From contig DASSKP010000002.1 of NCBI GenBank assembly GCA_035690365.1, forward strand, positions 10,983 to 74,982: 64,000 bases of DNA. The letters run 5' to 3'. This DNA comes from Mycobacteriales bacterium (GTDB taxonomy: Bacteria > Actinomycetota > Actinomycetes > JAFAQI01). Within the stretch, counting starts at the first letter, position 1. Each line of letters starts with the position of its first letter. Positions 1 through 64,000 of the stretch are shown here, in pieces. The position numbers and the translations under genes are program-made. Below the pieces are notes generated by a model. That model saw nothing but the letters and a program-made list of their open reading frames with translations, was not told the origin of the DNA and searched no databases.

Positions 1-259
1 TGACGAGGAAGCGACGAACATCGGCGAGGGTGTGACCGAGAGCATCGAGTGCCTGGTCGAGTGCCTCGCGTGCTGCCGGGATCGCCCATCCCGAGTCGAC
101 CAGCACGAGGCCGTCGGGAGCGGCGATCGCATACACATTGACGGCGCGCAGCCCGTCATTGGGCAGAGGCAGCGGGAGGCGGTGCACGCCGGGGCTGACC
201 ACATAGGCGCCCGGCGCCGTCCAGTCGCCGGCTGGGCCGGGGTCAGGGGTGACGTCCAC
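1..259 (-). CDS. MBL-fold metallo-hydrolase, N-terminal fragment (continues beyond window start)
   Basis: Absent from the ORF track because it runs off the edge. My reverse-strand translation from GTG (257-259) gives VDVTPDPGPAGDWTAPGAYVVSPGVHRLPLPLPNDGLRAVNVYAIAAPDGLVLVDSGWAIPAAREALDQALDALGHTLADVRRFLV. This is the usual N-terminus preceding the HxHxDH motif of MBL-fold hydrolases. GC3 is high and there are no in-frame stops. Confidence 0.55.
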   Translation of the reverse strand, partial: MDVTPDPGPAGDWTAPGAYVVSPGVHRLPLPLPNDGLRAVNVYAIAAPDGLVLVDSGWAIPAAREALDQALDALGHTLADVRRFLV

Positions 260-284
260 GGAGCAAGTGTGGAGCAAGGCACCT

Positions 285-1484
285 TCAGTGCCGGCGATGC
301 CACCCGGCGACGCTCGCCGAGACGTCGGCGACCAGGTCGCCGAGGGTGAGGTTGACGTCGATGTCGTGGAAGCCCCAGAGCGCTCCGAGCCGCTCGTGCA
401 GCAGCTGCGCGGTCTTGCGTCCCGCCGGTGTGGGTGAGACCTGTAGCCACGTGGCGCCGGCGCCTGTCCGGCACTGTGCTGTCGCGTGGTCCGGGTACGC
501 CGTCCAGGGTGTGCTCATGCCGCTGTGCGCCAGAGCGGTCGGGAAGTAGGGGTGTAGTCCGAGTGCCGCGTGGCTGCCGGGGGAGACCGGGTTGACGCAC
601 GCCACCTGCAGTCCGGCCGTCCGGACGTTGCCGCTCAGCAGGCTGACGCCGCTGCCCGGTCGACCGAAGAACGCACCCGCAGGCGGCTGGCCGGGAAAGG
701 TCGAGTAAGCGATCACGCATCCCGACTCGCCGGGCTTCGTGCAGAGCGGGATGTGCTGGAGATCGCCGCCGATCGGCGTTCCCCGGGCGACGGTGAGGTT
801 GCCGCCGAGCACGAGGGCCACGGCGATCTGTCGACGTACGGCGGGTTCGTGGTCGATCTCGTTGCGCAGCAACCGGATGAGCATCGACGCGCCCTGCGAG
901 TGGCCGATCAGGACGATCGGTCTTGCCGGGTCGTGTGCGGCGAGGAAGCTGAGCCAGCCGGAGCGAAGGCTTTCGTAGGCGATCTGGTGCGCCTTCGAGT
1001 CCGGTGCGCCGTCGGTGAGGTCGAACAGATCGCCGAGCGTCCGCTGCCGGTACATCGGCGACCACACGTCGCAGACGGCGGAGAACCGCGCTGCCTGCAC
1101 CAGGGCGACCTGACGTTCGGCCGCCTGGATCCTGAGATCGGCATTGGCGCCGGACTCGCCGCTGACGGTGGGGTACGCGTAGAAGCAGTCAGCAGGCTCC
1201 GGTCGTGGGTGTCGTGTCGTGCGCGGGTCAGGCTCGGTCGTCTGATGCCCGGAGCCGTCGATGACGGTCGTCGTGAGGTCGCTGACACACGGATCGGGCT
1301 GGTGCCCGGGCCGGCACAGCCAGACCGTCCTCGCCGCGATGGCCGGCGGCGTCGGGCTTGCAGTGGTTGGCGTTGACGCCGTCGGTGTCGCCGAGACGGA
1401 CGGAGGCGTGGCTGTCGTGTCGGATTGTCCGGAACATGCGGCGAGGCTGACTGCGGCGAGAACGACGACACAGGCTCGACGCAC
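285..1484 (-). CDS. Secreted lipoprotein, DUF3089-like alpha/beta hydrolase
   Basis: ORF 285..1484. It has a lipobox signal (VVLAAVSLAAC), a Thr/Pro-rich linker and a GHSQG nucleophile elbow. The overall pattern recalls DUF3089 hydrolases. Confidence 0.75.
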   Translation of the reverse strand: MRRACVVVLAAVSLAACSGQSDTTATPPSVSATPTASTPTTASPTPPAIAARTVWLCRPGHQPDPCVSDLTTTVIDGSGHQTTEPDPRTTRHPRPEPADCFYAYPTVSGESGANADLRIQAAERQVALVQAARFSAVCDVWSPMYRQRTLGDLFDLTDGAPDSKAHQIAYESLRSGWLSFLAAHDPARPIVLIGHSQGASMLIRLLRNEIDHEPAVRRQIAVALVLGGNLTVARGTPIGGDLQHIPLCTKPGESGCVIAYSTFPGQPPAGAFFGRPGSGVSLLSGNVRTAGLQVACVNPVSPGSHAALGLHPYFPTALAHSGMSTPWTAYPDHATAQCRTGAGATWLQVSPTPAGRKTAQLLHERLGALWGFHDIDVNLTLGDLVADVSASVAGWHRRH

Positions 1485-1501
1485 CAGTTGACGCTACGTC
1501 G

Positions 1502-2956
1502 TCACCCGCCGAGGCGTGGGGTGACCATGCGGATCGCTGTCGGCTCACCGGGCGCGCCGCCGACGGCGGACTTGTACTCCGGCACGCCCACGCACGTGAA
1601 GAGCAGGCCTTGCAGCGGCTCGTCGAGAAGCCCCGGGATCTCGCTGTCGAGGAAGGTCATGCCTGAGGCGCTCGCTTCCATCGCGTAGGCCACCAGGTGC
1701 AGCCGACCTTCGACGATGCCGGCCGCGAGGTGTGCTTCGCGCCACTCGCGGTCGTCGAGGGAACTGACATCGGCGGCTGCGATGACGACGAAAGCGGCGT
1801 CGCCCGCGAGCCCCTGGTCCAACGCGACCCGGTAGAGCTCGTCGCGCAGCTCGCCGGCGATCGCGGGCGCTGACAGGTCAGGCCACCTGTAGATGCCTGG
1901 AGCCAGGTCGCCGACGTCGTGGACCACGACTCGGTGCGGAAGGTCGATGCCGCGCATCGCGATCTGCATCGACATGCGCAGGAGCGACTCCGGCAGACCT
2001 CTGTTGCGGTCCATGAGCCGCTGCGTCCCGCGCGACAGCACGAGGGTCTCGACCGGTGTCGCCACATCGCTGTCGACCTCGACCGGATCGCCGGCCGGCC
2101 ATGGCTCACCGAGCTCCTCCATGTCGCCGGCCCGCTGCGCGGCAGTGACGAGCGGGAACTCCGCGGGCGCTGCATCGACGTCGCCGCCGGCCGCATCACC
2201 GGTCGGCGCCAAGGCCGGCGCACCGTCGCCCAGCGCGATGGCAGCGACCGGCCACTCGTGCACGCCGTCGGCACCGACGAGCGACGTCACCTCGTGGTCG
2301 GGAAAGCGTGAGAAGAGCCGAGGCGCCAGGCCGCCGGAGCACGCCGACGCGAGAAGCTGCGCGAGCATCGTGCCGGCGTCCCAGTAGATGTGCCGAAAGC
2401 CGCGCTCGCGGTAGCGCCAGCCGGTCCGCCACGGAACCCCCGTCACGACGACGGTGACGGCGTCGCCGCTCGGTGGTGGCCCGACTGTGACGAGGGCGTG
2501 CTCGAAGGGGTCGTACCAGTGCACTCCCGGTGGTGCCGTCTGACCTTCGGGAACAGCGACGTACAGCTCGAGCGGGAAGCGACCGCCGGCGGAGCCCGCG
2601 GCGCGGAACAGCCACGTCGCGTACGGCCGCTCCGCCGTGCGCACGACACCGGCGGACAGGTGCAGGAGTCGGGCGAGCTGCGGCAGGTCGACGGTTGCGG
2701 ACGCGACGCGGGCGGTGCCGGCCATCACCGCGAGAGCGGGCGCTGTCGTCGACGGCAGCTCACGCGAAAGCGCGATCGTCGGCAGTCCGGGCGCGTAGCG
2801 CTTGTAGAACCACGGCAGCTTCTCGATGACGTTCGTCTCGAGGTCCTGCAGAAGGCGTGGGTCGTCGACTGGCTTGTCCCAGTCGAGTCCGGGCGCGTAC
2901 GACGTCAAGCGGTGATAGGTCTGAGTCGCGGTCTCCACCCATCGACTCTGCCGCAT
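1502..2956 (-). CDS. SagB-type dehydrogenase / tandem nitroreductase-fold protein
   Basis: C-terminal 484 aa of ORF 1502..3580, starting at ATG 2954-2956 (MRQSRWVETATQTYHRL). It has two nitroreductase/SagB-like halves (RAAGSAGGRFPLELYV...GVHWYDP, and a second half with GIYRWP...AHLAAGIVEGRLHL). The 208 upstream codons are Arg/Pro-rich and overlap the PBP gene. Confidence 0.75.
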   Translation of the reverse strand: MRQSRWVETATQTYHRLTSYAPGLDWDKPVDDPRLLQDLETNVIEKLPWFYKRYAPGLPTIALSRELPSTTAPALAVMAGTARVASATVDLPQLARLLHLSAGVVRTAERPYATWLFRAAGSAGGRFPLELYVAVPEGQTAPPGVHWYDPFEHALVTVGPPPSGDAVTVVVTGVPWRTGWRYRERGFRHIYWDAGTMLAQLLASACSGGLAPRLFSRFPDHEVTSLVGADGVHEWPVAAIALGDGAPALAPTGDAAGGDVDAAPAEFPLVTAAQRAGDMEELGEPWPAGDPVEVDSDVATPVETLVLSRGTQRLMDRNRGLPESLLRMSMQIAMRGIDLPHRVVVHDVGDLAPGIYRWPDLSAPAIAGELRDELYRVALDQGLAGDAAFVVIAAADVSSLDDREWREAHLAAGIVEGRLHLVAYAMEASASGMTFLDSEIPGLLDEPLQGLLFTCVGVPEYKSAVGGAPGEPTAIRMVTPRLGG

Positions 2957-2973
2957 CAGCGGCGTGGTGCTCC

Positions 2974-3111
2974 TTAGCTGGCTATGCGCTGGATCCAGGT
3001 GTCGTCGACATCGGGGGCTTCGACGATCAGGATGCCGGCCGAGTCCGGTCCTTCGGGTGCGAGCAGGTCGACCAGAAGGCTGATCGGGACACCGGCCTGG
3101 AGCGAGAGCAT
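2974..3111 (-). CDS. Small acidic ORF (45 aa) immediately upstream of the SagB-type gene
   Basis: MLSLQAGVPISLLVDLLAPEGPDSAGILIVEAPDVDDTWIQRIAS. About 80 percent of codons end in G/C, like real genes here. The TAA stop lies 17 nt before the SagB ATG, with GGAG in between. An alternative GTG start is at 3123. I recognise no family. Confidence 0.35.
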   Translation of the reverse strand: MLSLQAGVPISLLVDLLAPEGPDSAGILIVEAPDVDDTWIQRIAS

Positions 3112-3284
3112 GACGTCTGACACGTGGAACCGTCCGCAGGGAAGAGAGTGGTGGCGGCCGACCCCGGCCGGCTTTGGGCGGCCGGGGACGGCTCGATCGT
3201 GTTTCTCCCCGAGGCACCATCGGTGGAACGAGGCCATTCGGGTGATCGTCCGGCGGAATGTCCGATGACGCCGGATAGGTTGCC

Positions 3285-5147
3285 TTGGTGGCTTCGGTGC
3301 GGCGACTGGTTGCTTTCGTCGGCCTCAGCAGCTGTCTGGCGGTCGGGTTGGTCGCCTGCGGTGCCCCCGACGCGGCACCCACCGCCAAGGCGTATCTCGC
3401 CGCATGGAGCAGCGGCGCTTTGTCAGCGGCCGGCGCGCGGACCGACTCGGCGGTGGCGGCAACCGCTGCGCTGACCGCGCTCAAGACCGACCTGCACGCG
3501 ACATCGGTGCGGGCCACACTCGGCAAGGTCGACACCCATGGCCGTGCCGCGACGGCGTCGTTCACGGCGCATGTCGCCATTCGTGCGCTCGCGACGTGGA
3601 CCTACTCCGGTCGCCTGCAGCTCGTGCGGCCGAAGGACAAGTGGCTGGTGCACTGGACCGTCGCCGACATCCATCCCGCGCTGACGCCGGGAACGCATCT
3701 CGCTGACATCCGCGCGTTGCCCGCGCGCGCAGCACTGCTGGACCGTCGCGGCAAGCCGTTGTTCGCGGCGCGGCCGGTCGTGCACATCGGCATCGAGCCG
3801 GCGCGTATGGCCGGGCATCCCGCGACGATCGACACACTGGCGCGAGCAGTCGGCGTGCACGACGTCGCCGGACTGCGCAAGGCGGTGCACGACGCACGGC
3901 CGCATGACTTCGTCCCGGTGATCACGTTGCGACGGCCGGCGTACGACGCGGTGAAGTCGCGCATCTACTCGCTGCCCGGCACCGTCTTCCATGCCGACAC
4001 CGCGCTGCTGCCACCCGCGACGGGGTTCGGTCAGGCACTGCTCGGCACGGTTGGCACAGCGACCGCCGACGTGCTCAAGGCTGCGGGCCCGGCGTACCGC
4101 GTCGGCGACACCCTCGGTCTGTCCGGCTTGCAGGCCCGCTTCCAGCAGCGTCTCGCCGGTGCCGCCGGCGGGCGCGTCGTGATCGAGGACACGATCGGGA
4201 CGGCTAAGCAGACGCTGGCGACGTTCGCGCCGAAGCCCGGTCGCGATGTCGCGACGACACTCGATCAGAAGGTGCAGCTCGCTGCGGAGGCAGCGCTGGC
4301 GAGCGAGCAGAAGCCTGCGGCGCTGGTTGCGGTGCGGGCATCCGACGGCGCGGTCCTGGCGGTGGCGAACACGCCGGATGCCACGTCGTACGACCGAGCG
4401 CTGGAGGGGCACTATCCGCCCGGGTCGACGTTCAAGGTCGTGACGACGTATGCACTGCTCGGTCACGGCGTGACGCCGACCACGCCGGTGCCGTGCCCAC
4501 CGACGATCACGATCGGCGGTCGGAAGTTCCGCAACTTCGAGGGCGAGGCGGCGGCGTCGCCGCCGTTTGCGACTGACTTCGCGATCTCGTGCAACACCGC
4601 GTTCATCGGTGCGTCGAGCCGGCTGTCGAAGACGGACCTGCCCCAAGCGGCTCGCACGCTCGGCGTCGGCGCGTCGTGGTCACTGCCGTTGCCGGCGTAC
4701 AGCGGCTCGGTGCCGCCGGCGACCGACGACGTGGAGCTTGCGGCGGACGCGATCGGCCAGGGTGCGGTGTCGGTGTCCCCGCTGACGATGGCGATGGTCG
4801 CTGCGGCGGTCGACTCAGGGACGGAGCAGGTGCCGACCCTCGTGACGAATCCGAAGCAAGCCGGCGTGGCGACCGGCGGGAGGCCGTTGGACGCCGCGCG
4901 CGTGGCGACCTTGCGCTCGCTGATGCTGAAGGTCGTGCAGTCGGGGACGGCGGCCGGTGCCGGGCTGCCTGTCGGGACGCACGGCAAGACCGGGACGGCG
5001 GAGTTCGGCACCGGACCACACCCGCAAACGCACGCGTGGTTCATCGGCTGGCGGGGCGGCATCGCCTTCGCTGTGCTGGTCGAAGGCGGCGGCGTCGGGG
5101 GAGCCGTCGCCGCGCCGATCGCCGCGCGCTTTCTACGTGCGCTCTGA
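3285..5147 (+). CDS. Penicillin-binding protein (transpeptidase) with N-terminal MecA_N/NTF2-like domain, lipoprotein
   Basis: ORF 3285..5147. It has a lipobox (LAVGLVAC), the STFK (SxxK) motif, a KTGTAE (KTG) motif and an N-terminal AYLAAWSSG-type NTF2-like region, as in PBP2a/MecA-like class B PBPs. Confidence 0.85.
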   Translation: MVASVRRLVAFVGLSSCLAVGLVACGAPDAAPTAKAYLAAWSSGALSAAGARTDSAVAATAALTALKTDLHATSVRATLGKVDTHGRAATASFTAHVAIRALATWTYSGRLQLVRPKDKWLVHWTVADIHPALTPGTHLADIRALPARAALLDRRGKPLFAARPVVHIGIEPARMAGHPATIDTLARAVGVHDVAGLRKAVHDARPHDFVPVITLRRPAYDAVKSRIYSLPGTVFHADTALLPPATGFGQALLGTVGTATADVLKAAGPAYRVGDTLGLSGLQARFQQRLAGAAGGRVVIEDTIGTAKQTLATFAPKPGRDVATTLDQKVQLAAEAALASEQKPAALVAVRASDGAVLAVANTPDATSYDRALEGHYPPGSTFKVVTTYALLGHGVTPTTPVPCPPTITIGGRKFRNFEGEAAASPPFATDFAISCNTAFIGASSRLSKTDLPQAARTLGVGASWSLPLPAYSGSVPPATDDVELAADAIGQGAVSVSPLTMAMVAAAVDSGTEQVPTLVTNPKQAGVATGGRPLDAARVATLRSLMLKVVQSGTAAGAGLPVGTHGKTGTAEFGTGPHPQTHAWFIGWRGGIAFAVLVEGGGVGGAVAAPIAARFLRAL

Positions 5148-5281
5148 CGTCGGGGTTGCGACCGGGCACGGGGGCACCCGGCCGCAACACTGAAAACGAT
5201 ACGCACCGTCTCGTATACGTGGCAAGGCGCTGGCCCGGGCGCGGCATACTCCTGTCAACACGGGCGGAACGGAGCGGCTAC

Positions 5282-6055
5282 ATGAGCGATGGACGCACCC
5301 GGCGCGGTGCTATCGACGGTCGCGAACGCGACCGGTCCGCTGCGGCAGCAGCTCGTCCGACTTCGTCGGGAGCCGCACTCGCAGTGGGTGAAGAGTCGCA
5401 GCCACCGAGGGACCCGCGGGTACGACGGACGAGGGCGGTCATCGAGGAGGCGTTCGTTCGCCTGGTGCGAGAGATCGGCTATGACAGCGTCACCGTTGAG
5501 CAAGTGGCAGAGGTCGCCGACGTTGCGAAAGCGACCTTCTACCGGCACTACGAGAGTAAGGAAGCGCTGCTGGCAGCGTTGTCTGAGCGGCTCGTGTGTG
5601 GCCTTGCCGACCGCAATGACGGTGGGCGCACCCCGTTGCCGGCAGACGAGCACGCCTCGGTCACTGCGGCGTATGAGCACGCAGAAGAACTGCGCGACCT
5701 CTACCAGGTGTGCCTTGCCGATGCGCGGGCGCGCGCCGCGTATATCACCGTCTTTGCGCGTCACTCGGAGGAGCAGCTGCGCCGGGCGGTCGGAATGCTC
5801 GGACGCGAGCCACGAGTCCCCGCGCCGGTGATGGCGACCTTCTTCGCCGGCGCCCACGTCGCGCTACTTGAACGCTGGCTCGATGGGAGCATCTCTCACA
5901 CGGGAGACGAGGTCGCATCGATGGAACTGGCGCTGTTCGCCGGCGGGGCCGCTTGGGCACACCGGATGACCCTTGACGAGCTGAGCAGCCCGGAAATCGT
6001 CGCCGCCGTCAAGCGCCATGACAGCAATCGCGAGCCCACTCAACGCGCCGGATAG
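5282..6055 (+). CDS. TetR family transcriptional regulator
   Basis: In-frame ATG at 5282 inside ORF 4589..6055. The HTH is TVEQVAEVADVAKATFYRHYESKEALL. The upstream part of the ORF overlaps the PBP gene and is Arg/Gly-rich. Confidence 0.8.
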   Translation: MSDGRTRRGAIDGRERDRSAAAAARPTSSGAALAVGEESQPPRDPRVRRTRAVIEEAFVRLVREIGYDSVTVEQVAEVADVAKATFYRHYESKEALLAALSERLVCGLADRNDGGRTPLPADEHASVTAAYEHAEELRDLYQVCLADARARAAYITVFARHSEEQLRRAVGMLGREPRVPAPVMATFFAGAHVALLERWLDGSISHTGDEVASMELALFAGGAAWAHRMTLDELSSPEIVAAVKRHDSNREPTQRAG

Positions 6056-6325
6056 GCCGCGCCGGTTTCCGCGCAACAAGTGATGCGCTCGGGCGAGCGA
6101 GCCTCGAAAGGCAGTCCCCCGTTGCCGCCCTTGTCGAAGCCCGCTCGCGAAGCGTTTATAGCCGCTCCAGAGCGCGCCAGATGCGTCGGCAAGGCCAACC
6201 TTCCTTTACGGCAAGGTGCGCGGGGCCAACACTGCGGCCTCTAACGGCGGAGAGGTGGGTGCCGCCACGGCTCAACTGCCGGACGCCTGGGCGTAGTCAG
6301 TTCGGATGGTTCATGGACCCGGGGA

Positions 6326-6362
6326 TTGACATTCGCTTGAAGTCCAGTAACTTGACTTCAAG
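6326..6362 (+). promoter_or_regulatory. Candidate promoter (TTGACA-16 nt-TAACTT) overlapped by a 9-bp-arm palindrome (CTTGAAGTC-N9-GACTTCAAG)
   Basis: TTGACA lies at 6326-6331 and TAACTT at 6348-6353. The inverted-repeat arms are 6336-6344 and 6354-6362. The site sits in an AT-rich island about 50 nt upstream of the ABM-like/MarR gene pair. Confidence 0.4.
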
Positions 6363-6402
6363 TCGCCTGCACTCAGCAGCGACCAGCCTCCAGGGAGGGC
6401 CC

Positions 6403-6678
6403 ATGACCACAGTGGCAGTGCGACACCACGTCGCCGACTACGACACGTGGAAGGCCGGATACGACGAGCACGGGGCCGTTCGCAAGGAGTTCGGTTGCAC
6501 CGGCGACATGCTGCTCCGTGACGCGAACGACCCCAACGATGTCCTCGTGCTGACGTTCTGGCCGACAGCTGCCGACGCGCAAGCCTTCACCACCGATCCA
6601 CGTTTGCCCGAGGTCATGCAGAGGGTCGGTGTCACCGGTGCGCCGCGCATCGAGATCTACGAGGAGACCAGCTCCTGA
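6403..6678 (+). CDS. Small ABM/Dabb-fold (cyclase-like) protein, 91 aa
   Basis: ATG at 6403 preceded by GGGAGGG. The sequence MTTVAVRHHVADYDTWKAGYDEHGAVRKEFGCTGDMLLRDANDPNDVLVLTFW resembles the roughly 95-aa proteins usually annotated as cyclase or antibiotic biosynthesis monooxygenase-like. Confidence 0.65.
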   Translation: MTTVAVRHHVADYDTWKAGYDEHGAVRKEFGCTGDMLLRDANDPNDVLVLTFWPTAADAQAFTTDPRLPEVMQRVGVTGAPRIEIYEETSS

Positions 6679-6842
6679 GCGGGGCACACGAGCAGCGGAA
6701 GGGGAGGGGCGACCCGCGTCGTCCCTCCCCGGCGCGCGCCACGCCCTGGATCGTCGTCGACGACAACTTCGAGGACGAATACCCCGGAGCCGACCGGCTG
6801 GCTACCGAGTGTTACGCGAACATCATTCGGACCGGCGACAGG

Positions 6843-7271
6843 TTGATCGGTCTTCACGACAGGCAGGCTTGGGAAGACCACCACCTGTCCGGAACGGCCA
6901 AACAAGCGCTCGCTGTCCTCGATGGCGCCGACACACCCCTCGAACCGACCGTCATCGCCGAGCGGCTCATCATCACCACAGGCAGCATGACCTCGATGCT
7001 CAATACGCTCGAAGGCCGCGGACTCATCAGCCGCATGCCGCACCCTGCCGACCGGCGCAAGCTGCTGATCGTGATCACCAGCCAAGGCAAGGCCATCGTC
7101 GATGACATGCTGCCCGCACTGCACAGTCGGGAGCGCACCATCATCTGCGACGCGTTGAGCGAGGCTGAGCAGCGCAAGCTGTGCCTGCTGCTTGCGAAAG
7201 TCCAGGCCTCTGTCGAACGACACCACGACGAGCTACCCGACAGAACTGCACGGCGCATCCGGCCGAGCTGA
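6843..7271 (+). CDS. MarR family transcriptional regulator
   Basis: The winged HTH reads TVIAERLIITTGSMTSMLNTLEGRGLISRMPHPADRRKLLIVITSQG. The annotated start is TTG 6843. The in-frame upstream sequence (..ATECYANIIRTGDRLIG) looks like the missing MarR helix 1, with no ATG/GTG/TTG available, so the true start may be non-canonical and upstream. Confidence 0.8.
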   Translation: MIGLHDRQAWEDHHLSGTAKQALAVLDGADTPLEPTVIAERLIITTGSMTSMLNTLEGRGLISRMPHPADRRKLLIVITSQGKAIVDDMLPALHSRERTIICDALSEAEQRKLCLLLAKVQASVERHHDELPDRTARRIRPS

Positions 7272-7331
7272 ACCCGGCCACCGGCGACTACGGCCGGCGA
7301 CCGGAATGTGCCGTGAGACGGAGTCGTGGTG

Positions 7332-7883
7332 CTATGCGCTTGCGGACTTCCGCATCTTTCGGGCCGCGAGACGCTGCATGACGATGCCCATGCGCTCCGC
7401 ACGGCTACCGGGCTGCGGGGCAGCGCCGATCTGCCGCCCGACGGCCATCACGTCAGTGACCGTCAACACATGCGCCAGCTTGCCGTCGCGCATCCAGTGG
7501 GTGTCCGCACCCAACATCTCCACCCGGCCGTTGGTCGGGGCGAAGCCCGGCGGTCGGAGCTCACCCGTCATCGTCCCCACGCCTCGCCAGTTGACCATCG
7601 CCGAGCGCTGGTCGAGCGCCAGGTGCAGGCTGCCCACGATCTCGAACGTGAGGTCCGGCATGCTCCGCCAGACAGAGCTCAGCCAGTCGCTCAGCGCCTG
7701 GTGACCAACCAGGCGTCCGCCTTCGATGTACGGGTCTTCCCACAGCACGTCAGCGGTCGACAAAGCAACCAGCTGGCTCGGGTCGTGGCTGTTCCAGGCC
7801 GCGAGGAACTTGTCCGCGAAGCCCTCCACCTGTTCACGGGAAAGCTCGTCGAAAGCTGCGCTGGAGTCAGTCGTCTGGGTCAC
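7332..7883 (-). CDS. SnoaL-like ester cyclase / NTF2-fold protein
   Basis: GTG start at 7881-7883 (VTQTTDSSAAFDELSREQVEGFADKFLAAWNSHD...). The C-terminal 183 aa of ORF 7332..8213 are NTF2/SnoaL-like. The longer N-terminus would overlap the GH92 gene. Confidence 0.65.
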   Translation of the reverse strand: MTQTTDSSAAFDELSREQVEGFADKFLAAWNSHDPSQLVALSTADVLWEDPYIEGGRLVGHQALSDWLSSVWRSMPDLTFEIVGSLHLALDQRSAMVNWRGVGTMTGELRPPGFAPTNGRVEMLGADTHWMRDGKLAHVLTVTDVMAVGRQIGAAPQPGSRAERMGIVMQRLAARKMRKSASA

Positions 7884-7980
7884 AAGCGCACAGTAGGGAT
7901 TGCGACATGGGCCCGCCGCCGAATCGGCAAATGCTCTCGTCGAGCAGGCTTGGACGGCTTCGGTGCCGAACTCTTCCCCC

Positions 7981-10440
7981 GTGCGGAAGGTGCGCTGGGT
8001 CGTCTGCGTGGCCGCCCTGGCAGTGGCGGCGTCGGTGATTCCGTCGACGGCTGACTCGGGAAGCCACGAGGCGCCCGGCGACGCGGCGTCGTGGGTGAAC
8101 CCCTTCATCGGCAGCGACGCCAGCGCAGCCAACTTCGGCACGGGCGGGGGAGCGGGCAACACGTTCCCGGGCGCGACCGTGCCGTTCGGGATGGTGCAGT
8201 GGAGCCCGGACACCGTGCAGAACGACGTCAGCTACGTCGGCGGCTACGGCTGGCGTGACGACCACATCGCCGGCTTCGGTCTCACCCACATGAGCGGCGC
8301 GGGCTGTTCGGTCTACCGGGACCTTCCGTTCCTTCCCACCACGGCACCGCTGACGGCATCACCGGCGCAGCCGTTCTCCTCCGACCTCGCCCCGCAGTTC
8401 CAGCCCGCCTTCGATCACCGCCACGAGGTCGCCGAGCCGGGCTATTACGCCGTCACCCTCGACCCGAACACACCGCGCGCCATCCGCACCGAGCTCTCCG
8501 CCACGACGCGGACCGGTGCCGCCCGGCTGACCTTCCCGCGGACACGCACGAGCAGCGTGCTCGTGAACGCCGGCGGCAGCGCGATGGCCGATGCCGACGC
8601 GACGGTGCACGTCGACCCGGCCCGCCGGGAGATCTCCGGCAGCGCGACATCGGGCCGGTTCTGCTACCAGGGCGGCAACTACACGGTCTACTTCGCCGCG
8701 GTCTTCGACCGGCCGTTCGCGTCGTACGGCACCTGGCAGCGCCAGGTGCTGCAGACGCAAGGCACCGACGCGCACGACATCTCGGCGCTGCCCGAGAACT
8801 ACGGCCCGGTCCCCGGTGGACCGAAGCGGCTCGATGGCGACCCGAGCGGGACGGCGCAGGCCGGCGCCTACGCGCAGTTCGACACCCGGCGCAACCGTGT
8901 CGTCGGTGTGCGGGTCGGTGTCTCCTTCGTCTCCGTCGCCGAGGCGCGTCACAACCTCGCCGCCGAGCAGCCGAGCTTCGGCTTCGACCGCGTACGCCGC
9001 GCCGCGCGGACCGCGTGGGACCGCGAGCTCGGCCGAGCCATCGTCCAAGGCGGTACCAGCGGGCAACGCACGATGTTCGCCACTGCGCTCTACCACGCGC
9101 TGCTGCAGCCGCGGACCTTCAGCGACGCCGACGGCCGCTACCCCGGCATGGACGGCAACGTGCACGTCGCCCGCGGCTGGACGATGTACGCCGACTTCTC
9201 GGGTTGGGACGTCTACCGGACCCAGATCCCGCTGCTCGCGCTGCTGGAGCCACAACGCGCATCGGACGTCGTACGGTCGCTGCTCGCCGACGAGGCGCAG
9301 TCCGGCTGGTTGCCCAAGTGGTCGTTCGCCGACCAGCACACCGCCGTGATGACCGGTGACCCTGCCGATCCGGCAATCGCGTCGACGTGGGCGCTCGGCG
9401 CCCGTCACTTCGACGTGAAGGCCGCGCTCGCCGCGATGGTGCACGGTGCGACGACGTACGGCGCCGACGCGCAGCAACGCTACGTCGAGCGACCCGGTTT
9501 GGTGGAGTACGCGAACCGGGGCTATGTCCCCGCCGAGGAGGAGCACCACCTCGGCGGCATCGCCGCGGTCGCCGACCCGGCGGCCGTGTGGGGGCCGGCC
9601 TCGACGACTCTGGAGTACGCGACGGCCGACTTCGCCGTCGGCGCGCTCGCCCGCGCCGCATGCCGGCAGACCGCGACGACGCGACAGCTGCTGGACCGGT
9701 CGGCGTCGTGGCGCACGCTCTTCGACCCGGCCACCGGTTACGTCGAGCCGCGCTCGGCTTCAGGCGCATTCCTTCCCACCTTCAGCCCGACGAGCGGCGA
9801 CGGCTTCGTCGAGGGTGATGCCGCGCAGTACACGTTCGCTGTGCCGCATGACCCGGCGGCGCTGGTCTCGGCATTGGGCGGCCGTGTCCGAGCGAGTGCG
9901 CGGCTCGACCGGTTCTTCACGAAGCTCAACGACGGCCCGACGTCGCCGTACGCGTTCCTCGGCAACGAGCCGAACCTGCACGTGCCCTACCTCTACGACT
10001 GGACCGGTCAGCCGTGGCGGACGCAGCAGATCGTGCGCCGGGCGATGCTCTCGCTCTACTCGCCCGGGCCCGGCGGGATGCCCGGCAACGACGACCTCGG
10101 CACGATGTCGGCCTGGTGGGTGTTCAGCGCTCTCGGGCTCTATCCCGTGCAGCCCGCGACCGACGTGCTCGCGGTCGGCGCCCCGCTGTTCCCTCATGCG
10201 GTCGTGCATCTGGCCCACGGCGACCTGCGCATCGATGCGGCCGGCGCGCCTCGGGCTGGTTACGTCGGCGGCCTTGCGCTGGATGGCCGGCCCGTCGCCG
10301 GGCCCTGGGTGCACGCAGGTGCCCTGCTGCGCGGCGCCACGCTGCGCTTCTCGATGTCGCGGCGTCCGGTGACCGGCTGGGGGTCGGACCCGTCCGACGC
10401 CCCGCCGTCAGGAGCGGCCGCCGTCGGCGGCTGCCGCTGA
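7981..10440 (+). CDS. Glycoside hydrolase family 92 (alpha-mannosidase-like), secreted
   Basis: The GH92 signature region is VNPFIGSDAS...GNTFPGATVPFGMVQWSPDT. The signal peptide starts from GTG 7981 (VRKVRWVVCVAALAVAASV). The ORF track start is TTG 7900. Confidence 0.85.
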   Translation: MRKVRWVVCVAALAVAASVIPSTADSGSHEAPGDAASWVNPFIGSDASAANFGTGGGAGNTFPGATVPFGMVQWSPDTVQNDVSYVGGYGWRDDHIAGFGLTHMSGAGCSVYRDLPFLPTTAPLTASPAQPFSSDLAPQFQPAFDHRHEVAEPGYYAVTLDPNTPRAIRTELSATTRTGAARLTFPRTRTSSVLVNAGGSAMADADATVHVDPARREISGSATSGRFCYQGGNYTVYFAAVFDRPFASYGTWQRQVLQTQGTDAHDISALPENYGPVPGGPKRLDGDPSGTAQAGAYAQFDTRRNRVVGVRVGVSFVSVAEARHNLAAEQPSFGFDRVRRAARTAWDRELGRAIVQGGTSGQRTMFATALYHALLQPRTFSDADGRYPGMDGNVHVARGWTMYADFSGWDVYRTQIPLLALLEPQRASDVVRSLLADEAQSGWLPKWSFADQHTAVMTGDPADPAIASTWALGARHFDVKAALAAMVHGATTYGADAQQRYVERPGLVEYANRGYVPAEEEHHLGGIAAVADPAAVWGPASTTLEYATADFAVGALARAACRQTATTRQLLDRSASWRTLFDPATGYVEPRSASGAFLPTFSPTSGDGFVEGDAAQYTFAVPHDPAALVSALGGRVRASARLDRFFTKLNDGPTSPYAFLGNEPNLHVPYLYDWTGQPWRTQQIVRRAMLSLYSPGPGGMPGNDDLGTMSAWWVFSALGLYPVQPATDVLAVGAPLFPHAVVHLAHGDLRIDAAGAPRAGYVGGLALDGRPVAGPWVHAGALLRGATLRFSMSRRPVTGWGSDPSDAPPSGAAAVGGCR

Positions 10441-10459
10441 CCTCCTGACCCCAGGGCGA

Positions 10460-11917
10460 CTAGCCCGCAATCCGCACCCGAGCGACCCAGACGTTGTTCT
10501 CGCCGTTGCGGTTCCTCGCGCCGCTGCGGTCGTCGCCCCAGGCGACATAGGCATAGCGATCCGTGAGTGTGATCCACGACAGGTCGTCGTACAGGGCCAG
10601 CGTCCCGGGCTTCAACGGCGGCGAGGGCTTGCTGTTGACCTGCACTGGTCTCGTGAAGTGCGCGCCGCCGTCGAACGAGAACGCGGCGCGGACGATCTGC
10701 GCTCCTTGGCTGTCGGTGCCTCGACCCATGACGCCGAGCGCGCCGTGCGGTGAGAACGCGATCCAGGGCCGGTCAGTGCCTACCGCTACCGCCGTGCGTG
10801 ACCATCTGACGCCGCCGTCGCGAGTGATGAAGACGAGGAGGTTGTCGCCGCTGCCCGGTACGGCGACCGCGTAGTGACCCGCGCGTTCCGGGTCACCCGC
10901 GAGATAGACGCCGAACGGCGCGCTTGTCGTGGTCGGCGCAGCGAAGGTGTGGCGACGGAATGTCCTGCCGGCGTCGCGGCTGGTCTCGAAGACGACACCG
11001 TCCGTCGACTGGTCGGAGCGGTGACCGGAGTAGGCGACCGCGAGAATGCCGTGACCGGCTGCGATGGCTGCGGCTCCGCTCTGCGGAAAGCGCGGGCTGT
11101 CCACGGGGTAGACGGTGCCGAACGAGCGTGCGCCGGTGTGCGACGCCGTCACCCAGCTCTCGTTCTTCGTCGAGCCGTTGAACTGGACCGCGTCGGCGAT
11201 CGCGGTGAGGTACACGGTGTTCGTCTGCTGGTCGACGGTGATCCACGGTCGATCGCAGGTTCCCTCGCCGCCGGTCTCCGGGGACGACCCCGGGGCGTAG
11301 CGGGCGCGGTCGGCGGCGGTGCGGTTGCCGATCGCGTCGACCGGTGGCGAGCTCCAGGTGCGGCCGCCGTCGGTGGACCGGATGACGACGTCAGCGGAGC
11401 CTCGAGCCGGTTCGATGTTCGCCAAATGCGGGAGCGTGCCGGGGGTGACGCCCGGCACGGGCATCGTCGGCTGAGCGAAGGTGATGACGGCGGCGTAGAA
11501 CGTGCCGTCCGGTCCGGCTGCGATCGTCGCGTCCGCACACAACGTGGACTGTGCGGTCTGCGCAGGCAGGACGCTACGGCGCCAGGTCTGGCCGGCGTCG
11601 CCGGAGACGGCCACTCCGCAGCGACTCGCAGCAGGGTCGGCGTCGTAACCGAGCGTGCCAGTGAGCGTGTCGAACGTGCCGGTGGCGGGGTTGCGGTAGA
11701 TGCCGGTCGCGTCCTGCTCCGGCCACACGGCAACGAGGTTGCGGGAGTTCCGCGGGTCGACCGCGAGGCCCGGTTCGCCCGCGTGCCAGTCACCGCTGGC
11801 CGACAGGTTCAGCTCGACATCGACATGAATGCCGCTCGGAGCTGCGGCATAGGCGAGGCTGCTGATCGCCACCGTCGCGACGGACAGCAGGGCAGCGACT
11901 CGGGGGGCGCTGCGCAT
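10460..11917 (-). CDS. BNR/Asp-box repeat (sialidase-like) secreted glycosidase-fold protein
   Basis: It has repeated Asp-boxes: SGDAGQTW, STDGGRTW, SRDAGRTF, TRDGGVRW, SFDGGAHF. A signal peptide is present. ATG 11917 is preceded by GAGAGGAG. GTG 11932 is the ORF-track start. Confidence 0.75.
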   Translation of the reverse strand: MRSAPRVAALLSVATVAISSLAYAAAPSGIHVDVELNLSASGDWHAGEPGLAVDPRNSRNLVAVWPEQDATGIYRNPATGTFDTLTGTLGYDADPAASRCGVAVSGDAGQTWRRSVLPAQTAQSTLCADATIAAGPDGTFYAAVITFAQPTMPVPGVTPGTLPHLANIEPARGSADVVIRSTDGGRTWSSPPVDAIGNRTAADRARYAPGSSPETGGEGTCDRPWITVDQQTNTVYLTAIADAVQFNGSTKNESWVTASHTGARSFGTVYPVDSPRFPQSGAAAIAAGHGILAVAYSGHRSDQSTDGVVFETSRDAGRTFRRHTFAAPTTTSAPFGVYLAGDPERAGHYAVAVPGSGDNLLVFITRDGGVRWSRTAVAVGTDRPWIAFSPHGALGVMGRGTDSQGAQIVRAAFSFDGGAHFTRPVQVNSKPSPPLKPGTLALYDDLSWITLTDRYAYVAWGDDRSGARNRNGENNVWVARVRIAG

Positions 11918-11933
11918 CCGGACTCCTCTCACG

Positions 11934-12557
11934 TCAGCCGGAGGCGCGCCGGGCTTCGTACTCGCGTGCGACCTCTTCGAGCCGCTGGCCGGACGGCATG
12001 AGGAACAGGCCGCTGGCCTCCGCTGTCACGACACCGTCGGCGACGATCTCCCCGCTCGCGTGCACCCGGCGCCCGTCGACCTTGTCCGTCCGGGCGCGGA
12101 CTGTCAGCGGGACGTCGTACGGCGTCGGTCGCCGGTAGCGCACGGTCAGCTCGGCGGTGAAGCCGCCGACACCCGCGGCAGCGTTGGCGTGGCCAAGCAG
12201 CTGGTCGAGGAGCGTTGCCACCCAGCCGCCGTGCACGACAGCGGGTGGGCCTTCGTGGATCGGGCGCATCGTCGCCTCGCCGACGACCGAGCCGTCGTCG
12301 AGGGTGCGAACGGTCATCGGGGGAGCGATCGGGTTGGCCGCGCCGATGACCGGGCTGTAGGGACGGTCGCCTCGGCGCATGCTCTCCGGGTCGGGCCAGG
12401 GCATGGTCTCGCGCGACTGCGCGGCGAGCTGCTTGGTCAGGGCGTCGACCTGCGCGGCGAGGTCGCGACGGGTCTCGTCGTCGACGGCCGTGAGCACCGA
12501 TGCCTGCATCAGCTGACGGACTGCCTGCGCGAGGTCGACCGCGGCGTCGTCCGACAT
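11934..12557 (-). CDS. PaaI-type hotdog-fold thioesterase
   Basis: ATG at 12555-12557 (MSDDAAVDLAQ...). The hotdog core is PPAVVHGGWVATLLDQLLGHA. The upstream part of ORF 11934..13088 overlaps the enoyl-CoA hydratase gene. Confidence 0.75.
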   Translation of the reverse strand: MSDDAAVDLAQAVRQLMQASVLTAVDDETRRDLAAQVDALTKQLAAQSRETMPWPDPESMRRGDRPYSPVIGAANPIAPPMTVRTLDDGSVVGEATMRPIHEGPPAVVHGGWVATLLDQLLGHANAAAGVGGFTAELTVRYRRPTPYDVPLTVRARTDKVDGRRVHASGEIVADGVVTAEASGLFLMPSGQRLEEVAREYEARRASG

Positions 12558-12562
12558 CGCGG

Positions 12563-13351
12563 TCAGCGTCCTTCGTACTGCGGCTCGCGCTTCTCCTTGA
12601 ACGCGCGCGTGCCTTCCTTCGCGTCGGCCGTGCCGAAGATGGGCAGGCCGATCTCGAGCTCGATCTTCAGCGCTTCTTCCTCGGGCAGACCTTCGGTCTC
12701 CTGCACGGAACGCTTGATGGCCTTCACCGCGAGCGGGCCGTTGCGGGCGATGCGCTCGCCGATCTGCAGCGCGGTCTCGAGTGCCTTGCCGTCGTCGACG
12801 ACGCGACCGATGAGGCCGATTCGCTCCGCCTGGGCAGCGCTGATCGTGTCGCCGGTGAGCAGCAGCTCCATCGCCTTCGTGTAGCCGATCTGGCGGCGCA
12901 GCCGCACCGTCGAGCCGCCGAGTGGGAACAGCGCGCGGGTCACCTCGACGACGCCGAAGACCGCGCTCTCGCCGGCGACGCGGATGTCGGTCGCCTGCAG
13001 GATCTCGGTGCCGCCCGCGACGGCGTAGCCCTCGACTGCCGCGATCAGCGGCTTGGTCAGCCGGTGGTGACGCAAGAGCGCCTTCCACGCCAGGCCGGCG
13101 TCGGAGCGCATGCGCTGTGCGGCGTCAGAAGTGTTCTGCGCGTCGTTCATCGCCTTGAGGTCGGCGCCGGCGCAGAAGACGCCACCCGCACCGGTGAGTA
13201 CGGCGCAGCGGATCTCGTCGTCGCTGTCGATCCGGTCCCACGCGTCGGCGAGGCCGACGAGCATCTCCGGCGACAGTGCGTTCTTCGCCTCCGGCCGGTT
13301 CATCGTCAGGACGAGGACGTGACCCACCAGCTCGGTCTCGAGATGCGACAA
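12563..13351 (-). CDS. echA19: Enoyl-CoA hydratase (crotonase), EchA19-like
   Basis: LTMNRPEAKNALS...IRCAVLTGAGGVFCAGADLK...LTKPLIAAVEGYAVAGGTEILQATDIRVAGESA. This is very similar to my recollection of M. tuberculosis EchA19 of the cholesterol regulon. Confidence 0.8.
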   Translation of the reverse strand: MSHLETELVGHVLVLTMNRPEAKNALSPEMLVGLADAWDRIDSDDEIRCAVLTGAGGVFCAGADLKAMNDAQNTSDAAQRMRSDAGLAWKALLRHHRLTKPLIAAVEGYAVAGGTEILQATDIRVAGESAVFGVVEVTRALFPLGGSTVRLRRQIGYTKAMELLLTGDTISAAQAERIGLIGRVVDDGKALETALQIGERIARNGPLAVKAIKRSVQETEGLPEEEALKIELEIGLPIFGTADAKEGTRAFKEKREPQYEGR

Positions 13352-13354
13352 GGC

Positions 13355-14625
<1,271 letters not shown>

Positions 14626-14650
14626 ATCCCGCTCCGAGGGGCTTTCGGCT

Positions 14651-15886
14651 GTGACCGACCTGCAGATCGACGTCTACAACCTGGACCAGTACGCCGAGAG
14701 CGGCGTCCCTCACGACCAGCTGAGGCGACTGCGCAACGAGGCGCCGGTCTTCCGGCACGACGACCCGCAGCTGCCCGAGGGCTACTGGGCGATCACCAAG
14801 CACGCCGACGTCATCTACGTCTCGCGCAACCCGGAGCTGTTCTCCTCCTGGGAGAAGACGGCGATGCTCGACGAGTACGCACAGGAGCAGATCGACCAGC
14901 AGCGCATGTTCATGCTCAACCAGGACCCGCCCGAGCACACCCGCACCCGGCAGCTGGTCAACCGCGGCTTCACGCCGCGGATGATCGCGCGGCTCGAGGA
15001 GCGCATCCAGCACAACTGCGACGAGATCGTCGCGCAGGCTCTCGCCAAGGGCGAGGGCGACTTCGTCACCCTGTGCGCCGCCGAGCTTCCGCTGATCGTC
15101 ATCGCCGAGCTCATGGGCGTCCCGATCGAGGACCGGCACAAGGTCTTCGACTGGTCCAACCGCATGGTCGGCGGCCAGGACCCGGAGTACGGCGTCACCG
15201 AGGAGCAGCGCTTCGGCGCAGCGCAGGAGATGTGGGCCTACGCCAACGACCTGGCCAAGAAGAAGCGCGAGGAGCTCAAGGACGACATCGTCTCGAAGCT
15301 GATCAGCCCGGATGACGAGGGCAACGTGCTCAGCGAGCTCGAGTTCGACCTGTTCTTCATGCTGCTCGCGGTCGCCGGCAACGAGACGACCCGCAACGCG
15401 ATCTCCGGCGGCATGTATGCACTGACACAACATCCGGAGCAGTGGGAGCGCCTGAAGGCCGACCCGTCGTTGTTGCCGACGGCTGCCGACGAGATCGTGC
15501 GCTGGGTCAGCCCGGTCAACCTCTTCCGGCGCACCCCGACGCAGGACGTGGAGATCGGCGGGCAGCCGATCAAGAAGGGCGAGAAGGTCGTCATCTACTA
15601 CTCGTCCGCCAACCGTGACGAGAGCGTCTTCGCCAACCCCGACATCTTCGACATCGGCCGTGAACCCAACCCGCACGTCGGGTTCGGTGGCGGCGGGCCG
15701 CACTTCTGCCTGGGCCGGCACCTGGCGAAGCTCGAGATCGAGTGCCTTTTCCGGTCGCTCATCACGCAGTGCGAGCGAGTCGACCTCGTCGCCGAGCCGC
15801 GTCGCTTGCGGTCCAACTTCATCAACGGCATCAAGGAGATGCAGGTGCGCTTCATCCCGGCTTCCCCTGGCGGCAGCACAGCATGA
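14651..15886 (+). CDS. Cytochrome P450, CYP124/CYP125-clade (steroid/lipid terminal hydroxylase)
   Basis: Motifs are LAVAGNETTRNAI, ADEIVRW and the heme loop NPHVGFGGGGPHFCLGRHLA. C-terminal RLRSNFINGIKEMQV resembles CYP124/CYP125. The gene is divergent from fadA5, as cyp125 is in mycobacteria. Confidence 0.9.
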   Translation: MTDLQIDVYNLDQYAESGVPHDQLRRLRNEAPVFRHDDPQLPEGYWAITKHADVIYVSRNPELFSSWEKTAMLDEYAQEQIDQQRMFMLNQDPPEHTRTRQLVNRGFTPRMIARLEERIQHNCDEIVAQALAKGEGDFVTLCAAELPLIVIAELMGVPIEDRHKVFDWSNRMVGGQDPEYGVTEEQRFGAAQEMWAYANDLAKKKREELKDDIVSKLISPDDEGNVLSELEFDLFFMLLAVAGNETTRNAISGGMYALTQHPEQWERLKADPSLLPTAADEIVRWVSPVNLFRRTPTQDVEIGGQPIKKGEKVVIYYSSANRDESVFANPDIFDIGREPNPHVGFGGGGPHFCLGRHLAKLEIECLFRSLITQCERVDLVAEPRRLRSNFINGIKEMQVRFIPASPGGSTA

Positions 15887-16329
15887 GTGCCTCGGACGTC
15901 CTCGTCGCCAACCACCCCATCGAATACGTCTACACGCGGTCGACCGGCCCCGTCATCGGTGCGTTCATGACGGCGCTGCGGGATCGGCGCATCGTCGGCG
16001 TACGCGCCTCGGACGGGCGGGTGCTGGTGCCGCCGGCGGAGTATGACCCGGTCACCAGTGAGGACCTGTCCGAGATCGTCGAGGTCGGCGATGCAGGCGA
16101 GGTCGTGACCTGGGCCTGGAACGACACTCCGCGCAAGGGGCAGCCTCTCGACCGGCCGTTCGCGTGGGCGCTCGTGAAGCTCGACGGCGCCGACACCGGC
16201 CTGCTCGCCGCGGTCGACGCCGGCGATGCGAGCGCGATGTCGACCGGCATGCGGGTGAAGGCGCGGTGGGCGGACAACCGAGTCGGCTCGATCCGCGACC
16301 TCGTGTGCTTCGACGTGGTGTCCGCATGA
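15883..16329 (+). CDS. DUF35 OB-fold protein (no obvious Zn-ribbon cysteines)
   Basis: ATG 15883 overlaps the P450 stop (ATGA). The sequence has GRVLVPP...FAWALVKLDGADTGLLAAVD...GMRVKARW, typical of DUF35 OB-fold partners of thiolase-like proteins. Confidence 0.75.
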   Translation: MSASDVLVANHPIEYVYTRSTGPVIGAFMTALRDRRIVGVRASDGRVLVPPAEYDPVTSEDLSEIVEVGDAGEVVTWAWNDTPRKGQPLDRPFAWALVKLDGADTGLLAAVDAGDASAMSTGMRVKARWADNRVGSIRDLVCFDVVSA

Positions 16330-16829
16330 CGGAAACCGCTGCCGAGGCGCCCGGCGACGTGACGATCGTCGACACGCCGATCCATCTCGACTTCTCCTAC
16401 ACGCCGGGCGTCGCGTCGTCGCGGTTCCTGCGGTCGCTGGAGAAGGGCGAGATCGTCGGGCAGCGGTGCCCGAAGTGCCAGAAGGTCTACATGCCGCCGC
16501 GCGGCGCGTGCTCGATGTGCGGCGTCGCGACCGACGAGGAGCTGACGCTCTCCGGCAAGGGCACGGTCTGCACGTTCTGCGTCACCCGCATCCCGAGTCC
16601 GGGGCTCGAGGCGCCGTACGTCAGCGCCTGGATCCGGCTCGACGGCGCGGACATCACCTCGATGTTCCTGATCCAGGAGTGCGACCCGGACGAGGTGCGA
16701 CTCGGCATGCGGGTCGAAGCCGTCTGGGTCGACGACGCCGACCGTGAGCCCAATCTCGGCAGCATCAAGTACTTCCGGCCGACAGGTGAGCCGGACGCCG
16801 ACTACGACACCTACAAGGACTACGTCTAG
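16326..16829 (+). CDS. DUF35 Zn-ribbon/OB-fold protein
   Basis: ATG 16326 overlaps the previous stop (ATGA). The rubredoxin-like ribbon is CPKCQKVYMPPRGACSMC, and the OB part is YVSAWIRLDGADITSMFLIQE...GMRVEAVW. Confidence 0.8.
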   Translation: MTETAAEAPGDVTIVDTPIHLDFSYTPGVASSRFLRSLEKGEIVGQRCPKCQKVYMPPRGACSMCGVATDEELTLSGKGTVCTFCVTRIPSPGLEAPYVSAWIRLDGADITSMFLIQECDPDEVRLGMRVEAVWVDDADREPNLGSIKYFRPTGEPDADYDTYKDYV

Positions 16830-17743
16830 TGCGCAGAGATGTGGCCATCGTTTCCTGGGCGTCGTTCGAGACTCCCAGCGAACCGGCCCGCAACGAGGTC
16901 GAGATGCTGCTCCCGGTCATCCAGGAGGCGCTCGGCAAGGTCGGCCTGACCCAGCAGGACATCGGGTTCACGGTGTCGGGGTCCAGCGACTACCTCCAGG
17001 GGTTCCCGTTCGCGTTCGTCGGCGCACTCGACGCGGTCGGCGCGTGGCCGCCGATCCGCGAGTCGCACGTCGAGATGGACGGCGCCTTCGCCCTCTACGA
17101 GGCCGTCAACGTCCTGCAGGAGGACGGCATCGACACGGCTCTCGTCTATGCCTTCGCCAGGCCGTCTCGGGGCGAGGTCGACCGGACGCTTGCACTGCAG
17201 CTCGACCCCTACTGCGTCGCGCCGTTGTGGCCGGACGCCCGCGGGCTCGCGGCGCTGCAGGCGCAGGCGATGAAGGACAGCGGACGCTTCCATGACGTTC
17301 CCGACGTCCCACCGACCTACGTCGCCGACGGCTGCGTCGCCGTTGTGCTGGCCGTCGGCGACCGCGCCCGTGAGATCACCGACCACCCGGTGTGGATCCG
17401 CGGCATCGACCACCGGATCGAGCCACCGGCCCTGGGAGTGCGCGACCTCACCGCATCTCCCTCCACGCAGACGGCGGCGGCGACGGCCGGCGTACAGGAC
17501 GTCGATGCGGCCTGGCTGCACGTGCCCTACCCGCATCAGGAGCTGGTGCTCCGGGACGCGCTCGGCCTCGACGGACAGCCCGTCGACAGTGCCGCCGGCC
17601 CGGTGATGGTCGGCGGTCTCGAGCGACTCGCTTCGGCCGCTGCCGGCATCGCCGGTGGGAAGGCCCGACGCGCCGTCGCGCACGCGACCAGCGGCCCGTG
17701 CCTGCAACAGAACCTCGTCGCGGTGTTGGAGGGGTCACAGTGA
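16829..17743 (+). CDS. Thiolase-like protein (short, probably non-catalytic; Ltp4-like)
   Basis: It is 304 aa with a thiolase-fold pattern (DIGFTVSGSSDY..., VAVVLAV, GPCLQQNLVAVLE). It has no recognisable CxS nucleophile loop. The GTG start overlaps the upstream TAG by 1 nt. Confidence 0.7.
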   Translation: MRRDVAIVSWASFETPSEPARNEVEMLLPVIQEALGKVGLTQQDIGFTVSGSSDYLQGFPFAFVGALDAVGAWPPIRESHVEMDGAFALYEAVNVLQEDGIDTALVYAFARPSRGEVDRTLALQLDPYCVAPLWPDARGLAALQAQAMKDSGRFHDVPDVPPTYVADGCVAVVLAVGDRAREITDHPVWIRGIDHRIEPPALGVRDLTASPSTQTAAATAGVQDVDAAWLHVPYPHQELVLRDALGLDGQPVDSAAGPVMVGGLERLASAAAGIAGGKARRAVAHATSGPCLQQNLVAVLEGSQ

Positions 17744-18897
17744 GCGCGCGGGTCGCGGTCGTCGGTGTCGGCCAGACGAAGTACGCAGCCAAGCGGCAGG
17801 ACGTGTCGCTGGCAGGGCTCGTCCGTGAGGCGGCGAAGCGCGCGCTCGACGACGCGGGCATGACCTGGTCGGACATCGACGCCGTCGTCATCGGCAAGGC
17901 GCCGGACATGTTCGAGGGCGTCATGATGCCGGAGCTCTACCTCGCCGACGCTCTCGGCGCGGTCGGCAAGCCGATGATCCGGGTGCACACCGCCGGAAGC
18001 GTCGGTGGCTCGACCGGCGTGATGGCGTCGCACCTGGTCTCGAGCGGGACGCACAAGCGCGTGCTCGTCGTCTGCTTCCAGAAGCAGAGCGAGTCGAACG
18101 CGACCTGGGCGCTGTCGATCCGGCTGCCGTTCACCGGTGGCTCGGTGACCGGTGCCGGCGGATACTTCGCGCCGGTCATCCGCGCCTACATGCGTCGCGC
18201 CAACGCACCGGACCACATCGGCATCAAGGTGGCGGTGAAGGATCGGCTCAACGCGCTGCGCAACCCCTACGCACATCTGAAACTGCCGGACATCAGCGAG
18301 GAGAAGGTGCGCGAGTCCCCGATGTTGTGGGACCCGATCCGCTACCTCGAGACCTGTCCGTCCTCCGATGGTGCGTGCGCGGTGATCCTTGCCGACGAGG
18401 ACACGGCGCAGGGCACGCCCAACCCGCCCGCCTGGATCCACGGCACAGCTGTCCGCAGCGAGCCGACGATGGGTGCGGGCCGCGATGTGGTCAACCCGCA
18501 CGCCGGCCGCGACTGCGCGAAGGACGTCTACGCGCAGGCCGGCGTCACCGACCCGCGCCGCGACCTCGACTGCGCCGAGATCTACGTGCCGTTCTCCTGG
18601 TACGAACCGATGTGGATGGAGAACCTCGGCTTCGCCGACGAGGGGACCGGCTGGAAGATGGTCGACGACGGCTCGACGTCGTTCGAAGGCGACATCCCGA
18701 TCAACCCGTCCGGCGGCGTGCTCTCGTCCAACCCGATCGGTGCGTCCGGCATGTGCCGGTTCGCCGAGGCGGCGCTTCAGGTGCGCGGCATGGCGGGGGA
18801 GCACCAGGTCGACGGGGCGCGCAAGGCGCTCGGCCACGCCTACGGCGGCGGCGCCCAGTTCTTCGCCATGTGGATCGTCGGATCGGAGAAACCGTGA
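17740..18897 (+). CDS. SCP-x/lipid-transfer-protein-type thiolase-fold protein (Ltp3/Ltp2-like, candidate retro-aldolase)
   Basis: GTG 17740 overlaps the previous stop (GTGA). Motifs are VAVVGVGQTKY..., NPSGGVLSSNPIGASGM and GHAYGGGAQFFAMW. The loop where thiolases carry the nucleophilic Cys reads HTAGSVGGSTG. Confidence 0.8.
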   Translation: MSARVAVVGVGQTKYAAKRQDVSLAGLVREAAKRALDDAGMTWSDIDAVVIGKAPDMFEGVMMPELYLADALGAVGKPMIRVHTAGSVGGSTGVMASHLVSSGTHKRVLVVCFQKQSESNATWALSIRLPFTGGSVTGAGGYFAPVIRAYMRRANAPDHIGIKVAVKDRLNALRNPYAHLKLPDISEEKVRESPMLWDPIRYLETCPSSDGACAVILADEDTAQGTPNPPAWIHGTAVRSEPTMGAGRDVVNPHAGRDCAKDVYAQAGVTDPRRDLDCAEIYVPFSWYEPMWMENLGFADEGTGWKMVDDGSTSFEGDIPINPSGGVLSSNPIGASGMCRFAEAALQVRGMAGEHQVDGARKALGHAYGGGAQFFAMWIVGSEKP

Positions 18898-19646
18898 GCG
18901 GCAGGCTCGAAGGCAAGGTCGCGCTGGTCAGCGGCGGCTCCCGCGGCATGGGCGCGGCGACCGTGCGGCAGTTCCACGCCGAGGGTGCGTCCGTCGTCGC
19001 AGCCGACCTCCTCGACGACGACGGCAAGGCGCTGGCCGATGAGCTCGGCGACCGGGTTCGGTTCGTCCACCTCGACGTGACCTCCGAGGAGCAGTGGCTG
19101 GCAGCGGTCGAGCAGACCGAGCGCGAGTTCGGCAAGCTCGACGTGCTCGTCAACAACGCCGGCATCCTGAAGTTCAACGCCGTCGCCGACACACCGCTCG
19201 ACGAGTTCCGCCAGGTCATCGACGTCAATCTCGTCGGTGTCTTCCTCGGCATGAAGGCGGGCATCCCCGCGCTAAAGCGCGCCGGCGGTGGCTCGATCGT
19301 CAACCTGTCGTCGACAGAAGGCCTCGGCGCGACGGTGTTCTGCGGCGCCTACACCGCGAGCAAGTTCGGCGTCCGTGGCCTCACCAAGGTCGGCGCGCTC
19401 GAGTACGGCCCGGACCGCATCCGCTGCAACTCCGTGCACCCCGGCGGCATCGACACCCCGATGACCCGCGCGGTCATGGACGCGGATGGCCGCAAGTACG
19501 TCGCCAAGAAGGTGCCGCTGGGCCGGATGGGCACAGCCGAGGACGTGGCGAACGTCATCACGTTCCTCGCCAGCGATGAGTCGTCGTACTGCAACGGTGG
19601 CGAGTTCGTCGTCGACGGTGGCGTCACGTCGAGTGCGGGTTTCTAG
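18894..19646 (+). CDS. SDR, 3-alpha(or 20-beta)-hydroxysteroid dehydrogenase-like
   Basis: GTG 18894 overlaps the previous stop. Motifs are GKVALVSGGSRGMGAA, NNAG and YTASKFGVRGLTK (YxxxK). It is very similar to the FabG3-type hydroxysteroid dehydrogenase as recalled. Confidence 0.85.
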   Translation: MSGRLEGKVALVSGGSRGMGAATVRQFHAEGASVVAADLLDDDGKALADELGDRVRFVHLDVTSEEQWLAAVEQTEREFGKLDVLVNNAGILKFNAVADTPLDEFRQVIDVNLVGVFLGMKAGIPALKRAGGGSIVNLSSTEGLGATVFCGAYTASKFGVRGLTKVGALEYGPDRIRCNSVHPGGIDTPMTRAVMDADGRKYVAKKVPLGRMGTAEDVANVITFLASDESSYCNGGEFVVDGGVTSSAGF

Positions 19647-19658
19647 GAGAGGCCGGGC

Positions 19659-20834
19659 ATGAGGATCGCCTACACCGACGACCAGCTCGCTCTGCGCGAC
19701 GAGCTGCGTGCCTACTTCGCCGAGCTCGTCACGCCGGAGGTCGCGGCGGAGATGGCGCAGGGCGAGATGGGCGGCAAGAAGTGCCTGGAGGCCGTCGCGC
19801 AGATGGGCAAGGACGGCTGGCTCGGGGTCGGCTGGCCGAAGGAGTACGGCGGTCGCGGCTTCGGACCGATGGAGCAGTTCGTCTTCTACGACGAGGCACA
19901 GCGCGCCGGGGCTCCGGTGCCGTTCCTGACGATCAACACCGTCGGCCCGGCGCTCATGCAGTTCGCGTCCGACGAGGTCAAGAACGACATCCTGCCGCGA
20001 ATCCTGCAGGGCCAGTGCTTCTTCTCGATCGGCTACTCCGAGCCGCAGGCCGGCACCGACCTCGCGGGGCTGAAGACGCGCGCGGTGCGCGACGGCGACG
20101 AGTGGGTCATCAACGGCCAGAAGATCTACACGAGCCTGACCGACCACGCCGACTACATCTGGCTCGCGTGCCGCACCAACCCGGATGCGAGCAAGCACAA
20201 GGGCATCAGCATCATCCTCGTCCCGACGTCGAGTGAGGGCTTCTCCTACACACCGATCCGCACGATCGGCGACGCGACGACCTACGCGACGTACTACCAG
20301 GACGTCCGGGTGCCGGTCGCCAACACCGTCGGGGAGATCGACGGTGGCTGGACGGTCATCACGACGCAGCTCAACTACGAGCGCATCTCGCTCGCCTCGC
20401 CGGCGATCCTCGAGCGCAACTACCTCGAGACCCGGCGCTGGGCACAGGAGACCAAGCTGCCCGACGGTCGTCGCGTCATCGACCAGGAGTGGGTGCAGGT
20501 CCACCTGGCCAAGGTGCACGCCCGCCTCGAGGCGCTGCGGCTGCTCAACTGGAAGAACATCTGGCAGGACAGCGTCGGGAAGGTCAGCATCGCTGACTCC
20601 TCCGGCGTGAAGGTCTACGGCACGACGACCTACTGCGAGTGCTACGGCTTGCTGCTCGAGGTGCTCGGTGCGGGAGGCATCCTCAAGCGCACATCACCCG
20701 GATCGGTGCTGGCCGGCCGGGTCGAGCGGGCCTATCGGGGCACGCTGATCCTCACCTTCGGCGGCGGCACCAACGAGATCCAGCGCGACCTGATCGCCAT
20801 CTTCGGCCTCAACATGCCGCGATCGCTGCGGTAG
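19659..20834 (+). CDS. fadE26: Acyl-CoA dehydrogenase, alpha subunit of a heteromeric steroid ACAD (FadE26/ChsE4-like)
   Basis: MRIAYTDDQLALRDELRAYF...GWPKEYGG...FSIGYSEPQAGTDLAGLKTRAVRDGDEWVINGQKIYTS...LTFGGGTNEIQRD parallels the M. tuberculosis FadE26 sequence as recalled. Confidence 0.8.
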   Translation: MRIAYTDDQLALRDELRAYFAELVTPEVAAEMAQGEMGGKKCLEAVAQMGKDGWLGVGWPKEYGGRGFGPMEQFVFYDEAQRAGAPVPFLTINTVGPALMQFASDEVKNDILPRILQGQCFFSIGYSEPQAGTDLAGLKTRAVRDGDEWVINGQKIYTSLTDHADYIWLACRTNPDASKHKGISIILVPTSSEGFSYTPIRTIGDATTYATYYQDVRVPVANTVGEIDGGWTVITTQLNYERISLASPAILERNYLETRRWAQETKLPDGRRVIDQEWVQVHLAKVHARLEALRLLNWKNIWQDSVGKVSIADSSGVKVYGTTTYCECYGLLLEVLGAGGILKRTSPGSVLAGRVERAYRGTLILTFGGGTNEIQRDLIAIFGLNMPRSLR

Positions 20835-20842
20835 GAGACGTC

Positions 20843-21919
20843 ATGGACTTCGGACTGACTGACGACCAGAAGTCGTTGCGCGCGCTCGCCCGCGAGATCC
20901 TCGCGGACGTCGCCACCCATGACCACCTGAAGGACCTCGAGTCCGCCGGCTGGTCGGTGTTCGACCGCGACCTGTGGCAGAAGCTGGCTGCCGCCGGCAT
21001 CACCGGCATCGCCGTGCCGGAGGCGCAGGGCGGTGGTGGTCTCGGCTTCCTCGAGCTGTCACTGGTCTTCGAGGAGGTCGGCCGTACGGTCGCGCCGGTC
21101 CCCGCGGTGCCGACACTCACCACGGCGTTCGTCCTCGGTGCGCACAAGGTCGCGACCGACCTGCTCGGTGGTGTCGCCGACGGCTCGACGATCGTCACGA
21201 CCGCCTTCGAGGGCGAGGTGCTGGCCAGCCGGGACGGGGCCGACTACGTCCTGACCGGCGAGGCGCCGTTCGTGCCGTACGGCGCCGAAGCCGACCTGGT
21301 CGTCGTTCCCGCGTTGTTCGGCGAGGGGCCGATCGCGGGCCTCATCCGGCGGGGCGCAAGCGGCGTCACCGTCACGGAGCTCCAGACGACCAACCGTGAG
21401 CCGCAGGCTCTGCTGGTGCTGGACGGCGCACGGGTCGCGGCGGCCGACGTCGTGACCGACGCCGACGACCTCCTGCAGGACCTCCGGCTGCACACCACGT
21501 CGGCGCTCTGCTCGGTGGCCGCAGGTGTGTGCCAGGCCGCGCTCGACATGACCGCCAAGCACACGGCCACCCGCGAGCAGTTCGGCAAGCCGATCGCGTC
21601 GTTCCAGGCGGTCGGCCAGCGCGCTGCCGATGCCTACATCGACACCGAGATGGTGCGGCTGACCGCGCTGCAGGCTGCCTGGCGTCTGTCCGAGGGCTGG
21701 CCGGCGACGGAAGAGGTCGCGGTCGCGAAGTTCTGGGCCGGCGACGGCGGCATGCGCGCTTTGCACGCCTGTCAGCACCTGCACGGCGGTCTCGGTGTCG
21801 ATCTCGACTACCCGCTGCACCGCTACTTCCTCTGGGGCAAGCAGATCGAGCACGAGCTCGGGACGCCGACCCGTCAGCTCATCGCACTCGGGGCGCACCT
21901 CGCGCAGACGCCGGTCTGA
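20843..21919 (+). CDS. fadE27: Acyl-CoA dehydrogenase, beta subunit partner (FadE27/ChsE5-like)
   Basis: ATG 20843 lies within ORF 20639..21919. It has the ACAD fold (REQFGKPIASFQAVGQRAADAY...) and sits immediately after the FadE26-like gene, the arrangement of alpha2beta2 steroid ACADs. Confidence 0.75.
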   Translation: MDFGLTDDQKSLRALAREILADVATHDHLKDLESAGWSVFDRDLWQKLAAAGITGIAVPEAQGGGGLGFLELSLVFEEVGRTVAPVPAVPTLTTAFVLGAHKVATDLLGGVADGSTIVTTAFEGEVLASRDGADYVLTGEAPFVPYGAEADLVVVPALFGEGPIAGLIRRGASGVTVTELQTTNREPQALLVLDGARVAAADVVTDADDLLQDLRLHTTSALCSVAAGVCQAALDMTAKHTATREQFGKPIASFQAVGQRAADAYIDTEMVRLTALQAAWRLSEGWPATEEVAVAKFWAGDGGMRALHACQHLHGGLGVDLDYPLHRYFLWGKQIEHELGTPTRQLIALGAHLAQTPV

Positions 21920-21948
21920 CCGGCACGGTCAGGTAGGGAAAGGACGTC

Positions 21949-23550
21949 GTGGACTTCAACCTCGCCGACATCTTCGAGTCGGTCGCCGACACGGTCCCGG
22001 ACCGCGAGGCGCTGATCTTCGGCGACCGCCGGCTGACCTACGCCGAGCTCGAGAGCCGGGCCAACCGGCTCGCGCACCACTTCCTCGACGTCGGCGTGAA
22101 GCCGGGCGACCACATCGGCCTGCAGCTCTACAACTGCACGGAGTACGTCGAGGCGATGATCGCCTGCTTCAAGGTTCGTGCAGTGCCGGTCAACGTCAAC
22201 TACCGCTACGTCGAGGACGAGCTGGCCTACCTGTTCAACGACGCCGACCTCGTTGCGGTGCTCGTCGACACGGAGTTCACCGACCGGATCAGCGGCGTCC
22301 GTGCTCGTACGCCGATGCTGCGGCATGTCATCACCGTCGGGAACGGTCCGCGGCCGGACGGCGCGGTCGATTACGACGACGCGCTCGCCGCGAGCAAGGA
22401 AGTCCGCGGCTTCGACCCTCGATCGCCCGACGACCTCTACGTCATCTACACCGGCGGCACGACCGGCATGCCCAAGGGCGTGATGTGGCGGCAGGAGGAC
22501 CTCTTCTTCGCCGGCATGGGCGGCGCCGACCCGGTCGGGACCCCGGTGTCCACCCCGGAGGAGGTCGCCGAACGGTTGGCGACCAGGGGCGTCATCAACA
22601 TGTTCCCGGTCGCTCCGCTGATGCACGGCGCGGCCCAGCTCGCGACGTGGATCGGCTTCCTGCAGGGCGCGAAGGTCATGTTGGTGCGCAAGTTCGAGCC
22701 GGTCGACGTCATCGACACCGCGTCTCGCGAGAAGGCGCACTCGATGTCGATCGTCGGCGACGCGATGGCGCGGCCGCTGGCGGAGGCGCTGGAGGGGCCG
22801 CGCAAGGGTGCCGACCTGTCGTCGTTGTTCGCGATCAGCTCGGCCGGCGCGATTCTGTCCGCCGCGGTGCGCGACAAGCTGCAGTCGCTGCTGCCCAACG
22901 TGATGCTGCTCGACAACTTCGGCGCATCGGAGACCGGCTTCCAGGGCACCGCGGCCGCCGGCTCCAGCCCGGACAAGGGACTGCGCTTCAGCGTCAACCA
23001 GCGGACCGCGGTGCTCGACGAGCACCTCAAGCCGATCGCGCCGGGGTCCGGCGTGATCGGCCGGGTGGCGCAGCGCGGGCACGTGCCGCTCGGTTACTAC
23101 AAGGACGAGAAGAAGACCGCCGACAGCTTCGTGACCATCGACGGTGAGCGCTGGGTTCTCCTCGGCGACATGGCCACCGTCGAGGCGGACGGCAACATCG
23201 CGGTGCTCGGCCGGGGCGCGGTGTGCATCAACACCGGTGGCGAGAAGGTCTACCCCGAAGAGGTCGAGGCGGTCCTGAAAGCCCACCCGGCCGTTTATGA
23301 CGCCATCGTGGCGGGTGTTCCGGATGACCGCTTCGGTCAGCGGGTCGCTGCCGTCGTACAGCTTCGTGACGGGGTGGCCGCAGACGAAGCCGAGCTCATC
23401 GCGCACGCCCGGGCGCACGTCGCCGGCTACAAGGCGCCGAAATCGGTGGTCCTGGTGCCGGAGATTCGCCGCTCACCGAGCGGGAAGGCTGACTACCCTT
23501 GGGCCGCGCGAGTGGCCCTCGAGAGCGCTTCGACAACGACAGGGAGCTGA
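21949..23550 (+). CDS. fadD19: Steroid/fatty acyl-CoA ligase, FadD19-like
   Basis: LTYAELESRANRLAHH, VNVNYRYVEDELAYLFNDADLVA, YTGGTTGMPKGVMWRQEDL, YYKDEKKTADSF, GGEKVYPEEVEAVLKAHP and GYKAPKS...RSPSGKADYPWA track the M. tuberculosis FadD19 sequence as recalled. Confidence 0.8.
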   Translation: MDFNLADIFESVADTVPDREALIFGDRRLTYAELESRANRLAHHFLDVGVKPGDHIGLQLYNCTEYVEAMIACFKVRAVPVNVNYRYVEDELAYLFNDADLVAVLVDTEFTDRISGVRARTPMLRHVITVGNGPRPDGAVDYDDALAASKEVRGFDPRSPDDLYVIYTGGTTGMPKGVMWRQEDLFFAGMGGADPVGTPVSTPEEVAERLATRGVINMFPVAPLMHGAAQLATWIGFLQGAKVMLVRKFEPVDVIDTASREKAHSMSIVGDAMARPLAEALEGPRKGADLSSLFAISSAGAILSAAVRDKLQSLLPNVMLLDNFGASETGFQGTAAAGSSPDKGLRFSVNQRTAVLDEHLKPIAPGSGVIGRVAQRGHVPLGYYKDEKKTADSFVTIDGERWVLLGDMATVEADGNIAVLGRGAVCINTGGEKVYPEEVEAVLKAHPAVYDAIVAGVPDDRFGQRVAAVVQLRDGVAADEAELIAHARAHVAGYKAPKSVVLVPEIRRSPSGKADYPWAARVALESASTTTGS

Positions 23551-23553
23551 CCC

Positions 23554-24180
23554 GTGTCCGGCGAGATGGCGACGGTGCGGTCGATTCCCGCGTCGCAGCT
23601 CGCCCGCCGTGAACGCATCCTCGACGCCGCGATGGAGCTGGCGACCGACGGCGGGTACGACGCCGTGCAGATGCGCGAGGTCGCGGAGCGCGCCGACGTG
23701 GCGCTCGGCACCCTCTACCGCTACTTCCCGTCGAAGGTGCACCTGCTCGTCGCGGCCATGGGCCGCACGTTCCACACCCTGCAGGAGAGCGTGCGCGTCG
23801 ACGGCTCCGACGGCACACCGCAGGAGCGGGTCTACCGCGTCGTCGCTGCAGTGACCCGCTATCTCGCGCGGCACCGTCGGTTGTCCGGCGCGATGATCCG
23901 CGCGCTGATGAGCGCCGACACCGAAGCCGCGCGCGAGGTCGAGGAGGTCGGCGAGATGCTCGTCGGCATCATCGCGGCGGCGCACCGCGACCCGGAGGCG
24001 GCCGTGCCCACGCCGGCGGAGAGCGAGCACGACGCCCTCGTCGCCCACGTCATCGGCAAGGTCTGGTTGACCGACGTCGTGACGCTGCTGTCCGGACGTA
24101 TGACGGTGTCACAGGTCCTCGAAGACCTCGAGGCCACGATCGCTCTGGTCATGCCCCCGTCGCGACCGGGGAGTGGCTGA
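23554..24180 (+). CDS. kstR: TetR family repressor KstR
   Basis: RRERILDAAMELATDGGYDAVQMREVAERADVALGTLYRYFPSKVHLLVAAMG is nearly the KstR (Rv3574) HTH region as recalled. Matching operator boxes are present in the window. Confidence 0.85.
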   Translation: MSGEMATVRSIPASQLARRERILDAAMELATDGGYDAVQMREVAERADVALGTLYRYFPSKVHLLVAAMGRTFHTLQESVRVDGSDGTPQERVYRVVAAVTRYLARHRRLSGAMIRALMSADTEAAREVEEVGEMLVGIIAAAHRDPEAAVPTPAESEHDALVAHVIGKVWLTDVVTLLSGRMTVSQVLEDLEATIALVMPPSRPGSG

Positions 24181-24409
24181 CCAGGTAGTCCACCAGCGTC
24201 GTGAGGGATCCGACGCGGGCATAGTCGTCCTCACGGATCTCGACGCCGGTCGAGTCGTGGAGCAGCTCGACGAGGTTGAGGAAGTCGAGCGAGTCCAGGT
24301 CCATCTCCTCCCGGAACGGCGCGTCGCCGTCCACGGTGGCGATGTCGACCTCCGGGGCGATCGACCCAAGGGCTGCGGCGACCGCTGCTGTGGCTTCGGT
24401 GGGATTCAT
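24149..24409 (-). CDS. Acyl carrier protein (PP-binding), 86 aa
   Basis: The DLDSLDFLNLVELL phosphopantetheine attachment motif is present, and the composition is acidic. The start codon overlaps the E2 stop (ATGA). The 3-prime end overlaps the kstR 3-prime end by 32 nt. Confidence 0.8.
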   Translation of the reverse strand: MNPTEATAAVAAALGSIAPEVDIATVDGDAPFREEMDLDSLDFLNLVELLHDSTGVEIREDDYARVGSLTTLVDYLVSHSPVATGA

Positions 24410-25767
24410 AGCTTCTCCGGTGACTGGAGGAGGTCGTCGAGGGCCGCGAGGTAGCGGCTCCCGGCATGTCCGTCGGTGGCTCGGTGGTCACCGGACAGGG
24501 TCGCGGTGACCGTCGGCCGGGCGGCGAGCATCCCGCCGCTCGCCCATGGCCGCTCGACGATGCGTCCGAGCCCGACCAGCGCGACCTGCGGCGGGAAGAT
24601 GACACCGAGGACCGACTCGGCACCGTTGTCGCCGAGGTTGGTGACGGTGAGCGTGCCGTCGGTCATCTCCGTACGACGAAGGCGGCCGGACCGGGCGCGC
24701 GTGACCACGTCGCGAAGCCCCTTCATCAGCGTGTCGAGGTCGAGGATGTCGGCATCCAGGATGGCCGGCGCGACGAGCCCGGACGGTCGCAGCGACACCG
24801 CGACGCCGAGGTGGACGTGGTCGCACCGCTCGAGGTGGTCGTCGACCCAGAAGCCGTTCAGCTCGGGGACGGCCCGCGCGGCCAGCGCGCTCGCCTTCAG
24901 CAGCAGCGCCGCGGGCACGAGCCGCTCGGAGACCGGCCGGCGGGTGTTGACGTCGCGCATCCAGGACAGCGCGGCGGAAAGGTCGATCGTCGTCGTGACG
25001 TAGTAGTGCGGAATCTCGCGCTTCGACCTGGCCATCAGCTCGCCGATGGCGCGGCGCATGGCGGCGTTGCGGTCCGCCGCCGAGGTCTCGGCCGGGACCG
25101 TCACCGTGGGCGTCGGCGGCTGCTGCGGCGCCTCAGCATGCGTCGCCTCCGCCTCAGGCGTTGAAGGTGCGTTGCGTGCGGCAGCGGCGGCGTCGACGTC
25201 AGCCACGGTGACCGATCCGTTCGGACCGCTGCCGGCAACGGTGTCGATGGCGATGCCGAGGTCGAGGGCCCGCCGGCGGGCGAGCGGTGAGGCCGGCACC
25301 CGGCGGCCGGGTGCGGCCGTGTCGGGACGCGGGAGCGGAACGGCGACTCGCGCCGCCTCGACGTCTGCTCTGGTGACGACGCCGTCCGGACCCGTGCCGT
25401 TGACCGTCGACACGTCGATGCCGGCCGTGTGCGCGAGATGGCGGACGAGCGGGGACGCGACAGCGGGCGCTGCCGGCGCTGCCGGTGCTGCCGGTGCTGC
25501 CGGTGTTGGCGCTGCGACGGCCGGCGCCGCTGCCCCGTCGCCGAAGCGGGCCAGTGGCGCGCCGACGGGGACCCGGGTGCCCGGCGGCACGAGCAGCTCC
25601 GCAACCACCCCGTCTTCGAAGCACTCGACTTCGATCGCCGCCTTGTCGGTGTCGACCACCGCGACGATGTCCCCGCGGTGCACCTCGTCACCCGGCTTCA
25701 CGAGCCATTCGAGAAGCGTGCCCTCCGTCATGTCGGCGCCGAGCGAGGGCATCACGAACTCACCCAT
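24406..25767 (-). CDS. Dihydrolipoamide acyltransferase (E2) of a 2-oxoacid/acetoin dehydrogenase-type complex
   Basis: The start is [16 protein letters not shown]. The lipoyl-Lys motif is [12 protein letters not shown], followed by an Ala/Pro linker. There are two peripheral-subunit-binding domains ([26 protein letters not shown] and [26 protein letters not shown]). The catalytic motif is SGDHRATDG. Confidence 0.85.
25469..25504. repeat. Four tandem 9-bp units (GCTGCCGGN) encoding the (PAA)n linker of the E2
   Basis: Units lie at 25469-25477, 25478-25486, 25487-25495 and 25496-25504. They translate on the minus strand to [12 protein letters not shown] between the lipoyl and PSBD domains. 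Confidence 0.7.
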
Positions 25768-26740
25768 GAGCGCCCACCACCTCACGCGCGGCGGCGACGA
25801 CCCGATCGGCACTCGGTAGTGCAGCCTGTTCGAGCTGGTGCGCGTAGGGCATCGGCACCTCGGCGCTGCACACCCGGGCGACCGGTGCGTCGAGCTCGTA
25901 GAAGGCACCTTCGATGATGCGGGCCGACACCTCCGCGGAGATGCTGCCGCTGCGCCAGCCTTCGTCGACGATCACGGCCCGGTGGGTCCGGGAGACCGAC
26001 TCGAGCACGGTCGCCTCGTCGAGCGGTCGCAACGTGCGCAGGTCGATGACCTCCGCATCGATGCCGTCGTCCTGCAGGGTTGTCGCAGCCTCAACCGTCA
26101 TGGGCAACGTGCCGCCATAGGTGATCAGCGAGACGTCGGTCCCGTGGCGCCGTACGGCCGCGCGGTCGAGGTCGACCGGTCCGGCGTCGTCGTCGAGCGA
26201 GCCGGACATCGGGTAGAGGGACGCGTGCTCGAAGATCAGCACCGGGTCGGGGTCGGCGAGCGCTGTGGCGAGCATGCCCCGCGCGTCCTCGAGGGTCGCC
26301 GGCGTCACGACGCGCAGTCCGGGGATGTGCGCGAACCAGCCGTCGAGGGAGTGCGAGTGCTGAGCCGCCACCTGTCGGCCCCCGCCGGTGGGGATGCGGA
26401 GAACCAACGGCACCGCGCACTGCCCGCCGGACATGTGCAGCAGCGTGGCGGCGTTGTTCATGATCTGGTCGAGTGCCAGCAGGCTGAAGTTGACCGTCAT
26501 GATCTCGACGATCGGTCGCATGCCGGCCATCGCGGCGCCGACGCCTGCCCCGACAAAGGCGGACTCCGACAGCGGGGCGTCGCGGATGCGGTCCGGCCCG
26601 AACTGCTCCAGCAGCCCGAGGCTGACGGCGAAGCAGCCGCCGTAGCGACCGACGTCCTCACCCATCAGGAAGACGCGGTCGTCGCTTTCCAGCGCCTCCG
26701 ACAGAGCGGACCGGATGGCCTCGCGATAGGTCGTGTTCAT
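25760..26740 (-). CDS. E1 component beta subunit (transketolase-like pyrimidine-binding)
   Basis: [43 protein letters not shown]..., typical of PdhB/AcoB/BkdB. The start overlaps the E1-alpha stop (ATGA). Confidence 0.9.
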
Positions 26741-27734
26741 GTCCCTGCTCCCGCGTCGCTGTAGACCCAGCGGGTCAGGCTCGTCACCGGTTCCTCGTGA
26801 CCCGACTGCGCGTAGTCGACGGCGTCAGTGATCTCGGCAGCGACCTCGTCCTCGATCGCGGTGACGTCGGCGTCCGTCAGGCTGCCCGCAGCGCGCATTC
26901 GCTCGACGAACGCCGGCAGCGGGTCGCGCTGCATCCACTGCCGGATCTCGTCCTTGGTGCGGTACCGATCCGGGTCGTAGAGCGAGTGCGCGCGGAAGCG
27001 ATAGGTGCGCAGCTCCAGGAAGTGCGGGCCCCCTCCTGCCCGCACTGCCTCGGCCGCGGCACGGGTGGCGTCCTCGACAGCGAGAACGTCCATCCCGTCG
27101 ACGCTCCATGCCGGCATCTCGTAGCTGCTCGCCCGCAAGGCCACGTCGGTCTGTGACTGGGCGCGTTCGATCGCGGTGCCCATCGCGTAGAGGTTGTTCT
27201 CGCAGAGGAACAACACAGGGAGCCGCCAGAGTGCGGCCAGGTTGAGGGTCTCGTGGAACTCACCTTCGGCCACGGCGCCGTCGCCGAAGAAGCACGCCGT
27301 CACCGCATCGCGGCCGCGCATGTCGTCCGCCAGCGCAAGCCCGAGCGCCAGCGGCAACCCGCCGGCCACGATGGCGTTGCCGCCGTAGAAGCGGCTGCCG
27401 ACGTCGAAGAGGTGCATCGAACCGCCGCGCCCGCCGCTGCATCCCTCGACCTTGCCGAACATCTCCGCCATCACCGCGCGGGTGGGGATCCCGCGGGCGA
27501 GCGCGTGACCGTGCTCCCGGTACGTCGACACGACAGCGTCGTCAGGCGTCAACGCACGCATCGCGCCGGCGGCGACGGCCTCCTCGCCGATGTAGAGATG
27601 CACGAAGCCGCGGATCGTGCCGGCGCTGTAGAGCTGCACGCACTTCTCCTCGAAGCGCCGGATGAGAGTCATCTGCCGGAGCAGCGCCAGACCGCGCTCG
27701 CGGTCAAGTGCCCGGGTGGTGTCAACCGTTGTCG

Positions 27735-27738
<4 letters not shown>
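26737..27738 (-). CDS. E1 component alpha subunit (ThDP-dependent dehydrogenase)
   Basis: [16 protein letters not shown], the ThDP motif [31 protein letters not shown] and YRFRAHS are typical of PdhA/AcoA. The start overlaps the ligase stop (ATGA). Confidence 0.9.
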
Positions 27739-29510
<1,772 letters not shown>

Positions 29511-29521
29511 GCTGACTCCTC

Positions 29522-30574
29522 TTATGCGACCGTGACATCCGCGTCGAGATAGACGTCCTGGACGGCGTGCAGCAGCGAGATGCCATCGGCGGTCGGCCGC
29601 TGGAACGCCTTGCGGCCGGTGATCAGGCCGGTGCCGCCGGCACGCTTGTTGATGACGGCTGTCCGTACGACGGCCGCGAGGTCGTCTGTCCCTGAGGACG
29701 CGCCGCCACTGTTGATGAGCGAGACCCGGCCGAGGTAGCAGTTGGCGACCTGCCAGCGGGTGAGGTCGATCGGGTTGTCCGTGGTGAGCTCGTCGTAGAC
29801 CGCCGGGCTCGTCCGTCCGAAGCCGAGGGCGACGTAGCCGCCGTTGTTCTGCGGCTGCTTCTGCTTGATGATGTCGGCTTCCAGCGTCGCGCCGAGATGG
29901 TTGGCCTGCCCGGTGAGGTCAGCGGAGACCGCGTAGTCGACCCCGTCGTGGGTGAAGGCTGCGTTGCGCAGGTAGCACCACAGGACGGTGAACATGCCGA
30001 GCTGGTGGGCCTCAGCGAACGCGTCCCGGACCTCCTGAAGCTGCCGGTCGGACTCCGGTGAGCCGAAGTAGATGGTCGCTCCCACCCCGGCCGCGCCGAG
30101 GTCGAACGCCTGCCCGACCGTCGCGAACATCACCTGGTCGTGATGGTTCGGGTAGGTCAGCAGCTCGTTGTGGTTGAGCTTGACGATGAACGGAATCCGG
30201 TGGGCGTAGCGGCGCGAGACCGCGCCGAGGACCCCCAGCGTGCTGGCAACGCCGTTGCAGCCGCCGTCGATGGCCAGCTCCACGATGTTCGCGGGGTCGA
30301 AGTAGCGAGGGTTCGGCGCGAAGGAAGCCGCCGCCGAGTGCTCGACTCCCTGGTCGACCGGCAACAGCGACAGGTAGCCGGTGCCGGCCAGGCGCCCGTG
30401 CCCGAACAGCGCCTGCAGGTTGCGGAGGACCTGCGGTGAACGGTCCGTCCCGGCGACCACACGGCTCACGAAGTCCGGCCCCGGCAGGTGCAGGTCCTCC
30501 TTCGGCAGCCCCTTGCAGACATGGGCGAGCAGCGTCTCCGCCTCGTCCCCGAGCAGCGTCGCGATCTCGATCAT
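29522..30574 (-). CDS. fbaB: Class I fructose-bisphosphate aldolase (FbaB/DhnA type), 350 aa
   Basis: From ATG 30572-30574 ([16 protein letters not shown]...). [65 protein letters not shown] and [19 protein letters not shown] align almost continuously with E. coli FbaB as recalled, and the length is the same. Confidence 0.85.
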
Positions 30575-30735
30575 GCCGAAAGCCTGCTGTCGGAGGCATT
30601 TCGCGGCTAGGGCACTTGGTCCCATCCGTCGCCGACGACCTCGTGCTGAGCGAGGACTTTCGGCTCTAGCGACGACGTCTGGCCACGCTCACTTTGAACG
30701 TAGTCGGCTGGTTCAGCCGCAGGGAGGTGGCTGCA

Positions 30736-32199
30736 GTGCATACGTTCGAGAAAACCCTGGAGTGGTTCGCGAACAACATCTTCAATGAGGTCGCGATCCT
30801 CATCGCCATCATCGTCCTGATCGGACTGGCGCTGCAGAAGAAGCGCGGTGACGAGATCATGTCCGGGGCAATCCGGGCAGCGGTCGGCGTCTATGCGATG
30901 TTCATCGGCATCGCCGTGTTCGTCGGCGGGTTGAGCGCCTTCCAGGCGATCACCGCCAGCGCCTTCGGCAAGACGCCACCGTCGTCGTTGCCGAAGTACT
31001 CGCTCGACAAGTTCATGGCCGACAAGGGAGCGGTCATCGCGATGGTCATCACCGTCGCGTTCCTGATGCACATCGCCATCGTGCGGCTGTTCAGGCTCAA
31101 GTTCGTCTACCTGACCGGCCACCTGATGTTCTGGATGAGCGTTGTCGTCACCGCCTCGCTGTCCGCCGGTTGGGCAGGCATGGGCAAGTGGACGATGATC
31201 CTCGTCGGCGCTGCGATCGTGGCGACGTACTGGACAGTCCAGCCGATCGTGCTCCAGAAGAAGATGGAGCGGGTCATCGGCTCTGACGACTGGGGCTACG
31301 GCCACACCAGCGCATCGGCGGCGTATCTGGGTGCAGCGATCGGCAAGCGGATCGGTGACCCGGAGCGGCAGGACACCGAGAAGCTGCACATGCCGCGTTG
31401 GCTGTCCTTCTTCAAGGACGTCAACGTCGCCACTGCCGTCGTGATCATGGCGATCATGCTCATCGCGATGGCCTTCGCGGACCCGAAGGTCTACGACGCT
31501 CAGGCCGCGACCTACAGCGCCACCATGAACCCGTGGGTGTGGGCAGTCGTGTCCGCGCTGCGCTTCGCAGGCGGGATCGCCGTCCTGCTGTTCGGTGTGC
31601 GGATGTTCCTCGCCGAGATCGTCCCGGCATTCAAGGGCATCAGCGACAAGGTCATCCCGGGCGCACGTCCGGCCCTGGACTGCCCGACGGTGTTCCCGTA
31701 CTCGCCCACCGCCGTGATGATCGGCTTCCTGTCGAGCACCGCGGTCTTCCTGGTCATGATGGCGCTCTTCCCGGCACTCGGCTGGTTCGGTGGATTCGTC
31801 CTCGTGCCGCCGATGATCATGCTCTTCTTCCCGGGTGGCGCGGCCGGCGTGTTCGGCAACAAGCACGGTGGTTGGCCGGGCGCGGTCGCAGGCGGTGCAG
31901 TCAACGGCCTGTTCCTCGCCTTTGGTCAGGCGATCACGTGGAACCTGCTGGTGCACAACGGCCCGCAGATGGCGACGCTCGCCGACCCCGACTGGTACAT
32001 CGTGAACTGGGCGATCCTGTTCGTCCGGCACCCGCTGGGCTTCGCTGACGGATACCAGGGCTTCGTGACGGTGTTCGGCTGGATCTTCACCGCCGTCGTC
32101 ATCTACGGCCTCTACTCGCTCTACAAGCGGCTCACGGGCCCGAAGGCGATTGTCCTGCCGTCCGCCCCGGCCGACGCGCGAGAGCTGACGAAGGTCTGA
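30736..32199 (+). CDS. PTS EIIC, L-ascorbate (UlaA/SgaT) family permease
   Basis: GTG 30736 lies 8 nt after AGGGAGG. It is a multi-TM protein with UlaA-like blocks (LTGHLMFWMS, GVRMFLAEIVPAFKGISDKVIPGA.PALDC, FFPGGAAGVFGNKHGGW). Confidence 0.85.
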   Translation: MHTFEKTLEWFANNIFNEVAILIAIIVLIGLALQKKRGDEIMSGAIRAAVGVYAMFIGIAVFVGGLSAFQAITASAFGKTPPSSLPKYSLDKFMADKGAVIAMVITVAFLMHIAIVRLFRLKFVYLTGHLMFWMSVVVTASLSAGWAGMGKWTMILVGAAIVATYWTVQPIVLQKKMERVIGSDDWGYGHTSASAAYLGAAIGKRIGDPERQDTEKLHMPRWLSFFKDVNVATAVVIMAIMLIAMAFADPKVYDAQAATYSATMNPWVWAVVSALRFAGGIAVLLFGVRMFLAEIVPAFKGISDKVIPGARPALDCPTVFPYSPTAVMIGFLSSTAVFLVMMALFPALGWFGGFVLVPPMIMLFFPGGAAGVFGNKHGGWPGAVAGGAVNGLFLAFGQAITWNLLVHNGPQMATLADPDWYIVNWAILFVRHPLGFADGYQGFVTVFGWIFTAVVIYGLYSLYKRLTGPKAIVLPSAPADARELTKV

Positions 32200-32223
32200 C
32201 GAAGGTCTGACGTCTGTCGTCAG
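32185..32223. repeat. 11-bp tandem duplication (CTGACGAAGGT x2 plus CTGACG) spanning the EIIC stop codon, ending in a CTGACG-N5-CGTCAG inverted repeat
   Basis: The units lie at 32185-32195 and 32196-32206, with a partial unit at 32207-32212. The inverted repeat is 32207-32212 / 32218-32223. Confidence 0.6.
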
Positions 32224-32245
32224 GCTCTGAGAAGGGACGCAGGAA

Positions 32246-32563
32246 ATGTCTGGACGCAAGGGCGTGGATGAGGACCTCGAGGTCCTGACCATCTGCGGCG
32301 TGGGCATGGGCACCTCGCTGATCATGCGAATGACCGCCGAGGACGTGTTCAAGCAGCTGGGCATCCGCGCCCACGTCCAGGCCACCGACGTGTCGTCGGC
32401 GCGCGGAATGCACGCCGACATGCTGATCGGTCAGGCCATGCACACCGAGGAGTTCGTCGGACGTGGACCCGTGGTCGTGACCGTGGAGAACTTCATCGAC
32501 AAGAACGAGATGACCGCCAAGATTCTCGCCGGACTGGAGTCAGCAGGATGGCGAGCGGCGTAG
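32246..32563 (+). CDS. PTS EIIB (UlaB/lactose-type IIB)
   Basis: It is 105 aa. The phospho-Cys loop is LTICGVGMGTSLIM. Confidence 0.8.
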   Translation: MSGRKGVDEDLEVLTICGVGMGTSLIMRMTAEDVFKQLGIRAHVQATDVSSARGMHADMLIGQAMHTEEFVGRGPVVVTVENFIDKNEMTAKILAGLESAGWRAA

Positions 32564-33009
32564 GGACCGCCACCTGCGTCTCGGCGCAGGTGCAGGTGCC
32601 CGCACAGGATTGGGCGGCAGCCGTCAGGGCCGCCGCCCGATTGCTGTCCGCAGCCGGCGCCGTCTCCGAGCAGTACGTCGACCGGTGCGTCGAGATCGTC
32701 CGGGAACACGGGCCGTACATCGTCGTCGCTCCCGGCATCGCGTTGGCGCACGCCCGACCTGAGGACGGCGCACACGCGCTCGGTCTGGCGGCCGTCCACC
32801 TAGCGGCGCCGGTCCGGTTCGGCCACCCGAGCTTCGACCCCGTGGACGTCGTACTCGCTTTCAGTTCGCCCGACCGCGACGCCCACGTGGGGCTCGTGGC
32901 CGCACTTGCCCGGGCGCTCACCGCCGGTCTCGCGGACCGGTTGCGCGCCGCGCCCACAGATGACGCAGCCACCGCGCTGCTCCGAGAGGTGACGGACGAT
33001 GACCGATAG
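32548..33009 (+). CDS. PTS EIIA (EIIA-2, UlaC/mannitol-fructose type)
   Basis: It has YVDRCVEIVREHGPYIVVAPGIALAHARPEDG, with a phospho-His in the IALAHAR context. It overlaps the IIB 3-prime end by 16 nt. Confidence 0.8.
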   Translation: MASGVGTATCVSAQVQVPAQDWAAAVRAAARLLSAAGAVSEQYVDRCVEIVREHGPYIVVAPGIALAHARPEDGAHALGLAAVHLAAPVRFGHPSFDPVDVVLAFSSPDRDAHVGLVAALARALTAGLADRLRAAPTDDAATALLREVTDDDR

Positions 33010-33724
33010 CAGCTTCGGCGAGCAGATGCGCTCGCATCTCGCCATGGTCGAGCAGACCAATGCTGAGGCGCTGGACGGCGTCGCCGGCATGATGCTCGAC
33101 GTCGTACGTCGCGACGGGCTGATCCACGTCGGTGGCACCGGCCACTCGTGCGCGCTGATGCTCGAGGGCTTCTACCGCGCCGGTGGCCTGGCATGCGTCC
33201 AGCCGCTCTACCACCCGGCTTTGCTGCCGTTGCACGGCGGCGAGGACAGCACGCTCGCCGAGAAGACGAGCGGGTTCGCGAAGATCCTGGTGGACCGCTA
33301 CTCGCCGTCCGCAGAGGATCTCGCCTTCGTGTTCTCCAACTCCGGTGTCAACGCGGTGCCGGTGGAGCTGGCGGACGAGCTCAAGCGGGCCGGCACCCCG
33401 GTCGTCGCCGTCGTCTCCATGACTCACCTGAAGGCCGCTCCGCTGCGCGGAGACCACAAGATCGACGCGGTGGCGGACGTCGTCATCAACACGCTGGTGC
33501 CGTACGGCGACGCCGCCTACCCGACGGCGGACGGGACGCCCACCGCCGGCCTGTCGTCGCTGTCGTGCGTCTTCGTCTGGAACCTGCTGCTGACCCGGCT
33601 CGCCGACCTCGCCGCAACCGCGGGAGTTCGGCTGCCGATCTTCACCAGCTCCAACGTGGCCGGCGGCGCCGAACGCAACGTCGAGCTGTTCAAGCACTAC
33701 CGGCCGCGGGTGCGCGCGCTGTGA
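32999..33724 (+). CDS. SIS-domain protein, UPF0309-like
   Basis: The GLIHVGGTGHSCALMLEGFYRAGGLACVQPLYHPALL pattern matches the UPF0309 SIS family as recalled. It overlaps the EIIA stop by 11 nt. Confidence 0.7.
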   Translation: MTDSSFGEQMRSHLAMVEQTNAEALDGVAGMMLDVVRRDGLIHVGGTGHSCALMLEGFYRAGGLACVQPLYHPALLPLHGGEDSTLAEKTSGFAKILVDRYSPSAEDLAFVFSNSGVNAVPVELADELKRAGTPVVAVVSMTHLKAAPLRGDHKIDAVADVVINTLVPYGDAAYPTADGTPTAGLSSLSCVFVWNLLLTRLADLAATAGVRLPIFTSSNVAGGAERNVELFKHYRPRVRAL

Positions 33725-34746
33725 GCACGCTGCTCGCGCCCTCCCGCATGGCCGCGGACATGGCCGAGCAGCCTGCTGTCCTTCGGCGGTTCGCCGCGCG
33801 CCGTGCGGGTCTGCACGTCCAGATCGGCCGGGTCATCCCGGAGAAGCTGGCCGGTGTCGCCTTTGTCGGGCGTGGCTCGTCGGCGAACGCGGCGACCGTG
33901 GGCAAGGTCATGGTCGAGCTCGCGTCGGGACGTCCCACGGTGATGGTGTCGCCGAGCCTCGACCGGCTCTACGACGCCCACACCGACTATCGGGGATGGC
34001 TCGCTGTCGGGCTTAGCCTGTCGGGCCGGACACCGGAGGTGGCGTCGACGCTTCAGGACCTGCACTCCCGCGGTGCCGCGACGATTGCCGTCACCGATGA
34101 CGGGGAGTCCGTTCTCGCCGACGGAGCGGATCTCACGATCTGGCTCGGCACCGGCCCGGAGCAGGCGGTGCCGACGACAAAAGGCTTCACCGCGCAGCTG
34201 GCCACGCTGATCGTCCTCGCCGAGACACTCGGCGACTGCTCGCTGCCGGTCGACGCGTGGGCCGCCGTGGCCGAAGCCGCGCACAGCGTCCTCGACGACG
34301 GGCCGGCCGCCGAGGCGGCAGCCCGAGGGCTCCTGGACGTGACGCACCTGTCGGTCGTCGGGGCAGGGGCCTACGTCGGGATAGCGGACGAGATCGCGCT
34401 GAAGTTCCAGGAGGCGGCGCTGGTTGCGGCGTCTGCGCATTCGTCGGCGTCGTACCGACATGGGCCCATCGCGATGGCCGGCCCGGGTCATCCGCTCGTC
34501 GCGATCGTGGGCCCTGGGCGGGCCGGTGCGGAAACGGCCCGGCTGGCGTCCGAAGTAGCGGCGCGCGGTGCTCCGGTGCTCGTCATTGGTGACCGCGGCA
34601 AGCTCCCCGTGCCCAACACCCTGCCGGAGTGGCTGGCGACCATCCCCACCGTCGTGCGGGGACAGCAGCTCGCGCTGGCGCTCGCGGTCGCGAAGGGGAT
34701 CGACCCCGACCAGCCGCCGACACTGTCGAAGGTGACGCTGACATGA
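33721..34746 (+). CDS. Double-SIS sugar-phosphate isomerase/deaminase (GlmS C-terminal / AgaS / FrlB-like)
   Basis: GTG 33721 overlaps the previous stop (GTGA). It has GRGSSANAA, SLSGRTPEV, VPTTKGFTAQLA and a second SIS half (VVGAGAYVGIADEIALKFQE). Confidence 0.75.
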   Translation: MSTLLAPSRMAADMAEQPAVLRRFAARRAGLHVQIGRVIPEKLAGVAFVGRGSSANAATVGKVMVELASGRPTVMVSPSLDRLYDAHTDYRGWLAVGLSLSGRTPEVASTLQDLHSRGAATIAVTDDGESVLADGADLTIWLGTGPEQAVPTTKGFTAQLATLIVLAETLGDCSLPVDAWAAVAEAAHSVLDDGPAAEAAARGLLDVTHLSVVGAGAYVGIADEIALKFQEAALVAASAHSSASYRHGPIAMAGPGHPLVAIVGPGRAGAETARLASEVAARGAPVLVIGDRGKLPVPNTLPEWLATIPTVVRGQQLALALAVAKGIDPDQPPTLSKVTLT

Positions 34747-35006
34747 CAGTCGCGAGCCCCGTACGCCGTGAGGTGACCGTCACCGCCGAGGCGGGGCTGC
34801 ACGCGCGTCCCGCCGCCGACTTCGCGGCCGCCGCGGGGCGCTACGCCGCCGAGGTGCACGTCACCAAAGGCGAGCGCACTGCCGACGGCAAGTCGGTGTT
34901 GCTGCTGTTGACTCTCGACGTGCGTCGCGGCGACAGCGTTGTCATCGAAGCGACCGGCTCCGATGCTCTCGCCGCGGTTGACACCCTGTGTGGCTTGGTG
35001 ACGTGA
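34743..35006 (+). CDS. ptsH: Phosphocarrier protein HPr
   Basis: It is 87 aa. The active-site His context is AEAGLHARPAADF. ATG overlaps the upstream stop (ATGA). Confidence 0.85.
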   Translation: MTVASPVRREVTVTAEAGLHARPAADFAAAAGRYAAEVHVTKGERTADGKSVLLLLTLDVRRGDSVVIEATGSDALAAVDTLCGLVT

Positions 35007-36685
35007 TGCAGACCCTGAAGGGTCTTTCTGCGTCACCCGGCGCGGTGGCGGCAGCGGTCTACCGCTATGAGCCCGACCGTTACGACATCCCGGCGAGCTG
35101 GGCCGACAGTCCCGAGAAGGCGAATGCCGAGCTCGCTGCGGCGCTCGACGAGGTGGCGGCAGGCTTCACGGCTGCGGCGACGAACGCCAGTGGTGAAGTC
35201 GCGGACATCCTCCGCGCGCAGGCGGCGATCGCCGCCGACCCCGCCTTGCGACGGAGTGCGGCGGCGGACATCGAGGTCGGCGTCCATCCGGCGCGGGCGC
35301 TGCTCGACGCCGGTGACCGGTTCGCCGGCGAGCTCGAGCACTCGGGCAACGCCTACCTGAGTGCGCGAGCCCCCGACGTGCGTCACATCTGCGACGCCGC
35401 AGCCAGGCGACTGGTCGGCGCTCCCTCCCGGCAACCGCCGCAGCCGGTCGAGCCGTGCGTGCTCCTGGCGACCGACCTCATGCCGGTCGACACGGCCGGC
35501 CTGACCACCGATCTCGTCCGGGGCCTTGCCACGGTTCGTGGCAGCCGCACGTCACACACGTCGGTGATCGCGCGTTCGCTGGGCATCCCCGCGGTTGTCG
35601 GTGTGATCGGCTTGCTCGACGCGGCCGCGGCCGCGACGCAGGTGGCCATCGACGGTGCGACCGGCGAGGTGATCCTCGACCCCGACGCCGCTGCTCTCGA
35701 ACGGATCGCGCGGGCACGGGATGCGCAGCACCTGCAACGCGCGCGCTTGCGAGCCGCTGCCGGCACCGGCGCGACCGTCACTGCGGACGGGCTGCACATC
35801 GAGGTGGCCGCCAACGTCTCAGGAATCGAGGAGCTCGGCACCGCGCTCGACCAAGGCGCCGAGGCCGTCGGACTGCTTCGCACCGAGCTTCTCTACCGGG
35901 GGCGTCGTGAGCCGCCGACCGAACGCGAGCAGGTAGAGCTGCTCGAGGCGATGCGCGAGCGTCTCGGTCCGCGGCGACTGCTGGTGCGCACCTTCGACAT
36001 CGGCTCGGACAAGACCGTGCCGTTCCTTCCGGTGCGACCCGAACGGAACCCCGAGCTCGGTCTGCGGGGGATCCGGCTCGCCCGGACGCACCCCGAGCTC
36101 CTCGACACCCAGCTGTGGGCGATCGCGTCGGTCGCCGAGACGGGTCCGACCGCCGTGATGGCGCCGATGGTCGCGACTGTCGACGACGCGCGATGGTTCC
36201 GGTCGAGGGTCGAGGCGTCCGGGATGCCGTCGTCCGTCGAGGTCGGCGTCATGGTGGAGGTGCCCGCACTGGCGTTGATCGCCGACCAGCTGGCGCCGTA
36301 CGTCGACTTCGTCTCGATCGGCACCAACGACCTCGGTCAGTCCCTGTTCGCCGCGGACCGGCGGGACGAAGCCATGGCCGACCTTCTCGACCCGTTCGCG
36401 CCGGCGCTGCTTCGTGCCGTGGCCGGCATCTGTCGTGGGATGCACGGCCACGGCTGGGTGGGGGTCTGCGGCGAGGCTGCGAGCGATCCGGCATGGGCCC
36501 TGCTGGCAGTGGGCCTCGGGGTGACGGAGCTTTCGATGCAGGCGGTTGCGGTGCCCGAGGTTCGCGCTGCCCTGCGCGGGGCCACTGCTGACGATTGTCG
36601 GGTGGTGGCGGCCTGCGCGCTGGACGCTGCCGACGCCCATGAGGCTCGGCTGATGGCGAGCAGTCTCGTGAAGGAGTTGCCATGA
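35006..36685 (+). CDS. ptsI: PEP-protein phosphotransferase (enzyme I)
   Basis: LKGLSASPGAVAA..., the phospho-His region GSRTSHTSVIARSLGIPAVVG, and the PEP-utilising C-terminus FVSIGTNDLGQ. The start (GTG 35003 or ATG 35006) overlaps the HPr stop. Confidence 0.85.
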   Translation: MQTLKGLSASPGAVAAAVYRYEPDRYDIPASWADSPEKANAELAAALDEVAAGFTAAATNASGEVADILRAQAAIAADPALRRSAAADIEVGVHPARALLDAGDRFAGELEHSGNAYLSARAPDVRHICDAAARRLVGAPSRQPPQPVEPCVLLATDLMPVDTAGLTTDLVRGLATVRGSRTSHTSVIARSLGIPAVVGVIGLLDAAAAATQVAIDGATGEVILDPDAAALERIARARDAQHLQRARLRAAAGTGATVTADGLHIEVAANVSGIEELGTALDQGAEAVGLLRTELLYRGRREPPTEREQVELLEAMRERLGPRRLLVRTFDIGSDKTVPFLPVRPERNPELGLRGIRLARTHPELLDTQLWAIASVAETGPTAVMAPMVATVDDARWFRSRVEASGMPSSVEVGVMVEVPALALIADQLAPYVDFVSIGTNDLGQSLFAADRRDEAMADLLDPFAPALLRAVAGICRGMHGHGWVGVCGEAASDPAWALLAVGLGVTELSMQAVAVPEVRAALRGATADDCRVVAACALDAADAHEARLMASSLVKELP

Positions 36686-37782
36686 CCAGGCTCGGTGTGG
36701 CTGCATCGATCGTCGACGACCAGCTCGTTCGCGGAGACGTCGAGATCAGCGACGGTGTCGTCACGGCCGTCGGCGTGAGTCCGGCTGGGCGGTCGGGCAT
36801 CGCTGCTCCGGGCTTCATCGACCTGCAGGTGAACGGTTTCGGTGACGTGGACTTCCTGTCGACGAACGTCGACGGTTACCGGCAGGCAGCCGAGGTGCTC
36901 CTGTCGACCGGCGTCACGTCGTTCCAGCCGACCCTCGTATCGGCTCCGGTCGAGACCTTGGTCGACGCCCTCGACGTCGTGGCGAAGGCGCTGCCCACGC
37001 TGGGAGTGCGCATTCTCGGTGTGCATCTCGAGGGCCCGTTCCTCGCGCCGAAGTGGAAGGGGGCGCACGACGAGCGCTGGATCATCCCGGCGGACATCGG
37101 CATCGCCGAGCGACTGTGTGCAGGTGGACTCGTCACGACCCTGACCCTGGCGCCGGAGCAGCCAGGCGGTATGGACCTGTTGCGCTGGCTCGTCGCGCAC
37201 GGCGTGCTGGTGTCGGTCGGACACAGCGACGCCGATGCTGCTGCCGCCCACGAGGCGTACGACGCCGGCGCCCGCTCCGTCACGCATCTGCACAACGCGC
37301 AGCGTCGGTTCACTGCGCGCGACCCCGGCTTGTCTGCCGTCGCGATGACCCGCAACGACGTCACGGTCGAGCTGATCCCGGACTTCGTGCATCTGGCTCG
37401 GGAGACAGTCCTGCTCGCCTGGCGGGCGGCGGGACGTCGGCTGGCGGTCGTGACCGACGCCATCTCCGCCGCACCACGCTCCACGGGCGTCTTCCAACTC
37501 GGGGACCGCACGATCGTCGTCAGCGAGGACGCCGCCCGCTTGGCGGACGGAACGCTGGCGGGCAGTGTCCTGTCGATGGACAAGGCGGTGCGCAACCTCG
37601 TCGAGCTCGGAATTCCCCTGGAAGAAGCGGTGCGAGCCGCGACCACCGTGCCCGCCCGGCTGCACGGCCGGGAGGACATCGCGACGTTGCGCCCGGGCAC
37701 CACAGCGGACGTCGTCGTCCTGGACGATGCGCTTGTTCCTCTGCGCACGCTGAGGGACGGCGCCGAGGTGTGGGCGCGCTGA
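36682..37782 (+). CDS. nagA: N-acetylglucosamine-6-phosphate deacetylase family amidohydrolase
   Basis: APGFIDLQVNGFGDVDF, GVHLEGPFL, VSVGHSDA and VTHLHNA are NagA/AgaA hallmarks. ATG overlaps the ptsI stop (ATGA). Confidence 0.8.
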   Translation: MTRLGVAASIVDDQLVRGDVEISDGVVTAVGVSPAGRSGIAAPGFIDLQVNGFGDVDFLSTNVDGYRQAAEVLLSTGVTSFQPTLVSAPVETLVDALDVVAKALPTLGVRILGVHLEGPFLAPKWKGAHDERWIIPADIGIAERLCAGGLVTTLTLAPEQPGGMDLLRWLVAHGVLVSVGHSDADAAAAHEAYDAGARSVTHLHNAQRRFTARDPGLSAVAMTRNDVTVELIPDFVHLARETVLLAWRAAGRRLAVVTDAISAAPRSTGVFQLGDRTIVVSEDAARLADGTLAGSVLSMDKAVRNLVELGIPLEEAVRAATTVPARLHGREDIATLRPGTTADVVVLDDALVPLRTLRDGAEVWAR

Positions 37783-37819
37783 ACGCTCCGGTCGTGCCGC
37801 CGCAGGACATGATGGGTCC

Positions 37820-38656
37820 GTGACGCCCGACGAGCCCGCCGCTGACGAGTTGTCGGCGGCTGTCGTGCCGCCGCTGCCTTATGCCACGCCGGCCGAGACG
37901 CTGCGCGACCGGCTGCGGAAGCTGTTCGCACCGGTCATCGCCGCGGGTGCGTTCCTGGTGAAGTTCGGCGCTGTTCTCTTCAAGCTCAAGGCGCTCGCTG
38001 TCATCGGGACGATGGGTGTGTCGGTGGCGGCGTACGCATTGTTGTGGGGCTGGAAGTTCGCTATCGGCTTCGTCCTGCTCATCTTCGTGCACGAGATGGG
38101 GCACGCCGTGATGTTGCGGCGGCGCGGGATCAAGGCGGGTCTGCCGATCTTTCTGCCGTTCCTGGGTGCGTTCATCTCGATGAAGTCGCAGCCGGCATCG
38201 GTCTACGAGGAGGCGGAGTCGGCGCTCGCGGGGCCGGTGGCCGGAACGCTCGGCGCCTTCGTGGTCTGGTGGGCAGGGGAGGCGATCAACTCACCGATGC
38301 TCGTCAGCCTCGCGTTCACGGGCTTCCTGCTCAATCTGTTCAACCTGCTGCCTGCGCTCCCGCTCGACGGCGGTCGCGTCGCCGGTGCGCTGCACCCGGT
38401 GATCTGGCTGCTCGGGCTCGGTGTGCTCGTTGTCGCGGAGTTCCTTCGGCCCAGTCCGGTCATCCCCGTGATCATCCTGCTCGGCGGGTTCGAGCTGTGG
38501 CGGCGCTGGCGAGACCGCGGTTCGGCGGCATCGCAGGTCTACTTCGCGCTCGAGCCCCGGCAGCGGTGGCGGATCGGCGGCGCCTACCTCGGACTCGTCG
38601 TTGTTCTTCTGATCGCGATGCATGCGGCTTACCTGCCGCGCTCACTGCCCAACTGA
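37820..38656 (+). CDS. Site-2 protease family (peptidase M50) membrane metalloprotease
   Basis: HEMGHAV (HExxH) and the LFNLLPALPLDGGRV motif are present, with multiple TM segments. Confidence 0.8.
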   Translation: MTPDEPAADELSAAVVPPLPYATPAETLRDRLRKLFAPVIAAGAFLVKFGAVLFKLKALAVIGTMGVSVAAYALLWGWKFAIGFVLLIFVHEMGHAVMLRRRGIKAGLPIFLPFLGAFISMKSQPASVYEEAESALAGPVAGTLGAFVVWWAGEAINSPMLVSLAFTGFLLNLFNLLPALPLDGGRVAGALHPVIWLLGLGVLVVAEFLRPSPVIPVIILLGGFELWRRWRDRGSAASQVYFALEPRQRWRIGGAYLGLVVVLLIAMHAAYLPRSLPN

Positions 38657-38665
38657 CCCAACTGA
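38648..38665. repeat. 9-bp tandem duplication CCCAACTGA x2 giving an in-frame double stop
   Basis: The M50 gene ends ...CCC AAC TGA CCC AAC TGA. The units lie at 38648-38656 and 38657-38665. Confidence 0.6.
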
Positions 38666-38701
38666 CGCGGAGCTGCGGCGAGGGCCCCCTCGGTGGGGTG
38701 A

Positions 38702-38755
38702 GATTTCCGGGATGCCCTGGTGGCATCTTTATGCCAGGTGGGCATCCCCGAAATT
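38702..38755. other. Long imperfect hairpin (about 20 bp paired) in the M50/hypothetical intergenic region
   Basis: Hand pairing gives three stems. 38721-38726 pairs with 38731-38736 (6 bp, loop CTTT), then a 3x3 internal loop. 38709-38717 pairs with 38740-38748 (9 bp, GGGATGCCC/GGGCATCCC), then one mismatch. 38703-38707 pairs with 38750-38754. The local sequence is AT-richer than its surroundings, and no U-tract follows. Confidence 0.45.
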
Positions 38756-38809
38756 CCGCCCTACACAGGGTCGAGGTCGGCGTCAGCTCGCGCCAGCAAC
38801 ATGTGAGGG

Positions 38810-39484
38810 GTGCACGTGTCGTTCGCGCTCTCGTCGGACGAGGAGCAGCCGTCGAGCACCCGACGGCGATGGGTGATCACCGGCCTGCTCGCCGTCCCGT
38901 TCCTCGCAGCCGGCTTGTTCCTTGCGTTCACGGGTGGCGGCGGTACGTCGACACCCGGCGAGACGCGTGCATCGACGCCGGTGCAGGTCGGCTGCGACAC
39001 AGGCAGGGGCCGTGGCCTCACCGGCATCGGCGCGACGCCGCTCGACTGGGCTGCTCATCACGTGGCGACCTACGACCCGCCGTCCGGTCCGCAGACCAGG
39101 TGGAACCCGCGTCCGGACCTGCCGCGTTTCCGTGGCCACGAGGGCGCCGTCTACAACGACACCCGGTTCTTCGACGCCTGCGCCGCCAGCAGCTACTACC
39201 TGCAGCTCGCACGCGCTGTGCCGGAGGCCGCGGGGTTGGCGCGCGGGTTGAAGGAGCTGCCAGACGATGCGCGTGTCACCTGGCGCCGCACGCGGACTCG
39301 ATGCAGCGAGTACGGCGTCAGCAGCGACCGGCTCGTCGCCGCGCTGAAGGCTCGCGACCGCTACCCGGCCAGCACCAGGGTGCTCATTCAGCTGCTGCAT
39401 CGGCGGGCGTCCCGGACGACCTCCCAGATCGCGCTCCGGATCGTCCTCGCGCCGCAACTCTCCAGCACCCCCTGCCCGACCTGA
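38810..39484 (+). CDS. Hypothetical membrane-anchored protein
   Basis: ORF 38810..39484. GC3 is high, there is one N-terminal TM segment (WVITGLLAVPFLAAGLFLAF), and I recognise no family. Confidence 0.5.
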   Translation: MHVSFALSSDEEQPSSTRRRWVITGLLAVPFLAAGLFLAFTGGGGTSTPGETRASTPVQVGCDTGRGRGLTGIGATPLDWAAHHVATYDPPSGPQTRWNPRPDLPRFRGHEGAVYNDTRFFDACAASSYYLQLARAVPEAAGLARGLKELPDDARVTWRRTRTRCSEYGVSSDRLVAALKARDRYPASTRVLIQLLHRRASRTTSQIALRIVLAPQLSSTPCPT

Positions 39485-39495
39485 CCCCGGGCTCT

Positions 39496-40380
39496 CTAAC
39501 GTGCGAGGCGGCCCAGCCAGCGGAGCCAGCCCGGCCACATCTCGAGGTAGTGGTCGCGGGCGATCGGGTCGACGTAGGCAAGGGGTTCGTCCTCGTCGTC
39601 GTCGTCGATGACGATGCCGCGCCTGCCGGAGTACTCCTTGAGGTGCCGCAACAGGTCATCGGGACGTTCTTCGCCCGTTGCCGTGAGCGTCACGTCGCCG
39701 TCGGCGGCAGTCGCTCGAAGGACGGCCCCGTCGTCGAGGAACCAGTCGAACTCATCGTCCTCGACGCCGTAGAGCGGCGCCTTCGCGTGCGCCTCCGACC
39801 GGGAGCGCCAGGCCAACACGTCACCGGTCTTGCGGTCGACCGCGAAGACGGCCGCGGGCGCGTCCCCGGGTTCGTCGCCGATCGCGGCGTCGTCCCGGGG
39901 AGAGTCGAGACGGCGTACGGCGACCAACGCACCCAGTGCGATCACGACGTGCGCCACCTGGAGGCCCACCTCCGCGCTGAGCCGGGCGCCGACGGCGAGC
40001 CCGGTGACGGAGGCCTGAAGTGCGGCCCCGACCGCCGCCAGGCCGCCACCAAGCGCTGTGAGGGCGAGCAACGACGTCAGCGCGCTCGTGTGCCAGGGGA
40101 GCGCCGGTCCGTCGGCGAGCGACGGAGCCGTCCGACGCCACCAGACGATGACGGCCGCGATGAGCAGCAGCAGCACACCGACGCCGTCGCCGAACTCGCC
40201 GAAGGACGTCAGGACCAGCCCGGTGTGGAAGCGGCCGGGTGGCCCGAACTCGTCGTGCTGTCCGATGGCGGCGAAGCCGCCGACGAGTGACGAGAGCAGC
40301 CGCAGCACCTGAGCAGCGAGCAGCGTGGTCACCAGCAGGTCGCCGGTACCGCGGAGCCGGCGGTCAGGAGGTGTGGTCAT
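39496..40380 (-). CDS. Hypothetical polytopic membrane protein with acidic C-terminal domain
   Basis: ATG 40378-40380 overlaps the esterase stop (ATGA). It has 4-5 TM segments and then DDEFDWFLDDG...IVIDDDDEDEPLAYVDP. The longer ORF 39496..41085 overlaps the esterase gene. Confidence 0.55.
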   Translation of the reverse strand: MTTPPDRRLRGTGDLLVTTLLAAQVLRLLSSLVGGFAAIGQHDEFGPPGRFHTGLVLTSFGEFGDGVGVLLLLIAAVIVWWRRTAPSLADGPALPWHTSALTSLLALTALGGGLAAVGAALQASVTGLAVGARLSAEVGLQVAHVVIALGALVAVRRLDSPRDDAAIGDEPGDAPAAVFAVDRKTGDVLAWRSRSEAHAKAPLYGVEDDEFDWFLDDGAVLRATAADGDVTLTATGEERPDDLLRHLKEYSGRRGIVIDDDDEDEPLAYVDPIARDHYLEMWPGWLRWLGRLAR

Positions 40381-41630
40381 GCGGTGAGCGACCTCATGTC
40401 GGCGTGGTCTGCGTAGACGTAACGCAGGAACCGCTCGACTCCGCGGATCACGTGTGCGCTGCGGATCGAGGCGAACACGTCGAAGGCGTGCTGGCCGCCC
40501 GGTAGCTCGGCATAGAGGACGGGGGCGCTGCTGACCTCGCGCAGCCGGCGGACGAGCTCGCGCGCCTCCGCGACCGGAACGAGTGAGTCGTGGGCGCCGT
40601 GAATGACGAAGAACGGTGGCGCGTCGTCGTGCACGTGCAGCAGCGGCGTCGCGTCGCGCGCGACGGCCGGGTCGGTCGACTTGAACACCATCTTGTTGAG
40701 GTAGTAGTCGGCGCGGCTGCGGCCGGCGCGAGTGTCGAGGACGTTGGCCAGGTCGTAGGCACCGTAGAACGGCACGCAGGCCTGCACGCTGGTGTCGGCG
40801 TCCTCGAACCCCGGCTGGTAGCGCGGATCGTTCTGCGTCAGCGCGAGCATCGCCGCAAGATGGCCACCGGCGGACCCGCCCGTCACCGCGATGAACGACG
40901 GATCGCCGCCGAACTCCTCCGCGTGCTCGCGGACCCACACCAGCGCACGCTTCAGCGCCACCAGATGGTCGGGCCACGTCGCCTTCGGCGACAGCGGGTA
41001 GTTGGGTGCCATGCAGACCCAGTCGCGCGCTGCCAGATGGGTCATCAGCGGCAGGCCCTGATCCTCCTTGCGGCCGATCACCCACCCGCCGCCGTGCACC
41101 TGCACGATCACCGGCAGGCCGGTCTTGTGCCCGTCGCGCGGGTGGTAGACGTCCAGCCGATGCCGGGGGTTGCCGTCGCCGACGTAGTCGATGTCACGAA
41201 CTCGCTTCACCGCCGGGTGCTTCACCTGCCAGGGCATCAGCACCTGGCGCCACGGCGTGGTGAGGTCGGCCTCGTCCGGCTTGGGGTCGAGCCGCGCGAC
41301 GTAGTCGTCGTGGAGCCCCTCGGTCAGCGCCCGCTCGACGTGATGCCTCGACTCGAGACCCTGCCGGATCAGCCAGGCGAGCCCGGCGACCGACGCCGCG
41401 TTGAGCGCCAGCGCGAGCTTGTCGTCCCTGTCGAGACGTCCGCGGCGTCTGGCGACGTACGCCGCGGAACCGCCCACGGTGATCGCGAGGTTGTGGGGCG
41501 CCAGCTCGCTGGTCAGCCAGCTGGCGAAGAAGCTCGGCACCGCCAGCGGGTTGCTCCCCGGCAGCGGCCGAAGCCCGTTGGCGGTCAGTGCGGCCCCGAG
41601 ACCGGCAAGGCGAAGGAAACGACGGCTCAC
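40377..41630 (-). CDS. Alpha/beta hydrolase, HSL-type esterase/lipase with N-terminal membrane segments
   Basis: The oxyanion motif is VQVHGGGWVIG, and the nucleophile elbow is VTGGSAGGHLA. HGAHDSLVP lies near the C-terminus. Confidence 0.8.
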   Translation of the reverse strand: MSRRFLRLAGLGAALTANGLRPLPGSNPLAVPSFFASWLTSELAPHNLAITVGGSAAYVARRRGRLDRDDKLALALNAASVAGLAWLIRQGLESRHHVERALTEGLHDDYVARLDPKPDEADLTTPWRQVLMPWQVKHPAVKRVRDIDYVGDGNPRHRLDVYHPRDGHKTGLPVIVQVHGGGWVIGRKEDQGLPLMTHLAARDWVCMAPNYPLSPKATWPDHLVALKRALVWVREHAEEFGGDPSFIAVTGGSAGGHLAAMLALTQNDPRYQPGFEDADTSVQACVPFYGAYDLANVLDTRAGRSRADYYLNKMVFKSTDPAVARDATPLLHVHDDAPPFFVIHGAHDSLVPVAEARELVRRLREVSSAPVLYAELPGGQHAFDVFASIRSAHVIRGVERFLRYVYADHADMRSLTA

Positions 41631-41658
41631 AGCGGCAAGTCTGCCAGTCCTCGCGGAT

Positions 41659-41673
41659 CTGACGCCTCGTCAG
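41659..41673. promoter_or_regulatory. Perfect palindrome CTGACG-CCT-CGTCAG
   Basis: It lies in the 76-bp divergent region between the esterase (start 41630) and WS/DGAT (start 41707). A second palindrome, AACGGCG-GAT-CGCCGTT, follows at 41678-41694. Confidence 0.45.
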
Positions 41674-41706
41674 GCCGAACGGCGGATCGCCGTTACGCTT
41701 CTCTCT

Positions 41707-43161
41707 ATGCAGCGACTCGGTGGACTGGACTCCGCCTTCCTCTATTTCGAGACGCCGACGATGCACATGCATGTCGGCGGCCTCATGCTCATCGACCCGT
41801 CGACGATGTCCAAGCCCTACTCGTACGCCGACGTCTACCGCTACATCGAGTCGCGGCTGTCGCTCGTGCCGGCCTTTCGTCGCAAGCTCGCCACGGTCCC
41901 GCTCAACCTGTCCAAGCCCTACTGGGTCGAGGACCAGGACTTCGACCTCGACTACCACCTGCACCGCATCGCCGTGCCGCCGCCCGGCGGCGACAAGGAG
42001 ACTGCGGAGGTCGTCGCCGACATCCTCAGCAAGCCGATGGACCGTAGCCGTCCGCTCTGGCAGATGTGGGTCGTCGAGGGGCGCAAGGACGGCCTCATCG
42101 GCATCGTCAGCAAGGTCCACCACAGCACCATCGACGGCGTCACGGGCGCCAACATGATGGCCGAGCTGTTCGACCTCGAGCCGGACGCGGCTCCGCGTAA
42201 GCCGCAGATGGATCTGTGGGAGCCGGAGCGCAAGCCGAGCGACGTCGAGATGCTGGGCCGCGCGGTCTACGACGTGATCAGCCGTCCGGTCGGCGTGGCG
42301 AAGCTCATCCCCGGCACCGTCCTGGGCGCCGGCAAGCTGTTGCTGAGCCGACGTCACCGCGGCGGCGGCATGCCCGCGCCGTTCACCGCGCCGCGGACGT
42401 CGTTCAACGCGACCGTCACGCCGCACCGCATCGTCGCCTACACGCACGTCCCGCTCGAGGACGTGAAGAAGGTGAAGAACGCCTTCGGCGTGAAGGTCAA
42501 CGACGTCGTCATCGCGATCACGTCAGGCGCCTTGCGGCGCTACCTCGCCGAGCGTGACGAGCTCCCGGACCGCTCGCTGATCGCCGCCATCCCTGTCTCG
42601 GTTCACGACCGCAGTGAGAGCAAGCAGGGCACGACGAAGGTGTCGTTCATGTTCTCCAGCCTGGAGAGCGACGTCGACGACCCGGGGGAGCGGTTGCGCC
42701 GGATCGCCGAGACCAACGATGCGGCGAAGGAGGAGCACGAGCTCGTCGGCGCCAGCATGTTGCAGGACTGGGCGGAGCACGCCGCGCCCAACACGTTCTC
42801 GCTCGCGGCCCGGGTCTACTCCAGCCTCCGGCTCTCCGAGCGTCACCCGGTCGTGCACAACCTCATCGTGTCCAACGTCCCGGGTCCGCCGATCCCGCTC
42901 TACTTCGCCGGCGCGAAGCTCGTCGCGCTGCACCCGCTCGGCCCGGTCATGGACGGTGCGGGACTCAACGTCACCGTGCTGTCCAACATGGACGTGCTGG
43001 GCTTCGGCTTCATCGCCTGCCGCGAGCTCATGCCGGAGCTGTGGGATCTCTCCGACGCAGTCGCTCCCGCCCTGGCGGAGCTGGTCGAAGCGGCCGACGC
43101 GGTCGCCGGCAGCAGTGGCAAGCAGGCTAAGCGGCCGGCCGCCGCTCCAGCCGGCGGGTGA
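41707..43161 (+). CDS. Wax ester synthase / diacylglycerol acyltransferase (WS/DGAT)
   Basis: From ATG 41707: LDSAFLYFETPTMHMHVGG and the catalytic HHSTIDG (HHxxxDG), and the C-terminal NVPGPPIPLYFAG motif. Confidence 0.9.
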   Translation: MQRLGGLDSAFLYFETPTMHMHVGGLMLIDPSTMSKPYSYADVYRYIESRLSLVPAFRRKLATVPLNLSKPYWVEDQDFDLDYHLHRIAVPPPGGDKETAEVVADILSKPMDRSRPLWQMWVVEGRKDGLIGIVSKVHHSTIDGVTGANMMAELFDLEPDAAPRKPQMDLWEPERKPSDVEMLGRAVYDVISRPVGVAKLIPGTVLGAGKLLLSRRHRGGGMPAPFTAPRTSFNATVTPHRIVAYTHVPLEDVKKVKNAFGVKVNDVVIAITSGALRRYLAERDELPDRSLIAAIPVSVHDRSESKQGTTKVSFMFSSLESDVDDPGERLRRIAETNDAAKEEHELVGASMLQDWAEHAAPNTFSLAARVYSSLRLSERHPVVHNLIVSNVPGPPIPLYFAGAKLVALHPLGPVMDGAGLNVTVLSNMDVLGFGFIACRELMPELWDLSDAVAPALAELVEAADAVAGSSGKQAKRPAAAPAGG

Positions 43162-44083
43162 CCGAGCGGCACGCTGCGATCAGCACCGGCACGAACTCTT
43201 CTGCGCCGAGCACGATCGCGGCGTGGTTGCCCTCGACGTCGTAGGTCATCGCGCCGGGGATCGACGCGGCGAGCCGCCGTTGCCGTCGCGTCGGGATGAA
43301 CCGGTCGCGGGTCGCGACGATGACACTGGTCGGTACGTCGACCCGGTTGATCCATGTCGCGGAGTCGAACTTTCCGATCTCGTCGAGAGCGGCGAAGATC
43401 GACCAGGCACTCGTGCTGCGGAACTCCGTCATCGCCCACGGTGCGATCCGGTCGGCGGCGGCGGACAGTCCGGACGGCTGGTCGCTCAACGCGCCGGCGA
43501 CCTTGAGCATGCCGGTGCGTGCACGAACGCCCCAGCGGTTCATGGCAGCGGCGGTGAGCGAGAACCACAACCGCTCGGTCATCTTGCCGCGGAAGTTGCG
43601 CGCCGTCGCGGCGAGCACGAGTCCCTCGACCCGCTCGCGATGCCGCTTCCACGTCATCTGGGCAACGGCGCCACCCATCGAGTAGCCGACGAGCATGAAC
43701 TTGTCGACGCGGCAGGCGTCCGCGACCGCGACCACGTCGTCGGCGCAGTCGGGGATGCGGAAGTGCTCTGACTGGATGCCGCGACCGTGCCAGCGCTGGT
43801 CGAACGCGATGACGCGGTAGTGCTGCGTCAGCGCCTCGATCGACGGATACCAGGACAGCGCCGCGGTCGTCGCGAGCGCGTGCAGAAGGATCACCGTCGG
43901 GGCGCCTTCAGGACCGGGCGCGTCGATCACGCAGGTCCGTCCGCGATCCGGCAGCTCGACGAGTCGCGGCGCAGGGAGGTCTACCGGCTTGGCGGCCTTG
44001 GCGATCTTTCCGAGGGCGTTGGCCACACGCGGCACTCGTCCGCCCGGCGAGCCGGGCTCACGGTCGGCGTTGTCACTCGTCAT
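43127..44083 (-). CDS. Alpha/beta hydrolase
   Basis: From ATG 44081-44083 (MTSDNADREPG...): TVILLHALATT, the nucleophile elbow VGYSMGG, and C-terminal GNHAAIV. Its 3-prime end overlaps the WS/DGAT 3-prime end by 35 nt. Confidence 0.75.
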   Translation of the reverse strand: MTSDNADREPGSPGGRVPRVANALGKIAKAAKPVDLPAPRLVELPDRGRTCVIDAPGPEGAPTVILLHALATTAALSWYPSIEALTQHYRVIAFDQRWHGRGIQSEHFRIPDCADDVVAVADACRVDKFMLVGYSMGGAVAQMTWKRHRERVEGLVLAATARNFRGKMTERLWFSLTAAAMNRWGVRARTGMLKVAGALSDQPSGLSAAADRIAPWAMTEFRSTSAWSIFAALDEIGKFDSATWINRVDVPTSVIVATRDRFIPTRRQRRLAASIPGAMTYDVEGNHAAIVLGAEEFVPVLIAACRSVTRRLERRPAA

Positions 44084-44100
44084 TGGATCCGAAGATAACC

Positions 44101-44115
44101 CTGACGGGTCGTCAG
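44101..44115. promoter_or_regulatory. Perfect palindrome CTGACG-GGT-CGTCAG
   Basis: It lies 18 nt upstream of the hydrolase ATG (minus strand) and 40 nt from a KstR box. The half-sites are the same as at 41659. Confidence 0.45.
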
Positions 44116-44154
44116 AAATGACCGGCACGCCAAGTTCTCTGGCTTTCACAAAAC

Positions 44155-44168
44155 TGAAACCTGTTCTA
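44155..44168. promoter_or_regulatory. KstR operator-like box TGAAACCTGTTCTA
   Basis: It matches TnnAACnnGTTnnA perfectly. It lies 11 nt upstream of the GTG start of the fused ACAD. Confidence 0.7.
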
Positions 44169-44178
44169 ATATGCCCGG

Positions 44179-46287
44179 GTGCCGTGGAGCGCGCTGGCCG
44201 TGACGGCCGAGCAGGCTGCCCTCGCGGAGGCCGTTCGCGGCTTCGCGCAGTCCACCTCGCTCGTGAAGGAGTCGCGCGCCGCCGCAGAGGGCGAAAGCCC
44301 GACGCTCCCACCCTCCTGGTCGCTGCTCGCCAAGCAGGAGCTGCTCGCGTTGCCCTTCGACGCGGAGCTGGTCGACGTGTGCGTCGCGGTTGACGCCCTT
44401 GGTGCTGCTCTGGCCCCGGGACCGCTCGTGCCGACCCTCGCCGTCGCCCGGCTCGTCGCGAGCGCCGGCGACGACGCCGCCCGCGGGCTGGTCGAGCCTG
44501 GAGTGCGTGACGGTTCCTTCAGTGCTGCCGTCGATGTCGACGGACTGCTTGTCGGCGGCGCTGCCGTCACCCATGTCCTGACGCGCGTCGGCGGCGAGCT
44601 GTGTCTCGTCGACGCCGCCTCCGCCGTGATCGAGTCGCAGCCCGGTCTCGACGGCAGCCGAGGCGTGGCGACCCTGTCGGCCGCCCCGTCCGCGGATGTC
44701 GTCGTCGGGCGGCTGCCCGGAGTGACCGATGGCGACGTACGACGTCTTGTCGCCGTGCTCCTCTCCGCGGAGTCGGCCGGCATCGCGGCGTGGTGTCTCG
44801 AGACCGCCGTCGACTACGCGAAGGTGCGTGAGCAGTTCGGCCAGCCGATCGGTGCGTTCCAGGCCGTGAAGCATCGCTGCGCGCGAATGCTCGCCGAGGT
44901 CGAGCTGGCCCGGGCCGCTGTCTGGGACGCCGCCGGCGCCCACGACGACGACGCCGACGAGGACACCCGACGCCTCGTGACTGCGGTCGCCGCGTCGGCC
45001 GCACTGCAGGCCGCGGTCGACAACGCGAAGAGCGTCGTGCAGGTGCTCGGCGGCATCGGCTACACCTGGGAGCACGACGCGCACCTCTATCTCAAGCGCG
45101 CGATCGCCAACCGGCAGCTGCTGGGCGGCGGCACGACGTCATGGCATCGCGAAGCCGTGCAGCTCGCTCGCAGCGGCGTACGACGGTCACGGCACCTGCA
45201 TCTCGGTCCCGACGCCGAGCCCGTGCGGGCAGAGGTGCAGGAGTTCCTGACCGGGGTGCAGTCGCTGGACAGCACCGAGCAGCGCAAGGCGATCGCCGAT
45301 GCGGGCTATCTCGTCCCGCACTGGCCGAAGCCCTATGGTCGCGCCGCCGGACCGGTCGAGCAGCTTGTGATCGACGAGGAGTTCGCGCGCGCGGGCGTCG
45401 ATCGGCCGGACCTCATCATCGGCAACTGGGCACTGCCGACGATCCTCGAGCACGGCACGGACGAGCAGCGCAGCCGGTTCGTCCCGCCGACGCTCTACGG
45501 CGAGATCAAGTGGTGCCAGATGTTCAGCGAACCCGGTGCGGGCTCCGACCTCGCCTCACTGCAGACGAAGGCGGTGCGCGTCGAGGGCGGCTGGTCGCTG
45601 TCGGGGCAGAAGGTGTGGACGTCGCAGGCGCGCGTCGCCCAGTGGGCGATCTGTCTGGCCCGCACGTCCAGCGAACCTGACCGTCACGCCGGCATCACCT
45701 ACTTCCTCGTGGACATGAGGTCGCCCGGTCTCGACGTGCGGCCGCTGCGCGAGCTGACCGGCCACGCGATGTTCAACGAGATCTTCCTGACCGACGTCTT
45801 CGTGCCGGACGACTGTGTCGTCGGCGAGGTCGGGGGCGGCTGGCGGCTCGCCCGCACGACGCTCGCGAACGAGCGGGTCGCGATGAGCAGCGGCTCGGCC
45901 TTCCCCTCCGGCATCGAGCAGCTGCTCGAGGCGCTCGACGCGCACGAGGCGTCGGAGGACGACGCGGCGCAGGTCGCCGTCGGCGAGCTGATCTGCCGCG
46001 CCCAGGCCGACGTGATGCTGGGTGTTCGCGCCACGCTCGCCCGGGTCTCGGGCACCGACCCGGGTGCGGCGTCGAGTGTCCGCAAGCTGGTCGGCATGCA
46101 CCTGCGCCAGGACGCCTCCGAGCTCTCCCTGTCACTGCTCGGTCCGGCAGCGGCGGCCGGTGGTGACGCGGCGACGGCGGCACTGCAACGATTCCTCGGC
46201 ACCCGCGCCCTCACCATCGCCGGTGGCACGAGCGAGGTCCTGCACAACGTGATCGCCGAGCGCATCCTCGGCTTGCCGAGAGGCTGA
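44179..46287 (+). CDS. fadE34: Fused two-domain acyl-CoA dehydrogenase (FadE34/ChsE3-like)
   Basis: It is 702 aa with two ACAD modules in one chain (first REQFGQPIGAFQAVKHRCARM, second GWPKPYG...MFSEPGAGSDLASLQTKAVR...IAGGTSEVLHN). The size and architecture are as for mycobacterial FadE34. A KstR box lies upstream. Confidence 0.75.
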   Translation: MPWSALAVTAEQAALAEAVRGFAQSTSLVKESRAAAEGESPTLPPSWSLLAKQELLALPFDAELVDVCVAVDALGAALAPGPLVPTLAVARLVASAGDDAARGLVEPGVRDGSFSAAVDVDGLLVGGAAVTHVLTRVGGELCLVDAASAVIESQPGLDGSRGVATLSAAPSADVVVGRLPGVTDGDVRRLVAVLLSAESAGIAAWCLETAVDYAKVREQFGQPIGAFQAVKHRCARMLAEVELARAAVWDAAGAHDDDADEDTRRLVTAVAASAALQAAVDNAKSVVQVLGGIGYTWEHDAHLYLKRAIANRQLLGGGTTSWHREAVQLARSGVRRSRHLHLGPDAEPVRAEVQEFLTGVQSLDSTEQRKAIADAGYLVPHWPKPYGRAAGPVEQLVIDEEFARAGVDRPDLIIGNWALPTILEHGTDEQRSRFVPPTLYGEIKWCQMFSEPGAGSDLASLQTKAVRVEGGWSLSGQKVWTSQARVAQWAICLARTSSEPDRHAGITYFLVDMRSPGLDVRPLRELTGHAMFNEIFLTDVFVPDDCVVGEVGGGWRLARTTLANERVAMSSGSAFPSGIEQLLEALDAHEASEDDAAQVAVGELICRAQADVMLGVRATLARVSGTDPGAASSVRKLVGMHLRQDASELSLSLLGPAAAAGGDAATAALQRFLGTRALTIAGGTSEVLHNVIAERILGLPRG

Positions 46288-46291
46288 CGCC

Positions 46292-47305
46292 ATGGTCGAC
46301 GAACTCAAGCTCGGGCTGATGCTCGGCTACTGGGGCGCCAACCCCGACGACGCGACCGAGACCGTGCTCGCCGCCGAGGACGTCGGCTTCGACTCGGTCT
46401 GGACCGCGGAGGCCTACGGGTCCGACGCCTTCACGCCGCTGACCTGGTACGCCGCACGCACCTCGCGGATCAAGCTCGGCACCGGCATCGTCCAGCTCTC
46501 GGCCCGCACGCCTGCCGCGACCGCGATGACCGCCGCGACCCTCGACGCCTTGTCCGGCGGGCGACTGACGCTCGGTCTCGGCGTCTCCGGTCCGCAGGTC
46601 GTCGAGGGTTGGTACGGCGTGCCGTTCCCGAAGCCGCTCGAGCGGACCCGTGAGTACGTCGACATCCTCCGCTCTGTCTGGCGGCGGGACGTCGTACGCA
46701 ACGACGGCGCGCACTACCCGCTGCCTTACCCCGGCGGCACCCAGCTCGGGAAGCCGATCAAGCTGACGCTGCACCCCGTGCGCGACCGGATCCCCGTGCT
46801 GCTCGGGGCGGAAGGGCCGAAGAATGTCGAGCTCGCGACGCAGGTCGCCGACGGCTGGCTGCCGATCTTCTACCACGTCGAGCGCGCCGGTTCGATCTAC
46901 GAAGAGGCACTCTCGGGTGCGCCTGACGGCTTCCGCATCTGCTGCCCGGTGACCGTCGTCGTCAACGATGACGTGGCTGCCGCGATCGAGGTCGTGAAGT
47001 GGACGCTCGCGTTCTACATCGGCGGCATGGGCGCGGCCAACATGAACTTCCACCTCAACGTCATCGGCCGGATGGGGTTCGCCGACGCAGCCGCCGTGGT
47101 GCAGAAGCACTTCCTCGACGGCGACCGCGAGGCCGCGATGCGCGCCGTCCCCGACGAGCTTGCCGACGGCATCGCGCTCTGCGGTCCGCTCGACCGGATC
47201 CGCGAGCGGCTCGACCTCTGGCGCAACAGCCCGGTGACGACGTTGCTCATCGGCGGCGTCCGCAACCCGGAGCACATGAAGGCGCTCGCGGACATGGTGC
47301 GTTGA
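46292..47305 (+). CDS. LLM-class F420-dependent oxidoreductase (luciferase-like)
   Basis: LGLMLGYWG...GFDSVWTAEAYGSDAFTPLTW...LGTGIVQLSARTPA...LGLGVSGPQVVEGWYG is typical of the F420-dependent LLM family found in cholesterol regulons. Confidence 0.85.
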   Translation: MVDELKLGLMLGYWGANPDDATETVLAAEDVGFDSVWTAEAYGSDAFTPLTWYAARTSRIKLGTGIVQLSARTPAATAMTAATLDALSGGRLTLGLGVSGPQVVEGWYGVPFPKPLERTREYVDILRSVWRRDVVRNDGAHYPLPYPGGTQLGKPIKLTLHPVRDRIPVLLGAEGPKNVELATQVADGWLPIFYHVERAGSIYEEALSGAPDGFRICCPVTVVVNDDVAAAIEVVKWTLAFYIGGMGAANMNFHLNVIGRMGFADAAAVVQKHFLDGDREAAMRAVPDELADGIALCGPLDRIRERLDLWRNSPVTTLLIGGVRNPEHMKALADMVR

Positions 47306-48402
47306 GCAGCGCCTCCTCGATCGGGGCGCTGAAGGCGCGCGCCCGTCGCGATGTCGACGAGGGGCTGCTGCCGTCGTGCCAGATCGCGGTGGCGCGCGAC
47401 GGCGAGCTGATCGTCGACGAGACATACGGCGCACCGGAGAGCTCCCGCTACGTCGCGTTCAGCGTCACCAAGGCGTTCACCGCGACTCTCGCCTGGCTGC
47501 TCATCGGCGAGGGACTGCTGCGCGACGACACCCGGGTCGCGGACGTCGTACCGGAGTTCGCGGCCAACGGGAAGGAGTCGGTGACGGTCGAGCATCTGCT
47601 CTGCCACACCGCCGGCTTCCCGCGGGCGCCGATGCGTCCGGAGGAGGGCGCCGACCGCGCGCAGCGGGTCGAGCGGATGGCGACCTGGCGGCTCGACTGG
47701 GAGCCGGGGACGCAGACGACCTACCACGCGACCTCGGCCTACTGGCCGCTCGTCGAGATGACCGACCGCATCTCCGGCGTCGACTTCCGGCGCTTGTTCG
47801 CGGAGCGGGTCGCGACGCCGCTCGGCCTTCCCGGGCTGCAGATCGGGCCGCCACCGGAGGCTCAGTCGGACGTGCAGCGGATCCAGGCGGCCGGTGCCAT
47901 CGACGAGGGCGGGCAGACGCTCGGCGACCACGTGAAGGAGACGGAGGAGCAGTTCCTGCTCCGCTTCAACGAACCGGAGGTGCTCGCGGCCGGGGTGCCC
48001 GGCGCGGGTGCCGTCGGACGTGCGGCCGACATTGCGCTGTTCTACCAAGCGCTGCTGCACAACCCCGACGACCTGTTCGACCCGAAGGTCCTCGCGGACG
48101 CGACCGGCAACGTCCGCAACCGGCTCGTCGACCCGCTGTTCGACTGCCCGGCCAACCGCACCCTCGGCCTCGTCGTCGCGGGTGACGACGACAAGGCGCC
48201 GGTGCGCGGCTTCGGGCGGCACACCGGCCCTCGGGCGTTCGGCGCGCAGGGGGTCGGCGGCCAGATCGCCTGGGCCGACCCGGACAGCGGCCTGTCGTTC
48301 AGCTACCTGACCAACGGCCTCGACGTCGACGTCGTGGGCTCTTTCGTCCGCTCCGCGAAGCTCGCCGGCCTCGCCGCGCGCTGCGCCGCGCAGGACCACT
48401 AG
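47302..48402 (+). CDS. Serine hydrolase, beta-lactamase/class C esterase family
   Basis: TTG 47302 overlaps the upstream stop (TTGA). It has the SxxK motif FSVTKAF, a YHA(T/S) element and HTAGFP. Confidence 0.75.
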   Translation: MSSASSIGALKARARRDVDEGLLPSCQIAVARDGELIVDETYGAPESSRYVAFSVTKAFTATLAWLLIGEGLLRDDTRVADVVPEFAANGKESVTVEHLLCHTAGFPRAPMRPEEGADRAQRVERMATWRLDWEPGTQTTYHATSAYWPLVEMTDRISGVDFRRLFAERVATPLGLPGLQIGPPPEAQSDVQRIQAAGAIDEGGQTLGDHVKETEEQFLLRFNEPEVLAAGVPGAGAVGRAADIALFYQALLHNPDDLFDPKVLADATGNVRNRLVDPLFDCPANRTLGLVVAGDDDKAPVRGFGRHTGPRAFGAQGVGGQIAWADPDSGLSFSYLTNGLDVDVVGSFVRSAKLAGLAARCAAQDH

Positions 48403-48463
48403 CCCCGACAGCGCGGACCTTCGGCCCTTCCGCCGCGGGCCGGAGCGCGCCACCGTCAGAGAC

Positions 48464-49558
48464 ATGGCGACTGCTGCTCGTCCATGGATGGCGTTCGAGC
48501 CGACAAGCGAGAAGCTTCCCTTCCGCGCGACCCTGTCGTCGGTCGGGGTCAAGGTCCCGGCCACCCGGGTGACCACGGCCGAGCTGATGGCCAGCACCCG
48601 GCACCGTACCGGCATCGAGCTCGAGCGGCTCACCGGCATCCATGCGCGGCACGTCGCGCCGGACGGCGACGACTCCTACACGCTGGCCGTCGGGGCGGCG
48701 CGTGACTGCCTGTCGCGAACGTCGTACACCGGCAGTGATCTCGACATGGTCATCACCACGAGCATCACGAAATACCGAGACGGGTTCACGCAGCGACTCG
48801 AGCCACCGCTGAGCATGGACCTCAAGGACGCGATCGGTGCGCCACAGGCGATGAGCTTCGACCTGTCGAACGCGTGCGCGGGGATGTTGACCGGCGTCTT
48901 CGTCCTCAACGACTTCATCCGGCGCGGGGAGATTCGCCGCGGTCTCGTCGTCTCGGGGGAGTCGATCTCGCAGCTGGGTCGCAACGCGGCCACGCAGATT
49001 CGGGGCATCTTCAGCCGGCAGCTCGCGTCACTGACCCTGGGCGACGCGGGAGCGGCTGTCCTCGTCGAACGCGCGGCTCCCGACGCCGCCGGCATCGCGG
49101 TCGCCGGGTTCACGACGCTGTCGGAGCACAGCAGGCTGTGCCTGGGATATCCCAGCCATGTCGGGCCGGGCGCGTCGATGTACACCCACGCCCGCGCGAT
49201 CCATCGCGTTGCCATCGACCGTGCGCCGGCACTCGTCCAGGAGGCCTTGGACGTCGCCGGGATGGGGCTCGACGACATCGACTACTTCATCCCGCACCAG
49301 ACATCGGCGCGGGCGATTCGCACAGGTGTCGCGGAGTTCGCCGAGCGACTCGGCGTGCGGCCCAGGCACGTGGTGGTCAACGTCGAGGAGTACGGCAACA
49401 CGTCGTCGACGACCCACTTCCTGGCCCTCGACAGATACCTCCGCGAAGGCCGGTTCCGTCCCGGTGAGCGAGTGCTGCTGCTGGCGCTGGCGTCGGGGCT
49501 CGAGATCGGAGTCGTCATCGTGACCGTGGACGAGCTGGTGGCGTCATGGGCGTCGTGA
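48464..49558 (+). CDS. 3-oxoacyl-ACP synthase III (KAS III/FabH-like) with an intact Cys-His-Asn triad
   Basis: LSNACAGM (Cys), FIPHQTSARAI (His) and YGNTSSTT (Asn) are present in the usual order and spacing. Confidence 0.8.
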   Translation: MATAARPWMAFEPTSEKLPFRATLSSVGVKVPATRVTTAELMASTRHRTGIELERLTGIHARHVAPDGDDSYTLAVGAARDCLSRTSYTGSDLDMVITTSITKYRDGFTQRLEPPLSMDLKDAIGAPQAMSFDLSNACAGMLTGVFVLNDFIRRGEIRRGLVVSGESISQLGRNAATQIRGIFSRQLASLTLGDAGAAVLVERAAPDAAGIAVAGFTTLSEHSRLCLGYPSHVGPGASMYTHARAIHRVAIDRAPALVQEALDVAGMGLDDIDYFIPHQTSARAIRTGVAEFAERLGVRPRHVVVNVEEYGNTSSTTHFLALDRYLREGRFRPGERVLLLALASGLEIGVVIVTVDELVASWAS

Positions 49559-50454
49559 TCAGGTCCGTCGGTGTCTCACGTCCCGGCCGTCTCGTCGGTC
49601 ACGGCGCGCGCCGGCTCGCCGACGCGGCGGCCCGCAGCTGCCTGTCGGACGCAGACGTCGGTCCGGACGACGTCGACCTGCTCGTGAACGCGGGGGTCTA
49701 CCGGGAACGCGGCCTCGGCGAGCCTGCCCTGGCGGCGTTGATCCAGGAAGACGTCGAGGCCAACGTCGGCCACCCGGACCGGCACGCGCATGGGACGTTC
49801 TCGTTCGACATCGACAACGCCGCCTGCGGAGTGCTCACCGCTGTCCACATCGCCCGCAGCTTCCTGCTCTCGGGCGCCATCCGACGGGCCCTCGTGGTGA
49901 CCAGCGACTCGGGTCCCGGTCCGCGGCATGCCCGCTGGATGCCCTACGACGAGGGCGGCGGCGCCGTCCTGCTCGAACGCGACGACGGGGTCGAGGGGTT
50001 CACCGACCTGCGATTCGCGACGTTCCCTGAGTACGCCGCACTGATGCAGGGCTACTGGACGTGGGAACCGCGCTCCGGGCGGCGACCGGGCGGGCCGCCC
50101 GGACGTAACCGGCTGGTGGTGGAGGAGCACGACGGATTCCGTGCACGTGCCGCGGAGTGCGCCATCGAGACAGCCGGCAAGATGTTCGCCGATGCCGGCG
50201 TCACCGCCGACGAGATCGACCTGCTCGTCGCCACCCCGGAGGCGGGCTTCGGTGACGCCGTGGCGGTGGGGCTCGGTGTCACGGAAACGCGGGTCATGCA
50301 TCTGGGCGAGCAGACCAACCGTCTGCACACCGCGCAGCCCGTCGCCGCCGTCGCGGCCGCGATGCGCACCGGCAGGTGGGAAGAAGCCGGCACGGTCCTG
50401 TTCGTCTCGGCAGGCGCCGGCATCACCATCGCGTGCGCTCTCTACCGGCGCTGA
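49546..50454 (+). CDS. KAS III-like protein with degenerate active site (Cys kept, His/Asn positions not recognisable)
   Basis: IDNAACGVL retains the Cys loop. The region aligned to IPHQ reads LVATPEAG and the GNT region reads QTNRLHTAQP. It overlaps the upstream KAS III gene by 13 nt. Confidence 0.7.
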   Translation: MGVVIRSVGVSRPGRLVGHGARRLADAAARSCLSDADVGPDDVDLLVNAGVYRERGLGEPALAALIQEDVEANVGHPDRHAHGTFSFDIDNAACGVLTAVHIARSFLLSGAIRRALVVTSDSGPGPRHARWMPYDEGGGAVLLERDDGVEGFTDLRFATFPEYAALMQGYWTWEPRSGRRPGGPPGRNRLVVEEHDGFRARAAECAIETAGKMFADAGVTADEIDLLVATPEAGFGDAVAVGLGVTETRVMHLGEQTNRLHTAQPVAAVAAAMRTGRWEEAGTVLFVSAGAGITIACALYRR

Positions 50455-50466
50455 CGGACCGCCGCT

Positions 50467-50850
50467 TCAGCTCTCGCGTGCCGACGCGTTACGGAGCATC
50501 GCCGCACCGAGACCTGCCTCGAACAGCGCCGCGGCGACAGCGCGCCGGCTGGCCGCCCGGCTCAGCTGGTGTGCCCGCCCCGCGACCGCTGCCGACCACG
50601 CGTCCACGAGATCGACAGCGACCGCGAGACGCAGCTGCTGGCGACGTACGGCGTCCGGTGACCGCGCGAGCAGGACGGCCATCATCACCGCGCGCACGCC
50701 GAACAGACGAGCCAGATAGACCGACGGCGACGTCTCGTCGGCGGGGATGCCGAAGACCCGTGCGACGGCGACCGGCATGACGACGGCGCCGCCACCGACC
50801 AGCAGGCGGCCCGCCACACTCGCCGCACGCAGTCCTCGCGCATCGTCCAC
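50467..50850 (-). CDS. Small hydrophobic protein, DUF4267-like
   Basis: From GTG 50848-50850: ...VAGRLLVGGGAVVMPVAVARVFGIPADETSPSVYLARLFGVRAVMMAVLL. The rest of ORF 50467..51747 is antisense to the kinase gene. Confidence 0.45.
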   Translation of the reverse strand: MDDARGLRAASVAGRLLVGGGAVVMPVAVARVFGIPADETSPSVYLARLFGVRAVMMAVLLARSPDAVRRQQLRLAVAVDLVDAWSAAVAGRAHQLSRAASRRAVAAALFEAGLGAAMLRNASARES

Positions 50851-51003
50851 GGCCGACCCCTTCCCAGCCACGTTCGACGCTGGCACGGCCCGCGGATCCA
50901 GGGCAGAGGCGAAAGACCCGGGTGGTCGACCGGAGTGGCGGGTGGCACCCGGGCCGGGGTTCGGCGTGATCGCTGCGCCATCCGCGGGTAGAGAAAACGC
51001 ATC

Positions 51004-52563
51004 ATGCCTTCCCCGACCAGCGTCGTCGCCGGCCGCTACGTGCTCTCGGAGCAGGTGGGGTCGGGCGGCATGGGCGTCGTCTGGCGGGGCTACGACGAGC
51101 TGCTCCAGCGGCAGGTCGCGGTCAAGGAGCTGCACTTTCCACCGCACATGAGTCCGGAGGAGCGGGAGCGGCTGGCTCGCCGGACGCTGCGCGAGGCACG
51201 CGCCGTGGCGGCGGTCGACGATCCGAGCGCCGTGCGTGTGTTCGACATCGTCGAGCAGGACGGCCGGCCATGGATCGTCATGGAGTACCTCGACGGCATG
51301 ACCTTGACGGACGTGATTCGCGAGCGGGGTCCGCTGCCCGCGGCCGAGGTCATTCACATCGGCCAGGCGCTGGTCAACGCCTTGGAGGCAGCGCACACGG
51401 CGGGTGTCCTGCACCGTGACGTGAAGCCGAGCAACGTGATGATCGCGCCGGACGGACGGGTCGCCCTCACCGACTTCGGCATCGCGACGAGCATCGACGG
51501 CGAGAGCGGCGACACCACGTCGGGTGTCATCGTCGGTTCGCCGGCCTACATGGCGCCGGAGCGAGCGCGGGGCGAGCCGCCGACGGCGGCGTCCGACCTC
51601 TGGTCGCTCGGCGCCACGCTGTGGACCGCCGCGGAAGGCCGGCCGCCGTTCGAGGGGCCGACCGGCCTGGCGACGATGACGGCAGTTGCCACCGAGCCGC
51701 CGCCGCGGTGTGCCCGCTGCGCGGGTCCTCTCGGAGACCTTCTGCACCGCTTGATGGACCGCGACGCGGCCGCCCGGCCACCCCTGGATGACGTACGGCG
51801 GGAGCTGTCGGCGCTGGTCGAGACCGCGCCGCGCCGGGTCGTCGCCGCCGACCCTTATCCGACCGAGCCGCTGCCGGCCGCCTTCGACCGGACGACGGCT
51901 CTCGACCCGATCGTCGACCGGCCCGCTGCGGCGAAGCCTGCGGCGCCGGGCCGCTCGAGGCGCGGGCTGGGGTGGCTGGTCGCGGCGCTCGTCGGGCTCA
52001 TCGTCCTGGCTGCGGTGTCGGCCGCTGTCGTGCTCGGTGGCAAGGGCGGCACCTCTGCCGGCAAGAAGTCACCTCCGGCGTCGACGTCGACGACCGGGTC
52101 AGGCGCCGCGAGCTCGTCGGCGGCGTTGCCCACGGGCTGGCACCGGTTCCGCAACGGCAACCTGGGCTGGTCGATCGGTGTCCCGCCGGGCTGGCAGATC
52201 CGCGACGAGGGCGACACGGCCACCATCAGCGACCCGGCCGGCGGCCGTTACGTCCGGGTCGACACCCGCTACCCCGCGGGCCCGTCCGCCCTCGGTGCCT
52301 GGCAGGACCAGGAGCGTGCCTTCCGCGGATCGCACCCGGCCTACCAGCGGATCAAGCTCGCCGACGTCAGCTACGGCAGCTATCGCCAAGCCGCTGACTG
52401 GGAGTTCACCTTCACCTCGGGGCAGGTCACACTGCACGCGCTGGACCGCGGCTTCATCAGCTCGGGCAACCGCGGCTACGCCATCTACTTCCAGACTCAC
52501 GACGACCAGTGGTCGTCCTCCGCCGACCTGTTGCAGGGATTCCTGTCGTCGTTCCGGCCCTGA
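51004..52563 (+). CDS. Ser/Thr protein kinase with TM segment and C-terminal extracytoplasmic domain
   Basis: GSGGMGVVW, VAVKEL, HRDVKPSNVM, DFGIA and APE are present. A TM segment (WLVAALVGLIVLAAVSAAVVL) follows, then a Ser-rich linker and a roughly 150-aa domain I do not recognise. Confidence 0.9.
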   Translation: MPSPTSVVAGRYVLSEQVGSGGMGVVWRGYDELLQRQVAVKELHFPPHMSPEERERLARRTLREARAVAAVDDPSAVRVFDIVEQDGRPWIVMEYLDGMTLTDVIRERGPLPAAEVIHIGQALVNALEAAHTAGVLHRDVKPSNVMIAPDGRVALTDFGIATSIDGESGDTTSGVIVGSPAYMAPERARGEPPTAASDLWSLGATLWTAAEGRPPFEGPTGLATMTAVATEPPPRCARCAGPLGDLLHRLMDRDAAARPPLDDVRRELSALVETAPRRVVAADPYPTEPLPAAFDRTTALDPIVDRPAAAKPAAPGRSRRGLGWLVAALVGLIVLAAVSAAVVLGGKGGTSAGKKSPPASTSTTGSGAASSSAALPTGWHRFRNGNLGWSIGVPPGWQIRDEGDTATISDPAGGRYVRVDTRYPAGPSALGAWQDQERAFRGSHPAYQRIKLADVSYGSYRQAADWEFTFTSGQVTLHALDRGFISSGNRGYAIYFQTHDDQWSSSADLLQGFLSSFRP

Positions 52564-52606
52564 CCTCGGTAGCATGGGACCCATGACACGGCGGCAGCTT
52601 CTTCCC

Positions 52607-52671
52607 GGGCCGCGCTGACGCACGACCGAAGTCAGCGCGGCGGCCCTCCCATGCGGAGGGCTTTGTTGTGT
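52607..52671 (+). terminator. Two adjacent GC-rich hairpins followed by a T-rich tract (kinase terminator or leuS leader element)
   Basis: GGGCCGCGCTGAC (52607-52619) pairs with GTCAGCGCGGCGGCCC (52631-52646). CCCTCC (52644-52649) pairs with GGAGGG (52655-52660), followed by CTTTGTTGTGT. Confidence 0.4.
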
Positions 52672-52699
52672 CCGGGCACGATTGCGAGAGGCTGGAGAG

Positions 52700-55165
52700 A
52701 TGAGCGAGGGCTACGACCCGCACGGCGTGGTAGACAAATGGCTGCCGGTGTGGGACGAGCTGCGGCTGTTCGAGCCGCGCGACGACGACAGTCGTGAGCG
52801 CCGTTATGTCGTCGACATGTTCAGCTACCCCTCTGGCGACCTGCACATGGGTCACGCGGAGGCGTTCAGCATCGGCGACGCCGTCGCTCGCTACGCGATG
52901 ATGCGCGGCTACGACGTCCTGCACCCGATCGGCTGGGACAGCTTCGGCCTGCCGGCGGAGAACGCCGCGCTGAAGCGCAACATGGACCCGCGCGAGTGGA
53001 CCTATCAGAACATCGAGGTGCAGGCCGACTCGTTCAAGCGGCTGGGCATGTCTTTCGACTGGCGGACGCGGCTGCACACGTCCGACCCGGAGTACTACCG
53101 GTGGACCCAATGGCTGTTCCTGCGCTTCTACGAGCGCGGCCTGGCATACCGCAAGGCCGCACCGGTCAACTGGTGCCCGACCGACCTGACGGTGCTGGCC
53201 AACGAGCAGGTCATTGCCGGGAAGTGCGAGCGCTGCGGCAGTGAGGTGACGAAGAAGAACCTGACCCAGTGGTTCTTCCGCATCACTGCCTACGCCGACC
53301 GGCTGCTGGACGACATGTCCAAGCTGGAGGGCAACTGGCCGGACCGCGTGCTGACGATGCAGCGCAACTGGATCGGACGGTCCACCGGTGCCCACGTCGA
53401 CTTCGCGATCGAGGGGCATCACACGCCGGTGCGCGTCTTCACGACGCGGCCGGACACGCTGTTCGGCGCGACGTTCTTCGTCGTTGCCGCCGACTCACCC
53501 TTGGCTGCCGAGCTGTGCGCTGACGAACAGCGCGAAGCGTTCAACGCATACGTCGACCAGGTGCGCCGGACGACTGAGATCGAGCGCCTGTCGAGCGAGC
53601 GTCCGAAAACGGGTGTGTCGTTGGGGCGGTTCGCCGTCAACCCCGTGAACGGAGAACGCATTCCCGTCTTCGCGGCCGACTACGTCCTGGCCGAGTACGG
53701 CACCGGGGCGATCATGGCCGTGCCCGCGCACGACCAGCGCGACCTGGACTTCGCACGCGCGTTCAACCTGCCCGTGCGCGTCGTCGTCGAGACAGACGAG
53801 CCGGATCCGAACGAGACCGGAGTGGCGACCTCCGGTGACGGCGTACTGGTCAACAGCGGCAGCTATGACGGCATGCGGAAGAACGAGGCGATCGCGGCCA
53901 TTGCCGAAGACCTGCGCCGTGACGGGCACGGCGAGCCGGCGATCACCTATCGGCTGCGCGACTGGCTGCTGTCCCGCCAGCGCTACTGGGGCTGCCCGAT
54001 CCCGATCGTGCACTGCAGCGCGTGCGGCGAGGTGCCCGTGCCGGACGACCAGCTGCCGGTCGAGCTGCCGACATCGGGCTACGAGCTGCGACCGGAAGGC
54101 GGTCGGTCGCCCTTGGAGAGCGCGACCGAGTGGGTGGCGACGACGTGCCCGAAGTGCGGTGGCGATGCGACGCGCGACACCGACACGATGGACACCTTCG
54201 GCGACTCGTCCTGGTACTACCTGCGCTACGCCTCTGCCGACGACCACACCCAGGCGTTCGACGTCGAGCGGGTGCGTCGCTGGCTGCCTGTCGACGAGTA
54301 CGTCGGCGGCGTGGAGCACGCGATCCTGCACCTGCTGTACTCGCGCTTCTTCACCAAGGTCCTGCACGACATGGGGATGCTGGACTTCACCGAGCCGTTC
54401 CTGCGGCTGACCAACCAGGGCCAGGTCGTCATGGCCGGCGCCGCGATGTCGAAGTCGAAGGGCAACCTGGTCAACCTGCAGGAGGAGATCGCAAAGTACG
54501 GCGCCGACGCCGTACGGCTGACGATGCTGTTCGCCGGGCCGCCGGAGGACGACATCGACTGGGCCGACGTGTCGCCCACCGGGTCGGTGAAGTGGCTGTC
54601 GCGGGTGTGGCGACTGGGCAGCGACATCGGCACGGCCGGCCAGGGTTCGGACCCGGTGATAGGTGATCCGGAGATCCGTACCGGAGTGCACAAGCTGATC
54701 GCTGACGCGACGACGCAGACCGACGCCAAGCGCTTCAACGTCGCGATCGCGCGGCTGATGGAGCTGACCAGCCTGCTGCGCCGTGCGGTCGACGCCGATG
54801 CTCTGTCGACGCCGGCCGGTGCTGCCGCGGTCCGCGAAGGTGCCGGTGCCTTGGCGCGGATGCTGAGCATCTTCGCGCCGTTCGCCGCCGAGGAGATCTG
54901 GGAGCTGCTGGGCAACGAGCCTTCGGTCGTCCATGCCGGCTGGCCGTCCGCCGACCCCGCGCTGCTGGTCGAGGACACCGTCACGTGCATCGTGCAGGTG
55001 GCGGGCAAGCTGCGCGACAAGTTCGACGTGCCGGTCGACGTCAGCGAGGACACCCTGCGTGAGCGGGCGCTGGCCAGCGATGCGGTGCGTCGCGCTCTGG
55101 GTGACCGGCCGGTGCGCACCGTCATCATCCGGGCACCGAAGCTGGTCAACGTCGTCCCCGGCTGA
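52700..55165 (+). CDS. leuS: Leucine--tRNA ligase
   Basis: ATG 52700 follows GGAGAG. It has [11 protein letters not shown] (HIGH), the CP1 editing region, a KMSKS-type motif (AMSKSKGN) and the Zn-binding CxxC pairs. Confidence 0.95.
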
Positions 55166-55227
55166 CGTTCCGCCGGCAGGACTTCGGCTGCGCGACGTCG
55201 AAGTGCCGCCCTGAAGAGGGGGCACTC

Positions 55228-55827
55228 ATGAGGGCACGGGGACTCGCAGCGGGAGTTGCGCTGGGTGCTGTCGCTGTTGCAACCGCGGCGCCGGGATGGG
55301 CTTCGCCCGCCGCGCCGGCACCGACGGCGGCGGTGGCGACGTACGTCCAGGGGCAGCAGCTGCCCGCGAGCCTTGCGACAGCGGCCTGGTCGAAGGTGGT
55401 CCCCGGCTGTGCCGGTCACCTGACGGTGTCGGGACCCGCTGTCAGCGGAACGACCACCGTCGCGACCGGGTTGATGACGTCGCGCTGGTTCCGGCCGCGG
55501 CACGGCCTGCTGCTGTCTGTCTTCGGCGACCAGGGCGGCCACGACATGGTGCAGCCGTTTCCGGAAGGCTTCGACATGAAGTTCCGGGCTCGGGAGAAGA
55601 ACCACCGCTGGTCGCCGTGGTTCGGCATGAGCATGACGATCGACCCCACCTCTTCGCCGCTGTCGGGGGTGCTCTTCCAGCTCTCTGTCGGCGGCGGATT
55701 CTCGGTCGGTGAGATGTCTCCCGACGGTCGCCGCCTTCCACGGCAGCAGGTGCAGGTGAAGCTCGTCGACTCGGCGACGTCGACCGGCACCTTGAACGAC
55801 GGTTTCGCCGTCAAGATGGGCTGCTGA
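55228..55827 (+). CDS. Secreted hypothetical protein
   Basis: The signal peptide is MRARGLAAGVALGAVAVATAAPGWA. GC3 is high and I recognise no family. Confidence 0.55.
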   Translation: MRARGLAAGVALGAVAVATAAPGWASPAAPAPTAAVATYVQGQQLPASLATAAWSKVVPGCAGHLTVSGPAVSGTTTVATGLMTSRWFRPRHGLLLSVFGDQGGHDMVQPFPEGFDMKFRAREKNHRWSPWFGMSMTIDPTSSPLSGVLFQLSVGGGFSVGEMSPDGRRLPRQQVQVKLVDSATSTGTLNDGFAVKMGC

Positions 55828-55916
55828 GTCGTCCACGGTTGGATGCCGGCACCGTGTCGTCCACAGCTCGACTGAGGTCGCGCTCGACGGATTGCGACCG
55901 CCCCTAGCGTCGCCGC

Positions 55917-56723
55917 GTGGCCGAACCGTCCCGCCCTGATGTCGACCCGCCCGCTGCCCGGCTCGCCGCACTCGGTCTGGGTCCGCCGGCCCAGACGGCC
56001 GAGGGCTTTGTCGGCGGTTGGCTGCCGGAGCAAGCGTCCCTTTCTCCCGCACCGGCGCGCGGCCGGCACGCGCGGACCGACCCGGCACGTGCGGGAGGGG
56101 GGCTGCCCGCCGTCCTCGCGGACCGGCTGTCGCCCTGGCTCGCCGGCGCCGAGGCACCGTCCACCCATGCACTGATGTGGCTGCTCGCGGTCTGCGCCGG
56201 CTGCGTGCTGGTGACCGGCTACACGCTGCTGCATCACCGCGGTCAGGCGTCGTGCGCCGCCCCACCGCCGGTGACGCAGTCGTTCGCGCCGACGCCGTCG
56301 TCCCCCGCTCCCTCGATCGTCGTCGATGTCGGCGGTCGGGTCCGCCGGCCGGGGCTGGTGACGCTGCCGTTGGGATCGCGCGTGGCGGACGCGCTGCGCG
56401 CGGCGGGTGGCGCGTTTCGGCGGTCCGACCTGGTCTCGCTGAACCTTGCCGCGAAGGTCGCCGATGGCCAGCTCCTCCTGGTCGGCGTTCCGGGTGCGCC
56501 GGTCGCGGCGTCGGGTGACGGCGCATCCTCCGGTCCCGTCGACCTCAACACCGCGACTGCTGACCAGCTCGAGGCGTTGCCCGGCATCGGGCCGGTCCTC
56601 GCGCAACACATCGTCGACTGGCGGACCGCTCATGGCGGCTTTCGCACCGTCGACCAGCTGAAGGATGTGTCGGGGATCGGTGACAGCACCTTCTCCGATC
56701 TGGCGCCGTTGGTCACGGTGTGA
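55917..56723 (+). CDS. comEA: ComEA family DNA-binding protein (SLBB plus helix-hairpin-helix)
   Basis: It has a TM segment, an SLBB-like region (VVDVGGRVRRPGLVTLPLGSRVADAL) and a C-terminal HhH (VDLNTATADQLEALPGIGPVLAQHIVDWR...). Confidence 0.8.
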   Translation: MAEPSRPDVDPPAARLAALGLGPPAQTAEGFVGGWLPEQASLSPAPARGRHARTDPARAGGGLPAVLADRLSPWLAGAEAPSTHALMWLLAVCAGCVLVTGYTLLHHRGQASCAAPPPVTQSFAPTPSSPAPSIVVDVGGRVRRPGLVTLPLGSRVADALRAAGGAFRRSDLVSLNLAAKVADGQLLLVGVPGAPVAASGDGASSGPVDLNTATADQLEALPGIGPVLAQHIVDWRTAHGGFRTVDQLKDVSGIGDSTFSDLAPLVTV

Positions 56724-58204
56724 CGAGGGCGCCGCTCGATCTGCGGCTCGCGGTCGTCGCGGCCAGTGCCTGGGTCGCCGCGGCGAGTCTGGTCTCGGCG
56801 TCGTCGCGTGCCGCGATCGTGGCTGCGCTCGTTGCCCTGCTGCTTGCGGGTGCCATCGGCGCACGGAGCCGGTGGGTGTCGGCGATGGCCATCGGTGTGG
56901 CCGCGGGCGCAGCGGTCACCGCGGTGCACGTCGCGGCTCTGCACACCGGGCCGGTCGCGCGACTGGCGCCGGGCAAGCCCCATGTCGATTTGCGCCTGCG
57001 ACTGGTCCGCGACCCGGTGGCCGTGCGCTCACGGTCGGGACGGCGCCTGGTCGTGGCCGACGCGACCGCGATCGCCGTCCGACGTCCAGCCGGTGGCTGG
57101 CAGTCGGACAAGGCTCCGGTCGTCGTCTTCGCGGTCGGCACCGGCTGGCTGGGTCTGCTGCCGGGCCAACGGGTCGAGGCGAGCGGCCGGCTCGCGCCGC
57201 CGCGGCCCGGCGACCTGGTCGCCGCCGTGCTGATCGTGGGCGAGCCACCGCGGCTGCGCGGCCGTCCGCCGCCATGGCAGCGAGCTGCCGGCTCGGTTCG
57301 TGACGGGCTGCGCAGCGCGGTGCTGCCACTTCCTCCGGACGAGCGCGGTCTCGTGCCCGGGCTCGTGCTCGGTGACGTCTCTCAGATGCCCGCCGCCCTC
57401 ACCAGCGCGTTTCGCGTCACCGGCCTTGCGCATCTGACCGCTGTCAGCGGTGCGAACGTCGCGATCGTCCTCGGCACCGTGATGGCCGGGCTGCGCCGGA
57501 CCGGGGTGCGCCGGTGGGCTCGTCCGTTCGTGGGTGCGGTCGCGCTGCTGGGCTTCGTCGTCCTGGTACGACCGTCGCCGAGCGTCCTGCGCGCCGCGGT
57601 CATGGGCGCGGTCGTGCTCGTTGCCGGCATGACCGGCCGGCGAAGCCGTGCGCTGCCTGCGGTGTCCGCCGCCGTGCTCGGACTCGTGCTCGTCGATCCG
57701 TTCCTCGCCCGGTCACCCGGCTTTGCGATGTCGGTGCTGGCGACGACAGCGATCGTCACGGTCGCCCCGGCGTGGACCAGGCGACTGGCGCGCGCCCTGC
57801 CGCACCCGGTCGCGGCTGCGGTTGCCGTCCCGGCCGCCGCCCAGCTCGCCTGCACGCCGGTGATCGTCGCGGTCTTCGGCCAGCTCACGCCGTACGCCGT
57901 CCTCGCCAACCTGCTCGCTGCACCGGCGGTTGCGCCGGCGACCCTGACCGGCATCGCGTGCGCACTTGCGGGCGTCGTCCGGCCCGGTCTCGCCGGTCCG
58001 CTGGCCTGGGCGGCCGGGCTGCCGGCGGCGTGGCTGGTGATCGTGGCGCGCGGGCTCGCCGCGCTGCCCGGCGCCGGCTTGCCATGGCCGACCGGAGCCC
58101 GCGGAGTGCTGCTGCTCTTCCTTGCCGGGACGCTCGTGACGAGTGTCGTGTGCGTCGCCGCTCGGCGGCGCCGTCGTGCCATCCTGGGTCGGTGCCCGGT
58201 GTGA
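56720..58204 (+). CDS. comEC: ComEC/Rec2 family membrane channel protein (no C-terminal MBL domain)
   Basis: It is polytopic, with the competence-domain motif GLAHLTAVSGANVAIV. It is 494 aa and ends after the TM segments. The start overlaps the comEA stop. Confidence 0.8.
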   Translation: MTRAPLDLRLAVVAASAWVAAASLVSASSRAAIVAALVALLLAGAIGARSRWVSAMAIGVAAGAAVTAVHVAALHTGPVARLAPGKPHVDLRLRLVRDPVAVRSRSGRRLVVADATAIAVRRPAGGWQSDKAPVVVFAVGTGWLGLLPGQRVEASGRLAPPRPGDLVAAVLIVGEPPRLRGRPPPWQRAAGSVRDGLRSAVLPLPPDERGLVPGLVLGDVSQMPAALTSAFRVTGLAHLTAVSGANVAIVLGTVMAGLRRTGVRRWARPFVGAVALLGFVVLVRPSPSVLRAAVMGAVVLVAGMTGRRSRALPAVSAAVLGLVLVDPFLARSPGFAMSVLATTAIVTVAPAWTRRLARALPHPVAAAVAVPAAAQLACTPVIVAVFGQLTPYAVLANLLAAPAVAPATLTGIACALAGVVRPGLAGPLAWAAGLPAAWLVIVARGLAALPGAGLPWPTGARGVLLLFLAGTLVTSVVCVAARRRRRAILGRCPV

Positions 58205-59142
58205 CGCTCGTCGTCGGCGACGAGGAGTTCCTCGTCGCGCGAGCGGTTCAGCGCGCCGTCAACGCGACCGTCGCCGGGGGAGACCCCGCTGGTGTGCACG
58301 ACGTCGCCGCCGTGGATCTGACGGCTGCAGAGCTGCTCGAGCTGACGTCGCCGTCGCTGTTCGGCGAGGCGAGGATCGTCGTCGTACGGTCTGCGCAGGA
58401 CGCCACCAAGGACGTCGCGGCCGCCCTGGTCTCGCTCGCCGAGTCCGGCGACGAGTCCGTCGGTCTCGTCGTGGCCCACGCGGGCGGCGCGAAGGGCAAG
58501 GCTCTCCTCGAGTCGCTGAAGGGCGCAGGGGCGCGGGTCGTCGAAGTGATGAAGGTGCGCTCGCAACGCGACCGGGAGCAGTTCGTCTTCGACGAGATCG
58601 CCGCTGCCGGCGGCACGATCGACCGGGAGGCGGCCGCAGACCTCGTCGCGTCCATCGGCGGGGACCTGCGCGAGCTCGCCACCGCCTGCACCCAGCTGGT
58701 CGCCGACTGCGGCCACAGGGTGAGCGCCGGCAATGTCGCGGCCTACTACCGCGGCCGGGCGGAGTCGACGGGCTTCGCGGTCGCCGACCGAGCCTGCGAG
58801 GGCGACGTCGCGGCGGCCCTGGAGACGTTGCGCTGGGCGTTCGCGACCGGCGTCGACCCGGTGCTGATCAGCGCCGCTCTCGCCTCCAACCTGCGCACCC
58901 TGGGCGTCGTGGCGTCAGCGGGCCGTGGCTCGCCGGACGCTCTCGCTGGTCAGCTCGGCATGCCGGCGTGGAAGATCCGTCGCGCGCAGGGGTGGCTGAA
59001 GCGCTGGCGGCCGGAGGCGCTCGCCGAGGCCGTGACCGCTGTCGCCGCCGCCGACGCCGGCATCAAGGGCGAGGGGGCCGACGCGGCCTACGCCGCCGAG
59101 CGTGCCGTCATCACCGTCGCCGGATGCGCGACCGGCAGGTGA
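58201..59142 (+). CDS. holA: DNA polymerase III delta subunit
   Basis: GTG 58201 overlaps the comEC stop (GTGA). It has LVVGDEEFLVARAV...SPSLFGEARIVVVR..., and the conserved comEA-comEC-holA-rpsT synteny of actinobacteria applies. Confidence 0.8.
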   Translation: MTLVVGDEEFLVARAVQRAVNATVAGGDPAGVHDVAAVDLTAAELLELTSPSLFGEARIVVVRSAQDATKDVAAALVSLAESGDESVGLVVAHAGGAKGKALLESLKGAGARVVEVMKVRSQRDREQFVFDEIAAAGGTIDREAAADLVASIGGDLRELATACTQLVADCGHRVSAGNVAAYYRGRAESTGFAVADRACEGDVAAALETLRWAFATGVDPVLISAALASNLRTLGVVASAGRGSPDALAGQLGMPAWKIRRAQGWLKRWRPEALAEAVTAVAAADAGIKGEGADAAYAAERAVITVAGCATGR

Positions 59143-59501
59143 CCGTGTCATCGACCGCCCGCGCGCTGGCGCGGCAGCGTGCCAGCGCGGCCGCGCGTGC
59201 CTACCCGCTCTACTGGCGGATGCTGCGGCTGCGGCACGTCCGCCCCAACGGCTGGCAGCGGGCGGTGCTCGTCGAGGGCGTGACGGCCGTCGCGGTCACG
59301 CTCGTGCTGGCCGATGTCGCCAGCGCGTGGACGCTCGTCGTGCTGCCCGTGGCCGCTGCGGCGATCGTGAAAGGACACGACGTGATCGCCGGATGGCTGC
59401 CGAGTGGGCGGACGGTCGAGGCGTTGCCGCCGCCGCGGCTGGCCGACTACACCCCCGTGGTGGGGATCCTCGTCGCGCTGCTGCTGATCTGGCTGCTCTA
59501 G
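59139..59501 (+). CDS. Small membrane protein (hypothetical)
   Basis: GTG 59139 overlaps the holA stop (GTGA). There are two or three predicted TM segments ([30 protein letters not shown]; [14 protein letters not shown]). GC3 is high. Confidence 0.5.
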
Positions 59502-59758
59502 AGAGAAGCGGCCTTCTGGGCCATCGCCGACTTGCGGTTGGCGGCCTGGTTCTTGTGGATGACGCCCTTGCTGGCGGCCTTGTCGAGCAAGCGGGTGGCG
59601 GTGCGCAGCTGCGTCTGCGCCGTCGCGGCGTCGCCGCTGTCGGCGGCTTCGCGGAACTTGCGGACGGCGGTCTTGAGCTCCGACTTCACGGCCTTGTTGC
59701 GCAGGCGGCGACGCTCGTTCTGCCCAATGCGCTTGATCTGCGACTTGATGTTGGCCAC
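59498..59758 (-). CDS. rpsT: 30S ribosomal protein S20
   Basis: [35 protein letters not shown]... is the canonical S20 sequence. Confidence 0.95.
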
Positions 59759-59853
59759 GCCGGATCTACCTCAAGGTCTGTGGGGGTCGGAACAACAGCG
59801 CTCAAGGCTACCAGCGACCGCCTGACCTGCGCGAATCCATGATCGGCGCGCAC

Positions 59854-60810
59854 TCAGGTCCAGTCGACGAGGGTCCGGAGCCAGCGGAGGGCGACGGTGC
59901 CCTGGGCTGCCTGGAACGCGCGGACCGTCGGCAGGCCGGGGTCGGGCGGCCGCAGCCCCCGGGTGAGGAAGTAGCCGGTGATCGTCGCGACGAGCACGGT
60001 CAGCGCTTCCGGGTCGATCCGGCTTCCGTAGCGGCTCATCGCCAGCAGCTCCGGCGGCTGGGGGCCGCCCTGCATCGCCACGCTCGGCGCGAACGCTGTC
60101 AGATCGAACGCCGGCGCTCCGCGCGCCGCCCAGGGCCAGTCGACGAGCCAGACCCGGTCGTCGCTGACGAGCATGTTGTCGGCCCGCAGGTCGAGATGAA
60201 GCAGCGTCTCGCCACTGGCCGCCTCCACCCAGCGCGACTCGAGCTCGGCCAGCCGGTCGAGGTGCCGCCCGCACCAGTCGTCGAGACCAGCGGGTACGCC
60301 GTCCACCGCCGCGTCGCGCCAACCGCTGAACTCGTCGCGCCAGCTGGCGTCGACCGCCGGGGCGTCGGGCAGCGGGCAGGGGGTCAGGTCGTCGAAGAGC
60401 TCGTCGACTGCGGCCACGACCCGCCGGAGCTCGTCGTCCCGCCACGGCAGATGAGGGTGCCGACCGTCGATGTCCTCCAGCAGCAGGGCGACCCAGCCGT
60501 GGTCGTCGTACGACGCCACGAGCTTCGGTGCCGGCGCTGCTGCAGGCAGGGCTGCCGTGATCCTCGCCTCGCGCCGGTGCATGTCCGGGGAGTGCGGATT
60601 GGCCGACTCGGCGACCGCCTTGACGAACGCCCGCGTCCCGTCGGCGCAGACCACCCGCGCCGCGACACCTGGTGAGAACCCACCGGGCTGTGTCTCGGAA
60701 CGGGTGACGGGGGAACCGAGTGTCCCGTCGACCCACTCGTGAACATGCGGCGGCAGGTCGTCGTACGGCACGCGGACGCCCTCGGCGGGCGGCGGTGTCG
60801 TCTCAGCCAT
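59854..60810 (-). CDS. Aminoglycoside/choline-kinase-like phosphotransferase (APH family)
   Basis: From ATG 60808-60810 (MAETTPPP...): Brenner-type [13 protein letters not shown] and VWLVDWPWA (the DFG-equivalent). The longer ORF would run antisense into lepA. Confidence 0.75.
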
Positions 60811-60823
60811 GCCACCATGGTGC

Positions 60824-62632
<1,809 letters not shown>

Positions 62633-62637
62633 CTCGG

Positions 62638-62988
62638 TCAGAGTGCGCCGAGGAACATGAACGGCATGATGAGCACCATCGGCACGACGACGCACATCAG
62701 GGCGACGACGACGACGACCGCAGCGGCGCTGCTGCCGAGGTGCTTCTCGTCAGGGCCGTTCCTCCAGAGCTGACGCAGCTCGCCGCCGAGCAGCGCCACC
62801 GCGATCAGCGCGAGCACCCATACGGTCGCCGATACGAGACCGTTGACCCACTGAGCGCTGCCGTTGCCGAGGAACAAGGTGAGAACAGCGGCACCGCCCA
62901 CGAAGGCGAGTGCGGCGAGGTCGATGCCAGCTGCCCGGAACAGAGGATGGTTCGCCGGATGAGCCTGTGAGGTCTGAGTGTGAGTCAT
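62638..62988 (-). CDS. Small membrane protein (hypothetical)
   Basis: ATG 62986-62988 is preceded by GAGGAGG. There are three TM segments and no recognised family. Confidence 0.55.
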   Translation of the reverse strand: MTHTQTSQAHPANHPLFRAAGIDLAALAFVGGAAVLTLFLGNGSAQWVNGLVSATVWVLALIAVALLGGELRQLWRNGPDEKHLGSSAAAVVVVVALMCVVVPMVLIMPFMFLGAL

Positions 62989-63060
62989 CGTGACCTCCTC
63001 GTCCGGGCAGCTGCACACACTGTCGCCAAACGTGCAACGCACGAACAGGGCCGAAGGTCC

Positions 63061-63771
63061 CTAGTCGCCGGTGACCTGGTCGACGAGCCGCTGGGCGACA
63101 TCGCGAAGCTTCTGGTGGGACTCCTGGGAGAGGCGCACCAGCAGCTGGAAGGCGTCCTCCGAGCTGCCACCGCTCTCGCGCATCAGGATGCCCTTTGCCT
63201 GCTCGATGATGGCGCGCGACTGCATCGCCTGCTGCATCTCCTCGGCAAGCTTCACGGCGCGATCCCGCTCGTCGCTCACCGTCGCGACGATGCCGGCGTA
63301 GTGCGCGAGGTCGAACGCCGTGTCCACCATGGCCGCGTCGAACGCGTCCGCTCGACGGGCATAGATGTTGAGCGCCCCGGCGGGTGCTCCACGGATCTCC
63401 AGCGGCACCGAGAGCGAGGCGGAGACGCCCGATGCCAGGGCGGCGGCGGCGTACGACGGCCACCGCTGTTCCTGGCCCAGGTCGGCGACGATCACCGGCC
63501 GGCCCTCGTGCGCCGCCTCGAGGCACGGTCCCTGGCCGGCGCGATACTGCGCTTCGTCGGCCTGTGTCGCCATCGAACCCGTCGACGCGACGGTGTGCGG
63601 AGAGTCCGCGAGCAGCGTCACGGACGCCTCGTCGGCGCCACTGATGACGGCGGTTGCCGCCTCGCAGGTCTTCTGCAGAACGGCCTCGCGGCTGCCGTCG
63701 CCGAGCATGATGCTCGCGAGAGCACGAACCGCCACGGGCATGGCTGTGGAGTCGTCGTGAGTGTCCCGCAT
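63061..63771 (-). CDS. GAF-ANTAR RNA-binding antitermination-type regulator
   Basis: From ATG 63769-63771. It has an N-terminal GAF-like domain (GQGPCLEAAHEGRPVIVADL...) and a C-terminal ANTAR motif (LAEEMQQAMQSRAIIEQAKGILMRESGGSSEDAFQLLVRLSQESHQKLRDVAQRLV). Confidence 0.8.
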   Translation of the reverse strand: MRDTHDDSTAMPVAVRALASIMLGDGSREAVLQKTCEAATAVISGADEASVTLLADSPHTVASTGSMATQADEAQYRAGQGPCLEAAHEGRPVIVADLGQEQRWPSYAAAALASGVSASLSVPLEIRGAPAGALNIYARRADAFDAAMVDTAFDLAHYAGIVATVSDERDRAVKLAEEMQQAMQSRAIIEQAKGILMRESGGSSEDAFQLLVRLSQESHQKLRDVAQRLVDQVTGD

Positions 63772-63901
63772 GACGCCGGGCTTTCCTTTGTGTTCGCTTC
63801 CTCGAAGGCCAGACTCCCTGACCTCGTGCGCCGCGATCGCTGCTGAACCGGCTGCTACTACAAGATTACCGCGATCGACCGCCGCGTAACGTGGCTGATT
63901 G

Positions 63902-64000
63902 ATGCCATCGACGCTTCCCGACGGCGACCCGGCTCCGGCCGACGGCCGCCTGCCGTCCGCAGCGCTCGGCGGCGCGGCCGGCCGGCCGCTCGGCATCTAC
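63902..64000 (+). CDS. Probable start of radical SAM HemW/HemN-like protein (continues beyond window end)
   Basis: The ATG 63902 frame reads MPSTLPDGDPAPADGRLPSAALGGAAGRPLGIY with high GC3. This resembles the HemW N-terminus just before the VHVPFC radical SAM motif, and hemW commonly follows lepA. Only 33 codons are visible. Confidence 0.4.
   Translation, partial: MPSTLPDGDPAPADGRLPSAALGGAAGRPLGIY

Follow-up and report, generated by a model that had tools for sequence, protein, structure and literature searches.

The question raised by this locus is why the E1 and E2 components of a pyruvate dehydrogenase (PDH)-like complex should be encoded in one coupled run with an aldolase, an acetate ligase and a small acyl carrier protein (ACP), and what such a carrier would receive. 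Within the window, the whole 64,000-nucleotide stretch of a Mycobacteriales MAG that was analysed, six minus-strand genes at 24149-30574 (Table 1) are connected by three ATGA overlaps (27735-27738, 26737-26740 and 24406-24409), one 8-nt overlap between E2 and E1beta (ATGGGTGA, 25760-25767) and one 11-nt gap; where the ACP start overlaps the E2 stop the sequence reads CTATGA. The initial annotation had described a run of six coupled genes with these junctions, which the ORFs and overlaps match, and the domains it predicted were all recovered by Pfam and NCBIfam HMM searches. A sequence scan of the minus strand found no terminator-like site inside the run, and the divergent region at 30575-30693 holds no sigma-70-like promoter match. 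We also agree with the annotation that neither E3 nor PKS/NRPS genes are present in the window: the E3 redox-disulfide motif CxxxxC(I/V/T/L/M)P(S/T)K is absent from all six frames, which leaves an E3 that may lie elsewhere in the genome, and no PKS/NRPS was found by Pfam searches of the larger ORFs or by a six-frame scan for KS and NRPS carrier motifs. Around the cassette, the window has PTS and steroid-type catabolic genes, and the closest gene of fatty-acid type, a KAS III-like ORF, lies about 18 kb off.

Table 1. Features of the locus, in window coordinates.
Feature	Positions	Strand	Basis or remark
ACP gene	24149-24409	minus	ORF call, Pfam
E2 gene	24406-25767	minus	ORF call, Pfam
E1beta gene	25760-26740	minus	ORF call, Pfam and NCBIfam
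E1alpha gene	26737-27738	minus	ORF call, Pfam and NCBIfam
AcsA-type ligase gene	27735-29510	minus	ORF call, Pfam and NCBIfam
11-nt spacer between fbaB and acsA	29511-29521	minus	Direct read, GAGGAGTCAGC; GAGGAG Shine-Dalgarno / ribosome-binding site
FbaB/DhnA-type class I fructose-bisphosphate aldolase gene	29522-30574	minus	ORF call, Pfam and NCBIfam
Divergent intergenic region between fbaB and PTS EIIC	30575-30693		Presumed promoter region

A genome scan seeded with E2 alone returned 80 loci from at least 10 phyla, covering Actinomycetota, Acidobacteriota, Binatota, Verrucomicrobiota, Desulfobacterota/Deltaproteobacteria, Alpha- and Betaproteobacteria, Gemmatimonadota, Chloroflexota and Nitrospirota. 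The ACP gene lies directly 3' of E2 in 79 of the 80, the remaining locus being cut by a contig end, and the five genes from the ligase to the ACP are collinear in nearly all non-truncated loci; loci seeded with the ACP recovered the same cassette. At all four cassette junctions the genes mostly overlap by 4 or 8 nt, the step from E2 to ACP being -4 in 64 of 73 loci (by a looser count, start and stop overlap in 73 of 79). The recurrence of these overlaps from phylum to phylum puts the arrangement far beyond chance. The AcsA-type ligase is translationally coupled and always the first cassette gene, and E3 is absent from 78/80 loci, with E3-like ORFs in 2/80. No E2-ACP or ligase-ACP fusion was seen among the top matches.

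The conserved unit is thus acsA-pdhA-pdhB-E2-acp, five genes and not six. The initial annotation had made its proposal depend on the ACP staying next to E2, and the ACP does so, with the overlap and an invariant Ser; its placing of the ligase in the set likewise stands, the ligase being an integral member across loci. The expected co-occurrence of E1, E2, ligase, ACP and FbaB holds for the five and fails for FbaB, which is lacking nearly everywhere else, only distant DeoC-type aldolases (29-37% identity) being found in about five. The window aldolase belongs to the DeoC/FbaB type (NF006707, 626 versus 327 bits). In the closest relative, a sister MAG (L093) with an 83% identical ACP, PTS-FbaB-cassette synteny is kept, and about 840 bp with two small ORFs separate fbaB from acsA. 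FbaB is a lineage-specific, local addition outside the conserved cassette, and the view that FbaB and the PTS divergon are part of the module is not supported.

E1alpha, a ThDP-binding E1_dh protein (PF00676), passes the PDH_E1_alph_y equivalog TIGR03182 (448 versus 394 bits) and reaches 20-39 bits with transketolase models whose cut-offs are 488-682. E1beta, with Transket_pyr (PF02779) and Transketolase_C (PF02780) domains, scores 404 versus 321 bits with NF006667 and is 63-77% identical across phyla. The ligase, an AMP-binding protein, passes NF003313, the acetate--CoA ligase of the B. subtilis type (PRK04319), with 840 versus 729 bits, and in the PDB it is best matched by the 572-aa AcsA 9g79 (E 7e-153). 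Set against an E. coli Acs reference sequence that agrees in length and landmark residues, 66 orthologues of the cassette ligase all keep the equivalents of W414, K609 and R584. At the equivalent of R526, in the SGHRLG A8 hairpin of the pantetheine tunnel, 64 of the 66 have Leu or Met; the window ligase has Leu (SAGHLIG), and the Arg is present in the four best PDB homologues (9g79, 8rpk, 5u2a and 7mmz). The cassette ligase therefore resembles B. subtilis-type AcsA in its full-length alignment, its acetate-pocket Trp and its catalytic/acetylatable Lys in PxxxxGK, but differs in this Arg and in heading a PDH-ACP cassette. Basic residues are also kept at the equivalents of Acs R194 and R584, which we take to be the positions that bind the CoA 3'-phosphate, and since the acetate--CoA ligase equivalog is passed as well, the ligase may still use CoA. 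That the E1 scores as an ordinary pyruvate dehydrogenase and that the ligase keeps the acetate-pocket Trp both favour acetyl, from pyruvate or acetate, as the probable acyl group, over a C2 unit clipped from ketose phosphates.

Whereas both E1 subunits pass PDH family cut-offs, E2 passes none, which makes the acceptor-handling subunit the divergent one. It falls below all 17 NCBIfam equivalog models for E2p, E2o and E2b (best TIGR01349, 295 versus 445 bits), and its closest PDB relatives are mitochondrial-type E2p. By Pfam it carries a lipoyl domain (Lys42), two E3_binding or peripheral-subunit-binding domains (PSBDs) and a CAT-like 2-oxoacid_dh domain with DHRATDG. The lipoyl Lys and the DHRxxDG motif with the catalytic His are kept in 81/81 family members, and nearly all have a C-terminus of the form ...LLQxPExL, ending two residues short of human E2p. 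Since E2 retains one or two domains for E3/E1 binding and has lost none of the canonical catalytic residues, it may still deliver to CoA.

The ACP has 86 aa and a pI of 4.05, with Ser40 in DLDSLDF as the phosphopantetheine site. Its PP-binding match (PF00550) is modest at 31 bits, and it stays below every NCBIfam housekeeping ACP cut-off (best 34.7 versus 66; AcpM 19 versus 146); by these scores it does not appear to be a housekeeping FAS ACP of the AcpP/AcpM equivalog. Ser40 and Asp42 do not vary among 80 orthologues. The AF2 model (pLDDT 88) gives a FAS-type four-helix fold with a helix at 40-54 and a TM of 0.76-0.83 with AcpP-like chains, so that the protein combines a PP-binding domain, an invariant Ser that opens helix II, a predicted four-helix fold and an acidic character, as is expected of a carrier protein. 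The family comprises at least 6955 clusters at 90% identity, and each of the 120 listed is a stand-alone protein with a length of about 80-90 aa.

Transfer from an E2 to an ACP has precedent in QncN/L/M and SclQ1-4, which together with NapB/NapD/NapC are the glycolicacyl-ACP-forming systems of the tetrahydroisoquinoline and scleric acid pathways (PMC6335953). The comparison with Qnc and Nap drawn in the initial annotation is a fair one, as these systems also combine a ThDP-dependent E1-like enzyme, a lipoyl E2-like acyltransferase and a small, discrete acyl-receiving ACP, and the scl cluster, like the cassette, encodes the four parts as separate proteins (PMC6335953); the comparison is one of gene organisation as described. 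There are, however, several differences. Their C2 unit is proposed to come from ketose phosphates, whereas the cassette E1alpha and E1beta score as a true pyruvate dehydrogenase E1; they sit in NRPS-type biosynthetic gene clusters, whereas the cassette has no such cluster but stress and energy genes around it; the PPTase of the scl cluster and the KAS III of the Nap and dnacin clusters have no counterpart recurring beside the cassette; and the cassette differs further in the PSBDs of its E2 and in its obligate acetate ligase. Canonical PDH with a heterotetrameric E1 (mitochondrial, alphaproteobacterial or Gram-positive) shares E1alpha, E1beta and a lipoyl-PSBD-CAT-like E2 with the cassette, but not the lack of an E3 gene, the ACP coupled to E2 or the E2 below all equivalog cut-offs. 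In citrate lyase and malonate decarboxylase the CitD/MdcC ACP is the complex's own small acetyl-thioester carrier, and CitC is an ATP-dependent ligase that activates acetate. This is a functional analogy to a primary-metabolism complex with a private carrier and an acetate-charging ligase; the families are unrelated, the prosthetic group of CitD/MdcC is 2'-(5''-phosphoribosyl)-3'-dephospho-CoA, and no 2-oxoacid dehydrogenase component is involved. In agreement with the initial annotation, which knew of no pathway with this gene set, no description of the cassette was found in the literature searched.

In other genomes the flanks of the cassette are enriched in universal stress proteins (Usp), Hsp20, CBS proteins, P-type and V-type ATPases and nitroreductase, and further island neighbours are an M50-CBS protease, phosphoribosyltransferases, an NrdZ-like RNR and a ribosome hibernation factor. 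Usp genes occur in 24/80 loci and dormancy-type families near the cassette in 38 of the 59 long loci, and on plasmid p1 of S. fungicidicus the cassette is surrounded by a textbook hypoxia/dormancy stress island. Palindromes of the DosR/OsdR type, GGGNC-N4-GNCCC, stand upstream of acsA in 10 of 49 high-GC loci, compared with 1.1 expected (about 9-fold, p = 2.5e-7). Through these neighbours and palindromes the cassettes of other genomes resemble the DosR/DevR regulon of Mycobacterium and the OsdR regulon of Streptomyces; the window copy, in contrast, has neither, as Pfam searches of its larger ORFs revealed no stress-island neighbours and no such box lies near 29,500-30,700, with window-wide matches at chance level. 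The hypoxia context is therefore borrowed from other genomes and does not apply to the window copy. To our knowledge, the DosR regulon of M. tuberculosis does not include the cassette. A published account describes the OsdR motif and regulon, and the cassette was not found among the regulon entries examined in that source (PMC5069765).

As a whole, the cassette is best explained, though only tentatively, as a node of pyruvate and acetate metabolism that holds an acetyl thioester on a private carrier. The PDH-type E1alpha/E1beta would decarboxylate pyruvate and acetylate the lipoyl arm of E2, whose CAT-like domain would then acetylate the dedicated ACP, in its holo form, on the phosphopantetheine thiol; the ACP would serve as thioester carrier instead of or beside CoA. 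The acetate-specific AMP-forming ligase, acting on ACP or CoA, would link free acetate and ATP with this pool of acetyl thioester, and an E3 or other disulfide acceptor encoded elsewhere would re-oxidise the reduced lipoyl arm; flux would presumably run from pyruvate towards the carrier. In keeping with this reading, E2 is the divergent subunit, the ligase replaces the Arg of the pantetheine tunnel, E3 is lacking from nearly all loci, the cassette of Desulfotalea psychrophila is self-contained, and in locus L096 the gene 3' of the ACP encodes a CstA-type transporter, of a family that includes pyruvate transporters. An acyl-ACP-forming E1/E2 module is a reasonable reading because the adjacency of ACP and E2 is conserved and the ligase is integral. 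To that extent the proposal of the initial annotation stands, but its lipid or polyketide acceptor finds no support in the genomes: no ketosynthase, acyltransferase, PKS, NRPS, PPTase or lipid-acceptor gene recurs in the flanks of the 80 loci, and no acetyl-ACP consumer is encoded near the cassette. The place of the cassette in the hypoxia/dormancy stress islands of many genomes suggests that its role is probably pyruvate/acetate handling under limited respiration, whereas the copy in the Mycobacteriales MAG, lying behind a class I FBP aldolase and beside a PTS sugar operon, probably takes its pyruvate from sugar catabolism.

The cassette could also be an ordinary second pyruvate dehydrogenase with an acetyl-CoA synthetase, both making acetyl-CoA, and the ACP an accessory and not the main acceptor. 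This is unlikely, yet much in the proteins speaks for it: both E1 subunits and the ligase score above the curated thresholds for PDH and acetate--CoA ligase, the lipoyl, PSBD and catalytic motifs of E2 are canonical, the ligase is still basic at the positions presumed to bind the CoA 3'-phosphate, and the RefSeq annotation of the cassette genes reads exactly so. The ACP might then be a regulator or scaffold that senses the acetyl-CoA/CoA ratio through acylation; its modelled fold resembles that of the mitochondrial ACPs with a role as structural subunits. Alternatively, it might donate octanoyl groups for lipoylation of E2. This account does not explain the choice of an ACP over E3 as the invariant coupled partner of E2 in at least 10 phyla, nor why only E2 has diverged so far as to miss every equivalog cut-off. 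As for octanoyl donation, the self-contained cassette of the strict anaerobe Desulfotalea psychrophila, on a conjugative plasmid, brings its own ATP-dependent lipoate-protein ligase in the gene that follows, and such an enzyme takes free lipoate as substrate and is not known to need octanoyl-ACP.

That the E1 instead takes ketose phosphates from FbaB and the PTS and clips off a glycolyl C2 unit, for delivery by the ACP to an unspecified lipid or polyketide pathway, as the glycolyl version of the initial proposal would have it, we regard as improbable. The Qnc- and Scl-like organisation, the aldolase 11 nt upstream of acsA, the synteny in the sister MAG and the distant aldolases near about five other cassettes are in keeping with it; against it stand the near-universal lack of FbaB and its uncoupling in the closest relative, the PDH equivalog passed by E1alpha, the invariant acetate-specific ligase, and flanks in which, unlike Qnc/Nap/Scl clusters, no KS, AT, NRPS or PPTase recurs. 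We give as little credence to an E3-independent generator of reductant, in which pyruvate-driven reduction of the E2 lipoyl arm would supply partners of the thiol peroxidase or disulfide-reductase kind, AhpD-like CMD proteins for example, and the ACP and ligase would only dispose of acetyl. Its model is the mycobacterial Lpd-DlaT-AhpD-AhpC system, and an AhpC/AhpD/SucB/Lpd system has been described (PMC5309233). The 78 loci without E3, the stress-island context and the CMD/AhpD-family genes found immediately 3' of the ACP gene at several loci (cluster 43; L094) would fit. CMD genes, however, are near the cassette in only about 5/80 loci, actinobacteria normally encode a housekeeping E3 elsewhere, and the need for a carrier protein is left unexplained. 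Finally, the modest PF00550 match and the 32-nt overlap of the ACP gene 3' end with a convergent TetR gene could suggest that an ACP beside a PDH operon is chance or an annotation artefact with no functional link. We give this virtually no weight, as it is refuted by the comparative data, with the ACP in 79/80 loci across phyla, its start/stop overlap and invariant Ser, a confident AF2 fold prediction and the same protein on 15 independent metagenomic contigs.

The link between the ACP and the dehydrogenase genes is real and ancient. A scan seeded with E2 alone, taking one genome per species, gave 80 loci spread over Actinomycetota, Acidobacteriota, Binatota, Verrucomicrobiota, Desulfobacterota/Deltaproteobacteria, Alpha- and Betaproteobacteria, Gemmatimonadota, Chloroflexota and Nitrospirota, and the cassette is present in species of at least ten phyla. 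With the window proteins as tblastn queries, ligase, E1alpha, E1beta, E2 and ACP were found to be collinear in essentially all loci not cut by a contig end. Co-occurrence of the ACP with homologous E2 genes, which the initial annotation had put forward as a check on its reading, held in 79 of the 80 E2-seeded loci (tblastn), the single locus without ACP ending 124 bp past E2; three ACP-seeded loci hold the same five genes. The ligase to E1alpha junction is -4 in 52 of 75 loci, E1alpha to E1beta -4 in 59 of 76, E1beta to E2 -8 in 34 and -4 in 14 of 79, and E2 to ACP -4 in 64 of 73, all counted from the start codon closest to the upstream stop, which biases them slightly towards overlap. Between phyla the cassette proteins are 43-77% identical (tblastn), whereas the canonical E1/E2 paralogue present in one of the loci (L068) is merely 28-41% identical to them, which argues that the cassette forms its own orthologous group and has spread by horizontal transfer.

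In Desulfotalea psychrophila the cassette is carried by a conjugative plasmid. The host, strain LSv54, is a sulfate reducer and strict anaerobe; its large MOBP plasmid holds the complete cassette (locus L092, 7844-14173) with a lipoate-protein ligase directly after it, and traI/traJ and toxin-antitoxin genes adjoin. Among the surveyed loci the lipoate ligase (LplA) occurs on the Desulfotalea plasmid only, and E3 is found in 2 of 80 loci, in one of them as part of the canonical paralogue; neither can be counted as a regular cassette member.

Reading of ORFs and junctions in the window reproduced exactly the six minus-strand genes described initially, and independent gene calls on identical metagenome contigs place the boundaries identically. 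On the minus strand, ATGA junctions lie at 27735-27738, 26737-26740 and 24406-24409, E1beta and E2 overlap in ATGGGTGA (25760-25767), and the 11-nt spacer at 29511-29521, GAGGAGTCAGC, is a Shine-Dalgarno sequence ahead of the ligase ATG. The final E2 codon, CTA, gives CTATGA at the E2/ACP junction; at 70% genomic GC this Leu codon would be expected to be uncommon. No hits came from scanning the window for Rfam families or tRNAs. Pfam and NCBIfam searches recovered all the domains proposed for these proteins, and four of the six pass curated family cut-offs (see table). The reported absence of E3 and PKS/NRPS genes is borne out by a search of the six window frames, in which no E3 disulfide, KS or NRPS motif was seen; the KAS III (FabH)-like ORF, about 18 kb from the ACP, is the sole fatty-acid-synthase-type gene seen in the window.

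Genes and features of the window, with scores of the six coupled genes against family cut-offs
Feature	Position	Strand	Score against curated cut-off, or remark
Convergent operon	12563-24180		resembles steroid side-chain degradation genes
TetR gene	23554-24180	+	shares 32 nt with the ACP gene at the 3' ends (24149-24180)
ACP	24149-24409	-	housekeeping ACP cut-offs not reached, score far lower
E2	24406-25767	-	no curated cut-off passed, best 295 vs 445 bits
E1beta	25760-26740	-	passed, 404 vs 321 bits
E1alpha	26737-27738	-	passed, 448 vs 394 bits
Ligase	27735-29510	-	passed, 840 vs 729 bits
FbaB aldolase	29522-30574	-	passed, 626 vs 327 bits
Divergent PTS operon	30694-37782		EIIC (GAT; galactitol/ascorbate type), IIB, IIA, two SIS proteins, Enzyme I, amidohydrolase
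M50 peptidase	37820-38656		
BD-FAE/alpha-beta hydrolase	40377-41630	-	
WS/DGAT triacylglycerol/wax-ester synthase	41401-43161		
KAS III (FabH)-like ORF	48464-49558		
Chromosomal backbone	52682-62632		leuS, comEA, comEC, holA-like ORF, lepA
comEA	55917-56723		
comEC	56720-58204		
Small ORF	59498-59770		probably rpsT
Unannotated 134-aa ORF	62638-63042	-	
Palindrome GGGCCGAAGGTCCC	63048-63061		DosR/OsdR-box type
GAF-ANTAR regulator gene	63061-63996	-	

The carrier protein has the predicted fold of a FAS-type ACP (pLDDT 88), and its Ser40, the phosphopantetheine site, and Asp42 are invariant in the cassette orthologues. A profile search of public data returned at least 6955 clusters at 90% identity, and each of the 120 matches listed is a stand-alone protein of 79-91 aa; likewise, a concatenated E2+ACP query found unfused E2s only among its best 120 matches. 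Four seemingly long ACP ORFs were dismissed as ORF-extension artefacts or, in one case, as read-through: in Nocardia sp. NPDC004860 (~11460-13000 of locus L052) the ACP frame runs into an MFS-like membrane protein to give a 513-aa ORF, for which loss of the stop codon, faulty assembly and a genuine fusion are the candidate explanations. To look for a consumer of the acyl-ACP, 5969 flank ORFs were clustered all-vs-all and 139 downstream ORFs went through a Pfam census; among the 143 families obtained, no KS, AT, PKS, NRPS, glycosyltransferase or PPTase was recurrent or enriched. On one metagenomic contig (L095, 9246-11090) a second AMP-binding enzyme of 614 aa with an AMP-binding_C_3 domain starts 4 nt before the ACP stop and is followed by a nicotinate phosphoribosyltransferase gene; it is possibly an extra enzyme for loading or unloading the ACP.

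The E1 and E2 proteins are of the PDH type with all catalytic residues present, and the lipoyl Lys and DHRxxDG motif of E2 are invariant in 81 sequences. Nearly all cassette E2s (L011-L090) end in LLQxPExL, two residues short of human E2p and shorter than canonical E2 cores, with a final Leu codon that ends in A and so forms the ATGA overlap (24406-24420 in the window). The extreme C-terminus of E2 is the contact that joins trimers into closed cores, and its deletion gives active trimers. The short end raises the question of whether cassette E2s form closed 24- or 60-mers, and we speculate that an open trimer would let the 9-kDa ACP reach the CoA side of the active-site channel. In the ligase, 64 of 66 cassette sequences have Leu or Met where E. 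coli Acs has R526, a position that is Arg in the four closest solved homologues. It lies within SAGHLIG (residues ~497-503 of the window ligase) in a hairpin adjoining the pantetheine tunnel, and its change may reflect adaptation in the thioester-forming half-reaction. Together with the short E2 end it may relate to a changed thiol substrate, a relation that we leave without a firm reading.

In other genomes, genes characteristic of actinobacterial dormancy/hypoxia regulons are over-represented beside the cassette. Near the cassette, in the 80 loci, are universal stress proteins (24 loci), M50 proteases with CBS domains (16), CBS/BON proteins (15), a phosphoribosyltransferase plus alpha/beta-hydrolase (14), P-type cation ATPases (12), Hsp20 (8), V/A-type ATPase operons (7), PNPOx-family proteins (7) and DUF2267 (6), and one or more dormancy-type neighbours are present in 38 of the 59 long loci. 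NrdZ-like ribonucleotide reductase, ribosome hibernation factor, NiFe-hydrogenase-like genes, malic enzyme and a GNAT fused with an ADP-forming acyl-CoA-synthetase-like domain also occur. On plasmid p1 of Streptomyces fungicidicus the cassette sits amid five universal stress protein genes, Hsp20, a nitroreductase, nicotinate phosphoribosyltransferase, alcohol dehydrogenase and a P-type ATPase. In Streptomyces sp. NPDC048710 (L012, 2476-5918) hydrogenase-like genes lie immediately upstream on the other strand (Oxidored_q6 small subunit, NAD-binding/FeS subunit, 4Fe-4S protein), a cluster also seen in two further loci (L060, L072). Within the 200 bp ahead of acsA, 10 of 49 high-GC loci carry a palindrome of the type GGGNC-N4-GNCCC, the form of the DosR/OsdR box (PMC5069765), against 1.1 expected (Poisson p = 2.5e-7). 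The window has no such box upstream of fbaB or acsA, and its cassette is flanked not by stress-island neighbours but by the PTS and catabolic operons instead.

Beyond gene content and context, what we say of function is inferred. The carrier protein, invariant at its attachment serine, is predicted to be made in step with E2, and an acetate-type AMP-forming ligase is predicted on the same message; neither an E3 nor a downstream consumer lies within the cassette. The acyl group would be acetyl, since by its scores E1 is a pyruvate enzyme, all 66 ligase sequences retain the acetate pocket equivalent to W414, and in one locus the ACP is followed by a CstA-type transporter, a family that includes pyruvate transporters. 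By analogy with QncL/QncM and SclQ4/SclQ1 (PMC6335953), and because E2 is the single diverged subunit, E2 would hand the acetyl group to the ACP. The ligase may act on the same carrier. Against its use of ACP count its passing of the acetate--CoA ligase equivalog and the basic residues kept at the R194 and R584 positions, which we take to bind the CoA 3'-phosphate.

A fermentative direction, from pyruvate to acetate with a gain of ATP, is attractive because of the stress-island context and because strict anaerobes carry the cassette; the data agree equally well with an acetyl-ACP pool into which acetate and pyruvate are assimilated. That the cassette is a private-carrier device for substrate-level phosphorylation in oxygen-starved cells we consider unlikely. 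Here E1/E2 would turn pyruvate into acetyl-S-ACP, not acetyl-CoA, and the hairpin-altered ligase, reversed on this insulated thioester pool, would convert AMP and PPi into ATP and release acetate. It would take its place beside the OsdR-regulon pyruvate phosphate dikinase, an enzyme that can also use AMP and PPi, and in some loci next to the adjoining hydrogenase-like and V/P-type ATPase genes. If true, soil actinobacteria, Nitrospira, acidobacteria and sulfate reducers would share a new fermentative means of ATP conservation.

The 2-oxoacid dehydrogenase complexes are textbook CoA-dependent machines, and to our knowledge their sole ACP-linked relatives belong to rare secondary-metabolite systems. 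Closest to the cassette in working are the Qnc/Nap/Scl glycolicacyl-ACP systems, but their defining context is a biosynthetic cluster, which the cassette is without, and its substrate probably differs too. By sequence the cassette is a member of the PDH E1/E2 superfamily; it departs from a PDH complex in that its E2 lies outside the equivalog and its operon is without E3. Here the ACP is translationally coupled to a PDH-type E2 as its invariant partner, and an acetate ligase accompanies them. We rate the cassette as a widespread and, to the extent of our searches, uncharacterised 2-oxoacid dehydrogenase of primary or stress metabolism that has its own carrier protein and ligase. RefSeq labels the genes acsA, pdhA, E1 beta, E2 and 'acyl carrier protein' and draws no link among them, and full-text literature searches found no description of the cassette; the Desulfotalea plasmid E1/E2 are listed only as putative cold-shock proteins, with the ACP not mentioned (PMC4224046). 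If the ACP is the acyl acceptor, this would be an unrecognised acetyl-ACP branch point in central carbon metabolism, with possible consequences for the handling of pyruvate and acetate in non-growing soil bacteria and mycobacterial relatives when oxygen or energy is limiting. Culturable hosts include Streptomyces fungicidicus, Kitasatospora, Arthrobacter and Desulfotalea.

The link to the ACP is the part of the initial interpretation that stands; feeding of the module by FbaB/PTS sugar phosphates and a lipid or polyketide destination are not supported. By tblastn, FbaB falls outside the conserved unit and occurs solely in the window lineage. The PTS-fbaB-cassette-TetR synteny is common to the window and its sister MAG (L093; ACP 83% identical), in which two small ORFs, one on the opposite strand, lie in the ~840 bp between FbaB and the downstream acsA, which argues that the 11-nt coupling in the window is recent and local. 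Distant DeoC-type aldolases are close to the cassette in about 5 loci. The convergent operon encodes an enoyl-CoA hydratase, thiolases, a P450, two ChsH2-like OB-fold hydratase subunits, an Ltp2-like thiolase, an SDR, two acyl-CoA dehydrogenases, an AMP-ligase and the TetR regulator. Tgs-type enzymes and M50 proteases are members of mycobacterial dormancy regulons; the window copies have no evident tie to the cassette.

The backbone at the far end is ordinary, and a strong negative AT skew at 56-58 kb falls on comEA/comEC. The palindrome beyond it lies just upstream of the 134-aa ORF and at the 3' end of the GAF-ANTAR regulator gene; across the window such palindromes are about as frequent as expected by chance. 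M. tuberculosis Rv1734c, of the DosR regulon, may resemble an E2 C-terminal fragment.

What the first reader, a model, noticed from the sequence alone, without database searches (positions are those of the whole stretch)
44101..44168. Perfect palindrome CTGACG-N3-CGTCAG recurs only in promoter regions of lipid/steroid genes, here beside a KstR box
CTGACGGGTCGTCAG (44101-44115) lies in the divergent region between the alpha/beta hydrolase (ATG 44083, minus strand) and the fadE34-like ACAD. It is 40 nt from a perfect KstR box (44155-44168). The same half-sites recur at three other sites. One is at 41659-41673 (CTGACGCCTCGTCAG, the esterase/WS-DGAT divergent region). One has a single mismatch at 14584-14598 (TTGACGCCCCGTCAG, between the two KstR boxes of fadA5/P450). 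One has a 5-nt spacer at 32207-32223 (between PTS IIC and IIB). My manual scan of every CGTCAG in the window found no copy of the N3 palindrome inside coding sequence. Intergenic DNA is only about 5 percent of the window, and a specific 12-nt pattern is expected far less than once per 64 kb. This looks like the operator of a dimeric regulator that overlays the KstR regulon and neutral-lipid genes. It does not match the KstR (TnnAACnnGTTnnA) or KstR2 motifs that I know.
Basis: seen in the sequence. Interest (0 to 1): 0.6.

Follow-up and report, generated by a model that had tools for sequence, protein, structure and literature searches.

The report
Operator of an uncharacterised TetR repressor
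The palindrome is real and is most likely the docking site of an unstudied TetR-type repressor that, in this uncultured soil actinobacterium and its relatives, switches steroid-ring and fatty-acid breakdown genes and sits side by side with the known KstR switch on several promoters: a new regulator-operator pair, but an ordinary kind of gene switch.

Summary
Confirmed. CTGACG-N3-CGTCAG is the core of a 21-bp palindrome, rWWTCTGACG-N3-CGTCAGAWWy. The genome (3.08 Mb, 66% complete soil MAG, Mycobacteriales/Frankiaceae-like) has 12 perfect N3 copies against 0.84 expected, and 0-4 at other spacings. All of the top 22 weight-matrix hits are intergenic or at gene 5' ends. They lie in front of fadE, echA, fadD, thiolase, SDR and aldehyde-dehydrogenase genes and an echA20-ipdA-ipdB-ipdC-like operon.

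The likely regulator is the genome's only TetR_C_38 (PF19352) protein. It lies outside the window, at C78:99708-100334. It carries the box in front of its own operon in more than 20 orthologous loci. All 15 relatives that have the gene have the box, and 22 of 26 without it have none. Its recognition helix is invariant even in 35%-identical Acidimicrobiia homologues that keep the same box.

All three window sites are conserved in orthologous promoters of other genera:
- 44101: 6 of 7 in-family promoters, always beside a conserved KstR box
- 41659: 5 of 7
- 14584: 11 of 12

The N5 copy at 32207 is an unrelated hairpin, and the TetR at 5465-6055 is not the regulator. I found no published description. 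Binding and ligand are untested.

The parts
44098..44118 (.). Box 1: 21-bp operator ACCCTGACGGGTCGTCAGAAA (core 44101-44115), 24 bits on the regulon matrix
   Evidence: Conserved in 6 of 7 in-family orthologous intergenic regions, as one of only two conserved islands.
44092..44097 (-). Inferred -10 hexamer (TATCTT on the minus strand) of the hydrolase promoter. It starts 3-4 nt after the box and ends 8 nt before the ATG, so the mRNA is probably leaderless.
   Evidence: Read from the sequence. A TAnnnT hexamer stands in the same place relative to the box in all 7 aligned genomes. This is inference; no transcript data exist.
43127..44083 (-). Alpha/beta-hydrolase gene (PcaD/HsaD-like, below all equivalog cut-offs); the gene nearest box 1
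   Evidence: Pfam and NCBIfam. The box centre is 25 nt from its ATG.
44155..44168 (.). KstR box TGAAACCTGTTCTA
   Evidence: Present 24-37 nt before the ACAD start in all 7 in-family orthologues and in the window.
44145..44172 (+). Sigma-70-like promoter (TTCACA-16-TAATAT) of the ACAD gene. Its -10 hexamer overlaps the KstR box and ends 6 nt before the GTG.
   Evidence: consensus scan only.
44179..46287 (+). Fused two-module acyl-CoA dehydrogenase (fadE34-like)
   Evidence: Pfam and NCBIfam.
41656..41676 (.). Box 2: GATCTGACGCCTCGTCAGGCC. Perfect core, one poor flank, 11 bits here.
   Evidence: A box stands at the same place before the WS/DGAT gene in 5 of 7 in-family relatives, at 26-29 bits in G002 and G003.
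40377..41630 (-). LipQ-like esterase, divergent from WS/DGAT
41707..43161 (+). WS/DGAT wax-ester/triacylglycerol synthase family acyltransferase
   Evidence: (TIGR02946, 489 bits, above cut-off).
14581..14601 (.). Box 3: variant CTGTTGACGCCCCGTCAGATC (T for C in the left half-site), 10.6 bits
   Evidence: The same TTGACG variant is kept in 11 of 12 orthologous fadA5/P450 regions.
14551..14564 (.). KstR-like box TAGAACACATTCTA (1 mismatch), 9 nt from the fadA5 start
14612..14625 (.). KstR-like box TAGAACACGTTCTC (1 mismatch), 26 nt before the P450 start
13355..14542 (-). fadA5: steroid 3-ketoacyl-CoA thiolase
   Evidence: NCBIfam NF005889, 661 bits, cut-off 515.
14651..15886 (+). Cytochrome P450, in the cyp125 position
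   Evidence: P450 families only, no equivalog. The cyp125 assignment rests on position only.

Best explanation
The palindrome is the core of a 21-bp operator, rWWTCTGACG-N3-CGTCAGAWWy. It is bound by a homodimer of a TetR-family repressor with a TetR_C_38 (PF19352) ligand domain, encoded outside the window at C78:99708-100334.

The two 7-bp half-sites are 10 bp apart centre to centre, which is one helical turn. That fits one TetR dimer contacting two successive major grooves, and it explains why only the N3 spacing is enriched.

The repressor sits in, and autoregulates, an SDR-TetR operon divergent from an echA20-ipdA-ipdB-ipdC-like operon. It controls about 25 promoters of CoA-dependent breakdown genes. 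It therefore occupies the place that KstR2 holds in mycobacteria, with an unrelated operator sequence and no detectable close relationship to KstR2.

In the window it acts at three divergent promoter regions.
- At 44101 the box lies directly upstream of the inferred -10 of the leaderless alpha/beta-hydrolase gene and would block RNA polymerase there. The neighbouring KstR box covers the -10 of the fadE34-like gene, so each of the two divergent genes has its own repressor.
- At 41659 the box precedes WS/DGAT and the LipQ-like esterase.
- At 14584 a weaker variant lies between the two KstR boxes of fadA5 and the P450.

A CoA thioester from the pathway (HIP-CoA-like or acyl-CoA) probably releases the repressor.

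Shown here: the sites, their enrichment, their conservation, and the co-occurrence of gene and box. Inferred: binding, repression, dimer stoichiometry and ligand.
For: Enrichment is specific to one spacing: 12 copies at N3 against 0.84 expected, and 0-4 at other spacings.

All of the top 22 matrix hits are intergenic or within 175 nt of a called start. Their targets are fadE, echA, fadD, thiolase, CoA-transferase, SDR, aldehyde dehydrogenase, LLM, P450, NMO, OYE and DUF35/ChsH2-like genes.

The echA-ipdA-ipdB-NMO operon has a box at its head and the SDR-TetR operon diverges from it. This is the only PF19352 gene in the genome.

In more than 20 loci with orthologues of >=72% identity, boxes stand about 10-60 nt before the TetR gene and about 850 nt upstream, before the SDR gene. 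Boxes also lie within 1-3 kb of 33-38%-identical Acidimicrobiia homologues.

The HTH segment SPATFYQYFVD and an N-terminal DGRxxGxR arm are invariant across that whole range.

Phyletic pattern: 15 of 15 genomes with the TetR have the strict 17-mer, and 22 of 26 without it have none (Fisher P = 6e-8). Three of the four exceptions are 57-69% complete.

Footprinting: only the box and the KstR box are conserved in the hydrolase/ACAD gap across 7 genomes (6 other genera), while its length varies. Synteny is kept. Boxes 2 and 3 are conserved too.

The AlphaFold model (pLDDT 91.7) is a canonical TetR fold. Its nearest structures are EthR and then the acyl-CoA sensors SaFadR, FasR, FadR and DesT.

Half-site letters are invariant with no compensatory changes, RNA folding is unexceptional and Rfam gives no match.
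Against: There is no binding, expression or ligand evidence of any kind; everything is comparative.

Boxes 2 and 3 score only about 11 bits in this genome, in a range where 2 of 5 hits are inside genes.

Box 3 has TTGACG in every genome, which could equally be a conserved -35 hexamer inside a generally conserved promoter.

Four genomes have boxes but no detected TetR. I attribute this to incompleteness or contamination but have not proved it.

Gene calls come from my own simple caller, so distances to start codons are approximate.

The genome is 66% complete, and the KstR gene itself was not found.
Confidence: 0.8

Rival explanations
1. The box is a real operator, but a different transcription factor binds it (another TetR, or a CRP- or GntR-type protein). 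That factor merely co-occurs with the TetR_C_38 gene because both belong to the same catabolic island.
For: No binding data exist. Four genomes have boxes without a detected TetR_C_38 gene. In the Acidimicrobiia loci the boxes lie 1-3 kb from the TetR gene, not directly before it.
Against: The box lies directly in front of the TetR gene or its operon in more than 20 loci. The recognition helix stays invariant while the rest of the protein drifts to 35% identity and the box stays the same. No other regulator gene was found next to any strong site; the 188-aa ORF flanked by two boxes is a lipoprotein. The co-occurrence is 15 of 15.
Confidence: 0.1
2. Only box 1 (44101) is a working site. Box 2 (41659) and box 3 (14584) are decayed or coincidental. 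Box 3 in particular would be conserved because TTGACG is the -35 hexamer of a KstR-controlled promoter.
For: Both score about 11 bits here, and 2 of the 5 genome hits at 10-12 bits are inside genes. The TTGACG form of box 3 is fixed in all relatives, and the whole fadA5/P450 gap is well conserved.
Against: Both keep a complete right half-site and the N3 spacing in other genera. Box 2 reaches 26-29 bits in G002 and G003 at the same position before WS/DGAT. Box 3 reaches 15-19 bits in G004, G002 and G012. A -35 hexamer alone would not need the CGTCAGAT partner 3 nt away.
Confidence: 0.2
3. The palindrome acts as an RNA or DNA hairpin (attenuator, terminator or processing site) rather than as a protein-binding site.
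For: The consensus scan flags 44117-44099 on the minus strand as terminator-like. N5 copies elsewhere do sit at gene ends like hairpins.
Against: The sites lie in divergent promoter gaps upstream of genes. The stem letters never covary; they are invariant. Folding z-scores are -0.0 to -1.5, and the minimum-energy fold of the 44101 region on the + strand does not even use the palindrome. Rfam gives no match. The A/T flanks are conserved as sequence.
Confidence: 0.03
4. Chance recurrence of a codon-friendly hexamer pair, with no function.
For: Within the window alone, 4 of 100 shuffles give 3 matches at <=1 mismatch.
Against: Genome-wide P = 1e-10, the enrichment is specific to one spacing, the sites are intergenic, and they are conserved across genera with 0 hits for the reversed control pattern in 41 genomes.
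Confidence: 0.01

Closest known systems
KstR2 (Rv3557c) and its regulon in Mycobacterium and Rhodococcus
   Same: Both are TetR-family repressors encoded inside the steroid ring-C/D (HIP) cluster, next to echA20-ipdA-ipdB-ipdC-like and SDR (ipdF-like) genes. Both use a short palindromic operator at the heads of the fadE, echA and ipd operons. Autoregulation is likely, and a CoA-thioester ligand is plausible.
   Different: The operator is unrelated: TCTGACG-N3-CGTCAGA with A/T flanks, against AnCAAGnnCTTGnT. No intergenic KstR2 box exists in this genome. The protein belongs to Pfam TetR_C_38, and no KstR2 chain appears among the PDB matches by phmmer, profile or fold. The regulon is larger (about 25 promoters). 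It also reaches KstR-type promoters, fadD and aldehyde-dehydrogenase genes and WS/DGAT.
KstR (Rv3574) and its operator TnnAACnnGTTnnA
   Same: Both are TetR repressors of steroid or lipid catabolism. KstR boxes are present in this genome at fadA5/P450, the fadE34-like gene and echA/ferredoxin.
   Different: It is a separate operator. Here the two kinds of box stand 30-55 nt apart in the same three divergent gaps, an arrangement I did not find described for mycobacteria. Their distance varies between genera at the ACAD promoter, from 36 to about 130 nt. That argues for independent binding rather than a joint complex.
TetR-type acyl-CoA sensors: FadR of Bacillus, Thermus and Sulfolobus; FasR; DesT
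   Same: They share the fold class and rank high in the fold search (TM 0.6-0.7). They control beta-oxidation or lipid genes through palindromes and are released by acyl-CoA.
   Different: Identity is only 16-22%. The operators differ, and the ligand here is unknown.
EthR (Rv3855) of M. tuberculosis
   Same: It is the best full-length match by profile (E = 1e-10) and by fold (TM 0.78-0.81).
   Different: Identity is about 17%. The gene context differs (ethA). By published knowledge EthR binds a long 55-bp operator as an octamer. It is not an orthologue.
SRTF1 (KR76_27130) of Nocardioides/Pimelobacter simplex
   Same: It is a third steroid-linked TetR besides KstR and KstR2, with a 22-bp palindrome in its own divergent promoter (PMC7062782, PMC7807495).
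   Different: SRTF1 sits beside kstD genes, has three sites and answers to free progesterone-type steroids. Its operator letters are not printed in the text I could read, and GTCAG occurs nowhere in the paper or its supplements. I could not test identity.

Membership tests
TetR-family repressor with palindromic operator | N-terminal TetR HTH domain (PF00440) | tested here: met
   PF00440 at 32.3 bits (cut-off 24), residues 20-66 of P0002.
TetR-family repressor with palindromic operator | All-helical, roughly nine-helix TetR fold | tested here: met
   AlphaFold pLDDT 91.7, 10 helices. 196 PDB matches at E<=0.001; all of the 50 listed are TetR-family regulators.
TetR-family repressor with palindromic operator | Operator in front of its own gene or operon (autoregulation) | tested here: met
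   Boxes stand 10-60 nt before the gene and before the upstream SDR gene in more than 20 orthologous loci. This shows location only, not binding.
TetR-family repressor with palindromic operator | Specific DNA binding relieved by a small-molecule ligand | not testable with these tools
   Needs EMSA, BLI or DAP-seq with and without CoA thioesters.
Pfam TetR_C_38 (PF19352) | C-terminal domain scoring above the gathering threshold | tested here: met
   159.9 bits against a cut-off of 23.9. It is the only copy in the genome.
KstR2 regulon | Operator AnCAAGnnCTTGnT | tested here: not met
   The box has a different sequence. The genome has 3 KstR2-pattern hits, all inside genes.
KstR2 regulon | Regulator orthologous to Rv3557c | tested here: not met
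   No KstR2 chain is among 14 phmmer matches (E<=1e-3), 46 profile matches (E<=0.01) or the top 50 fold matches. This rests on my knowledge that KstR2 structures are in the PDB. NCBIfam gives no equivalog.
KstR2 regulon | Regulator embedded in, and controlling, the echA20-ipdAB-ipdC / ipdF / fadE cluster | tested here: met
   The box heads an echA - CoA_trans A - CoA_trans B - NMO operon that is divergent from SDR-TetR. Gene identities rest on family and synteny, not on equivalog scores.
KstR regulon | Operator TnnAACnnGTTnnA | tested here: not met
   The box does not fit this pattern. Separate KstR boxes lie beside it.
SRTF1-type steroid sensor | Same operator and kstD-adjacent context | tested here: inconclusive
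   The operator letters were not retrievable, and GTCAG is absent from the text and supplements. The context here is ipdAB, not kstD.

The most novel reading that the evidence does not exclude
TetR_C_38 proteins and the TCTGACG-N3-CGTCAGA box are a third master switch of actinobacterial steroid catabolism. It has taken over the ring-C/D (KstR2) role in Frankiales-like and Acidimicrobiia lineages. Unlike KstR2, it is wired into KstR promoters through dual-operator divergent regions. Side-chain genes (fadA5 and the P450 in the cyp125 position), a ring-cleavage-type hydrolase and a WS/DGAT-esterase pair would then respond to both an early and a late pathway intermediate. That would couple steroid breakdown to neutral-lipid or steryl-ester storage.
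Probability: 0.35. Interest if true: 0.6.

Novelty: new member of a known kind. Interest (0 to 1): 0.45.

Why it matters
Steroid and lipid catabolism in actinobacteria is usually explained by two TetR repressors, KstR and KstR2. This study adds four things.

- A widespread group of uncultured soil actinobacteria runs the ring-C/D and beta-oxidation genes from a different, undescribed repressor-operator pair. Acidimicrobiia homologues of the repressor carry the same box nearby, so the pair probably extends to that class.
- That pair shares promoters with KstR.
- The result gives a ready-made operator matrix for annotating these regulons in metagenomes.
- It names a candidate sensor protein for a CoA-thioester intermediate, and it points to a possible regulatory link between steroid breakdown and WS/DGAT-type lipid storage.

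Mechanistically this is a conventional repressor switch.

Tried and rejected
- **RNA hairpin or terminator:** rejected. Folding z-scores are -0.0 to -1.5, there is no covariation and Rfam gives no match.
- **N5 copy at 32207-32223 as a regulon member:** rejected. The matrix does not pick it up. It sits 15 nt after the PTS IIC stop inside a CTGACGAAGGT tandem repeat. Two of the other three N5 copies sit at gene ends like hairpins (one between convergent genes) and the third is inside a gene.
rejected. No box >=10 bits lies near it. It is not TetR_C_38, and its best PDB match is a weak N-terminal hit to Mce3R.
- **188-aa ORF flanked by two boxes (C53:2777-3343) as a hidden regulator:** rejected. 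It is a lipoprotein with a lipobox and has no HTH.
- **Other neighbours of strong sites or KstR boxes as regulators:** a 201-aa ORF next to the C3:21271 site is a pentapeptide-repeat protein, and the genes flanking the perfect KstR box at C3:16797 are an LLM monooxygenase and a DoxX protein, so the KstR gene was not located.
- **Literature:** 'FdmR' gave only unrelated hits. Motif letters together with TetR and acyl-CoA gave nothing relevant. Six written forms of the motif gave zero papers. SRTF1 papers were read, but the operator is not printed.
- **NCBIfam equivalog naming of regulon enzymes:** mostly below cut-off, so IpdE, FadE30 and similar names are not claimed.

Full report
**Observation**

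The KstR box at 44155-44168 (TGAAACCTGTTCTA) is a perfect TnnAACnnGTTnnA. At up to one mismatch the window holds exactly three CTGACG-N3-CGTCAG sites, all between genes. On the window alone this is only mildly unusual: 3 against 0.84 expected, and 4 of 100 shuffles reach 3.

The window is C2:10983-74982 of a 3.08-Mb, 85-contig, 69.8% G+C assembly. Relatives of its genes come from soil MAGs labelled Mycobacteriales, Frankiaceae or Frankiales, and from Frankia, Pseudofrankia and Parafrankia. The assembly is 66% complete.

**Genome-wide test**

The genome has 12 perfect N3 copies. Counts of the two half-sites predict 0.84 pairs at any fixed spacing (Poisson P = 1e-10), and spacings N0-N12 other than N3 give 0-4. 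I built a simple codon-usage gene caller (2,885 genes, 91.7% coding). By those calls, 10 of the 12 copies are intergenic although only 8.3% of the genome is.

The flanks are also conserved, and the full site is a 21-bp palindrome, rWWTCTGACG-N3-CGTCAGAWWy. In a weight-matrix scan the top 22 hits (24-36.5 bits) are all intergenic or within 175 nt of a called start. They cluster on contigs C78, C53, C70, C57 and C3. On this matrix the window sites score 24.0 (44101), 11.1 (41659) and 10.6 (14584).

**What the sites precede**

Pfam and NCBIfam scans of the flanking genes give:
- at least seven acyl-CoA dehydrogenases
- enoyl-CoA hydratases, a thiolase and a family-III CoA-transferase
- two acyl-CoA synthetases and two aldehyde dehydrogenases
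- several SDRs
- luciferase-like monooxygenases and a P450
- NMO-type and OYE-type flavoenzymes
- two F420H2-dependent reductases
- ChsH2/DUF35-type proteins
- alpha/beta hydrolases

One box (C78:101146) heads an operon of an enoyl-CoA hydratase, two CoA_trans (PF01144) subunits and an NMO protein. That is the order of echA20-ipdA-ipdB-ipdC in mycobacteria. Divergent from it is an SDR gene followed by a 208-aa TetR (P0002, C78:99708-100334) carrying PF00440 plus PF19352 (TetR_C_38, 159.9 bits). It is the only such gene in the genome.

**Linking box and regulator**

Four independent lines point to this TetR.

1. *Position.* Among 64 loci encoding relatives of P0002, nearly all orthologues of >=72% identity have one box 10-60 nt before the gene and another about 850 nt upstream, before the SDR gene. 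Homologues of only 33-38% identity in Acidimicrobiia MAGs still have strong boxes (25-36 bits) within 1-3 kb.
2. *Co-variation.* Across that whole range the recognition helix and its surroundings (D-I-T-R-x-x-G-S/T-S-P-A-T-F-Y-Q-Y-F-V-D) and an N-terminal DGRxxGxR arm are invariant, while the ligand domain diverges.
3. *Phyletic pattern.* In 41 genomes, the strict 17-mer TCTGACG-N3-CGTCAGA occurs in all 15 that have the TetR and in 4 of the 26 that lack it. Three of those four are 57-69% complete and the fourth is 8% contaminated. The reversed control pattern scores 0 everywhere (Fisher P = 6e-8).
4. *No alternative.* No other regulator gene lies beside a strong site. The small ORF flanked by two boxes on C53 is a lipoprotein.

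**Are the window sites real members?**

I fetched orthologous regions from other genera of the family. The gene order esterase <- | -> WS/DGAT, hydrolase <- | -> fused ACAD is kept.

In the hydrolase/ACAD gap the box is present in 6 of 7 in-family orthologues. It is also absent from the one out-of-family orthologue fetched, G025, which lacks the TetR. In an alignment of the window genome with those six relatives (seven genomes, six other genera), the only conserved islands are C-CTGACG-N3-CGTCAGAA and the KstR box with its TAnTAT. The spacer between them varies from 36 to about 130 nt.

The box before WS/DGAT is present in 5 of 7 and reaches 26-29 bits in two genera. The fadA5/P450 box is kept in 11 of 12 orthologous gaps, always with TTGACG in the left half.

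**How it probably works**

The two 7-bp half-sites are 10 bp apart centre to centre, as expected for one TetR dimer. Enrichment at one spacing only fits a rigid dimer.

At 44101, reading the minus strand, a TAnnnT hexamer (TATCTT, 44097-44092) starts 3-4 nt after the box in all seven genomes, and the start codon follows 7-12 nt later. The hydrolase mRNA is therefore probably leaderless. The box covers roughly -13 to -33 of its promoter, the classic place for steric repression.

On the other strand, a sigma-70-like promoter (44145-44172) has its -10 inside the KstR box, 6 nt before the ACAD GTG. The simplest reading is two back-to-back promoters, each with its own repressor. The variable distance between the boxes argues against a joint complex.

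At fadA5/P450 three operators share 75 bp at fixed spacing, so both repressors may act on both genes there.

A third dual-operator gap lies just outside the window, at C2:3787-3853. There the box is next to an echA gene and a KstR box next to a ferredoxin gene. Of the five credible KstR boxes in this assembly, four have this box within 30-55 nt.

The ligand is unknown. Two things make a CoA thioester the best guess: the gene's place in the ipdAB cluster, and fold neighbours that sense acyl-CoA (SaFadR, FasR, FadR, DesT, after EthR). This is inference.

**Comparison with known systems**

The system works like KstR2 but is not KstR2.
- The operator differs, and the genome has no intergenic KstR2 box.
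- No KstR or KstR2 chain appears among PDB matches by sequence, profile or fold.
- NCBIfam offers no equivalog.
- The nearest characterised protein is EthR, at about 17% identity.

I found no paper containing the motif in any written form. SRTF1 of Nocardioides simplex is a third steroid-linked TetR with a 22-bp palindrome. It sits by kstD genes and senses free steroids. Its operator letters are not printed, and GTCAG occurs nowhere in the paper or its supplements.

Earlier notes of this scan, from other windows and genomes, reached the same TetR_C_38 reading. I treated them as leads and re-derived the evidence here. What this window adds is the pairing with KstR boxes and the extension to the esterase/WS-DGAT promoter.

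**Limits**

- There is no experimental evidence.
- Gene starts come from my own caller.
- The assembly is incomplete, and the KstR gene was not found.
- Boxes 2 and 3 are weak in this genome and rest on conservation.
- Enzyme names such as ipdA/B/C rest on family and synteny, not on equivalog scores.
- The literature search covers only the open-access library.

**Verdict**

This is a real, conserved operator of an undescribed but conventional TetR repressor. It is a new member of a known kind, of moderate interest.

Noticed in passing
window 32160-32223: The PTS IIC and IIB genes are separated by a 46-nt gap. Spanning the end of IIC and that gap is a tandem repeat CTGACGAAGGT (about 2.5 copies) that runs into the hairpin CTGACG-TCTGT-CGTCAG. 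Folding gives -14.4 kcal/mol, z = -1.4. It may be an intercistronic stem-loop and is unrelated to the TetR box.
   Followed up: partly
L009:3787-3853 (C2:3787-3853, about 7 kb upstream of the window): A third dual-operator divergent gap. A TetR_C_38-type box (28 bits) stands about 20-28 nt before an enoyl-CoA hydratase gene on the minus strand. A perfect KstR box (TGGAACGTGTTCTA) stands 19 nt before a small ferredoxin-like ORF (MKIVVDHDECEANAVC...) on the plus strand.
   Followed up: partly
L003:2712-3382 (C53): A 188-aa lipoprotein gene with no Pfam family has strong boxes on both sides. One is shared with an aldehyde dehydrogenase gene and the other with an acyl-CoA synthetase gene. It may be a substrate-binding or uptake component of the regulon.
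   Followed up: no
L002:2214-4989 (C78:116214-118989): A box of 27 bits lies between a GH5 cellulase-family gene and an alpha/beta-hydrolase-like gene. These are odd members for a lipid or steroid regulon.
   Followed up: no
L007:1797-1810 (C3:16797): A perfect palindromic KstR box, TAGAACACGTTCTA, lies between a luciferase-like monooxygenase gene and a DoxX gene, with no TetR nearby. The KstR gene itself was not located in this 66%-complete assembly.
   Followed up: partly
window 44179-46287: The fadE34-like protein is a fusion of two acyl-CoA dehydrogenase modules in one 702-aa chain. The N-terminal module resembles IpdE2/PimD-type small subunits, and the C-terminal module resembles PimC-type large subunits.
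   Followed up: no
P450 orthologues in G003, G008, G012, G014, G016: The genome search reports one in-frame TGA inside the match for five orthologues of the P450 in the cyp125 position. This is probably the alignment running past the true stop or start, but I did not check.
   Followed up: no
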